Assembly (NCBI GenBank): GCA_011523635.1
Contig: WTGI01000077.1
Coordinates: forward strand, 1,006 to 65,005
Direction of reading: 5' to 3'
Length of the DNA stretch: 64,000 nt
Source of the DNA: Acidimicrobiia bacterium
Lineage (GTDB): Bacteria > Actinomycetota > Acidimicrobiia > Spongiisociales > Spongiisociaceae
Shown: in pieces, positions 1-64,000 of the stretch
How positions within the stretch are numbered: position 1 is the stretch's first letter
How the letters are laid out: each line of letters starts with the position of its first letter
Made by a program: the position numbers and the translations under genes
Notes under the pieces: generated by a model
What the model was told of the DNA's origin: nothing
Database searches by the model: none
What the model saw: the letters and a program-made list of their open reading frames with translations, nothing else

Positions 1-272
1 GGACCTGCAGAATACGATTCGACCCGCCGCTGCCGGGGATCCCACGGAGCGTCGCCGCTACTCCTACAGTGGTCAGAGTTACCCCGGAGCACAACAGCAC
101 CGAAGATAGTCCAGGTACCGCAGCGTACGAACAGCCGTGGTAACGTTGCCCAGCATCCTTGAGATGAGCCGCCGTGAGGCAAATACCCTCACCAAGCTGG
201 TCTCGCCACCAAGATTCGTCGTTGGTGGCGTGTATCTTCTGCCACCCAACCGTGTAGGCGCCGGAGACCACA

Positions 273-905
273 ATGGTTACACATGCTCAAGCCCAAGAGA
301 CCGAGCCGCTATTGGGGCGGGGTATCTACGATCTGGCAGAGGCGGCCCGGGTAGTGGGCAGAGACCCGGACACGGTCGCGCGTTGGACCCGGGGCGCCAA
401 TCCCCTACACCATGTGGAGAGTGATCGGATCATCTCCTTCCTCGACCTGATCAGCCTGTGGGTGATATCGGAACTGATCAGGCGCAGAGTTCCCCAAGGG
501 CAGATCCGCGCTGGAGGCGAATATGTCGCCAAACACGTCGGTACGGACTACCCCTTTGCTCACGAACGGCTGGCCACGGTGGGCGCCGCCTTCTTCAGCA
601 AATTCGACGAGTGGGTCGACGTGGGTAGAGGTGGTCAGAGATCCTTCCCAGCAATGATCGGAGAGCTTCTGAGCCCGATCGAGTTCGGACCCGACCTGCA
701 CGCATCCATCTGGCGGCCGGCCAAGGGCGTGTGGCTCAACCCCAACGTCCAGGCCGGAGCTCCCTGCATCGATGGCACCCGGGTTCCCACGAGAGTGATA
801 GCCGACCTCGAAGCTGTGGGCGACCACATCGAGGACATCGCAGACGACCTGAGGCTTAATGTCGCACAGGTACGCGATGCTCTTCAGTATGAACTCGCTG
901 CCTGA
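273..905 (+). CDS. HTH + DUF433-domain protein (putative antitoxin of DUF433/DUF5615 pair)
   Basis: C-terminal ...APCIDGTRVPTRVIADLEAVGDHIEDIADDLRLNVAQVRDAL resembles DUF433. N-terminal segment is HTH-like (DLAEAARVVGRDPDTVARW). Overlaps the downstream DUF5615 gene. Confidence 0.5.
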   Translation: MVTHAQAQETEPLLGRGIYDLAEAARVVGRDPDTVARWTRGANPLHHVESDRIISFLDLISLWVISELIRRRVPQGQIRAGGEYVAKHVGTDYPFAHERLATVGAAFFSKFDEWVDVGRGGQRSFPAMIGELLSPIEFGPDLHASIWRPAKGVWLNPNVQAGAPCIDGTRVPTRVIADLEAVGDHIEDIADDLRLNVAQVRDALQYELAA

Positions 906-1419
906 GAGTCAAGGACATCGGCGTAGACCTCCTCGATGTCGTCTCCTTTTTGATGAGAACCTTCCGTGGAGAGTCGCCAGCGCGCTGTGGGAACTCAAGT
1001 ACCACACCAGCTATGTAGGGAATCAGAGCGACGGTACCCCTGCTCGGGGCTCGTCCGACCAGGCGATCATCAACCATGCCCGAACCATGAACCAGGTGAT
1101 AGTCACGCCGAATTACGACATGATTCTGCTCTGCCTCGAACAGCATCAGTCGGTGATATGGTTGGATCCCCGCGGACCCAACCTCACTTGGGAGGAGATG
1201 GTCGTTCTCGTGTTCCGCGCTGCCCGTGAGTGGGAAGACCTCTTGCAGAGCGCGACCGGACCCGCATGCATCCGTGCCCTGCGAACCAAGAACGAGAGCC
1301 TGTCGGTCGAGCGGGCTAAGCACTTGGTGCGGCAGCGCATGAAACGGATAGCCGCGAGGGAACGAAAGGCGTCCCAGCCAAGACCACTCGGATCCCTGTT
1401 CGATTCCGCGTCCAGTTAG
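889..1419 (+). CDS. DUF5615 (PIN-like) protein, putative toxin partner of the DUF433 protein
   Basis: ...RLLFDENLPWRVASAL... matches the hallmark LLxDENLP N-terminus of DUF5615. In-frame ATGs at 859, 877 and 889, so the start is uncertain. Overlaps the upstream stop at 903-905 (coupling). Confidence 0.5.
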   Translation: MNSLPESQGHRRRPPRCRLLFDENLPWRVASALWELKYHTSYVGNQSDGTPARGSSDQAIINHARTMNQVIVTPNYDMILLCLEQHQSVIWLDPRGPNLTWEEMVVLVFRAAREWEDLLQSATGPACIRALRTKNESLSVERAKHLVRQRMKRIAARERKASQPRPLGSLFDSASS

Positions 1420-1498
1420 GGGGTACCGGCCCCCGCCCTACCTCCTAACTGCCACAGGGGATGCCCTTCTCGACTGAAAGGGATTGATCACTGATCTA

Positions 1499-1527
1499 TT
1501 GACATTGTTTAGCTAATAAGCTAAACT
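1499..1527 (+). promoter_or_regulatory. sigma70-like promoter TTGACA-N17-TAAACT with palindromic TTAGCTAA (1509-1516) in the spacer; upstream of the XRE regulator
   Basis: Read directly: ttgaca(1499-1504), 17 nt, taaact(1522-1527). GAGGAGGGG RBS at 1552-1560 before ATG 1567. Extra 17-nt palindrome gtctggctaagccagag at 1535-1551. Confidence 0.45.
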
Positions 1528-1566
1528 ACCGAAAAGTCTGGCTAAGCCAGAGAGGAGGGGCAGGTT

Positions 1567-1923
1567 ATGGCAGAGCGATTCGGAGATATCCTCAGAAGGA
1601 CCCGGCAACAGGCCAAGAGGACCCTGGGTGATGTCGCGAGGCTGTTGGACGTCTCCGTGGTCTATGTATCGGACGTGGAACGCGGCAACCGCAGGCCCTT
1701 CAGCAACGAGCGTATTCTCAAAATCGCGAGGTTTCTGAAGGCTGATCCAGTACCGCTAATTGCCGCGGCGGATGTCGACAAGGGTGTCATCGAGTACAAG
1801 ATATCCAAGACAAAGCCTCTGGAGGCCAGGGTTGTCGGAGACCTTGTCAGCGGTCTGGCCCGTGGCGGAGTCACGGAAGACCAGTTGGAGAGGATCAGAA
1901 CCATCCTGAAGGACTCCGAGTAG
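1567..1923 (+). CDS. XRE-family HTH transcriptional repressor (CapH-like)
   Basis: HTH_XRE signature LGDVARLLDVSVVYVSDVERGNRRP. 118 aa. Directly followed (11 nt) by the ImmA/IrrE peptidase gene. Confidence 0.75.
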   Translation: MAERFGDILRRTRQQAKRTLGDVARLLDVSVVYVSDVERGNRRPFSNERILKIARFLKADPVPLIAAADVDKGVIEYKISKTKPLEARVVGDLVSGLARGGVTEDQLERIRTILKDSE

Positions 1924-1933
1924 GCGCCCAACG

Positions 1934-2569
1934 ATGTGGCGGGGACTAGTGGGAGCGCGTGCGGACCGCGGTTACAGCTACCGGAATCTGGAGAGGATGG
2001 CCGCCCATGTTCGCGGCCTGCTCGGCTACTCTCCGACCGAGGCGATCGATACGCTGCATCTTTTCGACGGCCTCGACATCGCGGTGGTGGATGAGACCGG
2101 CCGGGACATCCCGATACGCGGCGCCGTGATCGAACTCAACGGCTCCGAAGGGTATGCGAAGTACGACAGCAACCGCTGCGTCATCGAAATCCTGGCGTCG
2201 CCCGCTACCTACGACTGGTTGGAGAAGGGTCACCCGCGCGGCGGTTTCTTCGTTGCCCACGAGTTGGGCCACTGCCTGCTACATACCGACCAACTCGTGC
2301 GCCTGGCCCAGATGCCCAAGGCGGAGCAGGCCGCCCACCACCGAAGTGGGGAGGAGGTCGGGCACGAAGCCTACGAGGACACCGAGTGGCAGGCTAACGC
2401 CTTCGCCAGCGCCCTGCTGATGCCCGCCCAGGGACTCCAGATCCTCGGGCAGGAACACGGTGAACTCTCACCGGACATCATCGTCGAGCACTTTCACGTC
2501 TCTGCCGAAGCTGCGCGCTACCGGCTCCAACTGTACAACGACAGGAAGACGGAGTTGCTCCAGCGCTAG
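1934..2569 (+). CDS. ImmA/IrrE-family zinc metallopeptidase (DUF955, CapP-like)
   Basis: HEXXH motif in FFVAHELGHCLLH, plus conserved downstream E...ANAFASALLMP typical of ImmA/IrrE. Confidence 0.75.
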   Translation: MWRGLVGARADRGYSYRNLERMAAHVRGLLGYSPTEAIDTLHLFDGLDIAVVDETGRDIPIRGAVIELNGSEGYAKYDSNRCVIEILASPATYDWLEKGHPRGGFFVAHELGHCLLHTDQLVRLAQMPKAEQAAHHRSGEEVGHEAYEDTEWQANAFASALLMPAQGLQILGQEHGELSPDIIVEHFHVSAEAARYRLQLYNDRKTELLQR

Positions 2570-2883
2570 CCTCCAGGACGGCCATGAGACCCGCCCCACC
2601 TGCCGCCATCCCAGTCCGAGCCAGCGGGGTGTCACCGTTCCATGGCGTGACGTTACGACGTGACCTAGGCTCCGGAAGAGTTGCATCTGCTTCGACCGGC
2701 TCTTCGTCCCGCGGGACTACGGGGCGGAGGGAACACCTCGCACCGGTCGGCTAACGCCCCTTCCCCTCTCTGTCCCGTCCTCTCGTTGTCACTGAGGTCG
2801 TCCCGGAACCCTCGAAAGCGCGGCGGGTCGACCGACGCGCCATGCGGGAGGAATTGGTTTCAGGGGATACTCCGCGCAGGTCC

Positions 2884-2912
2884 TTGACAGTGTTAAGCGC
2901 ATTAGCTAACTT
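2884..2912 (+). promoter_or_regulatory. sigma70-like promoter TTGACA-N17-TAACTT with the same TTAGCTAA palindrome (2902-2909); upstream of the Ubl operon
   Basis: ttgaca(2884-2889), 17 nt, taactt(2907-2912). GCTAACT direct repeat. Hairpin cccctcggctgagggg at 2923-2938. AAGGAGG RBS before ATG 2988. Confidence 0.45.
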
Positions 2913-2987
2913 GCTAACTAACTCCCCTCGGCTGAGGGGTCGTCGGACCGAAAACAAGACCCCCGTTTCAGCGAAGGAGGCTGAATC

Positions 2988-3269
2988 ATGGTACCAGACA
3001 ACAAGCCGCAGACCATTGACGTGGAGGACCACAAGACGGTCACCATCGTCGTGGAAGGCATCCCCCACCAGTGGCCCGAGGAGTACATCACCTATGCGCA
3101 GGTGGTCACCCTCGAAGTGCCTGACTACGCCCAGCACCCGGAGATCACCTACACGGTGATCTACAAGGGAGGCCCCCGCAACAAGCCCGAAGGCACCCTC
3201 TCCAAGGGTGGCACCGTCAAGGTCGTCGAAGGAATGGTCTTCAATGTTTCAGAAACTGGCCAGTCATAA
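2988..3269 (+). CDS. multiubiquitin-domain (beta-grasp Ubl) protein
   Basis: 93 aa. ...ITYTVIYKGGPRNKPEGTLSKGGTVKVVEGMVFNVSETGQS resembles the multiubiquitin family seen in prokaryotic E1/E2 operons. Confidence 0.6.
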   Translation: MVPDNKPQTIDVEDHKTVTIVVEGIPHQWPEEYITYAQVVTLEVPDYAQHPEITYTVIYKGGPRNKPEGTLSKGGTVKVVEGMVFNVSETGQS

Positions 3270-4437
3270 TCACGACCTCCGGCGTCTGCTCGAAAAGGGC
3301 TATGCGATAGCCGTCGATAGCAATCACCTCGTCGTCCGCGACATTCCGTATCTGGACGGCGAGGGTGGCCTGCAGACGGGCGCCATCGTCGCCAAGCTGG
3401 AGTTCATCGACCAGGAGCGAGTCACCCCGACGGACCACCAAGTGTACTTCGCCGGGTCGGTACCCCACGGGTTGGGCGGAAGTCCGATCCCGAACCTGGG
3501 CGGAGGACCCACGACCATCGCCCTGAGCGAGGCCTGTAGCGATGTGGTGGTCCAGCGGTCATTCTCCAACAAGCCCAGAGCCACGGGGAAGTTCGAGGAC
3601 TTCTTCCACAAGATCGAGAGCTACGTCGCAATCATTTCAGGGCCGGCGATGGAAGCCCACAGGGCCACCCCCTACACGTTCCGGTCCGTGGACGAGGCCC
3701 CGACCGATTCGGTGTTTAAGTTCCACGACACCCTGACCACCCGGGCGGAGATCTCGGACCTGGCCGCGAAGTTCAAGGACGATGTGGTCGCCATCATTGG
3801 CCTGGGCGGTACAGGCTCGTACCTCCTGGACTTCCTGGCAAAGACGCCCGTCCGGGAGATTCGGGCGTTCGACCTGGACCCCTACCACGTACACAACGCC
3901 TTCCGGTCCCCCGGCCGGCTGGGGAAAAGTGAGTTGGGGAAGTCAAAGGCGGAGGTTTACGGCGGCCGCTACGAGAACTTCCGCACGGGCCTGTCTGTGA
4001 CCCCCGTGTTCATCGACGCGTCCTGCCGCGACGAGGTGGACGGGGTCACCTTCGCATTCGTCTGTGTCGATAAGGGTCCGTCCAGAGCGGGCATCTTCGA
4101 CCTGCTCATCTCCATGGGCATCCCCTTCATCGACGTGGGTATGGGACTGAACCGGAAGAGGGGCCCCATCAGCGGCCTGCTGCGCACCACCTACTACTCG
4201 GCGGAGCACGGGCAAGAGGTCAGGGAGAGAGACCTGGCCCCGCTAACCGATGACCCGGATGACATCTACCGGACGAACATCCAGATCAGCGAACTGAACG
4301 CCCTCAACGCATGTCTGGCGGTCGTCAGGTTCAAGCAACTCAGGGGCTTCTACTTCGAGGACGTTCCCTACCACCACCTGGTCATGGACATAGGCGACCT
4401 CAGGATGGTCGGCGAGTGTGACCTTGGCGAAGATTAG
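3244..4437 (+). CDS. E1-like ThiF/MoeB adenylyltransferase fused to an N-terminal ~190-aa domain (possibly E2-like)
   Basis: Rossmann nucleotide-binding motif VVAIIGLGGTGSYLLDFL and ThiF-like FVCVDKGPSRAGIFDLLISMGIPFIDVGMG. ATG 3244 overlaps the Mub stop by 26 nt; the ORF could also start at GTG 3208. Confidence 0.65.
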   Translation: MFQKLASHNHDLRRLLEKGYAIAVDSNHLVVRDIPYLDGEGGLQTGAIVAKLEFIDQERVTPTDHQVYFAGSVPHGLGGSPIPNLGGGPTTIALSEACSDVVVQRSFSNKPRATGKFEDFFHKIESYVAIISGPAMEAHRATPYTFRSVDEAPTDSVFKFHDTLTTRAEISDLAAKFKDDVVAIIGLGGTGSYLLDFLAKTPVREIRAFDLDPYHVHNAFRSPGRLGKSELGKSKAEVYGGRYENFRTGLSVTPVFIDASCRDEVDGVTFAFVCVDKGPSRAGIFDLLISMGIPFIDVGMGLNRKRGPISGLLRTTYYSAEHGQEVRERDLAPLTDDPDDIYRTNIQISELNALNACLAVVRFKQLRGFYFEDVPYHHLVMDIGDLRMVGECDLGED

Positions 4438-4828
4438 GCTGGAACGAGTCCACTACATGCCGCAGGAGCTAAGTCCCGGGGTGCTCTACGTCTCCGAGGA
4501 GTTCGGCACCGCGGCACACCTGTGCGCCTGCGGATGCGGCACAAAGGTCAGGACGCCCCTTGGTCCCACCGAGTGGTTCCTGGAGGAGACCGATGATGGG
4601 CCGACGCTTTGCCCATCGATCGGCAACTGGCAGCAAGCCTGCCAATCGCACTATCTGATCACAAGTGGTGAGGTGGTCTGGGCCAAGGGGTGGACCGCCG
4701 AAGAGATCGCCGACGGTCGGCGCCGTGAAGAGGCGCGCCGGCGTAAGCACTATGAAGCCCTCGACCGCAAGCACCGGAGCGTCCTGCGCAGGCTGTGGCG
4801 GTGGATCAGCAGCCTGTTCAAACGCTAG
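4418..4828 (+). CDS. DUF6527-like Cys-rich small protein (accessory of the Ubl operon)
   Basis: HLCACGCGTKV...C(x9)C cluster. Start is GTG 4418 (alternative ATG 4457). Overlaps the E1 stop by 20 nt. Confidence 0.5.
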   Translation: MTLAKIRLERVHYMPQELSPGVLYVSEEFGTAAHLCACGCGTKVRTPLGPTEWFLEETDDGPTLCPSIGNWQQACQSHYLITSGEVVWAKGWTAEEIADGRRREEARRRKHYEALDRKHRSVLRRLWRWISSLFKR

Positions 4829-5099
4829 AGCCCAGTAACCGGTTCGGAACAGGGCACGAGGGAGACCGAACCTGACAGATGAGCTACCGGGTACGGGAAG
4901 TGCAGTACGCACTGTCGCCCAAGGTCCTGCGGAGCATGCTCAAGCCCACGCCGGAACCCGCCCTACGAGCGCCTTGCTGCCACTACACCACCACCCTGCA
5001 GCACGGTAACGCACCTCGCCTTGGATGTGCCAGGCCCGGACGCCTCAACTGAATTGCAAATCACGTTCAGGCCATCAGCTACGCAGTGATGGTCGCCGC

Positions 5100-8000
5100 T
5101 CAGGTAGCGGCTAGGTCACGGATTTGTTGGACGATCCTGAAGAACTCGTCGAGGTCGGGCTTGGCGAAGATGGTTTCGGGGCCCTCGGGCGCGACGCTGG
5201 TGAATGGGGACTCGTAGATACGGCCGGGTTGGATGGTGCCGTGTTCGGTGAGGTAGTCGATGACCAGGCTGACGAAGTTGATTTGGTTGACGCTGTAGCG
5301 CTTGTCGTTGAGGAATCTGGCAAACACCCGTTTGGCGGCGGTGCGGTCGAGGCCGACAAGGGAGCGGACGAAGAGTCCGAAGCTGCCGGCACGCATGGTG
5401 GCTTCGGCGAAGGTGTCCGTATCGCCGATGCCAGCCGCGACAAGCACCCGCTGAAGGTCCTGCATGTCGGCTGCTGTGATCGGATGACCGTTGCGGACCT
5501 TGGCGACGATGTCATTGGCGAAGTGGTCTTTGAGGAATCGCTCGGCCTTTTTCTTGAATTGCTCGAAGTCGTGGCTACCAACGCTTCCGCCGATGCCTGG
5601 GAGTTCGATCTCGGTGCCTTCGCCCATCGAGTCTGTGAAATCCGAGTACAGGGGCGTCTTGTGGACGGTTTCGACAAGCTGGACAAGGTTCCGTAGGCGC
5701 TTGCGGGCATCTTCGAGCATGGGATACGTGACGTCGATCCACCACTCGTCGGTTTGGATGTCGATGATCAGTTCTAGCTGCGTGGCGACGGCGGGGATTG
5801 CCGTTCCAAGGTCTTCGAGCGCTGATGCCATGTTGATGATGCGCTTACGTTGTCGCTCGAACGGTTCGTGGCGAAGCAGGCCTAGCTGAGCATTGAGCAT
5901 GAGGACGTCGAAGCGCTTGGCCTCCTCGTTGTCGGGGTCGAGTTGATCGGGGAGCTTCGCAATCCGGTTGTTGAGATCTGCCAGGTCTTGCAGGGTGAGC
6001 GTGTCCCATGCCTCTTGGGTACGGAACCGCTCGACCAGTTCGAGATGGGGACGCACGAGAAAGTTGTACTCGTTCATCGATGCCACAGTCTCACGCAGCG
6101 TGGTGGCGATGTCGGATCGATCGTCGGCGAGAGCCTCGATGCCATCCAGGGCTTGCAGGAGTTCGACGCGGGCAGTGAACAGGATCTCGCTCAGCGGGGC
6201 CGCGCTCTTTGGATCTGCCACAGGGAGCGGCTGGCTGAAGTACTCAAGGTTGCTGCAGAAGTCGAACACGTTGAATGATGTCTTGTCGTCGCCTGGGCCG
6301 AACAGGTCCTTGCAGAGGCGGGTACCACGGCCGAGCATCTGCCAGAACTTGGTCTTGGACCTGACCATCTTGAAGAAGACAAGGTTGACGACCTCGGGTA
6401 CGTCGATGCCGGTATCGAGCATGTCAACGCTGATCGCGATGTGTGGTGCCTTGTCTCTGTTGGAGAAGTCGTCGATCAGGCTCTGTGCGTAGTTGACCTG
6501 GTGGGTGATCACCCGGGCGAAGTTGCCAGCGTCGAGCGCCGGGTAGTTGATGTCGAAACGTTCCTTGATGTAGTCGGCGTGGCGCTGGTTCTTGGCGAAG
6601 ATAATTGTCTTCCCCAGCCGGTCACCACCTGCCACCGTCACGCCTTCGGTCATGAGGTATTTCAGAACCTGGTCGACGGTGTCCTCGTTGAATAGCCACT
6701 TGTTGAGCTCGGCGGCGTTGACCTCATCTGGCGGCTCGATCGGGATGCCGTCATCATCCACGCCCCACTCGAGCTCGTCCCACTCGGCTTTCTCGTCTTC
6801 GGACAGGTCGCCGTAGCGGATGCCCTCGCGCACGAACTTCAGCGGTACCGATACTCCTCGGGGTGGGACAAGGTACCCGTCCCGGATCGCATCATCGAGC
6901 GAGTAGGCGTCGGTTGGTACTCCTGTCTCCAGATCAAACAGGTCATAGGTGTTCTTGTCGACCTCGTCCTTAGGGGTGGCAGTCAGTCCCACCAACAGCG
7001 AGTCGAAGTAGTCGAAGATGCCCCGGTACTTTCGATATACCGACCGGTGCGCTTCGTCGATCACCACCAGATCGAAATGCCCGACACCGAACCGGCGGGT
7101 GCCGTCAGACCGGTACTCATCGATCTTGCCGACCATCGTCTGGTACGTAGACACGTACACCCGTCCGTCTTCGGCGCCTTCACTGACCAGGTTCACGGGC
7201 GCCGAGTCCGGCAAGTGGGTCTTGAACGCGTTGACCGCCTGATTCACCAACGCAGTGCGATCCGCCAAGAACAGCACACGCTTCACCCAACCAGCCCGCA
7301 TCAACAGATCCACAAGGGCAATCACAGTGCGGGTCTTACCAGCGCCTGTGGCCATCACCACCAGTGCCTTACGCTGCTTGTCAACCTCGAAGTGCTCGGC
7401 AACCGCCTGGATCGCTCGCTGTTGATAGTGGCGGTCTACGATCCCCTCGCTGACATCCAAAGATGACAGTGACAACTGGCTATTCCGTCGCTGGATCAGC
7501 AGCGCCAACTCGTCGGCCGTGCAGTAGCCCTGCACCCTTCGAGCCGGATACCTCGTGTCGTCCCACAGCCAATGCTCATACCCGTTGCTGTAGAAAACGA
7601 CCGGGCGCTGTCCCGTCTCAGCCTCTAGGCAATTCGCGTACAGTTTGGCTTGCTGTTGGCCAGCCTGAGGGGCGACCGAAGTCTTCTTCGCCTCCACCAC
7701 GGCCAATGGCAACCCATCGTCGCCCCACAGCACATAGTCGACGTAGCCAACCCCCGAGACCGAAGGCATCCCCCGTACCTCGTATTCGATCTCGCATCCG
7801 TCATCAGGGTCGGCCCAGCCCGCCTCGCCTAGCAGAGCGTCTATCTTGTACCGGCGCGTTTCTGCCTCGGACCAGTCGTGCGCCCCGATCGGAATGGACT
7901 CGGCTGCCTTCTTCGCCGCCGCTACCTCAGCCCTCAACTCCCCTAACTGTGCAGCGAGCCCTTCGGCCGTTTGGTGAGGCTCCGCCAACCCATGACGGGC

Positions 8001-8510
8001 CCGCAAGCCGTTCGCGACATCCCGTCCCAGACGTTCCTCAAGATCTTGACGGGCCTTCAGTGAAGGCTTCGCTTGCCCGCCATCGCCTCGGAGAAGGCCC
8101 GGGTCGAAATGCGCCAGAGGATCGGGTTTTGTTGATCGGCCATAGGTGAAGGCCAACCACAGACAGAACTGGAACAACGCAGACACCACCTCCACAGCGT
8201 CCAGCCTCGACGGCGGCCTCGCCTTCTGCACCGCACGATCACCCGCGCGCTGAATCTTCCGAGCCCAACCGAAGACCCGACCACCGGCTAACGCCTTGAA
8301 TGCAGGTTCATTGATGCAGGCATCCAGATGATCCTCATACGGATCCGGAAGCCCACGGTCATACCGGTACATCCACCTGACACCCGACTCCAAACACTTC
8401 CTCGCATAGACCACCGCCGAGCCTGGATCCGACAACACGAGACGCTCTGCCCAACACGCCAGCCCAAACTCGACCGAGAAGTCCTCTTCGAGGAACGAGA
8501 ACTGGCTCAC
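5100..8510 (-). CDS. hsdR: Type I restriction enzyme R subunit
   Basis: SF2 helicase motifs VVMATGAGKT and DEAH-box (VVIDEAHRS). 1136 aa. 4-nt overlap with hsdS. Confidence 0.9.
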   Translation of the reverse strand: MSQFSFLEEDFSVEFGLACWAERLVLSDPGSAVVYARKCLESGVRWMYRYDRGLPDPYEDHLDACINEPAFKALAGGRVFGWARKIQRAGDRAVQKARPPSRLDAVEVVSALFQFCLWLAFTYGRSTKPDPLAHFDPGLLRGDGGQAKPSLKARQDLEERLGRDVANGLRARHGLAEPHQTAEGLAAQLGELRAEVAAAKKAAESIPIGAHDWSEAETRRYKIDALLGEAGWADPDDGCEIEYEVRGMPSVSGVGYVDYVLWGDDGLPLAVVEAKKTSVAPQAGQQQAKLYANCLEAETGQRPVVFYSNGYEHWLWDDTRYPARRVQGYCTADELALLIQRRNSQLSLSSLDVSEGIVDRHYQQRAIQAVAEHFEVDKQRKALVVMATGAGKTRTVIALVDLLMRAGWVKRVLFLADRTALVNQAVNAFKTHLPDSAPVNLVSEGAEDGRVYVSTYQTMVGKIDEYRSDGTRRFGVGHFDLVVIDEAHRSVYRKYRGIFDYFDSLLVGLTATPKDEVDKNTYDLFDLETGVPTDAYSLDDAIRDGYLVPPRGVSVPLKFVREGIRYGDLSEDEKAEWDELEWGVDDDGIPIEPPDEVNAAELNKWLFNEDTVDQVLKYLMTEGVTVAGGDRLGKTIIFAKNQRHADYIKERFDINYPALDAGNFARVITHQVNYAQSLIDDFSNRDKAPHIAISVDMLDTGIDVPEVVNLVFFKMVRSKTKFWQMLGRGTRLCKDLFGPGDDKTSFNVFDFCSNLEYFSQPLPVADPKSAAPLSEILFTARVELLQALDGIEALADDRSDIATTLRETVASMNEYNFLVRPHLELVERFRTQEAWDTLTLQDLADLNNRIAKLPDQLDPDNEEAKRFDVLMLNAQLGLLRHEPFERQRKRIINMASALEDLGTAIPAVATQLELIIDIQTDEWWIDVTYPMLEDARKRLRNLVQLVETVHKTPLYSDFTDSMGEGTEIELPGIGGSVGSHDFEQFKKKAERFLKDHFANDIVAKVRNGHPITAADMQDLQRVLVAAGIGDTDTFAEATMRAGSFGLFVRSLVGLDRTAAKRVFARFLNDKRYSVNQINFVSLVIDYLTEHGTIQPGRIYESPFTSVAPEGPETIFAKPDLDEFFRIVQQIRDLAAT

Positions 8511-9667
8511 AACTCACCCTGGAACGCACGCTGCTGTAGCGAAGCGAACAGCCTGTCGCATCGCCGGGATGAGCGATTGAGGACATCTCGCTGCCGCGCG
8601 ATCATCCTCAAGTAAGACTCGAACTGTCGCTGAAGCTTGAGCGCAGGAATCGGGATCTTGATTTCCTTGAGGATTGCTTGGTTAATCTTGTGTGTCCCGT
8701 TGGTAGTTCGCGCAGCACTCTCGATCTGACGACGAACGATTGGCGTATTCCAGACTCGACTAAGAAAGTCTCGCGAAATCAACTCAGAATCACACCGAGC
8801 AGCGATCATCGTATCAGGAAAGGCGACATCGGGGAGACTTTGTTGTGGATACTTCCCTCGCCCAACCAGAAACAGATTTCCGTTGCCACGACAAATGAGA
8901 AACAGGTCTGCTGAAACTGTCTGCTGCACGACATGAGGCCTAACAAAAGTGCTGTTCTTGACTGCATCTGGATCAAAGGACAAACCAGTAATGGCTGAAA
9001 GGGTTAGTACTCGTCCTGGGAATTCACCTGACGTTGATGGTGACACTCCATTACGCAGTGGTTTCGTCATTAATGTCTCAAACCTTACTTGTCTAAGCGT
9101 CGTTAGATTATCGAACAGGTCGGCAAACACGGCTTCGACGAATCTGTCGAGCTTGGCGAGGGCCTGGCGGCGCTTCGCTCGAAGCGCCTCAGCCGCGTCT
9201 AACACCGCTGCGATACGCCGCTGCTCCTCTAACGCCGGCAAGGAGATAGGAATGTCGGCGACGTACGATGGCCTGGCGCGAAGCAATGATCCTCCGACCC
9301 CTGCGACGGTCTGGATAAAGGCATGATGAAATCGATCGGACACCAGTACATAGCGCAAGTACGCAGGATCGAAGCGATCACTCCGGAAGATGATCCATTC
9401 GCTCGACCCGATGGCCGGCCGATCAGAGCCCAGCTCTACAACCCATGCGCGTCGAATGTGCGGGACAATCTTTGAGAGGAGGACGTCACCGCTCTCAAGC
9501 ACCTGTTTACGGGAGCCGACTTCCCTGCCACTAACGAGCTCGGGCACCTTGGCATCGAATGCTGGGATGCTGAAGAGTTCGAACTCATCATCGGGATTCT
9601 TGCGTGGATCGATGGAACGCGTTCTTGTTGACATCAGTTCACCAAGCGGTACGCTTGCGAAAGTCAT
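8507..9667 (-). CDS. hsdS: Type I RM specificity subunit with two target recognition domains
   Basis: Duplicated TRD architecture with conserved spacer helices (LPALEEQRRIAAVLD ... IPIPALKLQRQFESYL). Overlaps hsdM and hsdR by 4 nt each. Confidence 0.8.
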   Translation of the reverse strand: MTFASVPLGELMSTRTRSIDPRKNPDDEFELFSIPAFDAKVPELVSGREVGSRKQVLESGDVLLSKIVPHIRRAWVVELGSDRPAIGSSEWIIFRSDRFDPAYLRYVLVSDRFHHAFIQTVAGVGGSLLRARPSYVADIPISLPALEEQRRIAAVLDAAEALRAKRRQALAKLDRFVEAVFADLFDNLTTLRQVRFETLMTKPLRNGVSPSTSGEFPGRVLTLSAITGLSFDPDAVKNSTFVRPHVVQQTVSADLFLICRGNGNLFLVGRGKYPQQSLPDVAFPDTMIAARCDSELISRDFLSRVWNTPIVRRQIESAARTTNGTHKINQAILKEIKIPIPALKLQRQFESYLRMIARQRDVLNRSSRRCDRLFASLQQRAFQGEL

Positions 9668-11232
9668 GCCAACATTGCCTTAAGTTCGTCGACGCCTCTT
9701 AGGATTTCTGTCTCCAGGGCTGTGAGTTCGTCGAGGATCTGGGTTGGCGGTGGGTATTCGATTTCGTTGTAGATGATTTCTTTGTAGCGGTTGATGCTGA
9801 GGTCGTAGGCGTTGCTCACGATGTCGGACTTGGGTATGCAGAAGGACTGCTCGGTGCGGACACGTGACATCTCCGTAGTGGTGCGTTTCTGCCAGCGGGC
9901 GAGAACGTCGGGTAGGTTGTTCTTCTCATGCTCTTCATCGGTCAGCTCCCCCTCCGTGAGTACGCCGAGTTTGGCCTCGTCAAGTAGCGGGATGCGCTTG
10001 TCGTCGAGGCTGTAGCCGTCAGCCTCCAAGTCATAAAACCAGACATGGTCGGTGCCGCCAGAGTTGGTCTTGGTGAACAGCAGGATGGCGGTAGAGACCC
10101 CGGCGTAGGGTTTGAACACGCCGGATGGGAGCGAGACGATGCCCTCGAGCTTCTGGTCTTCAACCAGAATACGGCGAAGCTCTTTGTGAGCCTTGGTCGA
10201 GCCGAAGAGTATCCCATCGGGCACAATCACCGCCGCTCTTCCACCGGGTTTGAGGAGTCGCAAGAACAGTGTGAGAAACAGCAGTTCGGTCTTCTTGGTC
10301 TTGACGACCTTCAGGAGGTCCTTCGCTGTGCTCTCGTAGTCGAGCGAGCCTGCGAAGGGCGGGTTGGCCAGGATCAGGCTGTAGGACTCCGTGCCTCCGG
10401 CGTGGTCCTGGGCTAGGGAGTCCCGGTAGCTGATGTTGGGGTTCTGGACTCCGTGGAGCTGCATGTTCATCGACCCGATCCGGAGCATCGTGTTGTCGAA
10501 GTCATAGCCGGTGAACATCGTGCTGTGGAAATGTCGTGCCTTGACTGGGTCGGTCAACGCGATCGGATGTCGGTCACGGATGTGTTCGCCAGCCGCTACT
10601 AGGAACCCGCACGTCCCGCTTGCGGGATCGCAGATAGTGTCGTCTGGTTGGGGGGCGACCATTTCGACCATCAGCCGGATGATGTGGCGCGGGGTACGGA
10701 ACTGGCCGTTTTGCCCGGCTCTGGCGATCTTGGAGAGCATGTACTCGTAGACGTCACCCTTTGTGTCGCGGTCTGTCATCGGGATCGAGTCGAGACCGTC
10801 CACTGCCTTCTGCAGCAGCCCAGGGGTGGGGATCGTGAGACGGGCACCGCGCATGTGTTTGGCGTGAGTGCTCTCCTCCGCCCGCTGGTGCAGGAACGGG
10901 AAGACGTATCTCTCGACTACCTCGAACATGTCGGCCGCGGACATGTGCTTGAACCTCGACCAGCGAAGGTCACTGTACGGTCGGCCGTTGATGAGCCCTT
11001 CAGGCAGGAATTGTTGGCCCTTAGGGAAGATGACCACATCGATCGGCTGGCCGGTTCGGTTCGCTTTGTTCTCGGCGAGTGTCTGGCGTTCGTCGAGGGC
11101 CTTGATGAACAGCAGATAGGTGAGTTGCTCTATCACCTCGAGCGGGTTGGATATGCCACCCGACCAGAAGCTGTGCCAGACAGCGTCGATCTTGTTTCTG
11201 ACCTCACCGGTGAGCATTGGTTCCCACTTCAT
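9664..11232 (-). CDS. hsdM: Type I RM N6-adenine DNA methyltransferase
   Basis: HsdM N-terminal domain, motif I (DPASGTCGFL) and motif IV (NPPF in LILANPPFAGS). Confidence 0.9.
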   Translation of the reverse strand: MKWEPMLTGEVRNKIDAVWHSFWSGGISNPLEVIEQLTYLLFIKALDERQTLAENKANRTGQPIDVVIFPKGQQFLPEGLINGRPYSDLRWSRFKHMSAADMFEVVERYVFPFLHQRAEESTHAKHMRGARLTIPTPGLLQKAVDGLDSIPMTDRDTKGDVYEYMLSKIARAGQNGQFRTPRHIIRLMVEMVAPQPDDTICDPASGTCGFLVAAGEHIRDRHPIALTDPVKARHFHSTMFTGYDFDNTMLRIGSMNMQLHGVQNPNISYRDSLAQDHAGGTESYSLILANPPFAGSLDYESTAKDLLKVVKTKKTELLFLTLFLRLLKPGGRAAVIVPDGILFGSTKAHKELRRILVEDQKLEGIVSLPSGVFKPYAGVSTAILLFTKTNSGGTDHVWFYDLEADGYSLDDKRIPLLDEAKLGVLTEGELTDEEHEKNNLPDVLARWQKRTTTEMSRVRTEQSFCIPKSDIVSNAYDLSINRYKEIIYNEIEYPPPTQILDELTALETEILRGVDELKAMLA

Positions 11233-13432
11233 TCTCCGTTTCGATCATCGCGTTCCTCAAACTGAGGATGCCGGCCACGAGGCCTTCGCGGACCGTATCG
11301 TAGGTGGTGCGGCAAGCTTCGAGTGTCTCGTCGAATTGGGACATCTGCGTCTCGATAGCGGTCAGACAGGCGACGAGGGCTTTCTGTTCTTCGAGGGCTG
11401 GCAGGTGAACTTCGATGTCTTTGAGCGTGTCATGCCTTAGGTTGGCGATGACACTTCCTGTGGCAGCTCCTGCGAGGGCTGCTCTCCCCCGCCTGGATGT
11501 CAGATACAGCCTCAGGTAGTCAGGATCCAAGCGTCTCTGGTCAGGTCGGAGTCTGATCAGCCAGTTCGAGAACGATGCAGGAACATCGAATCTGACTATG
11601 GCGCACGCTACAGATCTGTGGCCATCGATCCCACGCGTCACAAGTAGGAGATCCCCTCGTCGGACCATCCGACCTCGAACATGGCCGAACGTGGACTCAG
11701 CAGGAACGTTGGCCAGGATCGGCTGTCCCTGGATAACCATTCCGGTTGTGACGTACGGCGTCGGATCGCCTTCGCCGCCTTCACGTTGCCGTATGCCAGG
11801 CAACGGATCAGTGATCAACAAGTCACCCAGGCGGTGATGCGAGAAACTTGGGCCATCCACCGGGTCGATTGCCGAGAGTTGCTGCCGGATCGTAGCCTCA
11901 ACTGTCGGGAGAGCCGCCAGACGCTCCTTGACGGTCGTTGTGAGACGTTTCTGCCGGGACCGGATCGGCTCACCGTTGATCTCCGTGATCTTCACCGCGT
12001 ACTGGATGTAGCGACTAGGGCCCAGTGCGCTGCCGTTTGCAACAATCTCGTCGGTGGTGCCGATGCCGCTGAACTGAGCTTCGGGTTCCAGCCGTCCGTC
12101 ACGCCACCGCTGTATCGTCCGTCCGATCTTGACTATCTCGGGTGGCTGGAAGCTACGCACTCCCCCTCTCTCGGGCGTTCCGAGTTGACGAGCATCGAGA
12201 AACAGAACCCTCCCGGCACGATTCACTCGGTCCTTCTGCAGAACCAAGATCGCAGTGGGTATAGACACCGACGTGAGCATCCCCGGCGGGAGGTAGAGGA
12301 CAGCATCCACGTAGTCGGCCTCTAACAGTCCCGTCCGGATTATGACCTCGGAGCGGCCACGTCTCGTCAAAGCGGTGGTCGGGAGCACAACAACTCCGAT
12401 ACCGGAGTCGGCGAGGTGGAACACAACGTGCTGAACCCAAGCAAGGTCAGCGTGCCCCTTCGGAGGTAACCCTAAGAACCACCGGGGATCACCGTCCATC
12501 TGCTCGACCGAGGCGAGACGGAGACCGAACGGAGGTTCGACAGCGATGCGGTCGGCTCTCAACTGCCAGAGACGATCATCGACCATCGTGTCACCGGTCA
12601 CGAGCTGGAAGGACGCGCCCTGCAACAGCAGGTGGAGGAACCCGAGCCTCCAGGTCTGCTCCCTGATCTCTTGACCATAGAGTTGGGTCACCGTATCCGA
12701 ATAGCGTTCCCATGTCGATCCCAGGAAGACAGCTCTGCCACAAGCTGGGTCGTAGACAGTTCCCTCAAGAGGTTCGAGCAAGGCTGTCATGATGTCGACA
12801 AGGCTTGGCCCACTATCGACGTTGCCCGCCTTAGCCCCACGACGCTTGGCGAAGTCTTCGAGGAGGACTGTTGAGGCATCCCCCCAGTCGGTTGAGCGGG
12901 GGTGGAAGTGACCAACAGTTTCGATCAGTCGAGTCCAGTCTGAAGGCCGCAACTGGCTCACAACAGACGACACCCTCAGCGCCCTAGCGAGGTCGGGGTC
13001 CGACATGGTCAGAGCGTCGGCGGTCGAGGAATACACCAGTCCGGGGTCGTTTGCTGCTTCGATCCGGCCCCAGGCACGTGCGAGCGGAGTCAGACGCTCG
13101 TATCGACCGGAAGCTGCCGCGCGCAGGGCGAATAGTTGCAGCAGGACCTCCGGAGTGTCGAACACACCGGGGAGATCGCGCACTGCATACGTAGCCTGTA
13201 ACACCGCACTCTCGATCGAGTCCTGTTCTGGAAGGTGGACACTCTTGCCCGCGGCTCGAAGCCACGCCACGATCTGAGCCCGGTCGAAGAGTCCTTCCTC
13301 AGCTTCTGTCGGGAAGTCCGGGTGGCGACGCTTCCAGTTCGACACCGCAGACGGTCTAACCCCAGCGAGTCTTGCGATCTCGGCACCTGTGATCAGGATC
13401 GGAGTTGATGGGTTTGTATCTGGGACCGTCAT
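11204..13432 (-). CDS. HTH + gamma-class N6-adenine MTase + TRD fusion protein (second, non-canonical M/S polypeptide)
   Basis: N-terminal HTH (ILITGAEIARLAGVRPSAVSNWKRRHPDFP). Motif I (YDPACGRAVFLG) and motif IV (VEPPFG). C-terminal HsdS-like TRD with LPALEEQKALV helix. First gene body of the operon after the NYN gene. Confidence 0.75.
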   Translation of the reverse strand: MTVPDTNPSTPILITGAEIARLAGVRPSAVSNWKRRHPDFPTEAEEGLFDRAQIVAWLRAAGKSVHLPEQDSIESAVLQATYAVRDLPGVFDTPEVLLQLFALRAAASGRYERLTPLARAWGRIEAANDPGLVYSSTADALTMSDPDLARALRVSSVVSQLRPSDWTRLIETVGHFHPRSTDWGDASTVLLEDFAKRRGAKAGNVDSGPSLVDIMTALLEPLEGTVYDPACGRAVFLGSTWERYSDTVTQLYGQEIREQTWRLGFLHLLLQGASFQLVTGDTMVDDRLWQLRADRIAVEPPFGLRLASVEQMDGDPRWFLGLPPKGHADLAWVQHVVFHLADSGIGVVVLPTTALTRRGRSEVIIRTGLLEADYVDAVLYLPPGMLTSVSIPTAILVLQKDRVNRAGRVLFLDARQLGTPERGGVRSFQPPEIVKIGRTIQRWRDGRLEPEAQFSGIGTTDEIVANGSALGPSRYIQYAVKITEINGEPIRSRQKRLTTTVKERLAALPTVEATIRQQLSAIDPVDGPSFSHHRLGDLLITDPLPGIRQREGGEGDPTPYVTTGMVIQGQPILANVPAESTFGHVRGRMVRRGDLLLVTRGIDGHRSVACAIVRFDVPASFSNWLIRLRPDQRRLDPDYLRLYLTSRRGRAALAGAATGSVIANLRHDTLKDIEVHLPALEEQKALVACLTAIETQMSQFDETLEACRTTYDTVREGLVAGILSLRNAMIETENEVGTNAHR

Positions 13433-14049
13433 GCCGCCACCTCCGGGGGTGCAAGATTGGGTAGGAGCCGCACGAACGTAGCGGCATTCGCAAGTCCACT
13501 CGAGAGGCTTCGCCCGCGTGATACCACCCCGACAGGCAGCCCGTGCGATCGGAATCTCGTGACCATCTCTTCGAAGATGCCGTCGCCCGATCCGATAATG
13601 ATTTGGTCATACCGTTCAGCTATGAAGCGGTCATCGTTCACCCAAGCCAGCAACGCAAGATCGGCTCCGTCCGGACCTCGACCTGACAGGACCCTGGGCG
13701 ATGGCCATGCGGCTTTGGTGATGGGGAGAAGTGCCGGATTGACAGCAACCACCACGTGATCTCCGTCGACCACCGAGGCTCCAGCCTTATAGAGGGCAAT
13801 GGCCTGGAGGAGCATGTGAGTACCCGTCCACGGACCACCCATCAGGTTCTCCAGGTCGACCAGATGCAGGGTCCGACCGGGGGGAACGTGCTGGGCCCGA
13901 GGGAAACGTCGCGGCGAAACCGCGTATAGGTGCGCGTAGCGCCGCCGCACGTCTCGGCTGTGAACAGTGCCTCTGAGTGGTTTGTGACTTAGAGTCATAA
14001 GGTTGACACTAGCGGGTCGCCCCACCGCTGTCAAGTGACTTCCATTCAC
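13429..14049 (-). CDS. NYN/LabA-like (PIN-fold) domain protein
   Basis: LHLVDLENL...GGP and ...QIIIGSGDGIFEEMV match the NYN acidic-residue pattern. 4-nt overlap with the MTase-TRD gene. Start is GTG 14049 or ATG 13998. Confidence 0.55.
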   Translation of the reverse strand: MNGSHLTAVGRPASVNLMTLSHKPLRGTVHSRDVRRRYAHLYAVSPRRFPRAQHVPPGRTLHLVDLENLMGGPWTGTHMLLQAIALYKAGASVVDGDHVVVAVNPALLPITKAAWPSPRVLSGRGPDGADLALLAWVNDDRFIAERYDQIIIGSGDGIFEEMVTRFRSHGLPVGVVSRGRSLSSGLANAATFVRLLPNLAPPEVAA

Positions 14050-14104
14050 ACTTCACCAGAACGGAAGACCGTCTCTCCAAATGGTCGCCCATAGCATCAT
14101 CGAA

Positions 14105-14152
14105 GCTGTGGGCCCGGCAGGACTCGAACCTGCACCCAACGGATTATGAGTC
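14105..14152. repeat. Direct repeat of the 3' end of tRNA-Met (att-site duplication)
   Basis: 14109-14152 tgggcccggcaggactcgaacctgcacccaacggattatgagtc matches 21306-21349 (1 mismatch) plus shared gctg flank, same orientation. Partner is the full tRNA at 21306-21379. Confidence 0.7.
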
Positions 14153-14818
14153 GGCATAAAACCCCAGCTAAAGTATAGTTTTCAGGTCAGTCCCATTCGA
14201 CTGACCCACAGGACACTAGGCATGGGCGGAGCCTTTCCCAGCAGAAACGCCAAGGCGCCCTCGGACTCCGCCCAGCCCGTCACATCCAGCCCCATAGTGG
14301 CACCCGGTGCTGGCGGCCGGCCTCATCCGCTCGCCGAGAATCGCGCACAACGGTGTCAAGGTCGACTTCGGCCCAGACCGCTCCGATCACCTCCCTGAGC
14401 GAACCGCTGTGACTATGGCGAACGATACGGCGAAGTACAGCTTCCGATGGACCGTTGATTGTCGGATCTGCTCTGGGCCATACGGAGACGTTGGGGATTT
14501 CCATAGCAAGCTCGGAGGTGTCCTGGCTCCCCGTTGTTTCGGCAGCGCGGTCAACGCGTCGCCTGCTTGGTTGTCGCGGCGGTATCCTGGGCGACGGCTA
14601 TTCCATGACGGCCGCGATAAGTGGCTGTACTCGTTTGGCTGTCGCCGGGCTGCTGTTCCTCGGGGCGAGGTGCGGTGGCAGTCGCAGATGAGTACCGACG
14701 TTTCCTGACTCGGAGGGCTGGGCTCGCTCTGTGCCTGAAGGCCGGCCAACCGGAATCGTGCTGGAGCACATCGCCATTCCTTGTGACTGATCGGCTCGAT
14801 GACAGATGGCCGTTGGCG

Positions 14819-17752
14819 ATGGCCGTTGGCGTGGATGCTTGCAGAACCGGGAGATACCGTGCCGTGACGAAGTCCGATTCGAAGCAACGTGGCAACATCG
14901 GCACGAGCGCAGTGTCCCTCAAATTCGAACGAGATCTCTTCTGGGGGACCGCGGACAATTCGCGAGATGATCGAGGCATCGACTTCTTTGCGCTGGCTCG
15001 TGACTCGTTGCTGGGCATGCGAGAGATTCCAATCGGGATTCAAGTCAAGACGGGCAAGTCGAGATTCGACAGAGCCAAGCGGCAAGCTGACGGCGACATC
15101 GAGGGCTGGTGGTACGAATCGAGCAAGCAACGCTTCAAGTACTGGGAGGAGTACGGCGTACCCGTACTGCTCGTTCTCCACAACGAGGACGACGATGTCT
15201 CGTTCTGGGTCCACGTTACACAGGACGCGTATGAGTCGACAGGCACGCGTGCCAAGATCCTGGTACCGCGACGTCAGACCATAAGCAAGCTTTGCAAAGA
15301 TCAGCTGCTCCGCATCGCCGACCGACATAGCGCGTCTCTGGCGCTCGAGGGAACAGTCCTCGCGGACAGCCTCGAAGGAGTCCCATCCGAGCGCCGAATG
15401 CGGTACGCGCTCGTCGTCCCCAGATTCATAGCGCCGCCCCCGCACGTGGCCAGAGAGCGCCCGATCGACGCGTGCGAAGCAGTCGCGCTTCTTGCCCAGG
15501 GCGACCTCCGCGTATTGGATGAGATTGTCGACAAGCACGACGAGGTGCCCAGGCCTGAGTCCCTTAACGCAGATGCAAGTTGGGATTGGCAGTTCACCGC
15601 CGCGATCTGGGATTGGTTGGTAAGCCAATCGATAGACAAGCTGAAGAACATCTACGAAACTGCCCCCGAGGGTCACAGCGCGGCTGCGAGTGGTGTGCTG
15701 CTTGCCTGCGCTTTGGGCCGTCGAGAACGCCACGAAGACGCCGTCGCGGTCCTCTATGGACTCATCCGGCGCGGCGATCCTGACGCCCTCGACCGCGCAT
15801 GGGTCCTCGCACAGCGCGCCCGGTGGCACGCTGACCTCGGCAACTTCGATGCCGCCCAATCCGACGCTGCCGATGCGCGCCGATTGCTCGACGGCGTTCA
15901 CAACGACGCCCTAGTCTCCGCGCCCATGGTCTCGGCGCTCCTCGCATCAGCCACACGGACGATGAACGTCATAGCCGCGACGAGGCGCTTTCGAGACCGT
16001 TCCTCGGATGCTGAGTCCACCGACCTGTGGATTGCTGAGCAACAAAAGGCCTACCTTGAACTGTTGAAGGCATCTGACACCACCGTCTCATGGTGGCGCG
16101 CCAGGAACGTTGCCTCAGCATTGGGGCGAGCGCAAGACGCCAACTTCGAGTCATGGGTAGAGGACAACCCACCGCAATACGTAGGCGGAAGTCCAATGCC
16201 AGAAACGAAGCTCTTGGCCGCCGAGTTCAACGCCGACATCACGGGTGAGCATGGGTCCTGGCGAACACTCTCAGCCCGCCGCGGAGTTCAGAACCTCTTA
16301 CGTGCTGCGTCCTTACCCGATACAGCAAGGGAGTTAGGAGAAGGCCTCGACACCGTGCGACGCAGTGGCGACTCGAACCGCTTCACCAAGGCAACTCACC
16401 ACCTACTCAGAACCGGTCCACTAGCGGCCGTTGCTGCCTCGGTCCGGAAGGTCCCCACAGCGGGATGGACCCACACAACAGCGAAGACGAACTTCGACGC
16501 CCTAGCACTAGCAGGGGATCTCATCGACCAATCCGTTGCTGACCAACTGCTCGAACAGTGCGCCCGCGCGGCGTGCGGAGAAACGACAGCGCTTGGCTGC
16601 ATACAAGACGACGGGTACTTCAGCCTTCCCGCGTTTGCTACGGAAGCAGCAGCTGGTGTACTCCCAGCCGCGTCCGCCAGCTCGCACGACAGCTTCACCG
16701 GTTACCTAGCCAAGCTACCGGAAGTCGAGCCAGGCTTCTTCCTTCGTGGTCTTGAACGAGCGCTGTCGTTCTTGGACTACACGCAAATCGGTCAGGAGAA
16801 TCGACGAGGGTTGCTCGCGCTCTCTGAACGAGGACATGCCCAGCTAAGTGCCGCCGTATGGGGCTGGTTCGCGAGTCACGGTGACTCTGCTGCTATACGT
16901 TCGCTCATACGAGCTGCTGCGCAGGGCGACATCTACGCACTCGCCGAAATCGAGGACCCGTCGGTATTCAATGAGTCCGAGAGTGCCGCGCTCATGGACA
17001 CTCTTGCGCAACGTGTAGATCAGGCTCACGCTGACGCCCTCACTGGTGCGGGCAGCAGCTGGAACAGTGCGTTCTGTCATGCGCTCACTCGACTGAATCT
17101 CACGATCCCCAGCAGTGCCCGTTGGGAACCGGTGATCACCCTTCTCGGCGAACCGCGCTCCTTCGTCGAAGACAAGGCCGCTATCTGTAGAGCCCTGGGC
17201 ACCGACGCTCAACAAATACCGGAGGACGTGCGCGATCAACTCGCCGCTCTCGTCGACGTCGCAGCATCGGCGTCGGCCTCGTTCTGGCCAGGTGCAGAAG
17301 CAGCGGGAATCGAGATCAGGCTCAAGATCGCTTTGGCACTAGTCGACGAGAGCGAAACCGACAGAGCCCTTGTTCGACTCGCACTGGGCTCACATCAGGA
17401 ACGTCGAGACGCCTGCTTGATACTACGATCGTCAGCTTGTGCCAGTCGTCGACTGTTACTGGAGTTCCTGTATCGGGACGCCAACTTCACTGTGCGCTAT
17501 CAGGCCGCCCAGACAGTCGCCCACCTTGTTGCCACCGAAGCGAGCGATGCCGACATTGACCTCGCGTGGAAGGTGGTCCGCGACGACGGGCGCCACCTAC
17601 CGATTGCCCTCCTTCAGGGGTTCGCGGCGGCTCCAGGTGTTCCCGCACCGATCGCCCAAGAAATCAGTAACTCCTTTGAGCATCACCCCTCCGCAATAGT
17701 TCGGCACCACGCCGCACAACTTCAGCAACTCTCCTCCGCCGAGCCCCATTAG
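14819..17752 (+). CDS. DUF4365 (PD-(D/E)xK-like) N-terminal domain fused to long alpha-helical HEAT/TPR-like region
   Basis: N-terminus ...GNIGTSAVSLKFERDLFWG...DDRGIDFFAL...IGIQVKTGKSRFD...YWEEYGVPVLLVLHN matches the DUF4365 pattern. Rest is ~800 aa of Ala/Leu-rich helical repeat. Alternative upstream start 14621. Confidence 0.6.
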   Translation: MAVGVDACRTGRYRAVTKSDSKQRGNIGTSAVSLKFERDLFWGTADNSRDDRGIDFFALARDSLLGMREIPIGIQVKTGKSRFDRAKRQADGDIEGWWYESSKQRFKYWEEYGVPVLLVLHNEDDDVSFWVHVTQDAYESTGTRAKILVPRRQTISKLCKDQLLRIADRHSASLALEGTVLADSLEGVPSERRMRYALVVPRFIAPPPHVARERPIDACEAVALLAQGDLRVLDEIVDKHDEVPRPESLNADASWDWQFTAAIWDWLVSQSIDKLKNIYETAPEGHSAAASGVLLACALGRRERHEDAVAVLYGLIRRGDPDALDRAWVLAQRARWHADLGNFDAAQSDAADARRLLDGVHNDALVSAPMVSALLASATRTMNVIAATRRFRDRSSDAESTDLWIAEQQKAYLELLKASDTTVSWWRARNVASALGRAQDANFESWVEDNPPQYVGGSPMPETKLLAAEFNADITGEHGSWRTLSARRGVQNLLRAASLPDTARELGEGLDTVRRSGDSNRFTKATHHLLRTGPLAAVAASVRKVPTAGWTHTTAKTNFDALALAGDLIDQSVADQLLEQCARAACGETTALGCIQDDGYFSLPAFATEAAAGVLPAASASSHDSFTGYLAKLPEVEPGFFLRGLERALSFLDYTQIGQENRRGLLALSERGHAQLSAAVWGWFASHGDSAAIRSLIRAAAQGDIYALAEIEDPSVFNESESAALMDTLAQRVDQAHADALTGAGSSWNSAFCHALTRLNLTIPSSARWEPVITLLGEPRSFVEDKAAICRALGTDAQQIPEDVRDQLAALVDVAASASASFWPGAEAAGIEIRLKIALALVDESETDRALVRLALGSHQERRDACLILRSSACASRRLLLEFLYRDANFTVRYQAAQTVAHLVATEASDADIDLAWKVVRDDGRHLPIALLQGFAAAPGVPAPIAQEISNSFEHHPSAIVRHHAAQLQQLSSAEPH

Positions 17753-17871
17753 GTGGAGCTGGGCCCCTGATCTCCATCTTGCGGTCAACGGTTCTGGTCC
17801 ACCTTGACGGCTCGTGAACCGGTCCAATGCCGACCCGACAATCTGTCTGCGACAACGTGTAGACCGTCAAT

Positions 17872-18759
17872 GTGGAGGCTGGAAATGCACGGGCCGGCCT
17901 AGGCGCTCCTTCCAGTCACCGCAACGCAGGGTCGCGCATCTCATCCGGGTACTTCCCAGACGTGATGCTCTGCCGTGGTTCCGTCCTCTCAAGGTCCGGA
18001 GCCTGTGTAGTCCTCGGTGGGCTCACCGAGGACGTTCGCCCACACCTGCGAAACGCGAGCGCGATCCTGCATGGGTATATTTGCTCGGTGGCTTCGACGG
18101 ATGAGTTCACCGCATTGCGCCGCAGAGTGATGCGGCGATGCGTATACGCCCTGAATGCCTTGGCGTTGCGCGATGATCGGGTGCCCCGTGACGGTGCATT
18201 CGATGCAGCAGCGGCGAATGCACTTGCAGCCATTGTCGCTTACATGGCTAGCGGGCGTGAGTACAAGAGCAATGGCAGTTGGGTTCAACCGCCGACGGCG
18301 TTACTGGCAATTGTCAGGCGAGAACCTGAGATCAAGACGGATACTCTAAACAATTCTGAATTGCATACGCTGGGGGAGGGAATAGAGAAGGCCAAGTTGA
18401 TCCGGCATGGTCGAGCTGACGAAGAGTGGGATGTGCTGAATAAGAGACATGTTGATGCGTTGATTTCACTAGATCAACATCCTGCTCTTCAGGTCTTGGA
18501 GATCGTCGATGGACTGGACTTTACACAAGCAGCCGTCGAACTCTACAGGACGGAAACTGAGGAGCTAATGCCATTCAGCCCTAAGGAACGCTCAATGGTA
18601 CCTGAGCCTTCAGAATGCGACTACTGCGGACGCATGACTCTTATCACCGAGGGATCCGATGTGTTCGGCTTCGATCCAGGCGAGGGAACCTGCATCGCCT
18701 GCGGTAGAGAAAGAACCTATGACGACACGGTTCACGACTACGCCTGGAGGGTGCGATAA
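17872..18759 (+). CDS. hypothetical protein with C-terminal CxxC...CxxC zinc ribbon
   Basis: CDYCGRMT...CIACGRE at the C-terminus. Co-directional with neighbours. No recognisable family. Confidence 0.4.
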   Translation: MEAGNARAGLGAPSSHRNAGSRISSGYFPDVMLCRGSVLSRSGACVVLGGLTEDVRPHLRNASAILHGYICSVASTDEFTALRRRVMRRCVYALNALALRDDRVPRDGAFDAAAANALAAIVAYMASGREYKSNGSWVQPPTALLAIVRREPEIKTDTLNNSELHTLGEGIEKAKLIRHGRADEEWDVLNKRHVDALISLDQHPALQVLEIVDGLDFTQAAVELYRTETEELMPFSPKERSMVPEPSECDYCGRMTLITEGSDVFGFDPGEGTCIACGRERTYDDTVHDYAWRVR

Positions 18760-18933
18760 CTACTTACATCGCTGCCCATTGGGCTGCCCATCGCTGATGT
18801 CCAGTCAAGTGCACCGGCTCAAGCCGTGGCTAACGTGGCCCGCTGCCGTGCCCCAAGTTCAAATGCGTCCTACGACAGACCACAACCAAGCATTTTGAGG
18901 CTGCGTGAGGCCGACCCGTCTTGGTGATCTCCA

Positions 18934-20139
18934 ATGTCAAGTTGGGGGCTGTCTTGCTGTATCGGCCGCCGGGGCCGACCACTTTCGGGGGAGCACCCCG
19001 AGAGCCAGACGGAGGAGGCAAAAGAGCCTCACCCGATCGATGACGAGCCGAAACCGTGCTTCTACCAGTCACAGCGGACCCAGATCCCCACCGGCGAGCA
19101 CCCTTCCGCGACCTCGTGTTGCGGCGGGAGGGTATGTCATAGCCGTGTCGCCATGTCCAAAGACTGCGTGGTCCATGCCTACGACGAACAACTTCAATCC
19201 CTTCTTGAGACAGCCCTCGATCAGCATCCGGAAGTGCTCGCCCTTCGTAGACGGTTCGACATCGCCGGCAAACAACTCAAGAACCACATCCGATGCGTGG
19301 CCCTATCCCAGAGCGCCCGAAGGTACCTGTTCAGCGCCGTGGACGAGGCATGGTGCATCGACCCAGAAGGAAGGGGAATCTGGGCGCTTCGATTCCCAGC
19401 CAAGGAACCACAACCACAGCACACCCACAACATCCACATCGGAACCAGCAAGGAAGTCGAACAGGCTCTGGACATCATGGACCTCACCATGCCCTTCACG
19501 CCGAAGGACCTGAAACGGCGTTACCGCGAACTCGCTAAACACCACCATCCCGATCGCAACCCGCACAATCCCCGCTCCGCAGAAGCTATGGCAGCCATCA
19601 ACCACGCCGCCGAGATCCTCACTGGGGCGGATGCCGCCGCGCTGGAACACGGCATCACCATCACGATCGGGATCCAGTTCGGAGCAAGCGAACAATTCGC
19701 CTCTGACTGGATCTACGCGGCCAGCTTCGCCGCAGGATCCGACGCGGCCTACCTCGCCAGCTACTCCGGCCGGGTGGTACTAGTAGACCAAAACGGGAAA
19801 GGCCAGCGGGTCTACGACATCGGAAGCGTCCCCACCCAGATCATTGACACGGGTGACTACCTCTACCTCCTGACCGGCACCAGACTGTACGTGCTGCGAA
19901 ACAACGCACTGTGCGCACTGGTAGATACCTACGAGAAAGGTACACTCGTCGCCGCCCAGACCGGCTTCGGACTCCTCCAAAACAAACGATTCCGCTGGTA
20001 CCGCGAAGACGGCCGCTACCTCGGCACCGTCCTCACCAAAGCCCCAATCCGCCATGTCCACTCCAACGGAGACACCATGACAGTGGAAACCCGCCAACGA
20101 CGAGCAACCATACGCGGAGTACCCGCATGGTGGGGCTAA
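18934..20139 (+). CDS. J-domain (DnaJ-like) protein with unrelated N- and C-terminal regions
   Basis: Internal J domain DLKRRYRELAKHHHPDRNPHNPRSAEAMAAINHAAEIL (HPD motif). No CXXCXGXG repeats, unlike the bona fide dnaJ at 38363. Start uncertain. Confidence 0.55.
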   Translation: MSSWGLSCCIGRRGRPLSGEHPESQTEEAKEPHPIDDEPKPCFYQSQRTQIPTGEHPSATSCCGGRVCHSRVAMSKDCVVHAYDEQLQSLLETALDQHPEVLALRRRFDIAGKQLKNHIRCVALSQSARRYLFSAVDEAWCIDPEGRGIWALRFPAKEPQPQHTHNIHIGTSKEVEQALDIMDLTMPFTPKDLKRRYRELAKHHHPDRNPHNPRSAEAMAAINHAAEILTGADAAALEHGITITIGIQFGASEQFASDWIYAASFAAGSDAAYLASYSGRVVLVDQNGKGQRVYDIGSVPTQIIDTGDYLYLLTGTRLYVLRNNALCALVDTYEKGTLVAAQTGFGLLQNKRFRWYREDGRYLGTVLTKAPIRHVHSNGDTMTVETRQRRATIRGVPAWWG

Positions 20140-20191
20140 GCCCATCTACCGACACTGCTCGCGGGCATTCCGTCAGCCGTGCGTCCGCCGT

Positions 20192-21109
20192 GTGTCAGCA
20201 AGGTCGAAGCACTACTCACCCTGGGTGGGCGAACGTCTGTTTGCTACACTAGCGAGACCTGCCGATATCTTTGTGAGGTTCCGGATGACGGCCTTCTTGA
20301 ACGCTGAAGCTGATACTGACCCCGCTCACGCTTCGCCCCGTCATGGACGCCCCGTCGCGCTCGCCGACCCTGCCCTTGCCCTGAACATGGTGACCGAGTT
20401 CCTCGATGCGGCTAGTTGCAGTACGAGCGCATACCACAAGGGCATGTACGACGAACACATGCGACACGAAGCGCGGATGCGACGCTTGTTGCCGCTGCTT
20501 CGGGAAATTGCTGAGCGAGTACATCCGAGCGTCGTCGCAGACCTAATAGAACCCAACCGGGTGTTTTACGACGAGTCTGGTGACCCGGCATGGCATTGGG
20601 GGCCAACCGAACGAGCGACCGAGACACTCGCTGGTGTCCTAGAACACCAAGATGTCTATGAGAAGATATTCGGAAACTCTGGCCCGTCGCTTGCCGCCAG
20701 TGGTCTTCACAAGTGGGTTTGGGACGCCGCGAAGGGTCGATGGGATGCCGGTTACTACGGAGACGCAGTGCATGCAGCCGCCGAAGTCATCAGCCAGAAG
20801 ACCAAAGTGAAGCTCGGTAGGCGGGATATCACGGGAACTGGCCTATACAGCAGTGCCTTTTCCCTTGACCCGCCTAAACCCGGCGAGCCGAGGCTGCGCT
20901 TCGCTTCTGTAGACGAGCAAGACCAAAGTACTTGGAGGTCTGTCCATCAAGGAGCGATGCATCTGGGAATGGCCTGCTCCCTGGGAATTCGTAACCGCCA
21001 AGCCCACAAGACGGCGAACCGACTCACTGAACAGGAAGCACTTGAGCAGCTCGCAGCATTGAGCGTCTTGGCCCGCTGGGTGGAGAAGGCCGTACTGGAG
21101 AGCCCGTAG
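20192..21109 (+). CDS. HEPN-superfamily protein (TIGR02391 hypoth_ymh-like), Rx4H motif
   Basis: C-terminal ...GYYGDAVHAAAEVISQKTK...GIRNRQAHK...EQEALEQLAALSVLARWVEKA fits the TIGR02391/HEPN consensus with R-x4-H (RNRQAH). Confidence 0.6.
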   Translation: MSARSKHYSPWVGERLFATLARPADIFVRFRMTAFLNAEADTDPAHASPRHGRPVALADPALALNMVTEFLDAASCSTSAYHKGMYDEHMRHEARMRRLLPLLREIAERVHPSVVADLIEPNRVFYDESGDPAWHWGPTERATETLAGVLEHQDVYEKIFGNSGPSLAASGLHKWVWDAAKGRWDAGYYGDAVHAAAEVISQKTKVKLGRRDITGTGLYSSAFSLDPPKPGEPRLRFASVDEQDQSTWRSVHQGAMHLGMACSLGIRNRQAHKTANRLTEQEALEQLAALSVLARWVEKAVLESP

Positions 21110-21305
21110 TAGAGGTTGATCGAGAAGACTCCGTCAACGCACAGCTCAACATTGCGGCCTCGATGTTGGTCCTTCGGAGCGCTTGGTGACAACCAGTTCG
21201 GACGGGTAGATCCTGCACAATCTGCTGGTGGGCGAGAGCCAGAACCCGCCTCTGACCTTGGAGCTTAAGTAGCTATGAAACAGTTAGCGACTAGTAGAAA
21301 CGCTG

Positions 21306-21379
21306 TGGGCCCGGCAGGACTCGAACCTGCAACCAACGGATTATGAGTCCGCTGCTCTGACCGCTTGAGCTACGGGCCC
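21306..21379 (-). tRNA. tRNA-Met (anticodon CAT), 74 nt, CCA not encoded
   Basis: Cloverleaf folded by hand: acceptor gggcccg/cgggccc, D stem gctc/gagc, anticodon stem gcgga/tccgt with loop ctCATaa, T stem gcagg/cctgc with ttcgagt loop. Confidence 0.9.
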
Positions 21380-21422
21380 TGTAGGGGAAGGATAATCCCA
21401 GCGCGTGATGACCTGGCGGGGG

Positions 21423-22286
21423 TTAGGGGCGGTAGAACCTGCCGGGGACGCGGGCTATGGCAACGTCGCAGGGGACGGTCCGCATGAGGGCTTCGGCGTT
21501 GCTGCCCAGGAGGACCATGTTGGAGTTGCCGGCGCCGCGGCTGGCGGCCACCACCAGGTCGGCGTTGCTGATGCGGGCGAACTCGGCCACGGTCTGGGGC
21601 GGGGGGCCGTCCAGGACCACCGGCGTGACCAGGCCGCCCCAGCCGGCCACGAACTTCTGCATGCTCTCCTCCAGCAAGGAAAGGCGTTCCCGCCGCAGCA
21701 CGTCGAGCCGTTCGGGCATGACCCCCGCATCCGAGAGCATGGTCTCGTCGTCGGTGGGTAACGACGCCACCGCCGTCACGGTGTCGGCGCCCGTCGCCAG
21801 TAGGAGGGCCAGGTCGACTGCCGAAGTGCTGGCTTCGGAGAGGTCTACGGCCGCTATCGCCCGGCGGTACGGGGAGCGCAGCAGCCTCCGCACGCTGAGC
21901 ACTGAGGCATGCAGCTTGCGGGCCAGCCTGGTGGTGCGGGGGCCGATCCTCGTCTGGTCGACCGAGGAGGTGCCGGTGATCACCAGCCCTGCCTTGTGGG
22001 ACAGCTTGGCCAGTTCGATGGCCATGTTCCCCGACCGGACCTCCAGATCCACCCGGCAGCGGGCGCGAGCATTGATCCAGGTCAACAGGTCCTCCGCCTG
22101 GCTCTGGCGGTACAGGTGGATCCGCTCCAGCATCTCGTCGGGGAGCGGGACGTCGGGCGGTTCCGCGACATGGACCAGCCTGAGTTCGGTCTGGTGGGCC
22201 TCCGCGAGAATCCGGCCTCGATCGGCCACCCGGCGGGACATCGGGGACAGATCGACCGCAGCCAGCACATGCTTCATGTCAGCCAA
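21423..22286 (-). CDS. tandem universal stress protein (UspA) domain protein
   Basis: Two Usp-like halves (HVLAAVDLSPMS... and RAIAAVDLSEAS...) with C-terminal ...VLLGSNAEALMRTVPCDVAIAR. Confidence 0.8.
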   Translation of the reverse strand: MADMKHVLAAVDLSPMSRRVADRGRILAEAHQTELRLVHVAEPPDVPLPDEMLERIHLYRQSQAEDLLTWINARARCRVDLEVRSGNMAIELAKLSHKAGLVITGTSSVDQTRIGPRTTRLARKLHASVLSVRRLLRSPYRRAIAAVDLSEASTSAVDLALLLATGADTVTAVASLPTDDETMLSDAGVMPERLDVLRRERLSLLEESMQKFVAGWGGLVTPVVLDGPPPQTVAEFARISNADLVVAASRGAGNSNMVLLGSNAEALMRTVPCDVAIARVPGRFYRP

Positions 22287-22406
22287 ACCGAGCCCCGGGA
22301 ACCAGCACGGGCAGGTACCTTAGCCAACCCCACGGGCGCACGTCCCGCAACGGGTCATGCTCAAACGAGAGTGAGAAAAAACGGCAACCGCCCCGCCGTC
22401 AGACCC

Positions 22407-23567
22407 CTATCCGGAGCTACCGGGACCGCCTGTCTCGCCCGGCGGCGGCACGCCCGGCTGGGAACGTACCCAGATGGTGCGCTGCGGGAACGGGATCTCG
22501 ATTCCCGCCTCGTCGAGCGCGAACTTGAGACGCTTTCGCAGTTCCCGCGCCGTGCCGAACTGCTCTCCGGGCTCGGTCCTGACCATCAGGCGGAGGGCGA
22601 TCGAGTTGTCCCCGAATGCCTGAACACCCGCCATGGTCGGCTCCTGGATGATCGTGAACGACTCGAGCTGCTCACGCCACAACCCGTCCGCCACTTCCTT
22701 GATGAGAGCCATCGCCGCGGCGATGTCGGTGTCGTAGGCGACCTCGATGTCGACCACGGCCTGGCCCCAGTCCTGGGTGAGGTTGGCCACCCGGGCGATC
22801 TCGCCGTTGGGGATGTACCAGAGCGTCCCGTTGATGTCGCGCACCTGGGTGGTACGGAGCTTGACCTCCTCCACCACGCCGACTGTGTCCCCCACATCGA
22901 CGACATCGCCCACCCCGTACTGGTCCTCGAGCAGCATGAACACGCCGGAGAGGAAGTCCTTGACCAGGCTCTGGGCGCCGAAACCGACCGCTACGCCCGC
23001 TATGCCGGCGCCGGCGATCAGGGGGCCCAGGTTCACATCGAACTCCGCCAGGGCCATCATCAGGGCCATGCCGTAGATGATCGCCGAGGAGACCGACCTG
23101 AGCACCGAACCGAGCGTCCTCGTCCGCTGGCCGCTCCGCTCCTGTTGGTCCACCATCCGGCGGGCCCTCTCGAGCGCGGCCTCCCCCAATCCGGGCCCGT
23201 CGTCATCCGGCTCAAGGGTTCCGGAGATGGCCGCCGCCACCTCAGAGCGCTTCGACAGCCAGCCCTCCACCAGCCTGTCTAGCCATCGGCGCACGATCCG
23301 GCTGACGATCCAGGCCAGCAACAGGATGAGTACCACCTTGACCGGACGGGCCGCCAGTTCCGCCAGGCGAGCGGTCCCGCTGCTACCGGTCAGGTCATAG
23401 ACGAGGCCGCACACGGACCCCGGATCGACGCCGCAGGCGTCCGCAACGGACTGAGCGATCAGGTATAAGGGCATGTCACGCCACCATTCCGATTGAAAGA
23501 ACCTTCTCCGAGGCCGGTTCCGTACCGGCCCGGAGGGCAGGTTAGCCCTGTCGGATGGCACAATCAC
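22407..23567 (-). CDS. mechanosensitive ion channel (MscS family) protein
   Basis: TM helices followed by the conserved MscS beta-domain ...GDVVDVGDTVGVVEEVKLRTTQVRDINGTLWYIPNGEI... Confidence 0.85.
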   Translation of the reverse strand: MIVPSDRANLPSGPVRNRPRRRFFQSEWWRDMPLYLIAQSVADACGVDPGSVCGLVYDLTGSSGTARLAELAARPVKVVLILLLAWIVSRIVRRWLDRLVEGWLSKRSEVAAAISGTLEPDDDGPGLGEAALERARRMVDQQERSGQRTRTLGSVLRSVSSAIIYGMALMMALAEFDVNLGPLIAGAGIAGVAVGFGAQSLVKDFLSGVFMLLEDQYGVGDVVDVGDTVGVVEEVKLRTTQVRDINGTLWYIPNGEIARVANLTQDWGQAVVDIEVAYDTDIAAAMALIKEVADGLWREQLESFTIIQEPTMAGVQAFGDNSIALRLMVRTEPGEQFGTARELRKRLKFALDEAGIEIPFPQRTIWVRSQPGVPPPGETGGPGSSG

Positions 23568-23587
23568 CGCATGGCACGGGACGAGGC

Positions 23588-24250
23588 ATGAGGTTCACCG
23601 ACCGTTCGCACGCCGGCAGTGTGCTGGCCGGACTGCTCGACCATCTCGCCGACCAGCCCACCGTGATCCTGGGCCTGCCCAGGGGCGGGGTCCCGGTCGG
23701 CTACGAGATCGCCACGCGTCTCGGCGCTCCCCTGGAGGTGTTGCTGGTCCGCAAGCTGGGAGTGCCGGTCCAGCCGGAACTGGCCATGGGCGCCATCGGC
23801 GAGGGCGGGGTACGCGTCCTGGACGAGCAACGGATCGAACGGCTCGGGATACGGCCGGCGGCCGTCGAGCGGGTGGAGCGGAGAGAGCGCCGCGAACTGG
23901 CCCGCCAGGCGGAACGCTTCCGGGGCGATGCCCCTCCCGCAGACCTGGACGGCAAGACCGCGGTGATCGTCGATGACGGCATCGCCACGGGCGCCACCGC
24001 CCGTGCCGCCTGCCTGATCACCCGGCGCCTCGGGGCCGGGCGGGTCGTGCTGGCCGCTCCGGTCGCTCCCCGGGACGCATCGGCGACCTTCGCCGAGGTG
24101 GCTGACGAGCTGGTGGTGGCCCACACGCCGCGGCGCTTCGCGGCCATCGGCATGTTCTATCGCGACTTCCGGCCCACTCCGGACCATTCGGTGGTCGAGC
24201 TACTGGACCTTGCCCGGGAGTGGACGCCCGGCCACGAGCCACGTCGCTGA
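23588..24250 (+). CDS. phosphoribosyltransferase-family protein
   Basis: PRTase type-I fold motif ...KTAVIVDDGIATGATARAA... Start chosen at ATG 23588 (ORF opens at 23555). Confidence 0.7.
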   Translation: MRFTDRSHAGSVLAGLLDHLADQPTVILGLPRGGVPVGYEIATRLGAPLEVLLVRKLGVPVQPELAMGAIGEGGVRVLDEQRIERLGIRPAAVERVERRERRELARQAERFRGDAPPADLDGKTAVIVDDGIATGATARAACLITRRLGAGRVVLAAPVAPRDASATFAEVADELVVAHTPRRFAAIGMFYRDFRPTPDHSVVELLDLAREWTPGHEPRR

Positions 24251-24326
24251 GAGACCGGTTCACCCGCGACCCCGCCGCCCTACAAAGTTCGGCGGTTGGC
24301 CGGATTTCGGCTGTAGAGTACTGATA

Positions 24327-26177
24327 ATGACGCTTCCCGACACTCCCCTCCTGGACACCGTCCGGGGACCCGCCGATCTCCGATCCCTGAGTTTCGAGGA
24401 ACTCGAGGAGTTGGCCACCGAGATCCGCCACCTCATCGTGGCCACTGTCACCCGGAACGGCGGCCACCTGGGGTCGAACCTGGGGATAGTCGAGCTCACC
24501 CTGGCCCTGCACCGTGTCTTCCGATCCCCCCATGACGCCATCCTGTTCGACACCGGGCACCAGGCCTACCCCCACAAGCTGCTGACCGGGCGTCGCCACC
24601 AGTTCGCCACCCTCCGGCTCCCCGATGGAATGTCCGGGTATCCCAGCCGGGCCGAGTCCGAACACGACTGGATCGAGAACAGCCATGCCTCCACCGCCCT
24701 CTCGTACTCCCACGGGCTGGCCGCCGCCTTCCAGGCCGGTGGCGATGATCGGCAGGTGGTGGCGGTGGTGGGCGATGGCTCGCTGACAGGGGGCATGGCG
24801 CTCGAAGGGCTCAACAACATCGGCCATTCCAGCGCCGACGTCACCATCATCCTCAATGACAACGGACGTTCCTACGCACCCACCATCTCGAAGTTGTCCG
24901 AGAGCCTCATCAAGCTACGGACCACCAATGTCTACGAGCGCGGTCAGGGCGTGGCCCGTTCGATCGCCGAGTCCATCCCCTGGGTGGCGGACCTGGTGAG
25001 CCGCGGTATAGACGCCACCGAAGTGGCCATCCGGCAGATGTGGGAACCGCCCCAGATCTTCGAGCAGTTCGGCATCCGCTACTTCGGTCCGTTCAACGGC
25101 CACGACCTACCCGAGCTCGAGCGCATCCTCAAGAACGTCCGGGCGATGAGCGGGCCCACGGTGGTGCATGTGATCACCCAGAAGGGCCGCGGCTACGCGC
25201 CGGCCGAGAACGACCCCATCAAGGCGATGCATGACCTCTCGTCCATCAAGGAAGGGAGCTACACGGCCGCCTTTGCGGAACACCTGCTGGCGCTCGCCGA
25301 CCGCCATCCCGAGCTGGTGGCGATCACCGCCGCCATGCCCGACTCGACCGGCGTGCTGCCGCTCCAGAACCGGTTCCCCGACCGGGTCTTCGACGTCGGC
25401 ATCGCGGAGCAGCACGCAGTCGCGATGGCTACGGGTATGGCCATGGGAGGCCTCCGCCCGATGGTGGCCATCTACTCCACCTTCCTCACCCGGGCTCTCG
25501 ACCAGATCAACCTCGATACCGCCCTCCACGGTTGCCCGGTCATCTTCTGCCTCGACCGGGCCGGCATCACCGGCGACGACGGCGCCTCCCATCACGGACT
25601 CCTCGACATGGTCCTGCTGTCGAAGATCCCGGGCATGACCATCTTCGCCCCTTCCTCCTACGAGGAACTCCCCGTGATGCTCGACACCGCGATGGAGATA
25701 ACCACCGGCCCCTCCGCCATCCGGTGGCCCAAGACCCCGCCCCTCCGAGCGTCGATCGACGAGGTGGGATCCGGATTGTCGGCCCGCCGGGTCCGCGAGG
25801 GATCCGAGGTCTGCCTGATCGGGATCGGCAAGATGCTGGAGACCGTCTGCGAAGCGGCCGACCTCCTGGAACTCGAGGGGATCAGCTGCTCGGTGTGGGA
25901 CCCGAGGGTGGTGAAACCGCTCGATCCGGTGATGATCGGCGATGCCGCTCAGCACGGACTGGTAGTCACCGTCGAGGACGGGCTGCGCGCCGGAGGGATC
26001 GGGCAGACGATCCGTGACCAGGTGGACGGCGCCGGATCCGCGAAAGTTGTGACGATCGGCCTCCCGACTGCGCACCTGCCTCATGGTAAGATCGATGAAC
26101 TTCTCGCCCGTTACCGGATGGACGCTTCTGGGATCGTCTCGGCGGTCAAGCAACACCAGCATGCGGCGGTTTTATAG
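24327..26177 (+). CDS. dxs: 1-deoxy-D-xylulose-5-phosphate synthase
   Basis: TPP-binding GHLGSNLG...DTGHQAYPHKLLTGR, transketolase-like domains. Start ATG 24327 (MTLPDTPLLD). Confidence 0.9.
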   Translation: MTLPDTPLLDTVRGPADLRSLSFEELEELATEIRHLIVATVTRNGGHLGSNLGIVELTLALHRVFRSPHDAILFDTGHQAYPHKLLTGRRHQFATLRLPDGMSGYPSRAESEHDWIENSHASTALSYSHGLAAAFQAGGDDRQVVAVVGDGSLTGGMALEGLNNIGHSSADVTIILNDNGRSYAPTISKLSESLIKLRTTNVYERGQGVARSIAESIPWVADLVSRGIDATEVAIRQMWEPPQIFEQFGIRYFGPFNGHDLPELERILKNVRAMSGPTVVHVITQKGRGYAPAENDPIKAMHDLSSIKEGSYTAAFAEHLLALADRHPELVAITAAMPDSTGVLPLQNRFPDRVFDVGIAEQHAVAMATGMAMGGLRPMVAIYSTFLTRALDQINLDTALHGCPVIFCLDRAGITGDDGASHHGLLDMVLLSKIPGMTIFAPSSYEELPVMLDTAMEITTGPSAIRWPKTPPLRASIDEVGSGLSARRVREGSEVCLIGIGKMLETVCEAADLLELEGISCSVWDPRVVKPLDPVMIGDAAQHGLVVTVEDGLRAGGIGQTIRDQVDGAGSAKVVTIGLPTAHLPHGKIDELLARYRMDASGIVSAVKQHQHAAVL

Positions 26178-26242
26178 CCAGGAGTCCCGGCAGGTGGGGA
26201 ATGATGCCGAACCTAAACGCGAGAACGGAAAGGGGCCTACTA

Positions 26243-27388
26243 ATGACTCGAAGGCTTGTACCGCTGTTCGTGGTACTTGCGATGGTCGTCGCTTCGTGCG
26301 GAGCGGACGACGAGCCTGCCGCCACTACAGCAGCCCAGGAAACGACTACGGCTGCTACGCAGGCCGCCACCACCCAGCCCGAGGAAGTGGTGGTCGTTCC
26401 CTCGCAAGGCGGCACGCTGGCCGAGATACAGGCCCGCGGTAGCTTGAGATGCGGTGTATCGACCGCCGCTATCGGCTTCGCCGAGCCCCAGGACGACGGT
26501 TCCTACACCGGATTCGACGCCGACTACTGCCGTGCTCTGGCAGCAGCTGTGCTAGGCGATGCCACCGCGGTCGAGTTCGTGGGCACCACCGCCGCCGAGC
26601 GCTTCAACGTGCTCGCCGCCGGCGAGGTCGACGTGCTGTTCCGTAACACCACCTGGACCCAGAGCCGGGATACGGAGATCGGCGGTGACTTCGGGCCCAC
26701 CACGTTCTACGACGGCCAGCAGATCATGGGCAAGGCCGACTTCGGATTCACCGATGCCTCTACTCTGGTGGACGTGGACGGCGCCAGGCTCTGCACCAAC
26801 GCCGGAACCACCACCGAGAAGAACATCACGGAGGGCGCCCGCGTGGTCGGCGCCGAGATCGAGCTGGTGACCGTGGAGAACTTCCCGGAGGCCATGGATC
26901 TCTTCCGGGCGGGTTCCTGTGACCTGGTGACCACCGACGGCTCGGCCCTGTTCGGCCATCGCTACGCCGCCATCCAGAACGGTGAGATCGCCGAGGGAGA
27001 CTGGATCATCTTCCCGACCACCCCGATCTCCAAGGAGCCCCTCGGGCCCATGTACCGCCAGAACGACAGCCAATGGGCTGATGTCGTCAACTGGTTGGTG
27101 TACATCCTGATCATCGCCGATGAGAAGGGGGTCACCTCCCAGAACATCGACGAGATGGTGGCGAACCCGCCCGACCCCGAAGCGGGTCGCTTCCTCGGCG
27201 TGGGCGAGGACGAGCTGCAGACCAAGATGGGTCTCGCGGCTGACGCATATGCCCAGGCCATCAGGCAGGTCGGCAACTACGACGAGATCTACGCCAACAA
27301 CCTGCACCCGCTCGGGTTCGCCCGAGCCGGGTCCGCCAATGCCCGCTGGACCGAGGGCGGTCTGGTCTACGCACCACCGGCCCGGTAG
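26243..27388 (+). CDS. amino-acid ABC transporter substrate-binding lipoprotein (family 3 SBP)
   Basis: Signal peptide plus lipobox (VVLAMVVASCG). SBP_bac_3-like body. RBS AAAGGGG before ATG 26243. Confidence 0.8.
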   Translation: MTRRLVPLFVVLAMVVASCGADDEPAATTAAQETTTAATQAATTQPEEVVVVPSQGGTLAEIQARGSLRCGVSTAAIGFAEPQDDGSYTGFDADYCRALAAAVLGDATAVEFVGTTAAERFNVLAAGEVDVLFRNTTWTQSRDTEIGGDFGPTTFYDGQQIMGKADFGFTDASTLVDVDGARLCTNAGTTTEKNITEGARVVGAEIELVTVENFPEAMDLFRAGSCDLVTTDGSALFGHRYAAIQNGEIAEGDWIIFPTTPISKEPLGPMYRQNDSQWADVVNWLVYILIIADEKGVTSQNIDEMVANPPDPEAGRFLGVGEDELQTKMGLAADAYAQAIRQVGNYDEIYANNLHPLGFARAGSANARWTEGGLVYAPPAR

Positions 27389-27447
27389 AAACCAAGTAGA
27401 TCCGAATCAAGGAGGGGGCGCCGATCAGGTGCCCCCTCCTCGCGTAG

Positions 27448-29040
27448 TTGGTATCGTCTGGGAGGCCGGCTAGAACGGAAGGTCAATTGGTCACGCCCAC
27501 CGACCGCTCCTCTCAGACCCGCGTGCCCATATGGCGCAACGTGGTCGTCATCAAATGGGCCACCCAACTCGGAATCCTCGTCGGCCTCCTCTGGCTGGGT
27601 TACGTCGTCATCACCCAGGCCACCGCCAATCTCCGGGCTACCGGCATCCCGTTCTCGTGGGACTTCCTCGGCGAACCACTGGGCGTCAAACTCGGCGAGG
27701 GGTTCAACACCGATCCCGAGTCGGGCCTGGAGGCGCTGGCGGTGGGAATGGTCAACATGTTGAGGGTCACCTGGAGCGGTGTCATCGCCGCCACCATCCT
27801 CGGCACGGTGATCGGGATTTCGAGGCTGTCGTCCAACTGGATCGTCTCGCGGATCGCCAACGCCTACATCGAGTTCTTCCGCAACATCCCGCTGCTCGTC
27901 CAGATCCTCTTCTGGCAGGCGCTGATCGTCGGGCTCCTGCCGGATCTGACCCCCGAGATGGAGGGGTCCCGATGGCTGTTCGCCAGCCCCAAGGGCATCG
28001 CCATGCCCTGGCTCACCCCCCTGGCCGGCCGCTGGCAGTACACCGTGGTGCTGATCGTCGGCGTGGTGGCGGCGCGCTGGGTGTACCGGCGCCGGATCGC
28101 GCTCCAGGAGCGAGAGGGGCACGATACCCACGCCTTCGCTTGGTCGATCGGCACTTTCGCCGTCTTCCTGGTGGGAGGATGGTTCGCCCATCCCGCCGCC
28201 GGAGTATTGGGATGGCTGTTCACCGCCCTCGCCTGGGTGGCCGGGGTCGTACCGGTGATCGGTCTCCAGCTGGTGCTGGCCGCCCTCGCTGTCTCGTTGG
28301 CAGCCCGCTACATCGTGCGTTACCTGAGGCGGCTCCGGTCGCCCGCCGGTATGGCCAAACTCTCCGACGACGACTACTTCCGCCTGGCAGTGGCGGCCGT
28401 GGTGGGTATCGGGGTGATGCTGTTCTTCGTATCCGGGGCCGGGCAGGCAACCCTATCCAGTGTTCTGGGACGGACGCTCTGGTACCAGATGAACTGGGGA
28501 TTCGAGCCGCTCTTCGACTTCCTGGCGTCAAGGTTCGACTTTGCCGGCGGCGCCCCCCTGCGCTTCACCCTTCCCGAGGTGGTGGTGCCCACCAGGTTCC
28601 CCCAGTACTCCCACGAGGTCGGTAAGGCGCTCACACCGGGCTTCATGGCGGTCTGGATGGGAGTCACGCTCTACACCGCCGCCTTCATCGCCGAGATCGT
28701 GCGGGCCGGGATCATGGCCGTGCCGCGCGGTCAGGGCGAGGCCGCCGCGGCGGTCGGTCTGCGCCGGGGCCAGGTGCTGCGCCTGGTCGTGCTGCCCCAG
28801 GCCTTCCGGATCATCCTTCCCCCGCTCGGTTCCCAGTACCTGAACCTGGCCAAGAACACCTCCTTGGGTATCGCCGTGGCCTACGCCGACATCGTCCAGG
28901 TCGGCCAGACCATCTTCAACCAGGAAGGCCAGGCATTGGCGGTGTTCATCTTCTGGATGGGCTTCTACTCGCTCGTGAGCCTGATCCTGTCGGGCATCGT
29001 GAACTACTACAACCGCAAGATGGCCCTGGTGGAGCGCTGA
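27448..29040 (+). CDS. amino-acid ABC transporter permease (AapQ-like) with long N-terminal extension
   Basis: C-terminal EAA-loop region ...EAAAAVGLRRGQVLRLVVLPQAFRIILPPLGSQYLNLAKNTSL typical of polar amino-acid permeases. Exact start uncertain (CTG/TTG/GTG candidates). Confidence 0.75.
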   Translation: MVSSGRPARTEGQLVTPTDRSSQTRVPIWRNVVVIKWATQLGILVGLLWLGYVVITQATANLRATGIPFSWDFLGEPLGVKLGEGFNTDPESGLEALAVGMVNMLRVTWSGVIAATILGTVIGISRLSSNWIVSRIANAYIEFFRNIPLLVQILFWQALIVGLLPDLTPEMEGSRWLFASPKGIAMPWLTPLAGRWQYTVVLIVGVVAARWVYRRRIALQEREGHDTHAFAWSIGTFAVFLVGGWFAHPAAGVLGWLFTALAWVAGVVPVIGLQLVLAALAVSLAARYIVRYLRRLRSPAGMAKLSDDDYFRLAVAAVVGIGVMLFFVSGAGQATLSSVLGRTLWYQMNWGFEPLFDFLASRFDFAGGAPLRFTLPEVVVPTRFPQYSHEVGKALTPGFMAVWMGVTLYTAAFIAEIVRAGIMAVPRGQGEAAAAVGLRRGQVLRLVVLPQAFRIILPPLGSQYLNLAKNTSLGIAVAYADIVQVGQTIFNQEGQALAVFIFWMGFYSLVSLILSGIVNYYNRKMALVER

Positions 29041-29041
29041 T

Positions 29042-31528
29042 ATGACCGACCCCGCATCCGCCGGCGTTGCCGCCGACATGACCGAGCGGGCTCCCGAGCC
29101 CCCACCCACCGGGCCGTGGCGCTGGATGCGCGAGAACCTCTTCTCGGGCCACACCTGGGGACAGATCGCCTTCAACTCCTTCCTCACCCTGGCCTTCGCC
29201 CTGGTGCTCCTGAACATCCTGCGGTTCATCACCTCTTACCTCTTCGCTCCGGAACGCAAATGGGCGGCGGTCACCCACAATGCGAAGCTGCTGATGGTCC
29301 AGGCCTTCCCGCAGGACGACCTGATCCGGATCTGGACGTCCCTGGGCATATTCATCGTCCTGGTGGTCTGGTCACTGGCGTCCTGGAAGGTGGGAGGACG
29401 GCTCGAGCTCACCACCTTCGCGGGAGGTGTGAGGAGCGGCGCCGTGCTGGTGGCGGTGACGGCGATCATGCACCATGCGGCCGAGGCGCGCACATTCGGC
29501 ATTCCCATCCTGGCATTCGACTCGCCCGCCGCCTGGAGCAACGTACGTGCCTGGATACTCCTCGCCGCCGTCCTGGTGGCCGTCCTGGCCCACTTCGCCG
29601 TCCGGTGGAGCCGCGCCGCCACCCCGTCGCCCACGATCCCGCTGCTGACCGTGCCGGTGATGGTCATGGCGGCGGTGGCCGCGCTCCTATGGACCGTGGA
29701 ACTCCCGGTTCCGTTGGGCCAGTTCGACCAGACCACCGCACCGATAGCCGCCACCACCGCGGGCCCGTGGACGACTCTGTTCGTCCTGGCGGTGGCCGCC
29801 TACCCCCTCGGGATCCTGATCGAGCGCATCTGGCCCCGCGCCTTCCGGCGGTTCCTGATCTCGGCCTGGGTCCTCTCCTATCCGGTGATCATCTTCATCA
29901 TCCAGCGCAACCCGGTCCTCGACTGGACCGACATGATCCTGCTACTGGGCATAGTGCTGGGCGCCGGCGCGCTCCGGGTGCTGGTCGCTCTGCCCAGAGG
30001 GCCGACCGGCGCCGCGGTGGCGGCAGCCATCGGGCTGGTGATAGCCGCCCTGCCACTCGCTTCCGCAGAGGAGCCGCTCTGGGTCGCGGTGGGGTTGGTG
30101 CTGGTCGGGGTGGCGACGCTTATCACCGCCCTGACGATCAAGGAGCCGGTGGTGATGGTCAGGGCGTCGGCTGCGGGCCTGGTCCTGGCCAGCCTGTTGG
30201 TCTGGCTCGTCTCGATGCCGTTCCTGTTCCGGGTGCTGGTCACTGCCTTCACCCTGTTCCTGCTCGTAGCGCCCGCCGTCGGACGAACGCAACGGGGCAG
30301 GACCAACCTGGTCCGGGTCTGGGTAGCGGCCACGGTGGTGGCGGTGGTGGCGGTCCGGCTGGGAGCCACGTTCGACGACGGCTCGAGCCTGACCGCCTTC
30401 CTGCGCTCGGATGTGGTCTCCATCCTCCTGGCAGTCGTACTGGGTGGCGGCGCGCTCTGGGTTCTGGGCCTCCCGCCCAGAGGGTATGCCTCGAGCGCGG
30501 TGGTGGCGGCCATCGGGCTGGCGGCGGCCGCCCTGCCGTTCGCCTCCGGGGAGGAGCCGCTCTGGCTCACCGTGGGGTTGGTGCTAGTCGGCCTGGCGAT
30601 ACTGGCCGCCGCCCTCACGATCAAGGAGCCGGTGGAGATGGTTCGCGCATCGGCTGCAGGCCTGGCGGTGGTATGCCTGTCGATCTGGTTCATCCCGATG
30701 CCGTTCCTCTACCGCACCCTGATCGTCTCCTTCACCCTGTTCCTGCTGGTGACACCCACCTTCGGAGGAACGCAGCGGGGAAGGACCAACCTGGTCCGAG
30801 CCTGGACAGCCGTTGCGGTGCTGATAGTGGTGGGATTCCGGCTGGGCGCTGCCAGCACATCCCTCGAGTTCCAGGGAACCACCTTCCTGGGCGGTTTCAA
30901 CCTGACCATCCTCCTGGCCGTCAGCGGCATCGCCCTGTCCCTTCCCGTCGGCCTGATCCTCGCCCTGGCGCGAACCTCCTCGATGCCCATCTTCCGCCTG
31001 CTGGCCACCGGATACATCGAACTGGTCCGGAGCGTGCCGATGATCACCTGGCTGTTCTTCGGCTCGGCCATGCTGACCGCCTTCCTTCCCGCCGGAGTGG
31101 AGTTCGACGAGATCGTGCGGATAGTCGCGGCCATCACCATCTTCAACTCGGCCTACGTGGCCGAGAACATCAGGGGAGGATTGCAGGCCATCGACCGGGG
31201 CCAGTACGAGGCGGCCAGGGCTGCGGGCCTGAGCATCGTCCAGTCCACCTCGCTGGTGATCCTGCCCCAAGCGGTGCGGACGGTGATCCCGGCGCTGGTC
31301 GGGTCGATCATCGTCGCCTTCAAGGACACCTCGCTGGTGGCCATAATCGGGCTGGCAGACATCCTGCTGATCGCTCGCAGCTTTATACCCCAGCAGAGCG
31401 ACCCCAACTTCCAGGGCACCCTGCCCCAGATGATGTTCTTCATGGCGTTGTTCTACTGGATAGTCACCTTCACGATCTCGAAGCTGAGCATGCGCTACGA
31501 GCGCAGTCTCGGTCTTGGAGAACGCTGA
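29042..31528 (+). CDS. amino-acid ABC transporter permease (AapM-like) with ~550-aa N-terminal membrane extension containing a tandem duplication
   Basis: C-terminal ...[43 protein letters not shown] is a permease EAA loop. The N-terminal half has many TM segments and two ~161-aa repeats. Confidence 0.75.
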
Positions 31529-31553
31529 TGGCCGAATCACTGAGGAGGATTTC

Positions 31554-32297
31554 ATGACCACTAACGGATCTCAGGCGATCATCTGCGAGGACGTAAAGAA
31601 GTGGTTCGGTGACTTCCAGGCTCTGAGCGGGGTGAGCACCTCGATCGGCTGGGGCGAGGTGGTGGTGGTGATCGGACCTTCCGGGTCCGGCAAGTCCACC
31701 TTCATCCGTTGCATCAACCGCCTCGAGGCCCACCAGGCGGGGCGGATCGTTGTGGACGGGATGGAGCTGACCAACGACCTCCGCAACATCGACGCCATCC
31801 GCCGCGAGGTCGGCATGGTCTTCCAGCAGTTCAACCTGTTCCCCCACCTCACGGTCATGCAGAACATCACCCTGGCGCCCATCTGGGCCCGAAACCGGAC
31901 GCGGTCGGATTCCGAGGCCGCCGCCATGAAGCTGCTCGAGCGGGTGGGCATACCAGAGCAGGCGCACAAGTATCCGGGCCAACTATCGGGAGGCCAGCAA
32001 CAGCGGGTGGCCATAGCCCGCGCCCTGGCCATGAACCCGAAGATCATGCTCTTCGACGAGCCCACCTCGGCGCTCGACCCCGAGATGATCAAAGAGGTCC
32101 TAGATGTGATGAAGGAGCTGGCCGAGTCGGGCATGACGATGATCGTGGTCACCCACGAAATGGGTTTCGCCCGCGAAGTCGCCGATCGGGTGCTCTTCTT
32201 CGACTACGGGATGGTTGTGGAAGAAGGAACTCCGGAGCACTTCTTCCACAACCCCCAGCACGACCGCACCAAGCTGTTCCTCAGCCAAATCCTTTAG
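31554..32297 (+). CDS. amino-acid ABC transporter ATP-binding protein
   Basis: Walker [13 protein letters not shown] signature [15 protein letters not shown], Walker [22 protein letters not shown] before ATG 31554. Confidence 0.9.
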
Positions 32298-33215
32298 CTA
32301 TTCGGTTGCGCCTTCCTTGAACATCTCGCCGATCGCGGCCACCGCGCCCAGCAACCCTGACGTGTCGAGCGGCAGGAATATCTTGGTGGCCTGACCGTCG
32401 GCGATGCCCTGCAGAGTCTCCAGGTATTTGATGGCGATCAGGTCATCGGTCGGATCGCCGTTGTGGATCGCCAGGAAGACCCTCTCGATGGCCTGGCCCT
32501 CACCCTCGGCCACCGTGAGCTTCTGGTACTTGTCCGCGTCGGCCACCCGCTTGATGGCCTCAGCCTCACCTTCGGCCCGAAGGATGGCCGACTGCTTGAC
32601 ACCCTCTGCCTGGAGGATGGCGGCTCGCTTCTCGCCCTCGGCTTCGGTCACCACCGCCCGGCGGCCTCGCTCCGCCTTCATCTGGCGGTGCATGGCCTCG
32701 GTCACGTCCGGCGGCGGCTCGATCCGCTGGATCTCCACCCGCACAACCCTCGTTCCCCACTTGTCGGTGGCGTCGTCGAGGATCTGGCGGAGCTTGCTGT
32801 TGATGACCTCGCGGGAGACCAGGGCCTCGTCCAGCTGGAGGTCGCCGACCACGTTACGCAGGTTGGTCTGGGCCAGCTTGGTGATGGCCAGGATGAAGTT
32901 CCCGACCGCGTACTTGAGCTTCACCGGATCGGTCGCCTCGAAATAGATCACCGCGTCCACCGTGACGACCACGTTGTCCTTGGTGATGACCTCCTGCGGC
33001 GGCACGTCCACCACCTGCTCCCGCATGTCGACCTTCAGGATTCTCTGCACGAACGGGATGACGAACCGGAGCCCGGGCGAGACGGTCCTCTGGTACTTGC
33101 CGAGGAACTCGATCAGACCCTGCTCGTACGGCCGCACGATGCGGAACCCGCTCGCTGCTATCAGCAAGACCGCCAGGGCAATGATGCCTAGAAGCAATAC
33201 GCCCGCTACCTCCAT
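32298..33215 (-). CDS. SPFH/band-7 (stomatin/prohibitin-like) protein
   Basis: N-terminal TM then SPFH domain ...[30 protein letters not shown]...; coiled-coil C-terminus. Confidence 0.85.
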
Positions 33216-33254
33216 CGGATTTCCTTTCTCTGGTGTTCTCTAGTGGGTTGGTCT

Positions 33255-33737
33255 CTAGTGGACTTCTCTGACTACCAGGCGGGTACCTCGCAGGTCCACC
33301 ACTTGCACCCTTCTACCCTCTTCGATGGGCTCGCCGTCGGTGACGGCCCGCCATTCCTCCGCCTCGACCCTGATCAGCCCGGTGTTGGCGCCGGTGTCGA
33401 TCGTCTGCAGCACAAGAGCTTCCATCCCGACGTAGCGACCGGGCCCCACCACCAGACCCCCGTCCTCATCCTGGGCCCTCATGAAACGGCGCACGTACAG
33501 GAAGGAAAGTCCAGTACCGACGAAGAAGAGCAACCACTGGACGATGTCGCTCAGGCCTGTCCAGGCGGCGATCGCGGCGAGGCCGGCACCGATCGCGAAC
33601 GGGAGCAGGAAGAACCCGGCCGTGACGATCTCCCCGAGACCCATGAACAGGGCCAGTCCGGTCCACACCCATCTCCAGACTTCGTTGTCCATCATCGTCT
33701 CCAGTCTCCATGAGGACGGTCGCGCGGCCGTCACCAT
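33255..33737 (-). CDS. NfeD-family membrane protein (partner of the SPFH protein)
   Basis: TM helices plus C-terminal OB-fold-like ...GEPIEEGRRVQVVDLRGTRLVVREV. Operon with the band-7 gene. Confidence 0.75.
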   Translation of the reverse strand: MVTAARPSSWRLETMMDNEVWRWVWTGLALFMGLGEIVTAGFFLLPFAIGAGLAAIAAWTGLSDIVQWLLFFVGTGLSFLYVRRFMRAQDEDGGLVVGPGRYVGMEALVLQTIDTGANTGLIRVEAEEWRAVTDGEPIEEGRRVQVVDLRGTRLVVREVH

Positions 33738-33854
33738 GGATCACCACGCCCTGCCCGGATAACCTTGCCCGGGCGAATCCTGCCGTCAGGTCGCCTAACC
33801 GGATGTCCCCGTCAAGGATACTGACACCGTCTCCTTAACCTAGACTGGCACGGC

Positions 33855-34043
33855 ATGTACGGACCCCTGAACGGTGTACGGGTAGCGCTGGTGACGCTGG
33901 CGGTGATCGCTGCCCTGTTCGCCGCAGTTCTCGGTCACTGGATAGTCACCCTGATCCTGCTTGCCGGCGTGGCCATTCATGGTCTCGGCTGGCTCTACCT
34001 AGCCCAACAAGCCAAGCTGGAATCAACCGATACTGGTCGGTAA
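33855..34043 (+). CDS. small hypothetical membrane protein (2 TM)
   Basis: 62-aa ORF with two hydrophobic helices. Only ORF-level support. Confidence 0.3.
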   Translation: MYGPLNGVRVALVTLAVIAALFAAVLGHWIVTLILLAGVAIHGLGWLYLAQQAKLESTDTGR

Positions 34044-34052
34044 CACTAGCGA

Positions 34053-34952
34053 CTAATAGTACCGGGGGAAGCGTGAGAAGTCCTTCGGACGCTTCTCCAC
34101 GAAGGCATCCCGCCCCTCTTGGGCCTCTTCGGTCATGTAGCCGAGGCGGGTGGCCTCGCCGGCGAAGACCTGCTGGCCCACCAGACCATCATCGATCAGG
34201 TTGAAGGCAAACTTGAGCATCCGCTGTGACATGGGGCTCTTGGCGTTGATGACCCCGGCCCACTCCAGCGCGGTCTCCTCCAGTTCCGCATGGGGCACCA
34301 CCTTGTTGACCATCCCCATACGAAAAGCTTCGGTGGCCGAGTAGTCGGCGCCCAGGAAGAAGATCTCGCGGGCCCGCTTCTGGCCGACCATGCGGGTCAG
34401 GTAGGCCGAGCCGAACCCGGCGTCGAACGAGGCCACATCGGAGTCGGTCTGCTTGAAGACGGCGTGCTCCTCCGAAGCCAGGGTCAGGTCGCAGACCACG
34501 TGGAGGCTGTGGCCACCCCCGACCGCCCAACCCGGCACGACCGCGATGACCACCTTCGGCATGAACCGGATCAGGCGCTGGACCTCGAGGACGTGGAGCC
34601 TTCCGAGACGCGCCGGGTCGATGTCGGCGGCGCCTTCACCCTCGGCGTACATGTAACCGGCCCGACCGCGAATGCGCTGGTCCCCGCCCGACGAGAAGGC
34701 CCAACCACCGTCCTTGGGAGACGGGCCGTTCCCGGTAACCAGGACAGTCCCCACGTCGCTCCACTGCCGGGCGTGATCGAGGGCGACATAGAGCTCGTCC
34801 ACCGTCTGCGGCCGGAAGGCATTACGCACCTCCGGTCGGTCGAAAGCCACCCGGACCGTTCCCTGATCGACCGCCCGGTGGTAGGTGATGTCGTCGAAGG
34901 AGAAGCCCTCTACGGGGTGCCAGGCATCGGGGTCGAACAGCTCGGAGACCAT
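34053..34952 (-). CDS. menB: 1,4-dihydroxy-2-naphthoyl-CoA synthase
   Basis: Crotonase fold with MenB signature ...FSSGGDQRIRG...GWAVGGGHSLHVVCDLTLAS...EGRDAFVEKRPKDFSRFPRYY. Confidence 0.85.
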   Translation of the reverse strand: MVSELFDPDAWHPVEGFSFDDITYHRAVDQGTVRVAFDRPEVRNAFRPQTVDELYVALDHARQWSDVGTVLVTGNGPSPKDGGWAFSSGGDQRIRGRAGYMYAEGEGAADIDPARLGRLHVLEVQRLIRFMPKVVIAVVPGWAVGGGHSLHVVCDLTLASEEHAVFKQTDSDVASFDAGFGSAYLTRMVGQKRAREIFFLGADYSATEAFRMGMVNKVVPHAELEETALEWAGVINAKSPMSQRMLKFAFNLIDDGLVGQQVFAGEATRLGYMTEEAQEGRDAFVEKRPKDFSRFPRYY

Positions 34953-35869
34953 CAGGAGCGCGGCATGTCGCTCGGGGCGCCGGCGCAGCAGGCGACCTCC
35001 GGACCGTATGCCGCCACCGCGGCCGCCCGGTCATCCTGATTCTGGTACTGGGGGGTGTCGTGACGGGGGGTGCGATGGTCCTCCGGTCGCAGCGCTTCTT
35101 CCTTCCATGGCGCGGGCCACGTGTAACCCAAGTCCACGATCCCCGGCCGGTCCATGGTCTCGAACAGGGCCAGGGCGTCGCGCATGATCGACCGCTGCTC
35201 CCCGGGCCGGTCAGGCGGCCCGCAGGTGTGTCCTAGCGGGAAGTCGGTGAAAGCCGCCCGAGGCGGGTTGGCCGACGCGGTGATGGAGCGCGCGCTGGTC
35301 ATGGACAGGGTGGGGACGCCCTTCCGCTCGATCGCCCTGCTGACCAGCCCAACTGACTGGTGGCATACCGGTCAGACGGGTACCAGCAGCACCGCGTCCG
35401 CCCCCATTTCGAGGGTACGGTCCACCAATACCGGGATCAACTCGGAGGCCAGCCGGCGCTGCGAGTAGATGCCGCCCATGAAGGTGAGCGCCAGCGGTGC
35501 CAGCTCCCCCACAGTGCCCTCGGCGACCAGATAGCGAAGGGTGTCGATCGGGAAGACCACGTTTGGATCCCGCCGGGCGGCGGCCGGATCGAAGGCGAAG
35601 TGAGTCACCCGGAGCTCGGTGCTGTCCACGTCGGTGGGGATCTCCCGGTGGGTCACGTCATCTCGATGGGTGAAGGCCACTTGCCCGTGCCGGTAGATCC
35701 CACCGGATGCGATCAACCCCAACCGGGCTTCCGAGAGCGGTTTGCCGAGCGTGGCCCACGAAGGCGGGTCATCGTTTAGGGCCCAGCGGTAGGGCCGGTA
35801 GCCCAGGCGGGTGTAGGTCTCCCTGGTTACGGCGATGTAGTCGATCGGTCGGCGGTCGGACTCGGCCAT
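34952..35869 (-). CDS. candidate selenoprotein (GrdB/PrdB-like reductase family?) with in-frame TGA (Sec) at 35372-35374
   Basis: ORFs 35372-36088 and 34952-35302 are in the same frame, separated by a single TGA. Read-through gives ...ADAVLLVPV-U-PVCHQSVG... (UxxC). Stop overlaps the menB start (ATGA). Start chosen at ATG 35869; the ORF opens at 36088. Confidence 0.45.
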
Positions 35870-35974
35870 ACGCCCGATTGTAGAACGCCGCCCGGCCACC
35901 CAACGCAGCCTTCCAGGTCGGCGATCAGCCGGACGAACATGCAGGGTCGTCGGCTTGAGTAGGGTTCTGACCCT

Positions 35975-36862
35975 GTGTGGAAGATTCCGGAGCCGAGTTC
36001 GGTGCATGGTGTTCGTCTGGAGGACGGCACCCAGGTCACCCTGCGCCGCCATGGGAAAGCGTCGGGCCAGCGGCTCGTTCTGAGCCACGGCAACGGGCTG
36101 GCCATTGATCTTTATTTACCATTCTGGTCGTTACTTGCCGAAGATTTTGACCTTATACTCTACGATTTGAGGAACCATGGGTGGAACGAGACAGGATCTT
36201 TGAGAGCCCACACCATACCTACGTTTATTAAGGATCATGATAAAATTCTAGAGGCTATTGATGAGACCTTTGGACAGAAACCGAAGATAGGCGTCTTCCA
36301 TTCCTTGTCCGGCCTGGTAAGCCTGCTCTCATCTACAAGAGGTAGCGGCTTCGCGGCACGGTTCCTGCTGGATCCACCCCTGTGCACTCCTGGCAGAAGC
36401 TACGAGGAGTTCGACATAGCCGCTACCCGGACGGCCGCCATCGCACGCCGTCGTTCCGACCGGTTCCGCTCTTACGATGAGTTCGTGGGGCTTCTCGGCT
36501 TCTCGCCCGTCTTCCGTCACGTTGTACCGGGTGTCCTCGATCTGATGGCGAGGACCACTCTCCGTGAAGACGGTACCGGCGACACGTACAGCCTTAGATG
36601 CCCCCGGGAATATGAGGCACAGATAATCGACTACGCAAGCTCGTATTCGGTGCTTGTGGACTTCAACGATCTCGAGTGCCCGACCAAGGTCTTAGGAGCT
36701 GACCCCTTGGTACCGTACTCATACCTGCCCACACTCGACCTCAGCGACATGCTGAGTGTCGACTACGACTTCCTTCCGGAAGCCACCCACTTTCTTCCGC
36801 TCGAACAGCCAGAGCAGTGCGCGGCGATAGTACGCGACTACATCAACTCGATTAGTTTCTAG
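35975..36862 (+). CDS. alpha/beta-hydrolase fold protein
   Basis: HGNG oxyanion region (LVLSHGNGLA) and nucleophile elbow GVFHSLSGL. Contains a local AT-rich codon patch (36100-36300). Confidence 0.7.
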   Translation: MWKIPEPSSVHGVRLEDGTQVTLRRHGKASGQRLVLSHGNGLAIDLYLPFWSLLAEDFDLILYDLRNHGWNETGSLRAHTIPTFIKDHDKILEAIDETFGQKPKIGVFHSLSGLVSLLSSTRGSGFAARFLLDPPLCTPGRSYEEFDIAATRTAAIARRRSDRFRSYDEFVGLLGFSPVFRHVVPGVLDLMARTTLREDGTGDTYSLRCPREYEAQIIDYASSYSVLVDFNDLECPTKVLGADPLVPYSYLPTLDLSDMLSVDYDFLPEATHFLPLEQPEQCAAIVRDYINSISF

Positions 36863-36895
36863 TCCGTATTTGCTGGTTACTAGTCAATTATCTGT

Positions 36896-36935
36896 ACTAG
36901 CAACTAGCAACTAGCAACTAGCAACTAGCAACTAG
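36896..36935. repeat. tandem heptamer repeat (ACTAGCA)x5
   Basis: actagcaactagcaactagcaactagcaactagcaactagg between convergent genes. Same motif at 42118, 49846 and 57615/57688. Confidence 0.8.
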
Positions 36936-37174
36936 GAATTGCTGTCGATAAAGGCTGCGACATCCTTCAACGTGTCCAACGCGTAGCAGTCCTCAACAGC
37001 AAACTCCACACCGAACTCTGCAGAAATCAGCTTCGCCAGGGCAACGGCCTCCAGGGAGGACACACCGGAGTTCATGAGGCTGATGTTCAGATCGTCCGGG
37101 ATGTCCAGCTTCTGGCCATCAACCTCGATGTTCTCGTTGACCAGACTGGTGAGCCGTTCGGCAGTTGAAGCCAT
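36932..37174 (-). CDS. acyl-carrier-protein-like (phosphopantetheine-binding) small protein
   Basis: 80-aa acidic four-helix-type protein with the serine in ...LMNSGVSSLEAVAL... at the expected PP-binding position. Confidence 0.55.
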   Translation of the reverse strand: MASTAERLTSLVNENIEVDGQKLDIPDDLNISLMNSGVSSLEAVALAKLISAEFGVEFAVEDCYALDTLKDVAAFIDSNS

Positions 37175-37241
37175 TGATACATTCCCCTCAGGTTCGCGAG
37201 CGTTCGCAGCCCTGGTAACAGAGCCGCGTGGTGAATCCTAG

Positions 37242-37706
37242 TCAATCAGCCCGCCGGTTCCGCATCCCCGTTGACGGGTTCCAGTCCGGATCCAGGTCGA
37301 TCAGGAACCGGGCGCATCGCTCGGCTTCGGGAAGTTCGCCGAGCCGGCCCGCCATCCGCGCCAGCCCGGAGACGCAGCGCAGGAATCCCCGATTCGGCTC
37401 GTCCTCCCACCTGACCGACTGGCTGCCGTTCCAGCCGTTGCCGCGCAGCGCATCCAGCCCCCGGTGGTAACCGACCCGGAAACAGGCATAGGCGGCGACC
37501 CCGTTCACCAGCGTGGCGTCGCTCCGCTCGTACCACTGCCCGAGGGCCGCCCAGGCATCCATCGAGTCGGGATGGGCGGCGACCACCCGGGCCAGTTCAT
37601 CGAGCGTCGAGGCAGAGCCGATCCGGCCCGACAAACCAGGATCGGAGGCGGGCAACACAACTCTGGGGCGCTCTCGGCCACCGAATCCGATCGGCTCGAA
37701 CTCCAC
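37242..37706 (-). CDS. hypothetical protein (actinobacterial DUF3151-like)
   Basis: ...AWAALGQWYE...AYACFRVGYHRGLDALRGNGWNG... pattern. No catalytic motif recognised. Confidence 0.45.
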   Translation of the reverse strand: MEFEPIGFGGRERPRVVLPASDPGLSGRIGSASTLDELARVVAAHPDSMDAWAALGQWYERSDATLVNGVAAYACFRVGYHRGLDALRGNGWNGSQSVRWEDEPNRGFLRCVSGLARMAGRLGELPEAERCARFLIDLDPDWNPSTGMRNRRAD

Positions 37707-37721
37707 GGGCGCTCCTCCCGG

Positions 37722-38138
37722 CTACCGCGGAAAGTCGGGGAAGCGGAGGATGTCCCGGCGTACCAGGATCTCGCCGGCCAGGTTGCGCCTGGTCTCCTGT
37801 AGCGCTTCGGTTGCCGCGATGGCGGTCTCCTGGGCGGCCTTCTTCTGGCGGCGCAGCCTCCGCACCTCATCCCGGAGGAACCGGTTCTCCTCTTCGAGGG
37901 CGATGATGCGCTTCACGCCTTCGATGTTGATGCCCTGGCCGGTCAGACCCTGGATCAGGGAGAGGCGCTCGAGGTCGGCATCCGAGTAGCGGCGGGTACC
38001 ACCGGGAGTCCGGAACGGCTCGATCAGCCCCCTTCGCTCGTAGATGCGTAGGGTCTGGGGATGCATGCCGGATAGCGAGGCCGCGACCGAGATGACGTAG
38101 ACCGCCTCCATTTCGGGTGAGATTCTCTTGCCGGGCAT
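37722..38138 (-). CDS. hspR: MerR-family heat-shock repressor HspR
   Basis: MerR HTH (VYVISVAASLSGMHPQTLRIYERRGL) with coiled-coil tail. Last gene of the dnaK-grpE-dnaJ-hspR operon. Confidence 0.8.
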   Translation of the reverse strand: MPGKRISPEMEAVYVISVAASLSGMHPQTLRIYERRGLIEPFRTPGGTRRYSDADLERLSLIQGLTGQGINIEGVKRIIALEEENRFLRDEVRRLRRQKKAAQETAIAATEALQETRRNLAGEILVRRDILRFPDFPR

Positions 38139-38362
38139 CCGTAGCCTCCTTCCTATAGGCGTTCCGCAGTATTCATCATCTTCGACGCCACCGTCCTAGT
38201 GGTCTGTCTACGAAACAGCCAGGCGTGTTCTGGCGGTCATCGGTGCCCCGTCGCTGCGTTCCGCTTCCTCAACGTACCGCTGCGGGCACGCCTTCGTCAG
38301 CGGGCCTTGCGAGAAACACCGCTGCCGACGCCATACCACACCGCCATTCCACAAACAGACCA

Positions 38363-39454
38363 CTAGAGATGCGCTCTCGGGTCGGCGGTCTCGTACTTGT
38401 CCTTGAACTCTTCCAGGAGCTTCCTGGCATCCCTCGGCAGCTTCTCGGGGACGGTCACCTGCGCCGTGACCAGCAGGTCGCCAGGGCGCCCCTTATCCCT
38501 CCGGACTCCCTCCTTGCGTATCCGGAAGGTCTTGCCGGAGGGTGTGCCGGCCGGGATCTTGAGCGTGACCGGGCCGTTCAGCGTCATCACCCTCACCTTG
38601 GCGCCCAGCGCCGCCTCGGTGAACGTGATCGGCAGCTGCATGGTCAGGTTGTCGCCCTTGCGGGAGAACACCGGATGCCGGCCCACGCTGACCTTGACCA
38701 GTAGATCGCCCGGGGGGCCGCCCCTCGGCCCGGGCGCTCCCCGGCCCCGTAGCCGGATCGTGTTTCCGTCCTTGATGCCGGGTGGGATACGGACCTTGAT
38801 GGTACGTGCGCGGACTTCCTGGCCGGAACCGCCGCACTGGAGGCAATGCGACTCCACGTTCCTGCCGGCGCCGCCGCATACCGGGCACGGGTTGGTGAAG
38901 GAGAAGAGACCCTGGTTGGAAGCGACCGTGCCGGTACCACCGCAGTTCCCGCACACGTCCACCGTCGTCCCGGGCTCCCCTCCCGAGCCTGAACAGCGTC
39001 CGCACTGGACCGCGCCCTGCACCCGTACCGGACTGGTGGTTCCCCGGATGGACTCTTCGAAGGTCAGGTCAAGGGTGGCCGACATGTCGGCGCCGCGCTG
39101 GGGGCCTCTGCGACCGCGGCCGAAGTTGAACAGGTCACCGATGCCTCCCGCACCGCCGAACAGATCCTCTATCCGGACCTGCCCCCCGGCGAACGGGCCG
39201 CCGCCCGGGCCGAAACCCTGCGCTCCCATGGAGCGAACCTGGTCGTACTCCCTTCGACGGTCGGCGTCCGACAGCACCGAATATGCCTCCGAGACGCCCT
39301 TGAAGCGCTCGGCGGCATTCGGATCGTCCGGGTTGGCGTCCGGATGGAGCTTCTGCGCCAGCCGCCGGTACGCCTTCTTGATGGTCGCCTGGTCGGCATC
39401 CTTGCCCACCTCGAGGAGCCGGTAGAAGTCCTTCTCGAGCCAGTCGCGGTTCAT
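38363..39454 (-). CDS. dnaJ: chaperone DnaJ
   Basis: J domain with HPD (YRRLAQKLHPDANP), G/F region, four CxxCxGxG zinc-finger repeats. Confidence 0.9.
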   Translation of the reverse strand: MNRDWLEKDFYRLLEVGKDADQATIKKAYRRLAQKLHPDANPDDPNAAERFKGVSEAYSVLSDADRRREYDQVRSMGAQGFGPGGGPFAGGQVRIEDLFGGAGGIGDLFNFGRGRRGPQRGADMSATLDLTFEESIRGTTSPVRVQGAVQCGRCSGSGGEPGTTVDVCGNCGGTGTVASNQGLFSFTNPCPVCGGAGRNVESHCLQCGGSGQEVRARTIKVRIPPGIKDGNTIRLRGRGAPGPRGGPPGDLLVKVSVGRHPVFSRKGDNLTMQLPITFTEAALGAKVRVMTLNGPVTLKIPAGTPSGKTFRIRKEGVRRDKGRPGDLLVTAQVTVPEKLPRDARKLLEEFKDKYETADPRAHL

Positions 39455-39473
39455 GGGCGACCCCCGGACAGGA

Positions 39474-40136
39474 TCACGCCCGGTCCTCCTCCCCGGCGTC
39501 CGCCTCTGCAGGTGATGCCGGCTCGTAACCCACCGCGACCAGCGCAGGCCTGACGACCCTCCCCTTGAGAAGGTAGCCGCGGCGCAACTCGGCCGTCACC
39601 ACCATCGTGCCACTCCCCTCGGCCATCTGGGCCGCTTCATGGAGGGTGGGATCGAACGCGGCGCCCAGGGCCTCGATCGGCTCGAGGCCTTCCCGGGACA
39701 GCGTGGAGAGCAGGAGCTCTCGCGTGCTGGACAATCCCTGGCGCAAACCACCGCCCGAGGATCCGTCAGCGCTCTCCATGATCAGGGCGGCGTCGAGGCT
39801 GTCGAGCACCGGGAGGATCTGGAGCATCACCCGCTCAGACGCCCGGGCGACCGACTCCTGCTGGACCCGCGCCGTGCGCTTGCGATAGTTGTCGAACTCG
39901 GCGACCGACCGCTTCCACCTGTCCTCCGCCTGCTCGGCCGCCTCCCGGGCCGCCAGCAGCTCGTTGATCAGGAGGGCCACGGCCTCGTCCGGATCCTCGG
40001 GAAGCTCCATGCGATCCATCTGGTCTGGCGCGCCCTCATCGAGGACGGCCTCGACCACCTCCGCGGGTGTGGGCGTAGTCACCTCATCGGGCGGGGTGCC
40101 GGAAGGATCGGCGCCCGGCCGCGTGGCGCCGGTCAA
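39474..40136 (-). CDS. grpE: nucleotide exchange factor GrpE
   Basis: GrpE coiled-coil and C-terminal beta-domain (...[33 protein letters not shown]...). 4-nt overlap with dnaK. Confidence 0.85.
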
Positions 40137-41965
40137 CCGTCCTCGCCCTCATCGATGATCTCGGCCTCCACGATGTCCTCGTCATCCGGCATCGCCTGAC
40201 CGTCGGTGGCGGCCGCCTGCTCCTCGGCCTCCGACGCGTACATCTTCTGGGCCAGCACGGCAGAGGCCTGGAAGAGGGCATCGATGGCGGACTGGATATC
40301 GTCGGCCGAAGCCGCCTCGTCCTCGGAGACCGACCGCAGCGCCGCCACCGCGTCGTCGATGGCGGACCGCTCATCGTCATCGAGCTTGTCGCCGTGGTCC
40401 TCCAGCAGCTTGGCAGTCTGGTTGAGAACCTGATCCGCCCTGTTGCGGGCATCCGCCAGGTCCCGGCGCTGGCGGTCCTCGTCCGCGTAGCGCTCCGCAT
40501 CCTCCACCATCCGCTCTATCTCGTCCTGCGACAGGGCGGTCCCGCCGGTGATGGTCATCGCCTGCTGGCGGCCGGTGCCCAGGTCCTTGGCGTAGACCGA
40601 CACGATCCCGTTGGCATCGATGTCGAAGCTCACCTCGATCTGGGGCACACCCATCGGGGCGGGCGGGATCCCGGTCAGGCGGAACTTGCCCAGGCTCTTG
40701 TTGTCGCCGGCCATCGGACGCTCGCCCTGCAGGACGTGTATCTCGACCTCCGGCTGGTTGTGATCCGCCGTGGTGAAGATCTCCGTGCGCTTGGTGGGGA
40801 TGGTGGTGTTGCGCTCGATCATCTTGGTCATCACGCTGCCCTTGGTCTCGATGCCGAGAGTCAGGGGCGTCACGTCCAGCAACAGGATGTCCTTCACGTC
40901 ACCTGTCAGCACGCCGGCCTGGAGCGCCGCGCCGGCCGCCACCACCTCGTCCGGATTGACCCCACGATGGGGGGTCTTTCCGGTCAGCCGCCGCACCAGG
41001 TCCTGGATGGCCGGCATCCGGGTGGAACCGCCCACCAGCACCACGTGGTCGATCTCGCCGGCGGACACCCCGGCGTCAGCGACCGCACGCTTGAACGGCC
41101 CCTCGGTCCGGCCCACCAGATGCTCGGTGAGCTTCTCGAACTCGGAGCGGGACAGCTTCGTCTGGAGATGCAGCGGCCCGTCAGAGGTGGCGGTGATGAA
41201 CGGGAGGTTGAGGTCGGTCTCGGGCACGGTCGACAACTCGATCTTGGCCTTCTCCGCGGCTTCCTTGAGCCGTTGCACGGCCATCTTGTCGGCACTCAGG
41301 TCGACGCCGTTCTCGTTCTTGAAGCCCTTCACCAGCCAATCGATGATCGCCTGGTCCCAGTCGTCCCCGCCCAGTTGGGTGTCGCCGCTGGTCGACTTCA
41401 CCTCGAACACGCCGTCGCCGATCTCCAGGACCGACACGTCGAAGGTTCCTCCCCCGAGATCGAATACCAGGATGGTCTGGTCCGACTCCTCCTTGTCGAG
41501 GCCGTAGGCCAGGGCGGCCGCGGTGGGCTCGTTGACGATCCGCAGCACCTCGAGGCCGGCGATCTGCCCCGCTTCCTTGGTGGCCTGCCGTTGCGCGTCG
41601 TTGAAGTAGGCCGGAACTGTCACCACGGCGGAGGTGATGGGAGATCCCAGGTAGGCCTCGGCATCCCGCTTCAGCTTCATCAGGGTCCGGGCCGACACTT
41701 CCTGGGCCGTGTAGGACTTGCCGTCGGCGCCGACGGACCAGTCGGTTCCCATGTGGCGCTTGACGGATCGGACGGTGTGATCGGGATTGGTGATGGCCTG
41801 CCGCTTGGCGACCTCGCCGATCAGCACCTCACCGTCCTTGAAGGCCACCACTGATGGCGTGGTGCGAGCCCCTTCGGCATTGGCGACCACGGTCGGTTCG
41901 CCGCCTTCCAGCACCGCGATCACGCTGTTGGTGGTCCCCAGATCGATTCCGACGGCCTTGGCCAT
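40133..41965 (-). CDS. dnaK: chaperone DnaK (Hsp70)
   Basis: Hsp70 signatures [16 protein letters not shown] and [11 protein letters not shown]. 610 aa. Confidence 0.95.
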
Positions 41966-42000
41966 GCGTTCACCCTTTCCGTACTTCTCAGTGTCTTCGA

Positions 42001-42025
42001 TAGGTATAACCTAAGTCATACCTTA
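42001..42025. promoter_or_regulatory. inverted repeat AGGTAT-N10-ATACCT upstream of dnaK (candidate HspR/HAIR-type operator)
   Basis: taggtataacctaagtcatacctta lies ~40 nt upstream of the dnaK start. Not a match to the canonical CTTGAGT-N7-ACTCAAG. Confidence 0.25.
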
Positions 42026-42075
42026 TCATATTCCCGCGAATCCGCCGCATCGCCGGGATTCCGGAAGTGGAGCAG

Positions 42076-42146
42076 TGGTCAGCGGTCAGCGGTCAGCCGT
42101 CAGCGATAATCCAACATAAACTAGCAACTAGCAACTAGCAACTAGA
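42076..42146. repeat. two adjacent heptamer tandem arrays: (GGTCAGC)x4 then (AACTAGC)x3
   Basis: ggtcagcggtcagcggtcagccgtcagcg (42076-42104) ... aactagcaactagcaactagcaactagat (42118-42146), between the CoA-binding gene end and the dnaK upstream region. Confidence 0.8.
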
Positions 42147-42624
42147 TATCCCTTAGGCGCTTGCTGGAGATGACTCCGGTGTCGAAGCCGGCCAGGTTCA
42201 GGCGGCCCGAGAAACGGGCGTGCTCGATCTTGAGGCAACGGTCCTGAACCACGTCGAGGCCGGCGTCGATGGCTGTCCGGGCCGCGCCGTCGTGGCGAAG
42301 GCCGAGCTGGAACCACACGACCTTGGCGCCGATGGCGATAGCGTCGTCCACCACCTCTGGGATGAAGCGAGGATGGCGGAAGATGTCGACGATGTCAGGC
42401 ACCTCCGGCAGGTCCGCAAGCGATGCGTAGCACTTCAGGCCGAGCACCTCGTCGTACATGGGATTGACGGGGTAGACGCGCAGGTGGGTACGGACAAGGT
42501 AGGTGGCGACGAAGTTAGACGCCTTCAGCTCGTTACCGGACACACCGACCAAGGCCACCGACTTCGCCTGGCGGATGATCCGCAGCCGGGTGCGGGCGTC
42601 GGCTTCGAGTACCTCGGTCATCAT
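42142..42624 (-). CDS. CoA-binding domain protein (YccU-like)
   Basis: Rossmann-like CoA-binding motif ...KSVALVGVSGNELKASNFV...VNPMYDEVLGLKCYASLADLPEVPDIVDIF... Confidence 0.75.
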   Translation of the reverse strand: MMTEVLEADARTRLRIIRQAKSVALVGVSGNELKASNFVATYLVRTHLRVYPVNPMYDEVLGLKCYASLADLPEVPDIVDIFRHPRFIPEVVDDAIAIGAKVVWFQLGLRHDGAARTAIDAGLDVVQDRCLKIEHARFSGRLNLAGFDTGVISSKRLRDI

Positions 42625-42625
42625 T

Positions 42626-43900
42626 TCAGCTCCCCAGCGCTTGGTCGAGGTCCCAGAGAATGTCTTCGATGTTCTCGAGACCGATCGAGATCCGGATCAT
42701 GTCGCCGCCCACCCCGGCCGCATCCCTCTCCTCGGGCGGGACCTGCTGGTGCGTGGTGCTGGCCGGGTGGATCACCAGGGTCTTGGCATCACCCACGTTG
42801 GCAAGGTGGCTGGCCAGCTCCACCCGCTTGATGAACGATACCCCCGCCTCGTAGCCCCCGGCTATGCCAAAGGTGAACACCGCTCCCGGCCCGCCCGGTA
42901 CGTACTTACGGGCCAAGTCGTGGGACGGGTGGGAGGGCAGCCCGGCGTAGGACACCCACGACACCCGGCTATCCGCGTCCAGGAACTCGGCCACCGCTTG
43001 CGCGTTGGCCACGTGGCGCTCCATCCGCAACGACAGCGTCTCCAGCCCCTGCAGCAGCAGGAACGAGTTGAAGGGCGACAGGACCGCGCCCACGTCCCGC
43101 ATCAGCTCCATGCGGGCCTTCATCAGGTAGGCGTACTCCCGGAAGTTTGCCCAGAAGGTGAGGTTGTGGTACGCCGGTGACGGCTCGACGATGGCGGGGA
43201 AGCGTCCGTTGTCCCAAGGGAAGACTCCGCTCTCGACGATCACGCCGGCGATCGTGGTGCCGTGCCCGCCGATGAACTTGGTGGCCGAGTGCACCACCAC
43301 ATCGGCGCCGTACTCGATCGGCCGGCACAGCGCCGGACTGGCGAAGGTGTTGTCCACCACCAGGGGTAAGCCGTAGGAGTGGGACAGCTCGGCCATCGGC
43401 GCCAGGTCCAGCACGTCACCCGCCGGGTTACCGATGGTCTCTCCGTAGACGAGCCGGGTCCGGTCGGTGATGGCCGCCTCGATGGCATCGAAGTTATTGG
43501 TATCGACGAAGGTCGTCTCGATGCCCATCCGGCGCAGCGTCACGTCGAACTGGGTGAAGGTCCCGCCGTACAGCGACCGGTTGGTGACGATGTGGTCCCC
43601 CACCTCGCAGAGGGTGAGTATCGCCACGAGTTGGGCCGCCATTCCGGAGGCGGTCGCCAGGCCGCCCAGCCCACCCTCCAGCGAGGCCATGCGCTCCTCG
43701 AAAGCCGCGTTGGTGGGGTTGCCGATCCGCGTGTAGATGTTGCCGAAGCTCTGGAGGGCGAATAGGTCGGCGGCCTGCTGGGGATCCTCGAACACGTAGG
43801 ACGTGGTCTGGTAGATGGGCATGGCGCGCGCGCCGGTCTCGGGATCCGGCCGCTGGCCGGCGTGGATGGAACGGGTGTCGAAGCCGAACTCGTGGCTCAT
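42626..43900 (-). CDS. metY: O-acetylhomoserine aminocarboxypropyltransferase (PLP-dependent)
   Basis: Cys/Met-metabolism PLP fold with lysine in ...[13 protein letters not shown].... Start ATG 43900 ([15 protein letters not shown]); the upstream ORF extension is spurious. Confidence 0.85.
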
Positions 43901-45084
43901 TTTGCGCTCCTTCTGGCCCTGGTCGTGGATGAGGGATCCCAATCGGATTCCAGATGGTAACGGAGGTGGGGCTCGAATAGATGCGGCTCGAGCAGGAAGG
44001 CATCGTGGCCCTTCTCGGAGTGGACGGTGATCCAGTTGAAGTCTTGACCCGCCGCCTTCAACTCCTCTGCCAACTCCTTCTGCTCGCCCGGGTAGTAGCA
44101 CACGTCGGAGTCGATCGAGAAGACCAGATACTTGTGGGATCCGGCTGAGAGCATGTCCCGGAGCGTGATCCCCTTGAGCTCGGCCTCCGCATACAGATCG
44201 AAGTCCTGCCATGCCCACATGGTCCGCAGGTAGGCGTTGGCGTCGAAGCGCTTGACGAACTTCTGACCCTGATGCCACATGTAGCTCTCGATCGGAAGCC
44301 GTACCCGCTCATTGGACTCGGCCACCTCCCCTCTGGCCCTCTTCTTCATCTGGTCCAGCGACACGAAAGTCTTGTGCCCGATCATCCGGGCGAGGGCGAG
44401 GCCGGCATCGGGCGCGTCCCCGTCGTAGTAGTTGCCGCCTTTGAAGTCCGGGTCGTTGTAGATGGCGTTGATCTGCTCGAAGTCATGGATCACATGGAGG
44501 GTGGTGGCCCGCAGGCCTGCCGCGATCGGAACGACGAAGCGCACCCGATCGGGGTAGCGGACCGCCACGTCGAGGCACATCATCCCGCCCACGCTGCCGC
44601 CCACCACCGCATGGAGCTGTTTCACCCCGAGGTGGTCCAGCAACTTGAAGTGCGCCCGCACCGTGTCACCCGCGGAGACCCGCGGGAAGTCGGGCCCGTA
44701 GGGCTTGCCGGTGAGCGGGTTGATGCTGGCGGGTCCGGTGGTGCCATAGCAGTGACCCAGCCAGTTGGCGCAGATCACGGCGAACTTGTCCGTGTTGAGG
44801 GAACGGCCCGGCCCGATGAAGTCGTCCCACCACCCGGTATGCACCTCGTCGGTCCAGCGGTCCTCGGCGCCCGTGTAGTCGCGGTTCTCGCCGGCCGCGT
44901 GGTGGCTGCCGGTGAGGGCGTGGAAGAGGAGGATGGCGTTGTCGCCCTTCTCGTCGAGCTCTCCGTAGACCTCGTAGGCGAGGGTTACTTCGGGCAGCTC
45001 CTCGCCGCTCTCGCAGACGAAGGGATTAGATTCGCTGCCGAACGTGAAGAACCGGGTCTCGACCGGTCCGATGCCTTTGCCCAT
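43897..45084 (-). CDS. metX: homoserine O-acetyltransferase
   Basis: Alpha/beta-hydrolase MetX pattern ...GIGPVETRFFTFGSESNPFVCESGEELPEVTLAYEVYGEL...FHALTGS.... 4-nt ATGA overlap with metY. Confidence 0.85.
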   Translation of the reverse strand: MGKGIGPVETRFFTFGSESNPFVCESGEELPEVTLAYEVYGELDEKGDNAILLFHALTGSHHAAGENRDYTGAEDRWTDEVHTGWWDDFIGPGRSLNTDKFAVICANWLGHCYGTTGPASINPLTGKPYGPDFPRVSAGDTVRAHFKLLDHLGVKQLHAVVGGSVGGMMCLDVAVRYPDRVRFVVPIAAGLRATTLHVIHDFEQINAIYNDPDFKGGNYYDGDAPDAGLALARMIGHKTFVSLDQMKKRARGEVAESNERVRLPIESYMWHQGQKFVKRFDANAYLRTMWAWQDFDLYAEAELKGITLRDMLSAGSHKYLVFSIDSDVCYYPGEQKELAEELKAAGQDFNWITVHSEKGHDAFLLEPHLFEPHLRYHLESDWDPSSTTRARRSAK

Positions 45085-45167
45085 GAGTCCATTCCGAGCG
45101 CCTCTGGATCGGCGCATACGATATCAACCTATCCGGCTATCCCGAACATCGGGGTTGGTGCGAGCTC

Positions 45168-45803
45168 CTACAGCTCCCGCCGGTCCGCCAGGGCCCTGCC
45201 GAGGGTGATCTCGTCGGCGTAGTCCATGTCACCCCCGACCGGCAGGCCGCTGGCGGGGCGTGTAACGGTTATCCCGAAGGGCTTGAAGCGTCGCGCCAGG
45301 TACATGGCGGTGGTATCGCCCTCGATGGTGGGGTTGGTAGCGATGATGATCTCGATCCGCCGCTCCCCGGTCCCGCCCGCGCCGTTGTCCTGGCCCTGGT
45401 TACGGAGCTCCTTGATCCGGAGCTCGAGCTCCTCGATCCGGAGCTGGGAGGGTCCTATCCCGTCGATGGGCGAGAGGGCACCGCCCAGCACGTGGTACTG
45501 GCCGGCGAACTCGCGCGTGCGCTCGATGACCGCGATGTCCTGGGCTCGTTCGACCACACAGATGTACCCGGGCTCGCGGCGAGGATCGCGGCAGATCGAG
45601 CACTCCTCCCCGGCGGTGACGTTGTAGCACCGAGAGCAGAAGGAGGTCTGCTCGCGCAGGTCGATGATCGCCCCTGCCAGGCGGCGGGCGTCAGCCTCAT
45701 CTACGTTCAGCAGATGGAAGGCGAGGCGCTGGGCGGACTTGCGACCAACCCCGGGGAGCCTGCTCAGCTCGTCGATCAGTCGTTGAACGGGACGCTCGAA
45801 CAT
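45168..45803 (-). CDS. recR: recombination protein RecR
   Basis: HhH motif ([16 protein letters not shown]), C4 zinc finger (CSRCYNVT...CSICRDP), Toprim domain. Start ATG 45803. Confidence 0.9.
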
Positions 45804-45959
45804 CAGCCTGACCAGGGTAGTCGGCGATGGTGACGAAACCGTCGCACCCCCGGCCGGCAGGAGGGTATTGAAAACTGTCCAGTTGGAGCGGCATCCTTCA
45901 ACGAGACCAGGTCGAGGCATGGCGAGTCCACCCCATCCCCGTCTTTTTCAGCACCCTCC

Positions 45960-47750
45960 TTAATCGGGTTGGACCTCCTGGACGTTCAACTCGGACTCGC
46001 GCAGCAGGAGCTCTGCCTGATGCATCGCCGCCGCCGGGTCCACTCGCGGCGGCGCCGACGAGGGGGCGGGTTCATCCACCGGCTCGGGCGGATCCGGGGC
46101 GTCCGGCTCCGGTCCGGAGTCGGGGTTCGGATCCGGCGGGGGCGAGGGATCCGGTCCGGCGCCCTGCCCGTGCGACGCGCCCGGCGCGCCCGCCATCCGG
46201 AAGTCGATCTCCACCGATCTGCCGAGGAGCCTTCCTCCCTCCCGAGCAAGCAGCTCGGCCAGATCGGCGTCGTTCGAGAGGGTCTTGTAGTGGAGGTCGT
46301 ACCCGGCCGGAAGGTGCAGTACCAGAGTGGAACCCTCCACTGCGCCCGGAACGGCCTCGCGGAAGAACGCCCCCAACCTTCCGCCCAGCCTTTCGATCAC
46401 CGCATTGCTGAGCTGCGGCCAGATGCGGTCCAGGTCCATGTCGGTGAGGGGCTGGTCGGACGCCGGGACGGACGCCGGCGGCTCTAGAGGCGGGGATACG
46501 GGAGCCTCCGCCTGGCCGTCCGCCGGGGCGTCTGGAGTGGAGACGACCGGAGTGGAGGCCGTAGGGTCCTGGGCGGGCGCGATCGGCCGGCCCCTCTCGA
46601 GCCGCTCGATCCTCCGCAGCAGTCCATCCGGGCGGTCGTCCAACTCCGGGCGGGATAGCTTCAGGACGGCCAACTCCAGCATCATGCGCTCGTCCCGGCC
46701 CTCCCTGAGCTTGACGAGCGCCTCTCCCAGAAGGTCGATCGACCTCATCACCGAGGCCGCGGGGAGCCGGCCTGCCACCTCCTTCCAGCGCTCGATCACC
46801 TCAGGCGGCTCGTCGGTGAACTCCCTCACATTGGAGCTGTAGTGGGTGAGAAAGACCCCTCTGAAGAACCCCAGCGCATCGCCGGCGAAGCGCCGCAGAT
46901 CGACGCCACCCGCCGATAGGTGGGCCACCAGCTCGAGGGCGGCCGCCGGCGCCTCGCCCACAACCGCATCCACCAGCTTCATGAGCGACTCGGGCCCGGC
47001 CACCCCGAGAGCCGTCTGGACGCCCTCCTCCGTGACGGTGCCGTCCCTGGCCGCAACCTGCTCCAGAAGGCTCAACGAGTCGCGGACCGACCCGGCAGCC
47101 CGCCGAGCCACCGCCAGCAGGGCGCCGTCGGTGGCCTCGAATCCTTCGGCCTCAGCTATCCACCTCAGGTGGTCGGTCAGCTTGTCGGTGGGCACCAGTT
47201 GGAAGTCGAACCGCTGGCTCCGGGAACGGACCGTGTCGAGCAACCGGTAGGGCTCAGTGGTGGCCAGCACGAAATGCACGTGCTCGGGCGGCTCCTCTAG
47301 GGTCTTGAGCAGGGCGTTGGCGGCCGACTTGGTGAGCATGTGGGCTTCATCGAGGATGAACACCCGCCGAGCGCCCCCTACCGACGCCACCGTGGACACC
47401 CCGGCCCGCAGCTCCCTGATGTCCTCCACCTTGTTGTGGGAGGCGGCATCGAGCTCCATCACGTCCATGGAGACGGATGACGCCACGCCCACGCAGGACG
47501 GGCAGGCGCCGCACGGTTCGCTGTCCGCACTCCGGTCGGGACAGTTCAGGGCCATCGCCAGCAGCCGGGCGGTAGTGGTCTTGCCCGTGCCTCTGGGACC
47601 GGTGAACAGGTAGGCGTGAGCCACCCGACCTGCGGCGATTTCCCTGGCCAGGGTTACCGTTACATGGTCCTGGCCGATTACCTGATCGAAGCGCTGCGGC
47701 CGGTACTTGCGGTAGAGCGCCTGGTACTCCATCGCCGGAAGCGTACTCAT
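45960..47750 (-). CDS. dnaX: DNA polymerase III subunits gamma/tau
   Basis: AAA+ clamp-loader motifs: Walker A GPRGTGKTT, zinc module CGACPSC, DEAH-like ILDEAHML. Pro/Asp-rich C-terminal tail. Confidence 0.9.
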   Translation of the reverse strand: MSTLPAMEYQALYRKYRPQRFDQVIGQDHVTVTLAREIAAGRVAHAYLFTGPRGTGKTTTARLLAMALNCPDRSADSEPCGACPSCVGVASSVSMDVMELDAASHNKVEDIRELRAGVSTVASVGGARRVFILDEAHMLTKSAANALLKTLEEPPEHVHFVLATTEPYRLLDTVRSRSQRFDFQLVPTDKLTDHLRWIAEAEGFEATDGALLAVARRAAGSVRDSLSLLEQVAARDGTVTEEGVQTALGVAGPESLMKLVDAVVGEAPAAALELVAHLSAGGVDLRRFAGDALGFFRGVFLTHYSSNVREFTDEPPEVIERWKEVAGRLPAASVMRSIDLLGEALVKLREGRDERMMLELAVLKLSRPELDDRPDGLLRRIERLERGRPIAPAQDPTASTPVVSTPDAPADGQAEAPVSPPLEPPASVPASDQPLTDMDLDRIWPQLSNAVIERLGGRLGAFFREAVPGAVEGSTLVLHLPAGYDLHYKTLSNDADLAELLAREGGRLLGRSVEIDFRMAGAPGASHGQGAGPDPSPPPDPNPDSGPEPDAPDPPEPVDEPAPSSAPPRVDPAAAMHQAELLLRESELNVQEVQPD

Positions 47751-47794
47751 CCGGGACGGTCCGGCAACCTGGCCGGCCTCGCTATCGTCGGAGT

Positions 47795-48790
47795 GTGGTC
47801 GTCCATGCGGAACCCTTCCGGCACGTTACCCGCGAGACTCGGGAGAGCTCCGAGTACCTGCGGCTGGCGCCCGCCGCCACCAAGGCCGCCGAGTCCAAGG
47901 GCCGGGAAAGTCCGGAGGAGCCCGACCCGCTGCGCACCGCATTCGAACGGGACCGCGACCGCATCGTCCACTCCAACGCCTTCCGGCGGCTGGCTCGAAA
48001 GACCCAGGTCTTCATCGACCCCGGCAACGACCACTTCGTCACCAGGCTCACCCATACGCTCCAGGTCGCCCAGATCGGACGCTCGATGGCGGTGGCGCTC
48101 GGCCTGAACGAGTCCTTGACCGAGGCCATCTGCCTGGGTCACGACATCGGCCACGCCCCGTTCGGTCATACCGGGGAGGATGCCCTCGACGAGATACTGG
48201 ACGGAGGTTGGATCCACGCCGATCACTCGGTGCGGATACTGTCGGTGATCGAACCGCTCAACCTCACCTGGGAGACCCGAGACGGCATCCGCGCCCACCC
48301 GTGGCGGATCGAGGAGGGACCCGCCACCCCGGAGGGCACCCTGTGCCGCTACGCCGACCGGATCGCCTACCTGAGCCACGACCCGATCGATGCCATGAGG
48401 GCCGGGATCATCCGCTACGTGGACCTCCCGTTCCGGGCGCAAGCCCTGCTCGGCGACCAGCACGGCCGTTGGGTGACCGCGATGGTGCACGCCGTGGTCG
48501 ACGGCTCGATCAGCGCCGGCCGTGTTCGGATGGCGCCCGATGTGGCCGAGGCCATGGACGACCTGCGGAACTTCATGTTCGAGCGGGTCTACCTTCGGGC
48601 TGAAGGTCAACCTCTGAGGAAGCAGGCAATGGCGGTGGTGCAGGACCTGGTCCGCTACTTCGAGGCGCACCCGTCCGAGCTACCCCCCTCGGCGCGGCGG
48701 TCCGAGTCTCCGCAGCGCCAGGCGGTCGACTACGTGGCCGGCATGACCGATCGCTTCGCCGGCCGGGTCCACACCGCCCGCTGCGGGTAG
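47795..48790 (+). CDS. dGTPase-like HD-domain phosphohydrolase
   Basis: HD motif ...RLTHTLQVAQIGRSMAVALGLNESLTEAICLGHDIGHAPFGHTGE.... Start may be downstream of 47795. Confidence 0.8.
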   Translation: MVVHAEPFRHVTRETRESSEYLRLAPAATKAAESKGRESPEEPDPLRTAFERDRDRIVHSNAFRRLARKTQVFIDPGNDHFVTRLTHTLQVAQIGRSMAVALGLNESLTEAICLGHDIGHAPFGHTGEDALDEILDGGWIHADHSVRILSVIEPLNLTWETRDGIRAHPWRIEEGPATPEGTLCRYADRIAYLSHDPIDAMRAGIIRYVDLPFRAQALLGDQHGRWVTAMVHAVVDGSISAGRVRMAPDVAEAMDDLRNFMFERVYLRAEGQPLRKQAMAVVQDLVRYFEAHPSELPPSARRSESPQRQAVDYVAGMTDRFAGRVHTARCG

Positions 48791-48796
48791 GGCGAG

Positions 48797-49831
48797 ATGC
48801 TCCGACCGGTAATCCTGGCGGGAGGATCGGGGACCCGGTTGTGGCCGCTGTCGCGTCCCGAGCATCCCAAACCTCTCGCCCGCCCGGCCGGTGACCGTTC
48901 GATGTTGCAGGAGACCGTCCTACGCGCCGCCCAACTCCGGGATCCGGCGGATCCGATCATCGTGTGCGGTAGGGACCACCACCCGCCCATATCGGACGAT
49001 CTGGCAGAGATCGGTGTGAACCGTTTCCGAGCGGTGCTGGAGCCGGTGGGGCGCAACACGGCCCCCGCCGCAGCCGCCGCGGCGTTGCTGTCCGCGGCGG
49101 ACGACCTGCTGCTGGTGCTCCCGGCCGACCATGCCGTCGAGAACACCGATGCCTTCGTCGAGGTGGTGGAGGGGGCCATGGCCGCCGCCCGGGCCGGCTG
49201 GCTGGTCACCTTCGGGGTCACGCCGGACCGGCCCGAGACCGGATACGGCTACATCGAGCACGGCTCGGCCATCGCGGGCCATCCGGGCGTGGTCCGGATC
49301 GCCTCGTTCCGGGAGAAGCCCGATAGTCCCACCGCCCGCCGATACCTCGACTCGGGTCGCTACTCGTGGAACTCCGGCATGTTCCTGTTCCGGGCAGCCA
49401 CCTTCATCGAGGAGTTGGCTTCGGCGAGTCCCCGCATGATCCGCCAGGTCCGGGCCGCGCTCGGCGACGAGGGCGACGATGGTCCGGTCGTGCTGGAGGA
49501 GCAGGCCTTCACGGCCTGTCCCGAAGGCTCCATAGACCGGACCGTGATGGAACAGACCCGGCGCGGCGCCATGGCGCCCCTCGAGGCGGGGTGGTCCGAC
49601 CTGGGGTCATGGGCCGCTCTATGGGCGCATGCAAGCCGTGACCGGCACGGGAACGTGGTGGCCGGGCCCGCCGAGGTGCGCTCCGTCTCGTCCAGCTACG
49701 TATCCGCCGGGGAGCGGCCCGTCCTCGTACTCGGCCTCGACAAGGTCATCGTGGTGGACACGGGGGACGCGGTCCTCGTGGCAACCATGGACCATGCCCA
49801 GGAAGTCAAGCCTCCGGAGAGAGCTCGTTAG
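48797..49831 (+). CDS. mannose-1-phosphate guanylyltransferase (GDP-mannose pyrophosphorylase)
   Basis: NTP-transferase N-terminus ILAGGSGTRLWPLS, then ManC-like body. Confidence 0.8.
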   Translation: MLRPVILAGGSGTRLWPLSRPEHPKPLARPAGDRSMLQETVLRAAQLRDPADPIIVCGRDHHPPISDDLAEIGVNRFRAVLEPVGRNTAPAAAAAALLSAADDLLLVLPADHAVENTDAFVEVVEGAMAAARAGWLVTFGVTPDRPETGYGYIEHGSAIAGHPGVVRIASFREKPDSPTARRYLDSGRYSWNSGMFLFRAATFIEELASASPRMIRQVRAALGDEGDDGPVVLEEQAFTACPEGSIDRTVMEQTRRGAMAPLEAGWSDLGSWAALWAHASRDRHGNVVAGPAEVRSVSSSYVSAGERPVLVLGLDKVIVVDTGDAVLVATMDHAQEVKPPERAR

Positions 49832-49864
49832 TCGTTAGTGGTTAGAACTAGCAACTAGCAACTA
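49826..49864. repeat. GTTAG / AACTAGC short tandem repeats between convergent manC-like and rpoC genes
   Basis: cgttagtcgttagtggttagaactagcaactagcaacta. Confidence 0.7.
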
Positions 49865-52800
49865 ATCAACAGGATCGCTGGTAACGAGACCCTCTTCGGG
49901 TTCGCGGAAGCCGATTCCGGTGCCGGTGTCCCCGTGTTCGGCCAACTCCCCGTTCGGCTCGCCCTCCTCGCCCGGCATCTGGAGGGATGCCAACCAGTCG
50001 GCGCCGAGGTTCGACGGGAGCACGCTCGCCTCGGGAAGGTCCGGCTGGATGGACTGGTACCGGGTGGCTCCCGTTCCCGCCGGGATCAGCTTGCCGATGA
50101 TCACGTTCTCCTTGAGACCCCGCAGGTGATCCGAGCGACCGTTGATGGCCGCCTCCGTCAGGACCCGGGTGGTCTCCTGGAACGAGGCCGCCGACAGCCA
50201 CGAGTCCGTGGCCAGCGACGCCTTGGTGATTCCCATCAACTCGGGACGTCCCTCGGCAGGTTGGCGGCCCTCGGCGACGAGACGGCGGTTCTCCTCACGG
50301 AACTCCCCGTAGTCGACCAGTTGGAGGGGCAGGAAGTCCGAGTCGTTCGAGCGGGCTACCCGAACCCTGCGCAACATCTGGCGCACGATTAGCTCGATGT
50401 GCTTGTCGTGGATGTCGACACCCTGGTTCCGGTAGACCTCCTGAACCTGCTCCACCAGGTATTGCTGGCAGGCCCTCACCCCCTGGATGTCGCACACTTC
50501 CTTGGGATCGAGCGGGCCCTCGGTCAGCGGAGTACCCGGCGCGATCTCCTGGTTGTTGCGAACCGTGAGGCGGGCGCGGCGGGAAACCTCGTACTGGGTC
50601 TCCCCTTCCGAGGACTCGATCACGATGGCCCGTCCGCCATCGTCCGTCTCTTCGATCCGGACCCGGCCGCCGACCTCGGAGAGCACCGCCTTCCCCTTTG
50701 GAGACCGGGCTTCGAAGAGTTCGACCACCCTGGGCAGGCCGTGGGTGATGTCCTGGCCGGCCACGCCACCGGTGTGGAACGTGCGCATGGTCAGCTGCGT
50801 TCCCGGCTCGCCGATCGACTGGGCGGCCATGATCCCGACCGCCTCGCCGGGCTCGACCATCCGGCCCGTGGCCATGCTCAGCCCGTAAGAGGCCTGGCTT
50901 ATCCCGTGGGGGATCTCGTCGGTCAGGGGCGACCGCACCCGTACGCTCAGAACCTCCGACGCGGCCTCCAGGGCGACCATGGCGTAACGGTCGAGCACCT
51001 CCCCGGCCACCAGCTCGCGCCCGTCCTTGGTCACCACCGGCTCGTCGTCGACCAGCACGTCGTCTACGAGTACCCGTCCGTAAACACGGTTCCGCAGGTT
51101 GGGGATCAGGCGCCACTCCTTGCCTTCCATGACCCTGATGGGAATGCGGATACCCCGATCCTCCGACTCCTCCTCCTGCACGATGATCTCCTGGGAGACA
51201 TCGACCAGGCGCCGAGTCAGGTAACCCGAGTCGGCAGTCCGCAGGGCGGTGTCGGCCAGGCCCTTCCGGGCACCGTGGGTGGAGATGAAGTACTCCAGCA
51301 CGGTCAGGCCCTCAAGGAAGTTGGCCTTGATCGGGCGGGGGATGATGTCACCCTTGGGGTTGGCGACCAGGCCGCGCATGCCGGCGATCTGGCGGACCTG
51401 CATCCTGTTGCCCCGGGCGCCCGACTTCACCATCATGTCGATCGGGTTGAAGTCGTCGCTGGCCAGGGTCTTCTCCATGGAGGCGGTCACCTCCTCGGTG
51501 GCCTCGGTCCAAATCTCGATCAGCTCCTGGTGGAGTTCGTCCTGGGTAATGATGCCGCGCTGGTACTGGCGATCCTGCGCGTCAGCCTTCTTCTGGTGCT
51601 TGTTGAGGATCCGCTGCTTGTCACGGGGTGCCCGAACGTCGCGGAGCCCCATGGTCAGCCCGGACCTCGTCGAGTAGTCGAATCCCAACTCCTTGAGCCC
51701 GTCCAGGGTTCGCTGCACCACGTTCTTCCCGTATCGCTCGATGATCTCGGCGATCAGCACCTTGAGGTCGCCCTTCAGCACCACGGCATCGAGTACCGGG
51801 AAGTTCTCGGGCATGGCCTGGTTGAGCAGCGTCCGCCCGAGGGTGGTCTCGAACAGCCCGCTCCCGTCCACCGGCGTCTCGGTGATGAGGTTCGGGATGA
51901 AATCGACCAGTTCGGCATGTAGGTCCGGATCGCCGGCCATCTCGCCCAAGCGCAGCTTGATCGGGGCGTGCAGGGATATCTCGCCCAGGTCGTAGGCCAT
52001 CAGGGCTTCGTCCGGGTCGGCAAACACCCGGCCCGCCCCCTTGGCGTCCTCCACTTTCTCGGACAGGTAGTAGATACCGATCACCATGTCCTGGGACGGC
52101 GCCACGATCGGGTAACCGCTGGCCGGGGAGAGGACGTTGTTGGTGGAGAGCATCAGGATCCGGGCCTCCGCCTGAGCCTCGGCCGACAGCGGCAGGTGGA
52201 CCGCCATCTGGTCGCCATCGAAGTCGGCGTTGAACGCCTCGCACACCAGGGGGTGTATCTGGATGGCCTTACCCTCGACCAGGATGGGCTCGAAGGCCTG
52301 GATACCCAACCTGTGCAGCGTGGGGGCGCGGTTCAGCAGCACCGGGTGCTCCTGGATCACCTCTTTGAGCACGTCCCAGACCTGGGGACGCCGCCGCTCC
52401 ACCATGCGCTTGGCGGACTTGATGTTCTGGGCGATGTCCCGATCGACCAGTCGCTTCATGACGAAAGGCTTGAACAGCTCCAGGGCCATGACCTTGGGCA
52501 GACCGCACTGATGGAGCTTCAGCTGGGGCCCCACCACGATCACCGAGCGCCCCGAGTAGTCCACCCGCTTACCCAGCAGGTTCTGACGGAAACGACCCTG
52601 CTTACCCTTCAGCATGTCGGTCAGGGACTTGAGAGGCCGGTTGCCCTGGCCGGTGACAGCCTTGCCCCGCCGACCGTTGTCGAACAGGGCGTCCACCGCT
52701 TCCTGGAGCATGCGCTTCTCGTTGTTGACGATGATCTCGGGAGCGTTCAGATCGAGGAGTCGCTTCAGCCGGTTGTTGCGGTTGATGACCCGCCGGTAGA

Positions 52801-53812
52801 GATCGTTGAGATCGGACGTGGCGAACCGGCCGCCGTCCAACTGGACCATCGGGCGGAGATCGGGCGGGATCACCGGCACCGACTCCACGATCATGCTCCG
52901 CGGAGCGTGCTTGCCCTCCCAGAAGGGCTTCACCACTTTGATCCGCTGGGTGGCCCGGTGGCGGCGCTGGGCGGAGGTGGCCACCAGGTTCTCGCGCAGC
53001 ATGGCCATCTCGGCATCCAGGTCGATCCGCCGGAGCAGGGCCTTGACCGCCTCGGCGCCCATGCCTCCCGAGAAATAGTCCGAGTACTGGTCATCGAGCA
53101 TCCGCCAGAGCTGCTCCGACTCCACCAGCATCTTGGGCTTCAGGCTGCGGAAGGTCTCGAAGGCCTCCCGGTAGAGATCGCACTCCCGTTCGCACCGGTC
53201 CTGGCGGTCGGCGATCTCACGCTCTACGTCGCGCCGCCGCGCCGTGATCTCCTGGGGCTTGGCGCCCCCCTCCTCCATGCGCCGGATCTCTTCCTCGTGT
53301 CGCGCCAGACGGTTGTCCCGCCACTCCTCGAAGTCCTCGCGCTCCAGATCGATCTGGACCTCCATGCGGGCCTCCAGATCGGGCAGCTCGGACAGACGCT
53401 TCCTCTCGTCGAGTTCGGTGACCACGTAGGAGGCGAAGTAGATGACCTTCTCGAGTTCCTTGGGGGACATGTCGAGCAGGTAGCCGAGGCGCGAGGGAAC
53501 GCCCTTGAAGAACCAGATGTGGGTGACCGGAGCGGCCAACTCGATGTGGCCCATGCGCTCACGGCGCACCTTGCTCCGGGTCACCTCGACGTTGCACTTC
53601 TCGCAGGTGATGCCCCGGTAACGGATGCGCTTGTACTTGCCGCAGGCGCATTCCCAGTCCTTCTGGGGACCGAAGATGCGCTCGTCGAACAGGCCTTCCT
53701 TCTCGGGCTTGAGAGTCCGGTAGTTGATGGTCTCCGGCTTCTTCACCTCCCCGAACGACCAGGAACGGATCTGTTCGGGCGAGGCCAGACCGATCTTGAG
53801 CTCGTCGAACAC
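49862..53812 (-). CDS. rpoC: DNA-directed RNA polymerase subunit beta'
   Basis: Zinc-binding [19 protein letters not shown] and NADFDGD catalytic motif. Start chosen at GTG 53812 ([10 protein letters not shown]); the upstream in-frame extension is judged spurious. Confidence 0.95.
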
Positions 53813-53895
53813 ATCCCTCGTGGGCGCGCTGGAGGAAGCCTGGTAGCTCCCGTACGTACTGAACCGGTCAGGTGTTTGACCCCAATCCACGCTTA

Positions 53896-56800
53896 TCAAC
53901 CTTCTTCCCTGCGCTCCGGACGCGACAGATCGATTCCGAGCGACTCCGACGTGCGGTAGAGGTCCTCGTCCAGGTCTCTGAACTGGACCTCCTCCCCCGC
54001 CGACAGCAGCTCTACGTTGAGACACAGGCTCTGCATCTCTTTGATTAGCACCTTGAAGGATTCCGGAATCCCCGGTTCGGGTATGTTGTCGCCCTTCACG
54101 ATCGACTCGTAGACCTTGACCCGACCCAGGACATCGTCTGACTTGATGGTCAGCAACTCCTGGAGCGCGTAGGCGGCGCCGTAGGCCTCGAGGGCCCACA
54201 CCTCCATCTCCCCGAAGCGCTGGCCACCGAACTGCGCCTTACCACCCAGCGGCTGCTGGGTGATCATCGAGTAGGGACCGGTCGAACGGGCATGGAGCTT
54301 GTCGTCCACCAGGTGGACCAGCTTGAGGATGTAGAGGTATCCAACCGTGATGGTGGTGTCGAAGGGCCGCCCGGTACGACCGTCGTAGAGAACCGCCTTG
54401 CCGTCGTCGCCCACCAGGCGCATCCCGTCCCGGTTGGGGAGGCTGTTGGCGATGACGTCCCGTATCTCGCTCTGGCGGGCGCCGTCGAACACGGGCGTGG
54501 CCACGGGAGATCGGGGCGGCCTGCCCTCCGCCGCCGGGGTCGCGCTCTTGAATGGGCGCCATCCCTGAGCGGCGGCCCAGCCGAGATGCGTCTCCAGCAC
54601 CTGGCCGAGGTTCATCCGGGATGGAACACCCAGCGGCGAGAGCACGATGTCGATGGGGGTTCCGTCCGCCAGGAACGGCATGTCCTCCTCCGGGAGGATC
54701 TTGGCGATCACGCCCTTGTTGCCGTGCCGGCCGGCGAGCTTGTCCCCTTCGGAGATCTTGCGCTGGCTGGCCACGCACACCCGCACCAGCTCGTTGACTC
54801 CGGGCTGGAGATCGTCGTAGCCCTCCGCCCTCCGGTAGACGCGTACGTCGATCACCTTGCCGGACTCACCGTGGGGAACCTTGAGGGAGGAGTCCCTGAC
54901 CTCGCGGGCCTTCTCGCCGAAGATGGCCCGGAGCAGCCGCTCCTCGGGGGTCATCTCGGTCTCGCCCTTGGGAGTCACCTTGCCGACCAGGTAGTCACCC
55001 GGGCCCACGTTGGCGCCCACCCGGATAACGCCCTCGTCGTCGAGGTCCTTGAGCACCTCTTCCGCCACGTTCGGAATATCACGGGTGATCTCCTCGGCGC
55101 CCAGCTTGGTATCGCGAGCGTCGACCTCGTACTCCTCGATGTGGATCGAGGTCAGCACGTCGTTCTTCACCAGCCGCTCGCTGAGGACCACGGCGTCCTC
55201 GAAGTTGTGGCCCTTCCACGGCATGAAGGCGGCCAGCAGATTCTTGCCCAGCGCCAACTCACCCGCCTCGGTGGAGGGCCCGTCAGCGATCACGGTCCCG
55301 GCCGCCACCTCATCACCGATGTCCACCACCGGCTTCTGGTTGATCGAGGTGCCCTGGTTCGAGCGCTCGAACTTGCGCAGCCGGTAGCGATGCTCCTCAT
55401 CGGAGCCGTTTTCGACGATCACGATCTCCTTGCCGTTGATGGACGTCACCACGCCCGCCACCTCGGAGGTGATCAGGTCGCCGGAATCCTGTGCCGCGCG
55501 GGCCTCCACGCCGGTGCCCACCAGAGGGGCCTCGGCCTGGAGAAGGGGCACCGCCTGGCGTTGCATGTTGGAGCCCATGAGCGCCCGGTTGGCGTCGTCG
55601 TGCTCAAGGAACGGGATCAGGGAGGTGGCCACCGAGACGATCTGCTTGGGTGATATGTCCATGTAGTCCACGTCTCGGGGCGGCACCCGGTCGATCTCGC
55701 CGCCGGCCCGGCGGACCAGAACCCGGTCACGAACGAAGGTGCCGTCCGGGTTCAACTCCGAGTTGGCCTGGGCGATCACGAAACGTTCCTCCTCCGATGC
55801 CGTCAGGTGCTTGGTGACATCGGTCACCCGGCCGTCCCTGACCTCGCGGTAGGGGGTCTCGATGAAGCCGAACCGGTTGACCCTGGCGTAGCTGGCGAGG
55901 GACCCGATCAACCCGATGTTGGGACCTTCGGGGGTCTCGATGGGGCACATGCGCCCGTAGTGGGAGGGATGGACGTCCCGGACCTCGAAGCCTGCCCGCT
56001 CCCGCGACACACCGCCCGGACCCAGCGCCGACAGGCGCCTCCGGTGGGTGAGCCCGGCCAACGGGTTGGGCTGGTCCATGAACTGGCTGAGCTGGCTGGA
56101 TCCGAAGAACTCCTTGATGGAACCCACCACCGGCCGGATATTGATGAGCGAGGTGGGCGTGATGGAGTCCGGGTCCTGGGTCGACATCCGCTCCCTGACC
56201 TGGCGTTCCATCCGGCTCAGACCCACCCGGATCTGGTTCTGAACCAGCTCCCCGACCGTCCGTACCCGGCGGTTTCCGAAGTGGTCCGTGTCGTCGGTAC
56301 GGACCACCACGTCGTTACCGGCCCGGGTGGTCATGGTGTCCTTCCCCTGCTGGAGGTGGATCAGGTACCGGATGGTGTCGATGAAGTCGTCCGGGGTGAA
56401 GAGACCGTTCTCGGATGGGTGTCCCTCCGGGTTCTCGAACTTCTGGTTGACCTTGTAGCGGCCCACCTCGGTGAGGTCGTAACGCTTCGAGTTGAAGAAG
56501 ATGGAGCCGATCAGGCCCTTGGCGGAGTCCAGGGTGGTCGGCTCACCCGGACGCTGCTTGCGGTAGAAGTCGAGCATGGCCTCCTCGACCTTCCTGTCCT
56601 CGGAGACATTGCTCACCGGGTCCTTGTCCAGGGTGTTGGCGATGACATCCGCGTCATGGAACAGGCGGAGTATCTCGTCATCGGTCTCGGCGATGCCCAG
56701 CGCCCTCACGAACGACGTGATGTACTGGCGCCGCTTGCGATCCACCCGCACGCCGACCGTGTCGCGCTTGTCGATGTCGAACTGCATCCAGGCGCCCTGC

Positions 56801-57282
56801 CCGGGTATCACCTTGGCGCCGTACACGTCCTTGTCGGAGGCCTTGTCGACCGAGTGGTCGAAGTACACGCCGGGAGATCGCACCAGCTGGCTCACCACCA
56901 CCCGCTCGGTGCCGTTGATGATGAAGGTGCCGTTGCGGGTCATCATCGGGAAGTCGCCGAGGAACACCCTCTGTTCCTTGATCTCCCCGGTGTTGCGGTT
57001 CACGAACCGGGCGATCACGTGAAGGGGCTTGGAGTAGCTCGTGTCTCGCTCCTTCGCCTCCTCCTCGGTCATCAGCGGCTCTCCGAAGTAGTGATCGCTG
57101 AGGTCGAGAGCGAGCTGCCCGCCGAAGTCCTCGATGGGTGAGAGCTGCTGGAAGATCCGGCTGAGGCCTTCTTCGAGGAACCAGTTGAAGGATTCTCGCT
57201 GGACCGCGATGAGGTCGGGCAGGGGGCTGACCTCGGGGATCTTCGAGAAGGACAGTCGATCAACAGCAGGGGCTATGGCCAA
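53896..57282 (-). CDS. rpoB: DNA-directed RNA polymerase subunit beta
   Basis: Full-length beta subunit with conserved rifampicin-cluster and catalytic regions. TTG start at 57282. Confidence 0.95.
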
Positions 57283-57614
57283 AGCTTCCTCCTAATAGAC
57301 ACCCAACCGGTAACACCGGCCGGCTCGAACTCAATTGACCCGGTACATCCGTGTTCCGACGCCACTCCGGACACGAACAATCACCATGCTCTCCGAATAT
57401 CGGTCGCCATCAGGCGGGATGTGTGAAGGTACGCGCGCTCTCCCGACACCATAGGGCACAGCAAACCGGCAGTTTAGCACGCGGCAAAACCCGCCTAAAC
57501 CCGAAGCCTTAGGCGGAAGTCAACTCCTATCGACGGACTCCCCGTCGCTGCACCCTACGGGCTATGCCGTCCACTCCGCGGTGATGTTAACGAGAGACCC
57601 GAGCAACCGCCAGT

Positions 57615-57708
57615 CTTAGTTGCTAGTTTCTAGTTTCTCGTCTGGAGTTTATTGTCACCCAATATATCCTACTAAAGCGCGAATAGTGACTAGCAACTAG
57701 AAACTACC
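57615..57708. repeat. inverted repeat (11-bp perfect arms tagttgctagt / actagcaacta, ~60-nt spacer) in the rplL-rpoB leader; the right arm overlaps the rplL stop codon
   Basis: cttagttgctagtttctagtttc at 57615-57637 and gactagcaactagaaactacc at 57688-57708. Same CTAG heptamer family as 36896, 42118 and 49846. Confidence 0.6.
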
Positions 57709-58090
57709 GGATCTCGACTGAGCCTCCGACCGCCTCGATTTTCTCCTTGGCGGCGTTGGCCTCCTCCTTGGAGACGGCCTCAAGAACGGTGCTGGGTAGG
57801 CCGTCCACCACCGCCTTGGCCTCCTTGAGCCCGAGACTGGTCATGGCCCGGACTTCCTTGATGACCTGGATCTTCTTCTCGCCGGACCCGGTGAGCACCA
57901 CGTCGAACTCCGTCTGCTCCTCGGCGGGCGCCTCGGCGCCGGCGCCGTCCCCGGCCGCCACCGCCATCGCCATCGGGGCTGCCGCGGTCACGTCGAAGTG
58001 CTCCTCGAAGGCGTCGAGGAACTCCTTGAGCTCGAGGACCGTCATCTCCTCGAACACACCCAACAGTTCTTCAGTCGTCATGCTGGCCAT
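57704..58090 (-). CDS. rplL: 50S ribosomal protein L7/L12
   Basis: [24 protein letters not shown]...Ala-rich hinge...[11 protein letters not shown]... Start ATG 58090 with AGGAGG 6 nt upstream. Confidence 0.9.
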
Positions 58091-58156
58091 TGCCATCCTC
58101 CTAGATTCCGTTCTTTCGGCCGGTGCGGGCACCGGTGGCCGGGCCTGGGATCGGCC

Positions 58157-58678
58157 CTATCCGTCTTCCTTTTTTTCGAGCAACTGCGAGAACACCGAGG
58201 CTGCGTTCCTCGTAAAGGAACCCATCAACGAGGCGGCTCTGGTCAGGGGCGCGTTGAATGCCCCGGCGACCTTGGCGAGCAGCACATCCCGGCTGTCCAG
58301 GGTGGCGAGGCGCGCCACCTGATCGGGCCCGATGGCCCGGCCGTCGAGCATGCCGGCCTTGATGACCAGGCCTTCGTGGTCCCGGCTGAAGGCGACCAGT
58401 GCCTTGGCGGCCAGTACCGGATCGTCCTCGACGAACGCCACGGCGGTCGGTCCTGTGAGCCACTCATCGAGGTCGGCGTGGCCGAGATCGTGGAGGGCTC
58501 GCTTGGTGAGCGTCATCTTCAGGACCCGGTATCGTGCCCCGGCTTCCTTGAGACTCCGGCGAAGCTCCTGCTGGTCCGCCACCGGCAGGCTGCGGTACTC
58601 GGTCAGGAACGATGAGGACGAGGCCGAGAAGTAACCCTTGATGTCTTCAACAGCCCGGACCTTGTCGGGTCGTGGCAT
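58157..58678 (-). CDS. rplJ: 50S ribosomal protein L10
   Basis: L10 fold ...KVRAVEDIKGYFSASSSSFLTEYRSLPVADQQELRR.... Start ATG 58678. Confidence 0.9.
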   Translation of the reverse strand: MPRPDKVRAVEDIKGYFSASSSSFLTEYRSLPVADQQELRRSLKEAGARYRVLKMTLTKRALHDLGHADLDEWLTGPTAVAFVEDDPVLAAKALVAFSRDHEGLVIKAGMLDGRAIGPDQVARLATLDSRDVLLAKVAGAFNAPLTRAASLMGSFTRNAASVFSQLLEKKEDG

Positions 58679-58930
58679 GAGTTCCTCCGCTGGATTGCGG
58701 GTCGCGGGCCGTCCCACGACTTTGCTGGCGGTCGGCCGCACGCGCCGGAATGGCGCACAGGGACAGCAAGGAGGAACCGAGACGGATGCCTCGATCCGAC
58801 CTCGGCAGGCGAATCCTCCCGGATTGCTTTACACCCGTGACGGGTACCGGCTGTCTACGGCCAAACGTTCCCGGCTCTGAGCCGGGAAACCGGCGGCAGT
58901 GTAGCGGCCACGCCGGCTTGACGCCAGTCT
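58679..58930 (-). promoter_or_regulatory. rplA-rplJ intergenic region / L10 leader (structured 5'UTR) with hairpin cccggctctgagccggg at 58871-58889 just after the rplA stop
   Basis: 252-nt non-coding gap in the position of the conserved L10(L12) autoregulatory leader. GC hairpin read directly. Confidence 0.4.
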
Positions 58931-59638
58931 CTAAGCCGCCAGGCGGTCCACCTTCGACACGTCCACCCTGATCCCGGGACCCATGGTGGCGGAGATGGAC
59001 AGTCCCTTCAGATAGGTGCCTTTGGAAGCGGCCGGCTTCACCCGCAACAGCTCGGAGACCAGGGAGATCAGGTTGTCGTGAAGGAGCGCTTCGTCAAAGG
59101 AGGCCTTGCCGATGGGAGCGGCCACGTTGCCATAGCGATCGTTGCGGTACTCGATCTTGCCGGCCTTGAACTCCCCGACCGTCCGAGCCAGGTCTCGGGT
59201 GATGGTCCCGGCCTTCGGGTTGGGCATCAGGCCCCGAGGTCCCAGGATCCTTCCGAGGCGACCCACCTTCGGCATCATGTCCGGCGAGGCGATGGCCACG
59301 TCGAAGGTTATGTCCCCGCCCGAGGCGATGGACTCGATCAGTTCGTCGCCACCGACCACCTCGGCTCCCGCCTCCTCGGCCTCGGTGGCCAGGTCACCGA
59401 CCGCGAACACGCCGACGCGAACTGCCTTGCCCGTTCCGTGGGGGAGCACCACCGTGCCCCGTACCAGCTGGTCGGCCCTGCGGGGATCGATCCCCAGCTT
59501 CATCACCGCCTCGATGGTCTCGTCGAAGCGGGCGGCGGCGGAAGCCTTCACCATGCGCACTGCCTCGAGCGGCTCGTAATGGTGATACTTGTCGTATGCG
59601 GCGGAGAGCCGGTCGTAGCGCTTGCCCCTGCTAGACAT
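58931..59638 (-). CDS. rplA: 50S ribosomal protein L1
   Basis: ...KRYDRLSAAYDKYHHYEPLEAVRMVK...LPHGTGKAVRVGVFA... Start ATG 59638. Confidence 0.9.
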   Translation of the reverse strand: MSSRGKRYDRLSAAYDKYHHYEPLEAVRMVKASAAARFDETIEAVMKLGIDPRRADQLVRGTVVLPHGTGKAVRVGVFAVGDLATEAEEAGAEVVGGDELIESIASGGDITFDVAIASPDMMPKVGRLGRILGPRGLMPNPKAGTITRDLARTVGEFKAGKIEYRNDRYGNVAAPIGKASFDEALLHDNLISLVSELLRVKPAASKGTYLKGLSISATMGPGIRVDVSKVDRLAA

Positions 59639-59711
59639 AGGGTTCCTCCTTGTGGTCATAGCGAGCCACCCTCGCGGTGGCTCTCCCATCGGTGTTCGGT
59701 TGTCGTAGTGG

Positions 59712-60140
59712 TCAGTCGGAGACGATGATTCCCATCGACCGGGCGGTGCCGGCCACGATGTTCATGGCGGCCTCGATCTCGTCCGTGTTCAGGTCGGGAA
59801 GCTTGGTCTCGGCAATCCGCCTGATCTGGTCCCTGGACAAGGTGGCAACCTTCTCCCGGTGCGGCTCCGCCGAGCCCTTCTCCACCCGAGCGGCCTGCCG
59901 GAGCAAGACCGCCGTGGGAGGTGACTTGGTGACGAAGCTGAACGACCGATCGGTGTAGATGGTGATCTCGGCCGGAACGATGGTGCCCACCTGGGCCCGG
60001 GTGGCATCGTTGTAGGACTTGACGAACTCCATGATGTTGATGCCGTACTGGCCCAGGGCGGGCCCGACGGGCGGCGCCGGGCTCGCCTCGCCGGCCGGGA
60101 TCTGAACCTTCAGGATGGCTGCAACCCTTTTTCTGCCCAT
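59712..60140 (-). CDS. rplK: 50S ribosomal protein L11
   Basis: ...[39 protein letters not shown]... typical L11. Confidence 0.9.
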
Positions 60141-60203
60141 GGTCGGTCTGTCCTTCGTATCTCTCGTCTTGGCGGTCCGGTCTCGGTCCGGATGGTCGTG
60201 GCG

Positions 60204-61064
60204 CTACTGCTTCTGGATGTCCTCGAAATCCAGTTCCATCGGCGTGTCCCGGCCGAAGATCTCGACCAGCACGGTGACTTTTTGCTGGTCGACGTTGATG
60301 TTCTCCACCACGCCGTTGAAGTCGGCGAAGGGTCCCTTCGACACCCGCACCGTCTCTCCGATCTCCCACGCCGGGCGGAACCTCGGGGCCTTCTTGGCCG
60401 CCTCTCTCTTGAGACCGAGGAAACGCTCCACCTCGCGGCGCGACAAGGGGGTGGGCTGGAATCCGCCTCCCATCCCGCTACCCACGAACGAGGTGACTCC
60501 GGGGGTATTCCGCACCACGTTGAAGGTATGGGTGTCGTCGTACATCCGGATCAGGAGGTAGCCGGGGAACATGCGCCGCTCCACCTCGACCTTGCGGCCC
60601 CCCTTGATCTCGACCACCTTCTCGGTGGGGATGACCACCTCGAAGATGCTCCCCTCCAGGTGCTGGGAGGTCTTGAGGGTGTCGAGGTTGGCGCGAACCT
60701 TCTTCTCGTGACCTGAATAGGCATGGATCACGTACCAGGACCCGCGCTTGTCGTAGGGGCTGATCGGATCCTCCTCCACCAACTCGGGAACCAGTTCCTG
60801 AGTGGCGGCGGTCTTGGCTCCGTCCGCCGGAGTCTTCGCAACCGGCGCCTTCAGCTCGGGCTCGGGCGGGGTCTCGGTCTCCGCAACCTCCGGGCGGGGG
60901 GCTTCCTCGGGGGGTTCCGGCTCGTTCTCATCACGGGATCCATCGGCCAGGAAGCCCGCACTCAGGAAAGCCGCTCCCAGCGAACCGAGCGACGATGCCT
61001 CGCGATCTCCCTGCTCGGCGGGAGCTTCATCCTGCTGCGTTGCTGCCCGTTCCGCCATGATCAA
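60204..61064 (-). CDS. nusG: transcription termination/antitermination factor NusG with acidic/Pro-rich N-terminal extension
   Basis: NGN domain (WYVIHAYSGHEKKV) and KOW (...VRVSKGPFADFNGVVENINVDQQKVTVLVEIFGR...). Confidence 0.85.
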   Translation of the reverse strand: MIMAERAATQQDEAPAEQGDREASSLGSLGAAFLSAGFLADGSRDENEPEPPEEAPRPEVAETETPPEPELKAPVAKTPADGAKTAATQELVPELVEEDPISPYDKRGSWYVIHAYSGHEKKVRANLDTLKTSQHLEGSIFEVVIPTEKVVEIKGGRKVEVERRMFPGYLLIRMYDDTHTFNVVRNTPGVTSFVGSGMGGGFQPTPLSRREVERFLGLKREAAKKAPRFRPAWEIGETVRVSKGPFADFNGVVENINVDQQKVTVLVEIFGRDTPMELDFEDIQKQ

Positions 61065-61375
61065 CCTGTCAGGGCTCTGATCCCGGCCAGGACCGATCGG
61101 CTGAGGGCCAGGTCCACCAGGAATACGTAACCCGTCAGAACGCCGGTCGTGATGACGGTCACGGTAGTGAATGCGATCATCTGCCGCCGGTTTGGCCAGT
61201 TGACGCGGCTCAACTCCACCCGCACCTCGCGCAGGAACTGGACCAGCCGGCCCCAGCGACCGGCCACCGACCCGTCGCCACCCGGCGCACCCGCAATCGG
61301 CGAACGACGCCGGTCACCCTGCTGTTTGTTGCGCCGCTCTTCCCGCTCGGCCATGCGACGCATCTCGCGGTTCAT
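61061..61375 (-). CDS. secE: preprotein translocase subunit SecE
   Basis: C-terminal TM helix plus ...LVQFLREVRVELSRVNWPNRRQMIAFTTVTVI.... Start set at ATG 61375 because the longer ORF would overlap tRNA-Trp. Confidence 0.75.
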   Translation of the reverse strand: MNREMRRMAEREERRNKQQGDRRRSPIAGAPGGDGSVAGRWGRLVQFLREVRVELSRVNWPNRRQMIAFTTVTVITTGVLTGYVFLVDLALSRSVLAGIRALTG

Positions 61376-61433
61376 TTTTCTGCTGCCTTTTGTTGTGGAT
61401 ACTGCGACGAGAGCCGCAGTGAACGAGTCGAGC

Positions 61434-61509
61434 AGGGGCGGAGGGACTCGAACCCCCAACCTCCGGTTTTGGAGACCGGCGCTCTAACCAACTTCGAGCT
61501 ACGCCCCTC
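61434..61509 (-). tRNA. tRNA-Trp (anticodon CCA)
   Basis: aggggcgtagctcgaagttggttagagcgccggtctCCAaaaccggaggttgggggttcgagtccctccgcccctg. Acceptor aggggcg/cgcccct, anticodon loop ctCCAaa. Conserved position upstream of secE. Confidence 0.9.
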
Positions 61510-61606
61510 GGCTGCCGCAGGGAGTATACGAACAGGTCTGCCCTAGTTTAGACACCTCACGACCCGGTCCGGTCGTCGCGGCCGCTTCCAGCCTTTGGGT
61601 CGGCTC

Positions 61607-62002
61607 CTAGATATCGGGTGATCTCATCCGGCGGGCCAGCACCACCACGCCTATGGCGGCGATCGAAACCGCCGACGCCACGGCGGTTGTGGTTCTTCGA
61701 TTGGTGGATCTGCGTTGTGCCGAGGGGTGGTCGGTGCCCACCTCGGCCGGATACTCCAGGCCGGCCGTCATGTCGTATGGCACCGGCTCGACCTCGGTTC
61801 GCAGCGCGCCCAACTCGGCCAGCATCCTCCGCTGGCGGGCGGTGGCCGCCTGGCAGGACAGGCATCCCCTCCGATGTCGCTCCATCACCGGAGGCAGGTC
61901 TATCCCGCCCGACTCGGCGCCGTGGAGCACGAGCCGGGTCAGACCGCAGGTGGCGACCCGCGGGACGCGATCGAGGCCGGCTCGGTTCACCAGGCGGCTC
62001 AA
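61607..62002 (-). CDS. zinc-dependent anti-sigma factor (ZAS family, single TM)
   Basis: HxxxCxxC motif (HRRGCLSCQ) and C-terminal TM helix. 4-nt overlap with the ECF sigma gene. Confidence 0.55.
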   Translation of the reverse strand: MSRLVNRAGLDRVPRVATCGLTRLVLHGAESGGIDLPPVMERHRRGCLSCQAATARQRRMLAELGALRTEVEPVPYDMTAGLEYPAEVGTDHPSAQRRSTNRRTTTAVASAVSIAAIGVVVLARRMRSPDI

Positions 62003-62562
62003 TTCGCCTCCTTCAGCAGCTCCCGCAACCGGAGATGAGCGCGGTGCAGCCGCACCTTGGAGGCGGTCACCGAAATCGACAGCGCTTCGGAGATCTCCTT
62101 GTGTGACCAGCCGTAGACGTCCTTCAGGATCACCACGGTGCGCTGGGACAGCGCCAGCTCTGCGAGCGCCGCACTGAGCCGGGCGCGCAGCTCGGTCCGC
62201 TCCCCCGCCACCTCGGGATTGCCGCGGTCGCTCGCCTGGGGTTGGACGATCATGGCGTCGAGCTGGTAGGTGCGCTGGCGAGCCGCCCGTCCCTTGAGCG
62301 TCCAGGCGACGTTGGCCGTGATCCGGTACAGCCAGGTGGAGAAGCTCGAATCACCCCGGAAACGCCCGATGGCCCTCCACGCCCGGATCAGCGCCTCCTG
62401 GGTGACGTCGGCAGCCAGGGTTCGATCACCGACCAACCGGACGGCCAGCGTGTAGACCTCGTGTTGATGGAGCCGGGCCAGCTCTCCGAAGGCATCCCGG
62501 TCGCCCTTGCGCGACCGGTCCACCAACTCGAGCACATCGGATTCGAACCGGCGGTCCTGCAC
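61999..62562 (-). CDS. ECF-type RNA polymerase sigma-70 factor
   Basis: Sigma-70 region 2 (...HQHEVYTLAVRLVGDRTLAADVTQEALIRAW...) and region 4 (...VVILKDVYGWSHKEISEALSISVTASKVRLHRA...). GTG start 62562 chosen to avoid overlap with MaoC. Confidence 0.8.
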   Translation of the reverse strand: MQDRRFESDVLELVDRSRKGDRDAFGELARLHQHEVYTLAVRLVGDRTLAADVTQEALIRAWRAIGRFRGDSSFSTWLYRITANVAWTLKGRAARQRTYQLDAMIVQPQASDRGNPEVAGERTELRARLSAALAELALSQRTVVILKDVYGWSHKEISEALSISVTASKVRLHRAHLRLRELLKEAN

Positions 62563-62566
62563 CCTC

Positions 62567-63448
62567 CTACCCGCTCCTGTCGGCTGCCTGCATCTCGATG
62601 CTAGCCGAGACGTGATCCCCCGCTTCGGACGAAACCTTCGAACTGAGGACGGTCCGCCGCTCATCCCGATCCTTCACCATGGTGGTGACCAGGGCAGCCT
62701 GGTCGGGATACAGGGGCCGACGGAACCGGAAACGGGCCCTGGCCAGAGGGTGGGGCCCCGGCGAGGATGCAGCGGCCGGCTGGGTGGCCCAGGCGGCCAT
62801 CAGCAGGCCGTGGCAGATGACACCGCCCACTCCCGACTCGACCCCCCGCAGGTGGTCCCAGTGGACGGGGTTGAAGTCCTCGCTGGCAGCGGCGTACCGC
62901 ACCAGGTCGATCCGGGAGGCCGACTTGGCCAGCGGCGTGAGGGATTCGCCCACGGCGGGCAGGGGCTCCGCCCGGGGAACGGAGTTGGCCCGGCGCGCCT
63001 CCGCCGCCGGCTCGGAACGCTCGGAAGCAGTCCCTCCGGGTGGACTCTCCGGGGACATGAGGAACAACGAACGTGACGACAGCACCGTCCGGCCCGCGGA
63101 GTCGACGACTTCGGCGCCGAAGGTGACGAAGGCGGTGCCGGCCCGCTCCCGGAGGCGGTCGACCCGGGCCGTGATGGCCAGGTCGGCGCCGATCCTCCAG
63201 GGCCGGCGCCAGATGAATGTCTGCTCACCGTGGATGAGCAGGCGGGCATGGGATGCCACGTTCGGATCGCCCAGGAAGGAGGTGGCCACCTTGAAGAGAA
63301 CCGCCCCCGCGAACGAGGGCGGAGCATGGGAGTGCCAGCGCTCCGGATCGTCGCCGCACGCCGCCACGTATGCGGCCGCCTGGGCCCTGGTGACCCCGAA
63401 CCGCGACGGCCCGTAGGTGCGACCGGCCAGGTCCCCCAGGCCCGTCAT
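62567..63448 (-). CDS. MaoC-like (R)-hydratase/dehydratase, tandem hot-dog (HadAB-like position between rpmG and tRNA-Trp/secE)
   Basis: ...ASEDFNPVHWD... MaoC motif. Start ATG 63448 (MTGLGDLAGRTYGPS). Confidence 0.75.
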   Translation of the reverse strand: MTGLGDLAGRTYGPSRFGVTRAQAAAYVAACGDDPERWHSHAPPSFAGAVLFKVATSFLGDPNVASHARLLIHGEQTFIWRRPWRIGADLAITARVDRLRERAGTAFVTFGAEVVDSAGRTVLSSRSLFLMSPESPPGGTASERSEPAAEARRANSVPRAEPLPAVGESLTPLAKSASRIDLVRYAAASEDFNPVHWDHLRGVESGVGGVICHGLLMAAWATQPAAASSPGPHPLARARFRFRRPLYPDQAALVTTMVKDRDERRTVLSSKVSSEAGDHVSASIEMQAADRSG

Positions 63449-63459
63449 ATCTTTATGGC

Positions 63460-63642
63460 CTACCGAGTTTCGCGGTGCAGCGTGTGGCGCCGCAGGAAGG
63501 GGTTGTACTTCCTGAGCTCGAGCCGTCCGGTGGTATTGGTCCGGTTCTTGGTGGTGATGTAACGCGACGGGGGCTTTCCCTCGGCCCTCGCCTCGGTGCA
63601 CTCAAGGGTGATCTTGATGCGGCTTCCCTTTTTCTTGGCCAT
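63460..63642 (-). CDS. rpmG: 50S ribosomal protein L33
   Basis: [18 protein letters not shown]...[32 protein letters not shown]. Confidence 0.85.
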
Positions 63643-63684
63643 GGCGGCCCTCCCGCTGTCCGGTTCTCCGACCTGGTTCTCTGG

Positions 63685-64000
63685 TTATTCGATGATTTTG
63701 GTGACGGTGCCTGCTCCTACGGTGCGTCCGCCTTCTCGGATAGCGAAGCGGAGGCCTTCGTCCATAGCGATGGCGGAGCCCAGTTGGACCGTCATGGTGG
63801 TGTTGTCGCCGGGCATGACCATCTCCACCCCGTGGGGGAGGGTGACGGTGCCCGTCACGTCGGTGGTACGGAAGTAGAACTGGGGTTGGTAGCCCGAAAA
63901 GAACGGGTTGTGCCGCCCTCCCTCGTCCTTAGTAAGCACATAGACTTGTGCTTCGAAGCCCGTGTGGGGGGTGATCGACCCCGGTGTGGCCAGCACCTGG
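63685..64000 (-). CDS. tuf: elongation factor Tu, C-terminal part (gene continues beyond window end)
   Basis: ...[38 protein letters not shown]...[15 protein letters not shown] (domain III). Confidence 0.85.

Follow-up and report, generated by a model that had tools for sequence, protein, structure and literature searches.

A probable Type II Bub operon behind a CapH/CapP-like repressor and peptidase pair in an Acidimicrobiia bacterium

Analysis of a 64,000-nt stretch of contig WTGI01000077.1 from an Acidimicrobiia bacterium (the window) revealed a locus that is very probably an ordinary copy of the Type II Bub operon, controlled by a known type of repressor/peptidase switch. The locus is no new kind of system, and the novelty first claimed for it does not hold. 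Five plus-strand open reading frames follow one another in the order HTH, M78, Multi_ubiq, DUF6791+ThiF and DUF6527, each with a significant Pfam match, and all five genes named in the original prediction, including the HEXXH-containing M78 peptidase and the E1-type gene, were thereby recovered. The features of the locus are as follows.

273-1419, DUF433/DUF5615 (PIN-like), toxin-antitoxin-like (TA-like) pair (Pfam)
1487-4955, plus strand, five-gene cassette: promoter, capH-like, capP-like, bubA, bubBD, bubE (blastn)
1499-1527, plus strand, regulator-pair promoter-like site: -35 TTGACA 1499-1504, 17-nt spacer, -10 TAAACT 1522-1527
1509-1524, no strand, perfect palindrome TTAGCT-AATA-AGCTAA resembling an operator, inside the regulator promoter between its -35 and -10 elements
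1567-1923, plus strand, CapH-like XRE-family HTH repressor, 118 aa (Pfam HTH_31 E=2.7e-12, HTH_3 7.6e-10)
1934-2569, plus strand, CapP-like/ImmA-IrrE-type Zn metallopeptidase, 211 aa (Pfam Peptidase_M78 E=4.9e-12; HELGH at residues 109-113)
2884-2912, plus strand, putative bubA promoter: -35 TTGACA 2884-2889, TANNNT-type -10 TAACTT 2907-2912, read from the sequence
2894-2917, no strand, two overlapping operator-like TTAGCT-N4-AGCTAA copies over the bubA -10 region
2988-3269, plus strand, bubA, single beta-grasp ubiquitin-like protein (Ubl), 93 aa, ending ...TGQS-stop (Pfam Multi_ubiq PF14452, E=2.6e-14)
3244-4437, plus strand, bubBD, E2-E1 fusion, 397 aa (Pfam, long ORF: DUF6791 E=3.9e-43, ThiF E=1.1e-10)
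BubBD residues ~1-160, E2 domain (DUF6791; S108, H65, K110)
BubBD residues ~165-397, E1 adenylation domain (G186xGG, R221, crossover-loop Y342)
4418-4828, plus strand, bubE, DUF6527, 136 aa from GTG 4418 (Pfam PF20137, E=3.6e-22)
5100-11232, minus strand, complete Type I R-M, hsdR/S/M (PADLOC)

According to its published definition, Type II Bub (formerly 6E.2 or DUF6527 operon) comprises the Ubl BubA, the E2-E1 fusion BubBD and the DUF6527 protein BubE, with a JAB/JAMM peptidase typically absent (Ye, Gong, Chambers & Corbett, bioRxiv 10.1101/2024.11.21.623953). The gene complement and order in the window (Ubl, E2-E1 fusion, DUF6527, no JAB) fit this definition, so that the composition, which had been put forward as uncharacterised, is in fact the published one; in the gene annotation table, PF20137 already carries the label 'BubE'. 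In E. coli ZDHYS365 these three genes, likewise arranged and again without JAB, make up the Type II operon, to whose Bub proteins those of the window are 29-41% identical, and the proposed Ubl conjugation operon of the Bub/6E kind is borne out by domain content, gene order and these alignments. Both operons share the E2 Ser, the adenylation Arg and the crossover-loop Tyr of BubBD, the C4 zinc site and Ser/His dyad of BubE, and a Ubl with a C-terminal Ser (...TGQS in the window, ...TDKS in E. coli). The window Ubl has a single beta-grasp, whereas E. coli BubA has three; one-domain proteins account for 40% of the Bub Ubls catalogued.

The gene trio was retained across homologous loci, with bubA immediately upstream of bubBD in 77 of 80 species genomes and bubE immediately downstream in 79 of 80. 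Three of the four gaps are contig ends, and the fourth (bubE, L034) accompanies a shortened bubBD ORF. Given this constancy, the succession bubA-bubBD-bubE is no chance juxtaposition. No flanking gene family recurs at more than 6 of the 80 loci, and the recurring ones include integrase-like and transposase-like proteins.

Upstream of the trio, an XRE-type HTH repressor adjoins a HEXXH M78 peptidase, an arrangement shared with CapH+CapP, with DdrO/IrrE and with ImmR/ImmA. The predicted CapH/CapP-like nature of this pair was supported by Pfam and PADLOC matches: capP was the best PADLOC match of the peptidase (6.4e-15), but only over profile positions 62-156 of 242, and the HTH protein matched capH weakly (1.3e-4, residues 1-116). 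As with CapH+CapP, the pair stands upstream of a defence-type operon, and the target promoter carries a palindromic putative operator. This control had likewise been considered uncharacterised; the association is already in print, CapH+CapP accompanying 168 of 544 catalogued Bub operons (31%; bioRxiv 10.1101/2024.11.21.623953) and having been noted with 6e systems by Lau et al. 2022 (bioRxiv 10.1101/2022.04.27.489752).

In other respects the window pair departs from CapH+CapP. CapP consists of a peptidase, an HTH-like linker and, at its C-terminus, a GAF domain, with an ssDNA groove between peptidase and GAF, whereas Pfam and PADLOC revealed no domain besides Peptidase_M78, and no GAF, in the 211-aa peptidase. 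An identical counterpart of the published peptidase-GAF groove is therefore impossible here. The pair is also co-directional with the Bub operon and has its own promoter, while in all cases of Lau et al. 2022 (bioRxiv 10.1101/2022.04.27.489752) it is divergent, lying upstream on the opposite strand; in addition, a putative operator copy is present at both window promoters. Across 73 Bub loci with enough upstream sequence, 38 had HTH+M78 regulators: the pair was divergent at 23, co-directional at 8 and fused at 7. Short M78 partners, 165-254 aa in length, were common beside Bub operons. A short M78 peptidase is also known from B. subtilis, namely ImmA. The missing GAF domain, the co-directional orientation and the frequency of such short partners thus favour an ImmR/ImmA-type switch that is no true CapH/CapP pair and answers to a signal other than groove-bound ssDNA, a reading which we regard as plausible although we lean against it: the peptidase still matches capP best, the HTH protein matches capH, if weakly, such neighbours were counted as CapH+CapP by inspection in Ye et al. 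(bioRxiv 10.1101/2024.11.21.623953), and the two families, recognised as related, share one logic.

The regulator promoter was found by a consensus scan with 10 of 12 consensus matches, and its TTGACA is kept in L014 and at five of six positions in L005 and L006, the latter two being Dehalococcoidia MAGs. The palindrome within it recurs unchanged in L005 and L006 and almost unchanged in L014, and the bases around it differ. The bubA promoter was not called by the scan and its -10 element is weak, but a comparison of the capP-bubA spacers of the window, L005, L006 and L014 shows just one long block that is fully conserved, made up of TTGACA and the operator that follows. The operator-like copies at this site carry two mismatches (2894-2909) and one mismatch (2902-2917). 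In total, TTAGCT-N4-AGCTAA occurs three times in the 64 kb, always at the regulator and bubA promoters, as against 0.27 occurrences expected by chance, and none of 100 shuffles reached three. From this conserved motif, established in silico at both promoters, we infer that the 118-aa HTH protein would bind the operator copies, which overlap the -10 regions of its own and the bubA promoter, and keep both off. Upon a stress signal, the HEXXH peptidase would cut the repressor and the operon would be induced. For characterised CapP the signal is DNA damage/ssDNA; since the window peptidase lacks a GAF domain, the induction step and the activating signal are uncertain here.

A blastn comparison of window positions 1-22000 with L005 and L006 revealed the 3.5-kb block 1487-4955/4957 to be the only aligning part, at 82-85% nucleotide identity, and the flanking TA-like pair and Type I R-M genes not to be common to them. 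As judged from this alignment, the five genes travel together as a 3.5-kb cassette. The neighbours expected of a defence island are both present, the TA-like pair by Pfam and the R-M genes by PADLOC (REase_I 3.9e-172, Specificity_I 6.9e-74, MTase_I 5.4e-185). No Bub operon protected E. coli from phage in the work of Ye et al. (bioRxiv 10.1101/2024.11.21.623953), and the term 'defence' therefore rests on context; a companion paper advises looking past antiphage immunity for Bub. Mobile-element behaviour is also found under ImmR/ImmA-type pairs (bioRxiv 10.1101/2022.04.27.489752), and the genes here move as a cassette. It is conceivable, but rather unlikely, that the enzymes act as described in a DNA-damage or general stress response on host proteins, or serve the mobile cassette, rather than act against phage, as the cassette adjoins Type I R-M and a TA-like pair, Bub operons examined in published work sit in tRNA-associated mobile/defence loci, and CBASS, DISARM and others are under the same regulators.

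With its significant Multi_ubiq match, the 93-aa protein is predicted to take a beta-grasp fold. In BubA of E. coli ZDHYS365, it is the third beta-grasp to which the protein aligns (PDB 9cd2, E=3.5e-5; BLASTP 2e-9), which identifies it, at the level of sequence, as a Ubl of beta-grasp type akin to known BubA. The C-terminus of Type II BubA is Ser rather than Gly, and Ser ends 73 of 77 BubA homologues.

For bubBD, ATG 3244 is the most likely start, giving 397 aa and not the 409 aa originally assigned, because the long ORF matches NCBIfam PRK06153.1-2 (633 bits) from residue 13 onwards and 397 aa is the length of a majority among the 120 closest listed homologues. E. coli ZDHYS365 BubBD, also of 397 aa, aligns end to end with 31% identity (E=7e-56). 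The extra N-terminal domain of the E1 protein was confirmed, at ~160 aa rather than the ~190 aa proposed. This half showed an E2/UBC fold closest to BubB, and the 'unclassified N-domain' is a serine-type E2. In a Foldseek search with the AF2 model (pLDDT 93), the seven best-scoring PDB structures were all Citrobacter BubCD (E ~1e-13), ranking above ThiF, MccB and UBA5 for the E1 fold.

Conservation was assessed in 125 BubBD sequences, namely the window protein and 124 cluster representatives that share 34-58% identity with it. S108, which matches E. coli S106 within an FSNKP motif, is Ser in 124 of them and is also invariant in alignment A1; H65, R221 (the counterpart of E. coli R219), Y342, G186, G188, D196, D210 and K235 are present in all 125, and G189 (99%), G191 (98%) and D297 (99%) nearly so. 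The adenylation site is thus intact on alignment. H65 and K110 may be the His and Lys, both invariant in Type II Bub, that go with the E2 serine; K110, however, is conserved to only 88% and corresponds to E. coli K108, mutation of which had no effect (bioRxiv 10.1101/2024.11.21.623953). The E. coli sequence as extracted from text has V in the Y342 column, which was taken as an extraction error. A conserved Cys was absent, none of the five window Cys being conserved across the 125 sequences, and pre-2024 bioinformatic work, as far as it is cited in Ye et al. (bioRxiv 10.1101/2024.11.21.623953), concluded that such E1/E2 proteins are transfer-dead. That BubBD merely adenylates or binds the Ubl is nevertheless very improbable, given that in vitro conjugation by E. 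coli BubA and BubBD depends on S106, R219 and Y342 (same source) and that these residues show no variation either here or family-wide.

BubE is 41% identical to its E. coli ZDHYS365 counterpart (E=4e-26). Conserved V11 and P15 favour GTG 4418 over ATG 4457 as the start. Its residues C36/C38/C40/C75, S67 and H78 align with Citrobacter C57/C59/C61/C99, S92 and H102; C36 is present in 81 of 82 BubE sequences and the other five in all 82, and the C-terminal tail is basic/hydrophobic. BubE is accordingly assigned, by alignment, as a DUF6527 Zn-binding Ser/His protease. The prediction that JAB is absent was correct, and this absence is explained by BubE being the peptidase present; the further statement that the cluster lacks a peptidase was not.

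By homology to the Citrobacter Type I and E. coli ZDHYS365 Type II systems, with which the biochemistry of ATP-dependent Ubl conjugation via oxyester intermediates and of conjugate cleavage by BubE was done (bioRxiv 10.1101/2024.11.21.623953) and whose mutated residues are all conserved in the window proteins, the following course is proposed. BubA, encoded ready-made and ending in Ser93, would be adenylated at its C-terminal carboxylate by the E1 half of BubBD via the Gly-rich loop 186-191 and R221, and would then form an oxyester on crossover-loop Y342. The E2 half, probably that of the partner protomer in a BubBD dimer, would next receive it on S108 and hand it to a lysine of a target. BubE, through its C4 zinc site and S67/H78 dyad, would take BubA off targets and restrain the pathway.

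Type I Bub (6E.1), as in Citrobacter BubAB-BubCD-BubE, agrees with it in the chemistry of E1 (Tyr), E2 (Ser) and BubE and supplies the closest solved structures for both BubBD halves (Citrobacter structures 9ea4, 9ea5, 9ea8, 9eae and 9eav in Ye et al.). There, one fusion joins Ubl and E2 and another joins JAB and E1, and the Ubl needs JAB processing, whereas in the window E2 is fused to E1, JAB is absent and the Ubl requires no processing. Type I/II Bil and Type II CBASS Cap2/Cap3 also represent bacterial E1/E2-based conjugation in defence contexts, but their Cys thioesters and JAB peptidase are missing here, and CBASS conjugates a CD-NTase, not a Ubl. Bil is defined by a separate E2 with a catalytic Cys, a JAB peptidase and an E1 of IAD-AAD-CYS architecture (bioRxiv 10.1101/2024.11.21.623953); with no JAB, a fused E2 and no conserved Cys, the locus does not belong to it. 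Type II CBASS, which combines a CD-NTase with an E2-E1(-JAB) Cap2 bearing catalytic Cys residues, was rejected as well, as no cassette ORF matched a CD-NTase family in Pfam or PADLOC. PADLOC E1-E2 matches were weak (best 1e-5) and limited to the Rossmann region 169-272. A ThiF/MoeB-type sulfur-carrier or cofactor-biosynthesis module, suggested by the ThiF Pfam match, weak NCBIfam matches to ThiF and TcdA and sequence-level PDB matches of BubBD to TcdA only, is refuted to near certainty, since the homologues are not in cofactor contexts (no recurrent cofactor gene across the 80 loci), BubA ends in TGQS and not Gly-Gly, an E2 domain is present along with a dedicated protease, and BubCD precedes ThiF among structural neighbours.

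Within the preferred reading as a Type II Bub operon, we consider it unlikely, if worth stating, that the co-directional GAF-less pair with its two-promoter operator represents a distinct CapH/CapP sub-type that responds to a signal other than groove-bound ssDNA and has evolved jointly with Type II Bub in the form of a compact 3.5-kb mobile cassette. If this were true, the sub-type and the C-terminal Ser of BubA would add regulatory and chemical details undescribed for Bub.

All five ORFs of the cassette, closely packed on the + strand, were present and matched by Pfam models, as was expected from the original prediction, and the neighbours described there, a toxin-antitoxin (TA)-like pair and a Type I restriction-modification (R-M) system, were also recovered.

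Features of the window
273-1419: DUF433 (210 aa) and DUF5615/PIN-like (186 aa) genes, overlapping by 47 nt
1499, +: regulator promoter (TTGACA, 17 nt, TAAACT), found by a sigma-70 scan
1509-1524: perfect palindrome TTAGCT-AATA-AGCTAA, within the regulator promoter
1567-1923, +: CapH-like HTH repressor gene (118 aa; Pfam HTH_31/HTH_3)
1934-2569, +: CapP-like M78 peptidase gene (211 aa; Pfam Peptidase_M78)
2884, +: putative bubA promoter, read from the sequence (TTGACA, then two overlapping imperfect copies of the palindrome, 2894-2917)
2988-3269, +: bubA (93 aa; Pfam Multi_ubiq, E = 2.6e-14)
3208/3244-4437, +: bubBD (409/397 aa; Pfam DUF6791, E = 3.9e-43, and ThiF, E = 1.1e-10)
4418-4828, +: bubE (136 aa; Pfam DUF6527, E = 3.6e-22)
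5100-11232, -: complete Type I R-M system
11204-13432, -: second methyltransferase-specificity fusion

Operons of the 6E/DUF6527 kind, which are dealt with in two companion Corbett-laboratory preprints, were renamed Bub by Ye et al. (10.1101/2024.11.21.623953), with BubA as the Ubl, BubBD as an E2-E1 fusion and BubE as the DUF6527 protein. This is exactly the Type II gene set encoded here, and the composition, originally taken to be uncharacterised, is thus a published one. Compared with the proteins of E. coli ZDHYS365 (Table S2 of that paper), BubBD showed 31% identity end to end (E = 7e-56), BubE 41% (E = 4e-26) and BubA 29% to the third beta-grasp (E = 2e-9). Since the E. coli and Citrobacter sequences were machine-read from the paper's PDF with errors (transposed letters, an offset of 1-2 residues, V for Y342), family-wide conservation was preferred as evidence. 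Sequence searches of the PDB gave 9cd2 as the top match of BubA, TcdA as the sole match of BubBD (E about 1e-4) and no match for BubE; a literature search for the name 'DUF6791' returned nothing. In Table S1 of Ye et al. (Type II, 405 operons; Type I, 139), Chloroflexota/Dehalococcoidia entries are absent. We conclude that the locus is a correctly spotted operon rather than a novel one, an uncatalogued member of the published Type II Bub and nothing more.

Among 1.84 billion cluster representatives, searched exhaustively, 952 BubBD relatives were found at E <= 1e-10, and the window protein was aligned with 124 full-length representatives 34-58% identical to it (n = 125). Bub E1 employs a crossover-loop tyrosine and Bub E2 a serine, hence the oxyester intermediates, and in E. 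coli BubBD the exchanges S106A, R219A and Y342F each abolish conjugation (10.1101/2024.11.21.623953). In the alignment, S108 (E. coli S106) was Ser in 124 of 125 sequences, while H65, R221 (E. coli R219) and Y342 were invariant; the Gly-rich ATP loop (G186/G188/G189/G191), D210, K235 and D297 were invariant or nearly so, and none of the five cysteines of the window protein was conserved. In one of the 124 aligned representatives (P0240, 398 aa), the E2 catalytic Ser is replaced by Cys (motif LMLCNMP) with H65, R221 and Y342 kept, which may mark a return to thioester chemistry in the E2 reaction.

The AF2 model of BubBD (pLDDT 93) was compared with the PDB using Foldseek, where the seven best-scoring entries were all Citrobacter BubCD (9eav, 9ea5, 9eae, 9ea4, 9ea8; E about 1e-13), ranking above PaaA, ThiF, MccB and UBA5. 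The N-domain that had been called unclassified is therefore a Bub E2. As a zinc-binding Ser/His protease, DUF6527 strips conjugates (10.1101/2024.11.21.623953), and residues C36/C38/C40/C75, S67 and H78 of BubE, aligning with Citrobacter C57/C59/C61/C99, S92 and H102, were invariant in 81-82 of 82 sequences. Its basic/hydrophobic C-terminal tail agrees with the published 'hydrophobic extension' (10.1101/2024.11.21.623953).

Type II BubA was seen to end in a conserved T-x-x-S directly before the stop codon (TGQS, TDKS, TNRS, TVQS; window 3258-3269 and the loci of 80 species genomes with a BubBD relative), so that the Ubl is encoded in its mature form with a C-terminal Ser instead of Gly. The last residue was Ser in 73 of 77 proteins and Ala in two, leaving two outliers, at least one of which (locus L032) resembles a mis-called ORF. 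The available part of the text of 10.1101/2024.11.21.623953 holds no comment on this Ser.

Regarding start sites, the NCBIfam model PRK06153.1-2 matched the long E1-type ORF with 633 bits from residue 13 onwards, and 397 aa is the length of most among the 120 closest BubBD homologues listed; ATG 3244 is therefore the most probable start of bubBD, which overlaps the end of bubA by 26 nt (3244-3269). The start offset and length of the BubA ORF imply the same overlap in two Dehalococcoidia MAGs (loci L005 and L006). The GTG start of bubE at 4418 gives a 20-nt overlap with the bubBD stop (4418-4437). Public records call this start differently (136 versus 123 aa), with V11 and P15, both conserved, pointing to the longer form.

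Of the 80 species genomes, 77 had bubA directly upstream of bubBD, and in 79 bubE followed bubBD directly. The four gaps comprised three at contig ends and one, bubE in locus L034, where the bubBD ORF is shortened. The genomes span Chloroflexota, Bacteroidota, Acidobacteriota, Verrucomicrobiota, Bacillota, Actinomycetota and Pseudomonadota, with one CPR bacterium and one Methanoperedens MAG. Every other flanking gene family occurred at six loci or fewer, recurrent ones including integrase-like and transposase-like proteins; cofactor genes were not among the recurrent families of the 80 loci. This census removed the sulfur-carrier reading, which the original prediction had named beforehand as one that would count against it, and which was rejected because the BubBD homologues do not lie in cofactor contexts. 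Readings as Bil, as CBASS-Cap2 or as a 'dead enzyme' were considered and rejected.

The palindrome motif occurred three times in the 64-kb window, in every case at the two cassette promoters, against a chance expectation of 0.27, and none of 100 shuffles reached three occurrences. Both operator-like sites were kept in the three closest genomes while neighbouring bases drift; apart from them and the ribosome-binding site, no block of the 418-bp capP-bubA spacer is fully conserved. This enrichment and conservation at two promoters gives good in silico support for predicted regulation of the repressor's own gene and predicted repression of bubA-BD-E from a dedicated promoter. The sigma-70 scan called neither the bubA promoter nor a + strand terminator after bubE. 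The stretch of about 300 bp that separates the peptidase gene from the bubA promoter (2570-2880) is GC-rich and has no convincing ORF, and spacers of similar length (377-423 bp) were found in L005, L006 and a third relative, L014. In L005 and L006, 2570-2880 was conserved about as well as the cassette overall, and L014 retains little of this similarity, so no element is proposed there.

The CapH/CapP-like control had also been regarded as uncharacterised, an assessment superseded by the literature: 6e systems were listed among CapH/CapP-associated operons in 2022 (10.1101/2022.04.27.489752), and CapH with CapP accompanies 168 of 544 Bub operons (31%; 10.1101/2024.11.21.623953). An HTH-M78 regulator was detected at 38 of the 73 loci with enough upstream sequence, as 23 divergent pairs, 8 co-directional pairs and 7 fusions. 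From textbook CapH/CapP the window pair differs in orientation, being co-directional with the operon whereas Lau et al. (10.1101/2022.04.27.489752) describe only divergent cases, in its short peptidase and in having two promoters of the same layout. The peptidase (211 residues, HELGH at 109-113) has M78 as the sole domain found, and its match to the PADLOC capP profile (242 positions) is limited to positions 62-156; it therefore lacks a C-terminal GAF domain. This domain contributes half of the ssDNA-binding groove in CapP (10.1101/2022.04.27.489752) and IrrE, and the window peptidase looks more like ImmA in that respect. PDB sequence searches gave no match for the peptidase and only ClgR and designed repeat proteins for the HTH protein.

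Five loci (L044, L047, L048, L049, L071) of a sub-group with a three-domain Ubl, to which Kluyvera georgiana, a Vibrio genome and a Stakelama MAG belong, encode ahead of the operon, ~4.2 kb upstream of bubBD, a co-directional ~1,130-aa protein that contains an M78-like segment. At least in L047 and L049 it is joined by conserved proteins of ~267 and ~192 aa, each family occurring in five loci. This would be a module different from, and larger than, CapH/CapP.

An identical BubBD protein is encoded on metagenome contigs where its surroundings are also the same. The closest named genomes were the two Dehalococcoidia MAGs (88% and 84% protein identity), to both of which nucleotide similarity was confined to 1487-4955 (82-85% identity), from 12 nt upstream of the first -35 box to 127 nt past bubE. 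Given this confinement, the five genes make up a self-contained cassette, moving as one unit. Neither the TA-like pair nor the R-M system is part of the shared block; the DUF433/DUF5615 pair, just beyond the boundary and absent from the Dehalococcoidia relatives, is accordingly an independent TA-like insertion.

Upstream of hsdM and in the same orientation (11204-14049, -), a 742-aa fusion of an N6-methyltransferase with one specificity (TRD) domain adjoins a 206-aa protein with a weak NYN-nuclease match, the ORFs overlapping hsdM by 29 nt and each other by 4 nt; they may form a second, unusual R-M or modification module. A tRNA-Met gene (21305-21379, -) has a 51-nt, 96% identical copy of its 3' part 7.1 kb away (14105-14155 versus 21302-21352); the two copies resemble att repeats left by an island that inserted at the tRNA. 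Encoded between them are a 1043-aa DUF4365 protein (PADLOC Aga_REase-type N-terminus), a protein with a DnaJ domain and a Hypoth_Ymh protein; an integrase was not found.

Conservation of sequence and structure and the operator footprint were established here, and we infer the Bub chemistry at this locus from the Citrobacter and E. coli experiments. In the proposed mechanism, the repressor would occupy the two operators and, upon a stress signal, would be cleaved by the peptidase. BubBD would adenylate BubA at its C-terminal Ser93, and BubA would be held as an oxyester on Y342, then on S108, and passed to a lysine of the target, a modification that BubE would undo. Of these steps, induction by the signal is the least secure, as the peptidase has no GAF domain. 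Ye et al. (10.1101/2024.11.21.623953) found no phage protection in E. coli.

PADLOC-DB v2.0.0 (2023) contains no Bub models; within 2988-4828, BubA and BubE had no match and BubBD only weak Cap2 'E1-E2' matches, so that this operon would go unlabelled in automated defence annotation from that time. In the gene table of contigs encoding BubBD, PF20137 carries the label 'BubE'.

The discovery value is small, as operon type, oxyester chemistry, DUF6527 protease and CapH/CapP association were all published in 2022-2025; what remains of interest is Bub function and a minor regulator variant. The locus shows that M78 peptidases associated with Bub commonly have no GAF domain, the part through which characterised CapP senses ssDNA, and that Type II Ubls have Ser rather than Gly at their end. 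With its one-domain Ubl, clear two-promoter operator layout and sharp boundaries within a Chloroflexota-like genome, it is a compact natural example, and the cassette could be a convenient construct for asking what Bub conjugates and why.

Follow-up and report, generated by a model that had tools for sequence, protein, structure and literature searches.

Paired promoters sharing an inverted repeat form a candidate repressor-peptidase switch in front of a Type II Bub operon

We found two co-directional promoters of one common design, TTGACA followed after 4 nt by the inverted repeat TTAGCT-N4-AGCTAA, in a 64-kb stretch of DNA (the window). One lies in front of an XRE repressor gene and its neighbouring M78 peptidase gene, and the other lies in front of a Type II Bub operon. 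It is probable that an XRE-repressor/M78-peptidase transcriptional switch of the ImmR/ImmA, DdrO/IrrE and CapH/CapP kind controls this operon. The cassettes fit a repressor-cleavage switch of a familiar sort and do not amount to a new kind of system, and the association of CapH+CapP with Bub operons has already been published. The features of the locus, in window coordinates, are listed below.

1499-1504, plus strand: -35 hexamer of promoter P1, TTGACA; TTGAC(a) is kept 4 nt before the operator in most of 20 P1 sites
1509-1524, no strand assigned: candidate operator O1, TTAGCT-AATA-AGCTAA, 0 mismatches to the family consensus
1522-1527, plus strand: -10 hexamer of P1, TAAACT, overlapping the right operator arm; AGCTAA-AcT is conserved
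1537-1551, plus strand: hairpin near the 5' end of the capH-like mRNA, TCTGGC-TAA-GCCAGA, perfect 6-bp stem
1567-1923, plus strand: XRE-family (CapH-like) repressor gene, 118 aa (Pfam HTH_31, 2.7e-12)
1934-2569, plus strand: M78 (ImmA/IrrE-type) Zn-peptidase gene, 211 aa, HEXXH at residues 109-113 (Pfam Peptidase_M78, 4.9e-12)
2570-2883, plus strand: GC-rich non-coding spacer, 314 nt, from the peptidase stop to P2
2884-2889, plus strand: -35 hexamer of promoter P2, TTGACA (from sequence and logo)
2894-2909, no strand assigned: candidate operator O2, TAAGCG-CATT-AGCTAA, in the register of O1, 2 mismatches, both in the -35-proximal arm
2902-2917, no strand assigned: second, overlapping O2 register, TTAGCT-AACT-TGCTAA, 1 mismatch, arising from a third GCTAA half-site 8 bp downstream
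2907-2912, plus strand: -10 hexamer of P2, TAACTT, matching TATAAT at 3/6 positions; related loci mostly have TAAACT at the same place
2924-2939, plus strand: hairpin near the 5' end of the bub mRNA, CCCCTC-GGCT-GAGGGG, perfect 6-bp stem
2988-3269, plus strand: bubA, ubiquitin-like protein, 93 aa (Pfam Multi_ubiq, 2.6e-14)
3244-4437, plus strand: bubBD, E2-like domain (DUF6791, 3.7e-43) fused to E1 (ThiF, 9.9e-11), 397 aa, ATG start at 3244
4418-4828, plus strand: bubE, DUF6527 protein, 136 aa (Pfam, 3.6e-22)

Both promoters can be read directly from the window sequence. They are of the sigma-70 type with a 17-nt spacer between the hexamers, and this architecture is conserved in 18-20 loci. 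The initial annotation had described two such promoters, each with the octamer TTAGCTAA, and all four elements were found where it had placed them. It had also called the two modules near-identical. They do share one promoter/operator design, but the description was overstated, with 23 of 32 positions identical when the modules are aligned in register from the -35 through the -10. A generic promoter scan reported P1 only, at 10/12. P2 scores 9/12 and was not called because its -10 hexamer falls under the threshold of the tool; the final T of the -10 is invariant in 18/18 P2 sites in the logo. With transcription expected to begin some 7 nt past a -10, starts would fall at approximately 1534 from P1 and 2920 from P2.

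The octamer TTAGCTAA, at 1509-1516 and 2902-2909, had been taken as the operator element, and this assignment did not hold. The octamer is enriched (2 copies in 64 kb vs 0.07 expected, a count reached in 0/100 shuffles), and its offset from the -35 differs between the modules, +10 at P1 vs +18 at P2. The two copies are 8 bp out of register, coinciding with the left arm of the repeat at P1 and with its right arm at P2, and several related loci have no TTAGCTAA at P1 (TTAGCTT.. or TTAGCTG.. instead). On both counts the octamer was ruled out. A literature search for it returned only primers and unrelated matches. The GCTAA(C) direct repeats were confirmed in both modules (1512-1516 with 1520-1524, and 2905-2910 with 2913-2918). 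At ≤1 mismatch, GCTAA-N3-GCTAA occurs five times in the window vs 0.52 expected, and four of the five are in the two modules.

What is conserved instead is the 16-bp inverted repeat TTAGCT-N4-AGCTAA located 4 nt after TTGACA, which we regard as the candidate operator. At ≤2 mismatches there are three occurrences in the window vs 0.27 expected, none of them outside the two modules. The -10 (AGCTAAACT) is supplied by the right arm, as AGCTAA-ACT, and O1 is centred approximately 17.5 nt before the inferred start. Operators at P2 consistently match the repeat less well than those at P1: the P1 repeat is perfect in 13/18 loci that also have P2, and the third half-site is found in 7/18 P2 sites. A weaker O2 than O1 is counter-intuitive if the cargo is tightly repressed. 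Separately, TTAGCTAATAAGCTAA is a putative DNA target for an XRE dimer.

We compared the window with 30 related loci, 275 kb in all. There were 39 sites matching TTAGCT-N4-AGCTAA with ≤1 mismatch and none in each of 20 shuffles. All sites listed in related loci were either approximately 58 nt before the XRE ATG, the position of the P1 site in most loci, or just before the cargo operon; relaxing the limit to ≤2 mismatches added one weak site in each of two metagenome loci. In 18 loci, from several phyla, the cassette precedes both the XRE gene and the cargo operon. In the logo, the right arm is wholly conserved except for its first base, at P1 and P2 alike, and in distant loci the flanking sequence is not conserved. 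Alignment extends through the whole intergenic region, including the 314-nt spacer, in the closest loci (L001, L004, L008, L010 and L011). Where the cargo is inverted, the cassette is inverted with it, as for a Bub-like operon on the minus strand 4.9 kb away (L013) and for a DUF2188 gene (L015). Among the related loci the XRE and M78 genes are always together, DUF433, DUF5615 and R-M genes never co-occur with the pair, and the pair is the only neighbour with which the operator cassette co-occurs. A test for co-variation between recognition helix and operator was uninformative, with the HTH (VSVVYVSDVERGNR) invariant even where the left arm is the variant TTAACC.

The repressor has an N-terminal XRE-type HTH, matching Pfam HTH_3 (7.6e-10) in addition to HTH_31. 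The PADLOC capH model aligned with residues 1-116, a weak match (1.3e-4, 20.9 bits). There were 380 homologues, with 74-93% identity among the 120 listed, and the protein is 70-91% identical across phyla. Searches of phage, plasmid and IMG/VR collections gave no match to the XRE protein, and no natural PDB protein matched its C-terminal region by sequence. An AF2 model placed C-terminal helices at residues 84-98 and 104-116, with a mean pLDDT of only 51, and was too poor for use.

The peptidase gene begins 10 nt past the XRE stop codon. In an alignment of 33 homologues, H109-E110-x-x-H113 and E151 were invariant, the latter within an invariant DTEWQANAF motif. PADLOC capP matched the core only (6.4e-15, profile positions 62-156 of 242). 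The AF2 model (pLDDT 81) is all-helical after residue 100, ends at residue 211 and is disordered at residues 139-148; its best fold matches were PprI/IrrE (8sln, 3dti) and CapP. The C-terminal GAF domain with central HTH, which forms the ssDNA groove, is absent from the peptidase as judged by its length, its homologues (the 120 listed are all 196-227 aa with an M78 domain only) and the AF2 model. There is no Cys in the loop at residues 115-150, and the sole nearby Cys is C114, directly past H113. Cleavage of the repressor by this peptidase would be expected from homology to characterized pairs. Because the peptidase is short, ImmA-type and GAF-less, the published ssDNA trigger of CapP cannot be assumed here.

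The gene set bubA-bubBD-bubE corresponds to the Type II Bub (6E.2) definition. No JAB ORF was present between 2988 and 5100, and no integrase or excisionase gene lies beside the locus. A type I R-M system adjoins it. A CapH+CapP pair accompanies 31% of 544 published Bub operons (Lau et al. 2022; Calloji et al. 2026). Bub operons have no established biological role and are not known to protect against phage.

We propose that P1 (1499-1527) drives the repressor-peptidase bicistron and that P2 (2884-2912) drives bubA-bubBD-bubE. The 118-aa XRE protein would bind the inverted repeat as a dimer, with both half-sites on one face of the helix because their centres are 10 bp apart. A bound dimer would span roughly -25 to -10, occluding the spacer and the -10 and excluding RNA polymerase at both promoters, and the outcome would be negative autoregulation together with repression of the cargo. 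A stress signal, possibly DNA damage or phage infection, would activate the 211-aa Zn-peptidase, which would cut the repressor within its C-terminal oligomerisation region and so open both promoters. At some P2 sites the third half-site could allow binding in another register, spanning -17 to -2. Autoregulation by the XRE protein, repression of the Ubl operon and relief by the adjacent peptidase had been suggested in the initial annotation. This model is favoured by sequence comparison, in that the cassette recurs in 18 loci, tracks inverted cargo and co-occurs with the XRE+M78 pair alone, and it agrees with the published CapH+CapP mechanism and Bub association. Counted against the switch were the weak P2 -10 in the window (3/6) and the failure of the generic scan to call P2, the poor AF2 model of the XRE protein, the GAF-less peptidase, the different position of the E. 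coli CapH site, possible read-through from P1, and an O2 weaker than O1.

One of the closest known systems, and a published partner of Bub operons, is CapH+CapP, in which CapH is an HTH repressor and CapP an ssDNA-activated M78 peptidase; the pair regulates defence operons, CBASS among them (Lau et al. 2022; Calloji et al. 2026). CapP cleaves the CapH repressor (Lau et al. 2022), in which the cut site belongs to a C-terminal two-helix oligomerisation domain. The pair described here is similar in having an XRE-type HTH repressor with a C-terminal region and an M78 Zn-peptidase gene immediately 3', in lying directly 5' of a defence/stress operon, and in matching both the capH and capP models of PADLOC. 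In contrast to CapP and IrrE, which are approximately 280-290 aa with a GAF domain, the peptidase here is 211 aa without one. It also has no Cys in the switch loop; this loop, between HEXXH and the Glu ligand, is stated to be absent from some CapP proteins. The genes are co-directional with the cargo and not divergent from it, and there are two separate promoters with one operator each. In E. coli, CapH occupies a 22-bp site that precedes the -35 within a divergent promoter region (Lau et al. 2022), whereas the operator here is between the -35 and the -10.

In ImmR/ImmA modules, the repressor is expected to act on two promoters, its own and that of the genes it silences. As in those modules (ICEBs1 and phage/ICE immunity regions), an XRE repressor is found here beside a short, GAF-less COG2856/M78 peptidase. 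The cargo differs, being a ubiquitin-like conjugation operon with no integrase, excisionase or other mobile-element genes under control, and no close sequence relationship was detectable, in keeping with the lack of matches in the phage, plasmid and IMG/VR collections. DdrO/IrrE (PprI) provides the closest solved structures, with 6rnz matching the HTH weakly by sequence. Its RDRM is likewise a palindromic operator with TTA...TAA outer bases near the -35/-10 of its targets, although the Deinococcus RDRM is 17 bp with another core and spacing (e.g. TTATGC-N5-ACATAA). DdrO loses activity once its dimerisation domain is cut, and cleavage in the present system is suggested by homology. IrrE carries HTH and GAF domains not found in this peptidase, and DdrO controls a dispersed regulon, compared with only two local sites in 64 kb here. 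The two-site logic, with palindromes overlapping the promoters of the repressor and of a downstream Bub operon and with regulator genes 5' of and co-directional with the cargo, also occurs in CapK+CapS (EMBO J 2026). The proteins of that system are unrelated (STAS-wHTH and GHKL kinase), and its repressor is inactivated by phosphorylation and not by proteolysis.

We considered three other explanations for the repeat. It could be bound by another factor, either a host global regulator or a dedicated sigma factor that reads it as a promoter element, with the XRE protein having other targets. Some capH/capP loci also encode a sigma-70-family factor (Lau et al. 2022), and because the AT-rich motif overlaps core promoter elements, its conservation could partly reflect promoter function. 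We consider this explanation improbable. There is no sigma gene in the locus, the dyad symmetry with 10-bp half-site spacing fits an HTH dimer and not a sigma factor, and the TTAGCT arm is nearly invariant at P1 although it falls within the spacer, which sigma-70 does not contact base-specifically. Moreover, in MAGs of at least four phyla the motif accompanies XRE+M78, whereas every other neighbour varies. That the likeness and conservation of the upstream regions reflect only a recent common origin, or horizontal transfer of the island as a whole, with no operator function, seems extremely unlikely. The alignment of the closest loci across the entire intergenic region, and the identity of the XRE protein across phyla, which suggests recent transfer, are what such a history would leave. 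In the distant loci, however, including those with non-Bub-II cargo (L003 and L009), the sequence has diverged around the cassette, and TTGACA-N4-TTAGCT-N4-AGCTAA alone persists, twice in each locus and irrespective of orientation; the 39 sites, with none in shuffles, also argue against it.

The XRE protein could also resemble the controller (C) protein of an R-M system, activating at low dose and repressing at high dose through multiple or overlapping sites, in which case the circuit would be a delay timer and not a stress switch. The PADLOC 'Control_protein' models match the XRE protein at 1e-4, about as well as capH, P2 has overlapping registers and a third half-site, and the type I R-M system is adjacent. 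Still, an operator centred at approximately -17.5 overlaps the spacer and the -10, which is the position of a repressor site, and activating C-boxes abut or overlap the -35. C-protein systems have no peptidase, whereas here the XRE gene is never without its peptidase partner, and R-M genes are never co-conserved with the XRE+M78 pair. A C-like timer is thus very unlikely, and we favour the repressor-cleavage switch.

A broader reading is rather doubtful: the ultra-conserved XRE protein, the GAF-less peptidase and TTGACA-N4-TTAGCT-N4-AGCTAA may constitute a portable, cross-phylum switch that has been coupled repeatedly to ubiquitin-like/E1 operons and DUF2188 genes. Such a switch might sense a signal other than ssDNA, there being no GAF groove, and might rely on a cargo operator of three half-sites that is weaker by design, letting the cargo fire ahead of the repressor gene.

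For the Bub operon of an uncultured lineage, the analysis defines two promoters, gives a candidate operator exactly and identifies a compact repressor/peptidase pair. Deletion of the repressor or mutation of AGCTAA offers a handle for inducing the operon, and lets the opening signal be tested directly. Bub-associated 'CapH+CapP' pairs include GAF-less, ImmA-like peptidases, to which the published ssDNA-groove mechanism is inapplicable as described because they lack that domain. Otherwise, the cis-regulatory layout is the one expected for a known class of switch.

No terminator was recognised between the peptidase gene and P2, and therefore read-through from P1 could add to bub expression independently of O2. 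Three roles considered for the 314-nt spacer were unsupported: a lost GAF domain (the peptidase is approximately 210 aa throughout the family), an RNA (no Rfam match, fold z-score of +1.7) and a gene (no conserved ORF was evident). A potential SD-sequestering hairpin at 2967-2985 is found in close relatives only and is unsupported as a structure because the changes in L010 and L011 are uncompensated. The short perfect hairpins noted initially both exist, at coordinates 1-2 nt from those first given. Neither is individually more stable than shuffled sequences (z of -0.49 at P1 and -0.43 at P2). Conservation of the P1 hairpin was ruled out, with a mean z of -0.25 for the leader fold over 19 loci, a similar hairpin predicted only in L010, and an unrelated one predicted in L007; it is probably lineage-specific and minor. 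At P2, a start-proximal hairpin is predicted in most of 16 leaders, from unrelated sequences, with a mean z of -1.24.

Two promoter modules in the window, P1 before the XRE-peptidase gene pair and P2 before the Bub (bacterial ubiquitination-like) operon, were analyzed together with the surrounding genes, which were assigned using Pfam and PADLOC. The features are listed by window position on the forward strand, with genes on the minus strand marked.

273-905, DUF433 gene, overlapping the DUF5615 gene
859-1419, DUF5615 (PIN-like) gene, overlapping the DUF433 gene
1499-1504, P1 -35 hexamer TTGACA, from the sequence
1522-1527, P1 -10 hexamer TAAACT, 17-nt spacer from the -35
1509-1516 and 2902-2909, copies of the self-complementary octamer TTAGCTAA, from the sequence
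1567-1923, XRE HTH protein, 118 aa (PADLOC capH, 1.3e-4, full length)
1934-2569, M78 ImmA/IrrE-type peptidase, 211 aa (PADLOC capP, 6.4e-15, core only)
2884-2889, P2 -35 hexamer TTGACA, from the sequence
2907-2912, P2 -10 hexamer TAACTT, 17-nt spacer from the -35
2988-3269, Multi_ubiq Ubl, BubA
3244-4437, DUF6791 + ThiF fusion, BubBD
4418-4828, DUF6527 protein, BubE
5100-8510, minus, type I R-M HsdR
8507-9667, minus, type I R-M HsdS
9664-11232, minus, type I R-M HsdM
11204-13432, minus, N6-methylase/specificity-domain fusion, 742 aa

BubA, BubBD and BubE without a JAB peptidase correspond exactly to the Type II Bub (6E.2) set as published, which is defined by these three proteins and the absence of that peptidase. 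Called mechanically, the ORF of the E2-E1 gene (bubBD) starts at GTG 3208. Because homologues begin MFQ, we placed the start at ATG 3244, giving a 26-nt overlap with bubA. The adjoining type I R-M genes and methylase/specificity fusion place the Bub locus within a defence island. The overlapping DUF433 and DUF5615 genes directly upstream look like a toxin-antitoxin pair.

The initial annotation had described the -35 hexamers, 17-nt spacers, -10-like hexamers and both copies of TTAGCTAA, and we found all of these at the positions given for them; the GCTAA(C) direct repeats were also present in both modules. Its two leader hairpins were perfect and 6 bp long, at 1537-1551 and 2924-2939, 1-2 nt from where it had put them. 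The two modules share one design, but the description "near-identical" was generous, since in-register identity between P1 and P2 is 23/32. A generic promoter scan of the window called P1 (10/12 match) and did not call P2, because TAACTT agrees with TATAAT at only three of six positions. Both modules lie in AT-rich dips (GC 0.45-0.47 at ~1451-1600 and 0.53-0.55 at ~2851-3000), and most of the surrounding sequence has a GC content of 0.58-0.70. Motif counts far exceeded chance: TTAGCTAA occurs only twice in the 64 kb (0.07 expected), and GCTAA-N3-GCTAA (≤1 mismatch) occurs five times (0.52 expected), four of them within the two modules.

We compared 17 genome loci (L001-L017) and 13 metagenome loci (L018 onward), each encoding a relative of the XRE protein. 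The genome loci came from MAGs of Actinomycetes, Dehalococcoidia and other Chloroflexota, Caldilineaceae, Gemmatimonadaceae, Acidobacteriota and Polyangiaceae. The block common to their upstream regions is TTGAC(a)-N4-TTAGCT-N4-AGCTAA-A(c)T, and the conserved element is the 16-bp inverted repeat TTAGCT-N4-AGCTAA rather than the octamer. TTAGCTAA was rejected as the conserved element; L003, L005, L006, L007 and L015 carry TTAGCTT or TTAGCTG at the corresponding place. When the genome loci (~10 kb each) were scanned for the repeat with ≤2 mismatches, matches fell at two places per locus only: ~58 nt upstream of the XRE ATG, and ~1.1-1.6 kb downstream, just past the peptidase gene and directly after TTGACA. 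The metagenome loci showed the same two places, with one additional weak 2-mismatch site in each of L025 and L026. Across the 275 kb of window and loci there were 39 sites with ≤1 mismatch, and none in each of 20 dinucleotide shuffles.

Sequence logos showed that the right arm, AGCTAA, is kept at P1 (n = 20) and P2 (n = 18), with its first base alone varying; the -10 ends in an invariant T at P2 (n = 18), and the flanks hold no information among distant loci. The final three bases of the right arm begin the -10 (TAAACT or TAACTT), and the next three complete it. With 10 bp between their centres, the half-sites would fit an HTH dimer on one helix face, and the operator centre is ~17.5 nt before the inferred start, which would be a repressor position. 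The P2 operator that is in register reads TAAGCG-CATT-AGCTAA in the window (2894-2909, 2 mismatches); the octamer thus forms the left arm at P1 and the right arm at P2, with an 8-bp offset in register between its two copies. A third GCTAA half-site creates a second P2 register, TTAGCT-AACT-TGCTAA (2902-2917); this half-site is found in 7 of the 18 P2 sites, 8 bp downstream and out of helical phase. P2 operators were less perfect than P1 operators in 10 of 18 loci and better in one (sign test p = 0.012), and the degeneracy falls mostly in the -35-proximal arm.

A variant, TTAACC-N4-AGCTAA, was seen upstream of the XRE gene in L018, L019, L023 and L025, a subfamily at 65-69% identity. It is followed by GCTTAA and, further downstream, by a -10-like hexamer (TATAAT, TATACT or TAAACT), so that the operator lies level with the -35 or upstream of it and does not cover the -10.

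XRE protein identity to the window protein was 69-91% in 16 of the 17 genome loci and 48% in L017 (Polyangiaceae). This identity across phyla (L001-L016) implies horizontal transfer of the switch; searches of plasmid, phage and IMG/VR collections found nothing. In every locus compared, the peptidase was less conserved than the XRE protein, and the cargo, the operon predicted to be under the pair's control, usually was as well (L001-L016). The XRE and M78 genes occurred together in every locus long enough to show both, and DUF433, DUF5615 and R-M genes never co-occurred with the XRE gene in any related locus.

The cassette tracks the cargo, not position. L013 has a Bub-like operon on the minus strand (7909-9945), headed by a reversed TTGACA-operator cassette that is 4.9 kb away from the XRE gene, and in L015 a reversed cassette lies ahead of a 72-aa ORF followed by a DUF2188 gene (6024-6580, minus strand). 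The same cassette precedes ThiF-containing operons other than Type II Bub in L003/L016 (6324-8553) and L009 (6195-9145), one of which includes DUF7665. In L020 and L021, a DUF2188 small-protein gene is inserted before bubA downstream of P2. Judging from these arrangements, other cargo would be driven by the same regulator and operator cassette. In L005 (~6660-7850), BubBD aligns over only 86 aa and is followed by IS-type ORFs; bubBD appears to be interrupted by transposase-like ORFs, and the cargo may be inactivated with the regulator and both operators still intact.

Comparative evidence and the literature strongly favor the proposal that the XRE protein controls both promoters, provided that the 16-bp inverted repeat replaces TTAGCTAA as its operator. 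The predicted repressor switch belongs to a kind already known. CapH is a repressor of the operon next to it, and CapP, a peptidase activated by ssDNA, cleaves CapH; the two are carried by 168 of 544 Bub operons, and DdrO/IrrE and ImmR/ImmA are related pairs. The particulars of use here are the exact predicted operator, the tandem two-promoter layout and the GAF-less peptidase. The characterized CapH site belongs to a divergent promoter region and lies before the -35, whereas the predicted window operator overlaps the -10. Closer than CapH is CapS, another Bub-operon repressor with the same two-site logic, in which the regulator's promoter and that of the cargo each carry a site.

The window peptidase and the 120 homologues listed are 196-227 aa long with the M78 domain alone, and H109-E-x-x-H113 and E151 are invariant across 33 homologues. 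In the AF2 model (pLDDT 81) a beta-sheet subdomain makes up the N-terminal part, and everything from residue 100 to the C-terminus at 211 is helical; these properties make the enzyme a short, ImmA-like family member. The closest folds to the model are PprI/IrrE and CapP, at TM-scores of only ~0.4. In contrast to the window peptidase, CapP and IrrE have a C-terminal GAF domain, and bind ssDNA in the groove between it and the peptidase domain. From homology, it is reasonable to infer that the window peptidase cuts the repressor; the published ssDNA trigger is not a reasonable inference for a peptidase lacking GAF.

Between the peptidase stop and P2 is a GC-rich non-coding spacer of 314 nt (2570-2883), homologous in close loci, in which we found no Rfam match, recognizable terminator or excess structure. 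It is possible that P1 transcripts run on through it into bub. P1 leaders had no common hairpin (mean z -0.25). In most of 16 P2 leaders a start-proximal hairpin was predicted, in unrelated sequences (mean z -1.24), consistent with a possible role as a 5'-end stabilizer. The window's own two hairpins were unremarkable relative to shuffles.

At 2967-2985 (TTCAGC-GAAGGAG-GCTGAA), the bubA Shine-Dalgarno sequence would be in the loop of a putative hairpin, with no compensatory changes among the loci compared. Nearly all of the Type II Bub loci that we examined have TTyAGCnAAGGAGG ahead of bubA. The motif reads TTTAGCTAAGGAG in L002 and L005, just upstream of bubA, and there looks like a candidate operator half-site.

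Follow-up and report, generated by a model that had tools for sequence, protein, structure and literature searches.

A conserved NYN-fold nuclease and methylase-like gene pair at the head of Type I restriction-modification operons: a possible guard or decoy module

The window analysed here, a 64,000-nucleotide stretch of an Acidimicrobiia-like genome, contains a Type I restriction-modification (RM) operon in which hsdM, hsdS and hsdR are preceded by two additional genes. The first encodes an NYN-fold protein and the second a methylase-like fusion protein, termed M* below. What role do these two genes play at the head of a restriction operon? The original prediction noted that two extra genes are operonically attached to a canonical hsdMSR and are the interesting part of the locus, and the comparative data, which reveal a conserved module, bear this out. 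It also suggested a Type IIG/ISP-like enzyme with the NYN protein as its missing cutter; its fallback was that the RM system has here a component of regulatory or toxin-like nature. The evidence favours the direction of the fallback, and the module most likely guards or regulates Type I systems rather than being a second restriction enzyme.

Organization of the operon

The five ORFs of the operon are co-directional on the minus strand (Table 1), and successive genes overlap, in operon order, by 4 nt (ATGA), 14 or 29 nt, 4 nt and 4 nt. The M*/hsdM overlap is set by the hsdM start, i.e., 14 nt for the ATG at 11217 and 29 nt for that at 11232. The ORF coordinates, together with the Pfam and PADLOC domain assignments, agree with the predicted arrangement of five overlapping genes, two of them additional to hsdM-hsdS-hsdR.

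The last three genes (5100-11232) constitute a canonical EcoAI/EcoEI-like Type I system. HsdM is composed of HsdM_N and N6_Mtase domains (Pfam) and matches the PADLOC MTase_I model PDLC03021 over its full length (5e-185), and HsdS matches the two-TRD Specificity_I model PDLC03069 from end to end (7e-74, residues 4-386). HsdR is EcoAI/EcoEI-like, i.e., Type IB-like; it matches PADLOC REase_I (4e-172) as well as NCBIfam PRK11448 and restrict_EcoAI, the latter two under cutoff. The operon is composed of two functional units, wherein genes 3-5 represent a normal Type I enzyme and genes 1-2 a separately inherited accessory module.

Table 1. Features of the operon and its promoter region (positions in the window; aa, residues of the protein)
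Feature	Position	Strand	Description
NYN-fold nuclease gene	13429..13998	-	189 aa from the probable start, ATG 13998; 206 aa in the mechanical ORF (13429-14049), which begins at GTG 14049
M*	11204..13432	-	742 aa; HTH + HsdM-like + single-TRD fusion
M* domains			winged HTH, aa 13-60; helical HsdM_N-like, aa 73-174; HsdM-type MTase fold, aa 183-520
M* C-terminal parts			single TRD, aa 531-677; long coiled-coil helix, aa 680-719
M* motif I region	12725..12751	-	DPACGRAVF, aa 228-236
M* motif IV	12527..12538	-	EPPF, aa 299-302, in place of canonical NPPF/NPPY/DPPY
hsdM	9664..11232	-	522 aa (517 aa if started at ATG 11217); NPPF as motif IV
hsdS	8507..9667	-	386 aa, two TRDs
hsdR	5100..8510	-	1136 aa; HSDR_N nuclease + ResIII/SF2 motor + EcoEI_R_C (Pfam)
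Operator-like palindrome 1	14035..14049	-	GTGAATGGAAGTCAC; directly abuts the -35 element
Promoter-like element	14006..14034	-	TTGACA 14034-14029, 17-nt spacer, TAGTGT 14011-14006; read from sequence
Operator-like palindrome 2	13984..13998	-	ATGACTCTAAGTCAC; overlaps the NYN start codon
Att-like direct repeat	14105..14152	-	3' part of tRNA-Met (tRNA-Met at 21305-21379); context, outside the module

The NYN-fold protein

The first gene had been predicted to encode 206 aa. Its start is probably ATG 13998, since homologues are ~182-189 aa in length and the additional 5' stretch of the longer ORF contains a promoter-like element. The proposed NYN fold withstands closer examination: by sequence the match to Pfam NYN is sub-threshold (22.6 bits, cutoff 24.2), but the assignment is confirmed by the modelled fold (AF2, pLDDT 87.6), which has the NYN domain of MARF1 and the LabA-like protein 2QIP as its top PDB matches. 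Residues D60, E62, N63, D92, N99, D125 and D151 (P0121 numbering) are invariant in the family alignment, indicating that the active site is under selection. The family comprises 2,174 clusters at E≤1e-3. Remote NYN-like homologues are found in housekeeping-looking contexts, so the NYN fold by itself is no proof of a toxin.

The methylase-like protein

M* matches Pfam N6_Mtase (E = 3e-51) and, more weakly, Methylase_S, in addition to PADLOC MTase_I and several Specificity_I models. These specificity matches, together with the HsdS chains retrieved by a PDB sequence search, substantiate the claim that the protein carries its own HsdS-like TRD. The N-terminal HTH, although not detected by Pfam (best E = 0.0076), is likewise evident as a winged HTH in the AF2 model (pLDDT 86.2). 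By both sequence and fold, M* has its nearest PDB relatives among the HsdM and HsdS proteins of Type I systems (3KHK, PacII M1, EcoR124 M and 7EEW), with PacII M1 as the best structural match; Type IIG enzymes are distant (BpuSI ranks 14, TM 0.35).

The description of the methyltransferase as complete in motifs I and IV did not survive. Motif IV is EPPF, rather than (N/D)PP(F/Y/W), and in motif I the Gly-rich loop has another residue in place of its second glycine; the AdoMet-binding motif II (GQE) is kept in M* and throughout the family. By its sequence, M* is a non-standard methylase with an off-consensus motif IV. Within the family alignment this motif reads EPPF, EPPL, DPPL, QPPI, EAPL or DPPF, and wider relatives add HPPL, HPPF, DGPM, DTPL and DAPF, whereas the downstream HsdM in these loci always contains NPPF or NPPY; catalysis consequently looks dispensable in M*. 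A motif IV that is degenerate on alignment, which the original prediction had named as grounds for abandoning its main proposal, is therefore largely what is found. Family-wide, the identity of the TRD core equals or exceeds that of the MTase domain (in one example, 52-54% versus 39-40%), which suggests that, unlike the TRDs of HsdS, the TRD of M* is non-diversifying. Given the Type I relatives, the eroded motif IV and such a TRD, the Type IIG/ISP-like enzyme awaiting its NYN cutter is not upheld.

Not all of the family departs from catalytic consensus. Some members bear DPPY, DPPF or DPPW, and EPPF itself is kept from this genome to plasmids of Corynebacterium, Mycolicibacterium and Dietzia, such that part of the family, possibly including M*, may still methylate. 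These observations, along with the largely retained motifs I and II and the 4-nt overlap that couples the nuclease gene tightly to the methylase gene in translation, would suit an independent second restriction system, in which an active M* has its own fixed specificity, the NYN protein is its nuclease, and the adjacency to Type I genes reflects clustering in defence islands. We consider this improbable. In many orthologues motif IV is without its aromatic residue or one of its prolines (DGPM, DTPL, DAPF, EAPL, QPPI, DPPL); erosion of this kind would be lethal were M* the sole protection, and a self-protecting restriction system could not tolerate it. The non-diversifying TRD also argues against such a system, as do the nearest solved relatives of the NYN fold, which are presumably RNA-related proteins and not restriction enzymes.

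Distribution and inheritance of the gene pair

Related loci were chosen by NYN similarity with crude ORF calling, and the methylase-linked and unlinked sets differ taxonomically. In this sample an HTH-methylase lies directly downstream of the NYN gene in 40 of the 133 informative loci, and in 12 of the 14 closest NYN homologues. Orthologous loci keep the 4-nt NYN/M* overlap whether or not a Type I system adjoins the pair, and the sequence identities of the two proteins co-vary (Spearman 0.52, 849 pairs). The hosts belong to the Actinomycetota, Gemmatimonadota and Chloroflexota, and the linked loci include plasmid-borne ones from cultured Corynebacterium, Mycolicibacterium and Dietzia.

Among the 25 loci with enough sequence to be informative, a second, canonical methylase follows the pair in 18 and HsdR in 19. 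The link is on the same strand, often overlapping or within less than 100 nt, and spans HsdR families with EcoR124_C, T1RH-like_C (HindI-like) or EcoEI_R_C C-terminal ends; such close linkage with several HsdR families exceeds what island clustering would produce, again at odds with a second restriction system. Comparison of these loci indicates that NYN and M* are a conserved two-gene add-on that recurs ahead of many Type I systems, the HsdR proteins of which belong to different families. A literature search for this module found no paper describing it.

The two units of the operon have separate histories. The HsdM of the window shares 76% identity with its counterparts in two loci (L026 and L042), and the HsdR 70-73%, yet identity is only 38-43% for the NYN proteins and 25-28% for the M* proteins. 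HsdS is 28-30% identical where HsdM and HsdR are 70-76%, which is the usual TRD divergence.

The presence of two HsdM-type genes in one Type I operon is reminiscent of the M1M2S systems, such as PacII (PMC5100572, PMC9613975), in which M-S fusions have occasionally been recorded, as has an M that bears an additional half-TRD (PMC5100572), and in other settings a linkage between NYN and methyltransferase genes is recurrent (PMC5499597). On these precedents, which include the PacII structures, M* could be an active extra modification subunit that partners HsdM/HsdS or adds an orphan second specificity, and the NYN protein an unrelated, co-transcribed RNA-processing enzyme. This we regard as very improbable. 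M1 and M2 are ~45% identical, carry NPPF and NPPY and share one common HsdS, whereas M*, with its eroded motif IV (here EPPF), is ~20% identical to the adjoining HsdM, has its own TRD and HTH and is accompanied by the NYN gene. Two loci (L011 and L046) already possess an M1 (NPPF) and M2 (NPPY) pair besides M*, and the pairing of NYN with M* is too consistent for chance co-occurrence.

The promoter region

The two palindromes, of consensus GTGAA-N5-TCAC, flank the promoter-like element. In orthologous loci one copy is located 50-51 nt upstream of the second, with fixed spacing, and the TTGACA beside the palindrome recurs. At least one palindrome occurs in 23 of the 40 methylase-linked loci versus 14 of the 96 unlinked ones, and at least two in 10 of 40 versus 1 of 96. 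With the promoter-like element ending 7 nt short of ATG 13998, the mRNA is probably leaderless. A generic scan did not list this element, since it demands agreement with TATAAT at 4 or more of the 6 positions and TAGTGT agrees at 3. The predicted winged HTH of M* and the putative operators around the promoter would together form a plausible regulatory circuit.

C proteins and HTH-bearing Type II methylases are known as repressors of restriction operons. By analogy with these and with RptR, M* may control transcription of the Type I operon, the NYN nuclease trimming or degrading the polycistronic mRNA and thereby setting the ratio or timing of restriction versus modification, with no suicide function. 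RptR shows that dedicated repressors exist for islands embedded in Type I loci, and it too combines an HTH at the operon head with repeated or palindromic promoter sites (PMC12255303). In the present case the operator-like palindromes lie on either side of the promoter at a conserved spacing and extend over the first start codon, and NYN and M* are always at the head of the operon. HTH-methylases without NYN hold the same place before Type I operons in Streptomyces (Streptomyces spectabilis) and Micromonospora; the methylase-like protein therefore has an NYN-independent role, which a purely regulatory reading fits equally. Such a reading is nonetheless rather unlikely in our estimation. RptR and the C proteins are small and stand-alone, whereas the predicted HTH here shares a chain with a complete M + TRD scaffold of 700 aa, with a conserved TRD, that far exceeds the needs of a repressor. 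Moreover, Type I families unrelated to one another are found with the same type of module, and very different module subfamilies with the same Type I family. Four loci (L001, L003, L034 and L063) contain NYN and M* with no adjoining Type I system, an arrangement unexpected of a dedicated controller, though compatible with a second restriction system.

A possible guard or decoy

The reading that we prefer, at a probability of roughly 40% and by analogy, is that NYN and M* form an autoregulated guard or decoy comparable to Ronin or PrrC. M* would dimerize via its single TRD and long C-terminal helix to produce a look-alike of the Type I methylase core, M2S. Its winged HTH, bound to the paired palindromes, would repress the module and also the read-through into hsdMSR, and contact with M* would keep the co-translated NYN nuclease inactive. 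A phage or plasmid weapon directed against Type I enzymes, e.g., a DNA-mimic anti-restriction protein, would also strike the look-alike; the NYN protein, thus freed or derepressed, would degrade nucleic acid, most likely RNA, and the infected cell would be halted in an abortive outcome.

The fused methylase of Vibrio vulnificus YJ016, for which we know of no NYN partner, resembles M* in that a single chain combines an HsdM-type domain with one TRD; unlike M*, it has no HTH. It binds the DNA mimic Ocr in the crystal (7EEW) and may, by analogy, serve as a precedent for a guard.

The circuit proposed for the guard or decoy follows the logic of Ronin (RonA and an HsdMS decoy) and PrrC-EcoprrI, with another effector and a dedicated pseudo-methylase. 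Ronin, a proposed sensor of anti-restriction proteins with an essential upstream non-coding region, tolerates the F287G substitution in the NPPF motif of its HsdM, which leaves function unabolished (Silas et al., bioRxiv 10.1101/2023.04.06.535777). The two modules have in common an effector gene that lies upstream of, and in tight linkage with, Type I-type M and S components lacking an HsdR of their own, a methylase catalytic motif that is dispensable or, in M*, looks so, and attachment to other systems (restriction or BREX in the case of Ronin). They differ in the effector, RonA being a 61-aa membrane peptide and the present candidate a 189-aa NYN-fold nuclease; homology to RonA is not expected. 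In addition, M and the single TRD are usually fused here, with an added N-terminal HTH; motif IV is naturally eroded, as opposed to canonical in Ronin; and the hosts belong to the three phyla listed above, as opposed to E. coli.

In PrrC-EcoprrI, the nuclease is thought to be silenced by the Type Ic enzyme and unleashed by phage inhibition (bioRxiv 10.1101/2023.04.06.535777), and its gene, like the NYN gene, resides within a Type I operon. PrrC, however, is an ABC-ATPase-type anticodon nuclease encoded between hsdS and hsdR, the partner of which is the active enzyme, whereas the NYN-fold nuclease is encoded first in the operon and has its own methylase look-alike.

Genomic setting

The RM block is situated in a tRNA-Met defence hot spot, its neighbours being a Bub-type operon and a DUF4365 island. 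The att-like repeat lies where a 7-kb island adjoins the RM block.

Organization of the block and its Type I system

The five genes of the block lie on the minus strand and run into one another (see Table), with stop/start overlaps, in gene order, of 4 nt, 14 or 29 nt (hsdM could begin at either of two ATG codons), 4 nt and 4 nt. The overlapping five-gene operon of the original prediction is thus borne out in its layout; the descriptions of the two upstream genes, which encode an NYN-fold protein and a 742-aa fusion of a winged helix-turn-helix (HTH), an HsdM-like methylase and a single TRD (M*), are corrected here. We regard the block as a canonical Type I enzyme joined by a separate, mobile and autoregulated accessory pair. 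This pair would consist of a putative nuclease with an apparently intact active site and a predicted look-alike of the methylase core.

Judged by their domain content, genes 3-5 appear to form a textbook Type I system. The hsdM product is a gamma-class N6-adenine MTase with matches to Pfam HsdM_N (4e-12) and N6_Mtase (3e-57), a full-length match to PADLOC MTase_I (5e-185) and the canonical NPPF as motif IV. HsdS possesses two TRDs, both halves of the protein matching TRD models, and the PADLOC Specificity_I model PDLC03069 covers its residues 4-386 (387 profile positions, 7e-74). The 1136-aa HsdR matches PADLOC REase_I (4e-172) and contains the Pfam domains HSDR_N (N-terminal nuclease), ResIII and Helicase_C (SF2 motor) and EcoEI_R_C; on the basis of this combination it is classified as probably EcoAI/EcoEI-like, the NCBIfam EcoAI-type models being matched with scores under their cutoffs. 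In the PADLOC and NCBIfam libraries no named defence system fits the block: it is recognised solely by generic models for methylase, specificity and restriction proteins of Type I, while the scores for MADS and BREX fall far under the cutoffs. The NYN protein gives a single weak match there, to a LabA-like model (E = 0.005).

Table. Positions of the genes, putative control elements and flanking features in the window, and of the predicted domains in M*
Feature	Position	Strand	Remarks
Gene 1 ORF (NYN)	13429-14049	minus	
Gene 2 ORF (M*)	11204-13432	minus	
Gene 3 ORF (hsdM)	9664-11232	minus	
Gene 4 ORF (hsdS)	8507-9667	minus	
Gene 5 ORF (hsdR)	5100-8510	minus	
Palindrome 1, GTGAATGGAAGTCAC	14049-14035	minus	15 bp; abuts -35 element
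Promoter-like TTGACA-17-TAGTGT	14034-14006	minus	ends 7 nt ahead of ATG 13998
Palindrome 2, ATGACTCTAAGTCAC	13998-13984	minus	15 bp; includes NYN start codon
tRNA-Met (anticodon CAT)	21305-21379	minus	
Direct repeat of tRNA-Met 3' 48 nt	14105-14152	minus	one mismatch; 7.2 kb away
Bub-type ubiquitin-like conjugation operon	1567-4828	plus	immediately beyond hsdR
M* winged helix-turn-helix	residues 13-60		AlphaFold model
M* helical HsdM_N-like region	residues 73-174		AlphaFold model
M* methylase fold	residues 183-520		AlphaFold model
M* single TRD	residues 531-677		AlphaFold model
M* 40-residue helix	residues 680-719		AlphaFold model

The NYN-fold protein

The gene 1 product scores 22.6 bits against Pfam NYN (PF01936), under the gathering cutoff of 24.2, and only over residues 145-193 (the C-terminal third); a precomputed PF01936 match is present on many of its homologues. 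Database searches revealed a compact family of proteins of ~180-190 aa (278 matches), amounting to 2,174 clusters at E<=1e-3 among 1.84 billion representative proteins. An AlphaFold (AF2) model built on the family alignment (pLDDT 87.6) has as its top Foldseek matches in the PDB the NYN domain of MARF1 (6FDL, 5YAA) and the LabA-like 2QIP, with probability 1.00 and TMt 0.60-0.66. The predicted fold thus agrees with the NYN/PIN assignment made originally. The accompanying length of 206 aa is probably too long, since homologues begin at the position of ATG 13998 and the promoter-like element sits within the supposed 5' extension; the product is probably a 189-aa protein starting at that codon.

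An alignment of 30 family members shows invariant residues D60, E62, N63, D92, N99, D125 and D151, and the motifs LHLVDxENL, GPDGAD and GSGDG. From their place in these motifs, we infer that the invariant acidic residues are the NYN metal-binding/catalytic positions. No NYN-like homologue occurs among 50,697 phage records.

The notion that all NYN-like homologues are linked to defence was rejected, as remote members (35-43% identity) adjoin two-component, PafC/WYL, PCMT-methyltransferase and metabolic genes. In two Streptosporangiaceae MAGs (L054:10523-11809 and L056:10499-11785), a remote homologue is followed by a PCMT-type (protein-isoaspartate-like) methyltransferase, with no DNA methylase, and this is another NYN-methyltransferase pairing. 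Close homologues also occur without an adjacent methylase: two in one region (L008:3536-4171 and 9899-10480), one of them near a Schlafen/AlbA_2-HATPase_c_4 protein and a ParA-like ATPase, and two lying 12.5 kb apart in one Acidimicrobiia genome (L010 and L012). The distribution suggests that the NYN gene also moves with other mobile or defence contexts.

Architecture of M*

M* matches Pfam N6_Mtase over residues 183-478 (3e-51) and Methylase_S weakly, and its AlphaFold model (pLDDT 86.2) comprises five successive parts (see Table). The first of these is a strand-helix-helix-strand-helix unit (pLDDT 80-89); the Pfam search of M* left the HTH undetected, with sub-threshold HTH matches at residues 13-43, and A19-W33 and R36 are near-invariant across the family. 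No nuclease or helicase domain was found in the 742 residues by Pfam, PADLOC or the AF2 model.

The original prediction viewed M* as a Type IIG/ISP-like architecture missing its cutter. This frame was rejected on two grounds, the absence of a nuclease domain and the Type I character of the sequence and fold neighbours. In PDB sequence-profile and fold searches, the best matches are Type I M/S subunits (3KHK, PacII M1, EcoR124 M, 1YF2), and the neighbours include the fused methylase of V. vulnificus that was crystallised together with Ocr (7EEW). Similarity to Type IIG enzymes is remote, BpuSI appearing at rank 14 with a TMq of 0.35. Because of these neighbours, M* is best described as a probable Type I-derived fusion of M and half an S subunit with an added HTH, rather than a Type IIG enzyme minus its nuclease.

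Catalytic motifs and TRD of M*

M* had also been described as a complete methylase, and its motifs do not sustain this. Motif II (GQE) is intact; motif IV reads EPPF, outside the (D/N/S)PP(Y/F/W) consensus for active N6-adenine MTases, and the loop's second glycine is missing from motif I (DPACGRAVF). The loss characterizes the subfamily of the window's M* (DPACGxA(V/M)FL), and the glycine is retained in other subfamilies. As read off alignments and regular expressions, motif IV takes the forms EPPF, EPPL, DPPL, QPPI, EAPL and DPPF in 25 full-length M* orthologues, and NYN-linked methylases from genomes, metagenomes and plasmids add HPPL, HPPF, DGPM, DTPL, DAPF, DPPM, DPPY and DPPW. The first residue in NYN-linked HTH-methylases is never N, save for NPPF at two loci (L019 and L024) where the HTH-methylase is the sole M of the operon; the second, downstream methylases carry NPPF or NPPY in every case. 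Related HTH-methylases of Streptomyces, Micromonospora and their relatives have HPPF, EPPV, DPPA or APPY.

Variation of this kind is the pattern that would be expected if catalysis were dispensable in the family. METTL14 (EPPL) is the classic example of a non-catalytic partner. The window's M* could itself be a working variant, since EPPF recurs on plasmids of Corynebacterium, Mycolicibacterium and Dietzia; that M* is an additional, active methylase and NYN an incidental RNase is, overall, a very unlikely reading. Current genome annotation labels M*-type genes "N-6 DNA methylase", and methylome or REBASE-style predictions would therefore wrongly anticipate a second m6A motif. The family also offers a natural series for studying the change from methylase to pseudoenzyme.

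Many actinomycete proteins bearing the same annotation (among P0048-P0120; hosts Streptomyces, Micromonospora, Nonomuraea and Thermomonospora) have HPPF, EPPV, EPPL, DPPV, DPPA or APPY as motif IV, and much of this annotation class may lack catalytic activity.

The TRD of M* is static. Across the family, identity to the window in the TRD core follows or exceeds that in the methylase domain (72% vs 78%, 62% vs 68%, 52-54% vs 39-40%), whereas in the neighbouring Type I system, taken as a control, HsdS is 28-30% identical where HsdM is 76% identical. Compared in this way, the M* TRD does not look like a specificity determinant under diversifying pressure, and both the catalysis and the specificity of M* appear to lie outside the usual selective pressures. 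A genuine second restriction system, with the NYN protein as the cutter, is improbable, for both the erosion of motif IV and the static TRD speak against it. The possibility that the TRD copies a half-site of the resident HsdS, such that M* would read the Type I mark, was rejected as well: its identities to the two HsdS TRDs of the window (31% and 25%) represent family-level similarity and different specificity.

Recurrence of the NYN-M* pair

Metagenome contigs identical to the window also carry the exact 742-aa M* and the genes around it. In M* orthologues of 39-63% identity the NYN gene lies directly upstream, with the 4-nt overlap retained, in three settings: with no Type I system nearby (L001, in a Ca. 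Spongiisociaceae MAG), alongside a different Type I family (L002) and next to a gene on the opposite strand (L003). When genomes and metagenomes were scanned with the NYN alignment, 159 further loci emerged. In this collection, assembled on NYN similarity and annotated with home-made HMMs and crude ORF calls, an HTH-methylase starts within a few bases of the NYN stop at 40 of 133 informative loci, and is adjacent in 12 of the 14 cases closest to the window's NYN protein. The identities of NYN and M* co-vary (Spearman 0.52, over 849 non-independent pairs).

M* also exists in a split form, in which an HTH-methylase of ~520-540 aa is accompanied by a separate single-TRD gene of ~195-226 aa (L011, L026, L029, L039, L057 and L068). 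A 529-aa and 199-aa pair following NYN on Rhodococcus pNSL1, which by size would fit this form, was rejected, as it has no similarity to either component.

Of the non-redundant linked loci, 25 have at least 5 kb of downstream sequence; a second canonical methylase follows in 18 of these and an HsdR on the same strand in 19, and the distance from module to Type I system is mostly <100 nt, or the genes overlap. The HsdR families that follow the module differ (EcoR124_C, T1RH-like_C (HindI-like), EcoEI_R_C and others). In L026 and L042, HsdM and HsdR are 76% and 70-73% identical to those of the window, compared with 38-43% for NYN and 25-28% for M*. The contrast in identity argues that the module and the restriction system have separate histories and were joined repeatedly.

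The possibility that M* and HsdM form an M1M2S heterodimer was rejected in view of their low identity (20% over 249 residues), the separate TRD, and loci that possess M* in addition to an M1 and M2 pair. M1M2S Type I methylases have two closely related M subunits, with NPPF and NPPY, and one shared HsdS (PMC5100572), whereas M* carries a TRD of its own and EPPF. In each of two MAGs, one of Ca. Palauibacter (L011:12742-19907) and one of Gaiellales (L046:12185-14943), the NYN/HTH-methylase/TRD module precedes two HsdM genes, with NPPF and NPPY, giving three methylase-type genes in a row and a Type I system of the M1M2S m6A/m4C kind.

The five-gene layout is also found in cultured strains, where it is plasmid-borne and open to experiment: Corynebacterium glutamicum USDA-ARS-USMARC-56828 (p48A), Mycolicibacterium alvei JCM 12272 (pJCM12272) and Dietzia kunjamensis BIM B-2035 (pDK2035-69). 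Their annotation runs NYN domain-containing protein, N-6 DNA methylase, class I SAM-dependent DNA methyltransferase, S and R. In p48A (L172; NZ_CP014329.1, 34621-43356) the full layout adjoins the plasmid repA, and the host, a cultured and genetically tractable species, provides a convenient experimental model. On C. atrinae pJCM19266a the NYN-M* pair is followed by IS elements.

Promoter region and putative operators

The two palindromes ahead of and at the start of the NYN gene have the form GTGA-N7-TCAC and lie 51 nt apart, on either side of the promoter-like element, whose 7-nt distance from ATG 13998 implies a leaderless mRNA. The element was found by eye and is backed by comparison with orthologous loci, which show the same pair of palindromes beside TTGACA at a fixed spacing of 50-51 nt; the conserved SH at NYN residues 4-5 corresponds to the GTCAC half-site. 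A generic promoter/terminator scan of 4700-14500 gave nothing above shuffles, and no internal terminators. With one mismatch allowed, at least one such site occurs at 23 of 40 methylase-linked loci and 14 of 96 unlinked loci, and at least two sites at 10 of 40 and 1 of 96, respectively, the two sets differing in taxonomy and possibly in base composition.

The palindromes are putative operators, and the HTH of M*, the sole HTH in the module, is the obvious candidate to bind them. In its predicted HTH and these palindromic putative operators, the module resembles HTH-autoregulated restriction operons. A purely regulatory role for the module would accommodate the operator-like palindromes, and is further favoured by HTH-methylases that head Type I operons without an NYN gene; overall we consider it unlikely. 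Two such paralogues (HTH-N6_Mtase) lie just upstream of complete Type I operons, one with NPPY as motif IV in Streptomyces spectabilis (CP040916; L086:8001-18130) and one with HPPF in Micromonospora sp. (L088:8001-16983). In the S. spectabilis operon, genes for an AAA_21 ATPase and a DUF4276 protein separate hsdS from hsdR.

A possible guard function

Type I restriction enzymes rank among the commonest defences of bacteria, and DNA-mimic proteins are routinely used by phages and plasmids to disarm them. To our knowledge, few back-up devices that punish such disarmament have been recognized (PrrC, Ronin, PARIS and some retrons), almost all of them in E. coli. The module is a conserved candidate for such a device, present at no fewer than 40 independent loci in several phyla, and its parts differ from those of the known devices: an NYN-fold putative nuclease and a methylase look-alike with an eroding catalytic motif.

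We favour a guard or decoy mechanism for the NYN-M* module, with a probability of roughly 40%, because the logic of Ronin is the closest to it and that of PrrC-EcoprrI is similar. M*, resembling the Type I methylase core but eroded in its catalytic motif, would serve as bait for anti-restriction proteins; once the bait is struck, the NYN ribonuclease would be freed or derepressed, and its release would shut the cell down. We infer all four elements of this scheme: the trigger, the contact between NYN and M*, the substrate and the outcome.

In Ronin, an HsdMS complex that can do without its methylase activity keeps a small toxic effector caged; the locus adjoins other restriction systems or BREX, and its proposed trigger is anti-restriction proteins (bioRxiv 10.1101/2023.04.06.535777). 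Similarly, the NYN gene, as candidate effector, is tightly linked by its 4-nt overlap to an HsdM/HsdS-type M* that has no HsdR of its own, and the linkage is kept with or without a neighbouring Type I system. The natural erosion of motif IV is consistent with a function independent of catalysis. The two are set apart, by description, in that the candidate effector is a 189-aa soluble NYN-fold protein, unlike RonA, a 61-aa membrane peptide.

The broader proposal, that decoy immunity conferred by NYN and the HTH-pseudo-methylase is widespread in Actinomycetota and neighbouring phyla, with M* as bait and NYN as ribonuclease effector, is more doubtful. If true, NYN would be the first effector of its fold, and M* the first naturally "dead" methylase acting as a sensor, to be tied to restriction systems. 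The literature searched contains no account of NYN genes joined to Type I systems, nor of the HTH-pseudo-HsdM family, and the arrangement was not found described in work on NYN with restriction-modification, Type I systems or abortive infection. A 2017 survey of the PIN superfamily mentions a few PIN genes of the VapC type that adjoin genes for Type I subunits, lacks the present NYN family, and states explicitly that no PIN-like restriction module had yet been shown. The module is presented here as a restriction-linked accessory or guard module, its genes being already in public records under generic names.

Genomic setting

The block sits in a defence hot spot, as indicated by a tRNA-Met island on one side, a Bub-type operon on the other and an integrase fragment in a related MAG. 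The tRNA-Met gene and its direct repeat enclose an island of ~7 kb, with no recognisable integrase between the repeats, and the NYN promoter begins ~55 nt past the repeat. The island codes for a 1043-aa DUF4365 protein, whose N-domain is similar to PADLOC Aga_REase-PNTD, and for 295-aa unknown, 401-aa DnaJ-domain and 305-aa Hypoth_Ymh proteins. In a Ca. Spongiisociaceae MAG with a similar neighbourhood, the NYN-M* pair lies beside the integrase fragment, downstream of MS-channel and Usp genes. The Bub-type operon comprises an HTH_3 regulator, a Peptidase_M78 protein (PADLOC capP, 6e-15), Multi_ubiq, a DUF6791-ThiF E1-like protein and DUF6527/BubE, and its regulators are CapH/CapP-like.

Follow-up and report, generated by a model that had tools for sequence, protein, structure and literature searches.

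The segment 14105-21352 of the window (the whole 64-kb stretch of DNA that was analyzed) is, with high probability, one unit, the closest to the tRNA, in a series of decayed integrative islands arranged in tandem at a tRNA-Met hotspot. The host of this array is an uncultured Acidimicrobiales bacterium. The unit (island A, 7.2 kb) is a relic that has lost its integrase but kept its att flanks; it is fixed in the population sampled and constitutes the inner part of a foreign, mostly anti-phage patch of ~22.5 kb (window -1210 to 21304, negative positions lying to the left of the window). Its present role would simply be the carriage of defense-type cargo. The features of the locus are listed in Table 1.

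Table 1. Features of the tRNA-Met locus, in window coordinates.
Feature	Position	Strand	Evidence and remarks
Third, degenerate tRNA-Met 3' fragment, right end	1-9 (spans window -14 to +9, possibly to +40)	-	22/24 against tRNA positions 49-72
Island B, neighbor of the 7.2-kb unit	10-14104		G+C 0.60; without integrase; ORF list, Pfam, PADLOC
Direct repeat, distal copy	14105-14155	-	Displaced 3' part of tRNA-Met; E 2e-15
Gap between distal repeat and integrase remnant, 139 nt	14156-14294		No Pfam or tblastn match
Pseudogene fragment of a P4-type tyrosine integrase	14295-14648	-	blastn 74% over 366 nt, E 5e-51; tblastn HSPs; six-frame translation
Cargo gene 1, DUF4365, 962 aa	14864-17752	+	Pfam DUF4365 2e-21; PADLOC Aga_REase 3e-13
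Cargo gene 2, hypothetical, 295 aa (264 aa by other gene calls)	17872-18759	+	ORF list
Cargo gene 3, J domain (DnaJ domain) protein, 401 or 328 aa	18934-20139	+	Pfam DnaJ 1e-10
Cargo gene 4, Hypoth_Ymh/TIGR02391 family, 305 or 274 aa	20192-21109	+	Pfam PF09509 9e-25
Remaining proximal arm of the element, about 52-55 nt directly downstream of the tRNA	21253-21304	-	blastn core alignment continues to 21253
Direct repeat, proximal copy (att core), 51 nt	21302-21352	-	Anticodon stem-loop to tRNA 3' end, plus 4 nt of trailer
Intact tRNA-Met (anticodon CAT)	21305/6-21379	-	ARAGORN; Rfam RF00005, 74.1 bits; integration target

An earlier note on this DNA had placed one boundary at a tRNA-Met gene and had described the 3' end of this gene as repeated at 14105-14152, in the same orientation and with one mismatch. 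Both ARAGORN and Rfam call one intact gene at this boundary, and our repeat search recovered the 44-nt 3' part of tRNA-Met (21306-21349) a second time, with one mismatch, at 14109-14152. The tRNA-Met is 97% identical to the tRNA located beside the USP (universal stress protein) gene of related strains. Over the full repeat, the distal and proximal copies are identical at 49 of 51 bases (96%), share their orientation, and each keep an intact anticodon-loop region. The partial copy sits 3' of tRNA-Met, as integration into a tRNA 3' end demands. The intact tRNA, together with the orientation and position of the repeat, thus upholds the reading of this pair as the attL/attR signature of such an integration. 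Under the integration model, which we derive from the integrase family, the 3' half of the tRNA-Met at 21305-21379 would be the copy delivered by the element.

No intact recombinase ORF was found between the two repeats in the ORF list or with Pfam. The same note had reported no integrase and had considered 14153-14818 to be non-coding: the former holds for an intact gene, but a clear integrase pseudogene fragment lies inside this interval. This remnant was found only by blastn and tblastn comparison with the integrase of a relative, the Pfam scan having missed it (no integrase signal in six frames of 14153-14950 at E ≤ 10). The DNA comparison showed that it corresponds to codons ~150-271 of the intact 381-aa integrase of strain L011, a protein with the domains Arm-DNA-bind_3, Phage_int_M, and Phage_integrase. 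The remnant contains at least two frameshifts and at least two stops. Its box I "AIVTAVRSG" region is still present, but neither the N-terminus that binds arm DNA nor the C-terminus with the catalytic HxxR and Tyr has survived. Its homology to the L011 gene places it in the P4-type tyrosine integrase family. A frameshifted internal fragment of this kind agrees with the decayed island that had been one of the options proposed for the segment. The remnant is 6.6 kb away from the tRNA, yet it is oriented as expected for a tRNA-adjacent int gene. Its location at the end far from the tRNA indicates an internal rearrangement, and the 7.2-kb unit is therefore not a clean single element. In IMG/VR, homologues of this integrase commonly occupy the extreme ends of provirus contigs, with their 5' end outward.

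We further compared the locus with the intact element of its relatives, on the tRNA-side stretch of that element. In the relative L010-L013 (~88% nucleotide identity in the core), an intact integrase lies 198 nt after the same tRNA-Met. In L014, the first ~30-60 int codons remain beside the tRNA and are followed by unrelated AAA-ATPase cargo, which indicates that decay of int by cargo replacement is recurrent at this tRNA. The same tRNA-Met is thus accompanied by three different contents in three strains (window, L011, and L014), and a sister strain also carries different island content at the left boundary. The proximal spacer of the window and the tRNA-integrase spacers of the L011 and L014 elements are homologous (41/55 and 37/56 identical positions, respectively): ~55 nt are kept in all three strains, and nucleotides 56-198 of the spacer, most of the proximal arm, have been replaced in the window. 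The flanks of the distal repeat and of the third tRNA fragment score at background only in this spacer comparison. The gap at 14156-14294 may be the trace of a deletion, or else the distal arm of the former att site.

The comparison with related genomes thus revealed strain-specific contents at the tRNA but no clean empty site, the closest genomes holding other islands at this tRNA or having lost synteny. When empty sites were searched through Dxs, which placed the host in the Acidimicrobiales (best match, 72% identity, in a Ca. Spongiisociaceae MAG), a tRNA-Met near dxs was present in 0 of the 21 top loci scanned. When they were searched through the left-core peptidase, the sister strain proved to hold different island content, and in a relative at 80% the aminotransferase was complete, with no tRNA-Met in the nearest 10 kb. 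Within the sampled population, 16 contigs from at least eight samples, assembled with different pipelines, show this arrangement with 100% identity, which indicates that it is not an assembly artifact or a chimera. None of these 16 contigs lacks the segment or presents an excised variant.

Island A carries four cargo genes. The product of the first combines an N-terminal DUF4365 restriction-endonuclease-like domain with a long helical C-terminal part (alternative starts of the gene: 14819 and 14621). Homologues of DUF4365 are located in defense islands of other Acidimicrobiales, beside restriction-modification (RM), Bil, and DarTG, and no relatives of this protein were found in IMG/VR. The product of the second gene presents CxxC...CxxC motifs near its C-terminus and has no family match in Pfam, PADLOC, or a further family search. 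We rejected the possibility that the four genes form one conserved system: DUF4365 homologues elsewhere have differing neighbors. Since the four genes do not form a conserved unit elsewhere, what we describe below as one insertion may be several. These genes appear defense-associated by their context, none of them being a validated defense system. No convincing additional repeats or transposon ends were found around the cargo genes. Excisionase, replication, and transfer genes are absent from the unit, as are relaxase or transfer domains, and int is present only as a pseudogene.

The neighboring island B is older than island A. It encodes a DUF433/DUF5615 toxin-antitoxin-like pair, an HTH gene with ImmA/IrrE, a NYN-like gene, a ubiquitin-like system (Multi_ubiq, DUF6791-ThiF, and BubE), and a type I RM system (hsdR/S/M) with an extra methyltransferase-specificity fusion, the RM genes being identified by both Pfam and PADLOC. 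The array is therefore a defense island in the sense of a cluster of recognized anti-phage systems (type I RM, Multi_ubiq/DUF6791-ThiF/BubE, and toxin-antitoxin-like pairs). At the left edge of the window, the third tRNA-Met fragment (E 4e-4; same orientation as tRNA-Met) is short and degenerate, and covers the generic tRNA T arm as well as the tRNA-Met-specific 3' strand of the acceptor stem. The next island probably terminates, on its outer side, at this fragment. The GC-content of islands A and B and of segment C is 0.60, relative to 0.658 in the right core and 0.666 in the left core; it is low from about window -1210 up to the tRNA, with a step exactly at the tRNA. The possibility that island A is the first of tandem islands with a partner repeat further left, already raised before our analysis, is thus supported by this degenerate repeat and by the extent of the low GC-content. 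Another tRNA-like match, inside a hydantoinase gene (window -6505), was dismissed as a chance match (E 0.01; opposite orientation).

Based on what is expected of this integrase family, a P4-type tyrosine integrase would have recombined the attP of an element with the tRNA gene. The attP would itself contain the tRNA sequence between the anticodon loop and the 3' end, such that integration would rebuild an intact tRNA at one junction and push the earlier 3' part to the far junction. Repeated insertion by related elements would stack islands outward. The integrase was later destroyed, with only codons ~150-271 left: ~6.6 kb of cargo (the DUF4365, hypothetical, J-domain, and Ymh genes) would have taken the place of the int 5' end and of the remaining spacer, and a second deletion would have removed the int 3' end and the older cargo up to the distal repeat. 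Cargo replacement followed by a second deletion represents the most economical reading. Part of this history is directly visible at the locus, and we infer the order and number of rearrangements.

The place of the remnant beside the distal repeat could also come from a deleted tandem. In this alternative scenario, which we consider possible but rather unlikely, a newer integrase-less unit, made up of the spacer and the four cargo genes, stands in tandem next to an older element, and a deletion took the proximal tRNA fragment, the spacer, and the int 5' end of the older element. The integrase remnant would then come from an older island than the cargo. The orientation and order of the remnant are those expected for the int gene of an element stacked one place further out, the locus shows clear tandem stacking, and DUF4365 homologues move independently of their neighbors. 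However, this scenario requires a minimum of three deletions (of the newer int, of the inner att together with the int 5' end, and of the int 3' end together with cargo) against two events for a single element modified by cargo replacement, and no intermediate tRNA fragment is found between 14649 and 14863. A more radical objection is that the repeat is not an integration scar but a chance match, a dispersed repeat, a partial tRNA duplication, or a metagenome chimera. Indeed, the T arm is a generic part of tRNA sequences, tRNAs are frequent points of breakage or misjoining in metagenome assemblies, and the short-read Logan contigs end at the repeat. Nevertheless, no match to the tRNA-Met 3' repeat arose in 100 shuffles (none expected), the integrase remnant adjoins the partial copy, and the GC-content changes exactly at the tRNA. 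Only two full copies of the 44-nt part exist in the 64-kb window, at odds with the generic dispersed element that the earlier note had envisaged as a counter-case. Together with the identity of the independent assemblies, these observations refute this objection, and we regard a non-integrative origin of the repeat as having a negligible probability.

Finally, the decayed unit might still be mobile, as a cis- or trans-mobilizable element resembling a CIME (cis-mobilizable element), excised alone or with its neighbor by a related P4-type integrase located elsewhere in the genome or brought by an incoming element. The high identity of the two att copies (96%) and their intact anticodon-loop regions would permit it, the same lineage includes related intact integrases that target precisely this tRNA, and about 55 nt of the proximal arm are kept; CIMEs and mobilization by accretion are, moreover, documented (PMC5704250, PMC3146451). 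Against this, we found no other homologue of the L011-type integrase in the 64-kb window or the adjoining 9.7 kb on the left, the segment is in place in 16 of 16 contigs without any junction lacking it, and the replacement of spacer nucleotides 56-198 implies that arm-type binding sites may be gone. Continued mobility is, in our view, improbable. It is more doubtful still that the unit, excisable by a related P4-type integrase acting in trans or by an element that has newly accreted, would act as a defense-gene shuttle among sponge-associated Acidimicrobiales.

These results illustrate the turnover of a tRNA integration hotspot in an uncultured lineage of Acidimicrobiales, in which related strains hold an intact integrase, a 5' stump, or a cargo-displaced internal fragment, each with different defense-type genes. 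The locus is a tidy case of island decay and accretion, real but ordinary, which leaves the knowledge of genomic islands unchanged. To our knowledge, no CIME-like system has been described in this phylum and habitat, and a trans-excisable unit, if confirmed, would extend such systems to both. A practical lesson is that apparently non-coding DNA beside an att repeat should be compared with the integrases of relatives, because the Pfam scan had missed the remnant.

The locus closely resembles the islands and prophages that P4-type integrases insert in tRNA genes (organized as tRNA, int, cargo, and repeat): the target extends from the anticodon loop to the tRNA end, the repeat is ~45-50 nt long, and the tRNA is rebuilt. 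As in these islands, the GC-content is deviant, the content is strain-specific, and the integrase shares their domain set, an intact version being present at this tRNA in a relative. Of the features used to define tRNA islands of the Islander type, the locus presents an intact tRNA at one end, a downstream 3' repeat in the same orientation at the other end, deviant composition, and strain-variable content; in place of an intact integrase gene between the repeats, it has the pseudogene fragment. In contrast to these islands, int is reduced here to an internal pseudogene fragment at the far end of the unit, which is devoid of excisionase, replication, and transfer genes. With regard to defense islands and hotspots, the type I RM system, the Multi_ubiq/E1-E2/BubE genes, the toxin-antitoxin-like pairs, and the DUF4365 nuclease-like gene are typical, with nothing unusual.

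Decay to att-flanked, integrase-less units and tandem accretion have both been described (Guedon et al. 2017, PMC5704250; McMurdie et al. 2011, PMC3146451). Like the CIMEs related to ICESt1 of Streptococcus thermophilus (PMC5704250), the unit retains attL and attR (the 51-nt repeats, 96% identical), has lost its integration genes, and lies in tandem with decayed units at the same target. Unlike them, the array has no functional partner element and no sign of conjugative ancestry, and its host is an uncultured member of the Acidimicrobiales. In the tandem ssrA islands of Dehalococcoides (PMC3146451), the limits are likewise set by several direct repeats, which copy the 3' end of a small RNA gene and follow the intact gene downstream; many of these islands are without an integration module. 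They rely on a serine recombinase and a 20-bp repeat, with a tmRNA as target, whereas the array described here involves a tyrosine integrase, a 51-nt repeat, and tRNA-Met.

Two tRNA genes were predicted in the window by ARAGORN, one of which, a tRNA-Met(CAT) on the minus strand (21305-21379), was confirmed by Rfam (74 bits). The 44-nt 3' part of this gene (21306-21349) has one further copy, at 14109-14152 and in the same orientation, with a single mismatch; shuffled windows yielded no matches, and the att-type repeat that the earlier note had placed from 14105 onward is real. A repeat finder extended it to 51 nt (14105-14155 and 21302-21352; 96% identical) and detected no other substantial repeat within 13900-21450. 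The repeat starts with the anticodon stem-loop and includes the rest of the tRNA up to the discriminator base, as well as 4 nt of trailer. With the tRNA on the minus strand, the partial copy (frag2) is situated downstream of the 3' end of the tRNA and shares its orientation. This is the geometry produced by integration into a tRNA 3' end.

Between the left end of the window and the tRNA-Met, the G+C content is about 0.60; past the tRNA-Met it steps up to 0.65-0.70. The metagenome contig of the window could be extended leftward (L001), where low G+C runs on for 1.2 kb, up to what is left of the 3' part of an aminotransferase gene adjoining a CocE/NonD-type peptidase. The partner repeat expected further left for tandem islands was found straddling the first base of the window: a third, degenerate tRNA-Met fragment (frag3). 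This fragment and the low-G+C tract therefore identify the locus as a tandem array, ordered outward from the tRNA as island A, frag2, island B, frag3, a 1.2-kb remnant and the core chromosome.

Features of the array and of related loci (positions in the window unless stated; negative positions lie to its left)
Feature	Position	G+C	Remarks
Left core		0.666	
Segment C		0.606	outer 1.2 kb
frag3	-14 to +9		tRNA-Met orientation; 22/24 vs tRNA positions 49-72, E 4e-4
Island B	10-14104	0.600	
HTH + ImmA/IrrE regulator pair	1567-2569		precedes ubiquitin-like module
Multi_ubiq	~2988-3269		
DUF6791-ThiF	3208/3244-4437		
BubE	~4457-4828		
hsdR	5100-8510		type I RM operon
hsdS	8507-9667		type I RM operon
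hsdM	9664-11232		type I RM operon
742-aa protein	11204-13432		N6 methyltransferase fused to half specificity domain; overlaps hsdM, after RM operon
Island A	14156-21301	0.599	
Integrase remnant, frame segment 1			TAKRVQPLIAAVME*
Integrase remnant, frame segment 2			GYRRDNQAGDALTALPKQ...FAIVTAVRSGR*
Integrase remnant, frame segment 3			EVIGAVWAEVDL...GRQHRVPL
962-aa protein	14864-17752		N-terminal DUF4365 nuclease-like domain; Pfam 2e-21; PADLOC Aga_REase 3e-13
Island A hypothetical protein			
Island A J-domain protein			
Island A Hypoth_Ymh/TIGR02391 protein			
Right core		0.658	
L014 integrase stump	L014 11156-11310		codons 1 to ~60 at most

Only the last 181 nt of the class III aminotransferase gene are left in the window strain (L001 8338-8518; window -1390 to -1211), and the gene is intact in an 80% relative (L126 12073-13407). 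A sister strain (L122 12122-12403) carries a 93-aa remnant after the peptidase, which is probably the 5' part of the gene since it is positioned where the intact gene of L126 starts. In two different ways, then, the core has been eroded by island turnover at the distal end. The sister strain also possesses two Fic-domain genes (L122 8094-9413 and 12863-14050), one in the core position and the other an approximately 89% identical copy within the island, just past the aminotransferase remnant; the Fic gene of the window strain is at L001 4633-5868. Elsewhere in the window (35975-37240), a local dip in G+C to 0.545 coincides with an alpha/beta-hydrolase gene and an intergenic gap of 380 nt; a GRDB-like fragment lies on one side of this stretch and a DUF3151 gene on the other.

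With the universal stress protein encoded next to the tRNA-Met as query, a metagenome scan recovered five contigs from relatives (protein 93-94% identical, core DNA about 88% identical), all with the same tRNA-Met beside this gene. Four of these contigs (L010-L013) have, 198 nt beyond the tRNA, a gene for an intact tyrosine integrase of 381 aa with Arm-DNA-bind_3, Phage_int_M and Phage_integrase domains; unrelated cargo comes after it. A stretch similar to an internal part of this integrase gene was found at 14294-14648 on the minus strand of the window (74% identity over 366 nt; E 5e-51). Codons ~150-271 are recognizable at the protein level, in three frame segments split by frameshifts and stops; the arm-binding N-terminus and the C-terminal ~110 residues, with the HxxR motif and the tyrosine nucleophile, are missing. 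The ~670 nt at the left end that had been described as non-coding thus hold a dead integrase, and the claim that no recombinase lies between the repeats stands for intact genes only. A Pfam scan of this DNA in six frames, the search proposed earlier, gave no integrase signal, and the remnant emerged through the integrase of the relatives.

The fifth relative (L014) retains only the first ~30-60 integrase codons beside its tRNA-Met, a second, independent stump; genes for an ATPase (AAA_21/AAA_15) and a DUF4062 protein come next. Over the first ~55 nt past the tRNA, the three strain types share homology (window-L011, 41/55; window-L014, 37/56; L011-L014, 32/49), and this spacer is far more diverged than the neighboring core (88-95% identical). 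Scores for the sequences flanking frag2 and frag3 do not rise above background. The pattern fits several integrations by related elements that share one integrase family, with the integrase then lost independently.

Read in the direction of the tRNA, the tRNA is succeeded by a 55-nt spacer remnant, the four co-oriented cargo genes of island A (antisense), integrase codons ~150-271 (sense), 139 nt of unassigned sequence and, last, frag2. The integrase gene of the intact relative, like homologous ones in IMG/VR proviruses, occupies the edge of the element, and its 5' end faces the att site; the remnant has this orientation but lies 6.6 kb too far from the tRNA. Cargo would have taken the place of spacer nt ~56-198 and integrase codons 1 to ~150, and a second deletion would have removed codons 272-381 with any older cargo up to frag2. 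We infer this history as the most economical one; island A could instead descend from two tandem elements joined by deletion, but this takes more events than the rearrangement of a single island.

Among relatives reached via Dxs and the left boundary, we found no strictly empty tRNA-Met site. The genomes recovered via Dxs, with a Ca. Spongiisociaceae MAG as the best match at 72%, assign the organism to Acidimicrobiales but lack synteny; the sister strain has other island content at the left boundary, and the 80% relative, with its intact aminotransferase, has no tRNA-Met nearby. The evidence for horizontal origin therefore consists of the att repeats, the integrase remnant, the G+C step and the three different contents at one tRNA. 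Each of the 16 contigs that carry the methyltransferase of island B shows the same A+B arrangement. These contigs come from at least eight samples and several assembly pipelines, and those whose DNA was compared with the window match it at 100%, except for one at 99.9%; this rules out an assembly chimera. The 16 contigs gave no hint of an excised variant, and some short-read contigs break off at the repeat, which a duplication of 51 nt is expected to cause. Neither the rest of the 64-kb window nor the 9.7 kb to its left contains another homologue of this integrase, and no intact recombinase was found across the array; a helper integrase encoded elsewhere could conceivably still excise island A.

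Functionally, the array is a defense island. Island B carries a DUF433/DUF5615 pair, the HTH and ImmA/IrrE genes, a ubiquitin-like conjugation module (~2700-4830; Multi_ubiq, the DUF6791-ThiF E2-like/E1 fusion and BubE), an NYN-like gene, hsdR/S/M and the methyltransferase-specificity fusion, which is reminiscent of an additional component of type IIG or MADS-like kind. The relative in L129 presents a Bil-type module in the equivalent neighborhood. In island A, the DUF4365 domain of the 962-aa protein is followed by ~800 aa of helical, HEAT-like sequence. Its family is small (35 matches), and the named members belong to Acidimicrobiales and sponge-symbiont MAGs (relatives in L127, L129 and L130-L132). 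Homologues in other Acidimicrobiales MAGs, including Ca. Poriferisodalis, are single and adjoin type I RM, Bil, DarTG or toxin-antitoxin genes. Since these neighbors differ, we rejected the four genes as a conserved cassette; they may have arrived separately. The DUF4365 protein is a candidate stand-alone defense gene, with no PADLOC system assignment.

The integrated-element interpretation is right in outline, and the finding is real but ordinary: it is a decayed form of the standard island that a P4-type integrase inserts into a tRNA gene. Elements without integration and transfer genes that retain attL and attR are known as cis-mobilizable elements (CIMEs) and often occur in tandem through accretion (PMC5704250). 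Island A matches this definition, with no intact integrase gene, no transfer domains and both att sites present. The array is also similar to the ssrA islands of Dehalococcoides, tandem arrays that likewise include integrase-less units (PMC3146451).
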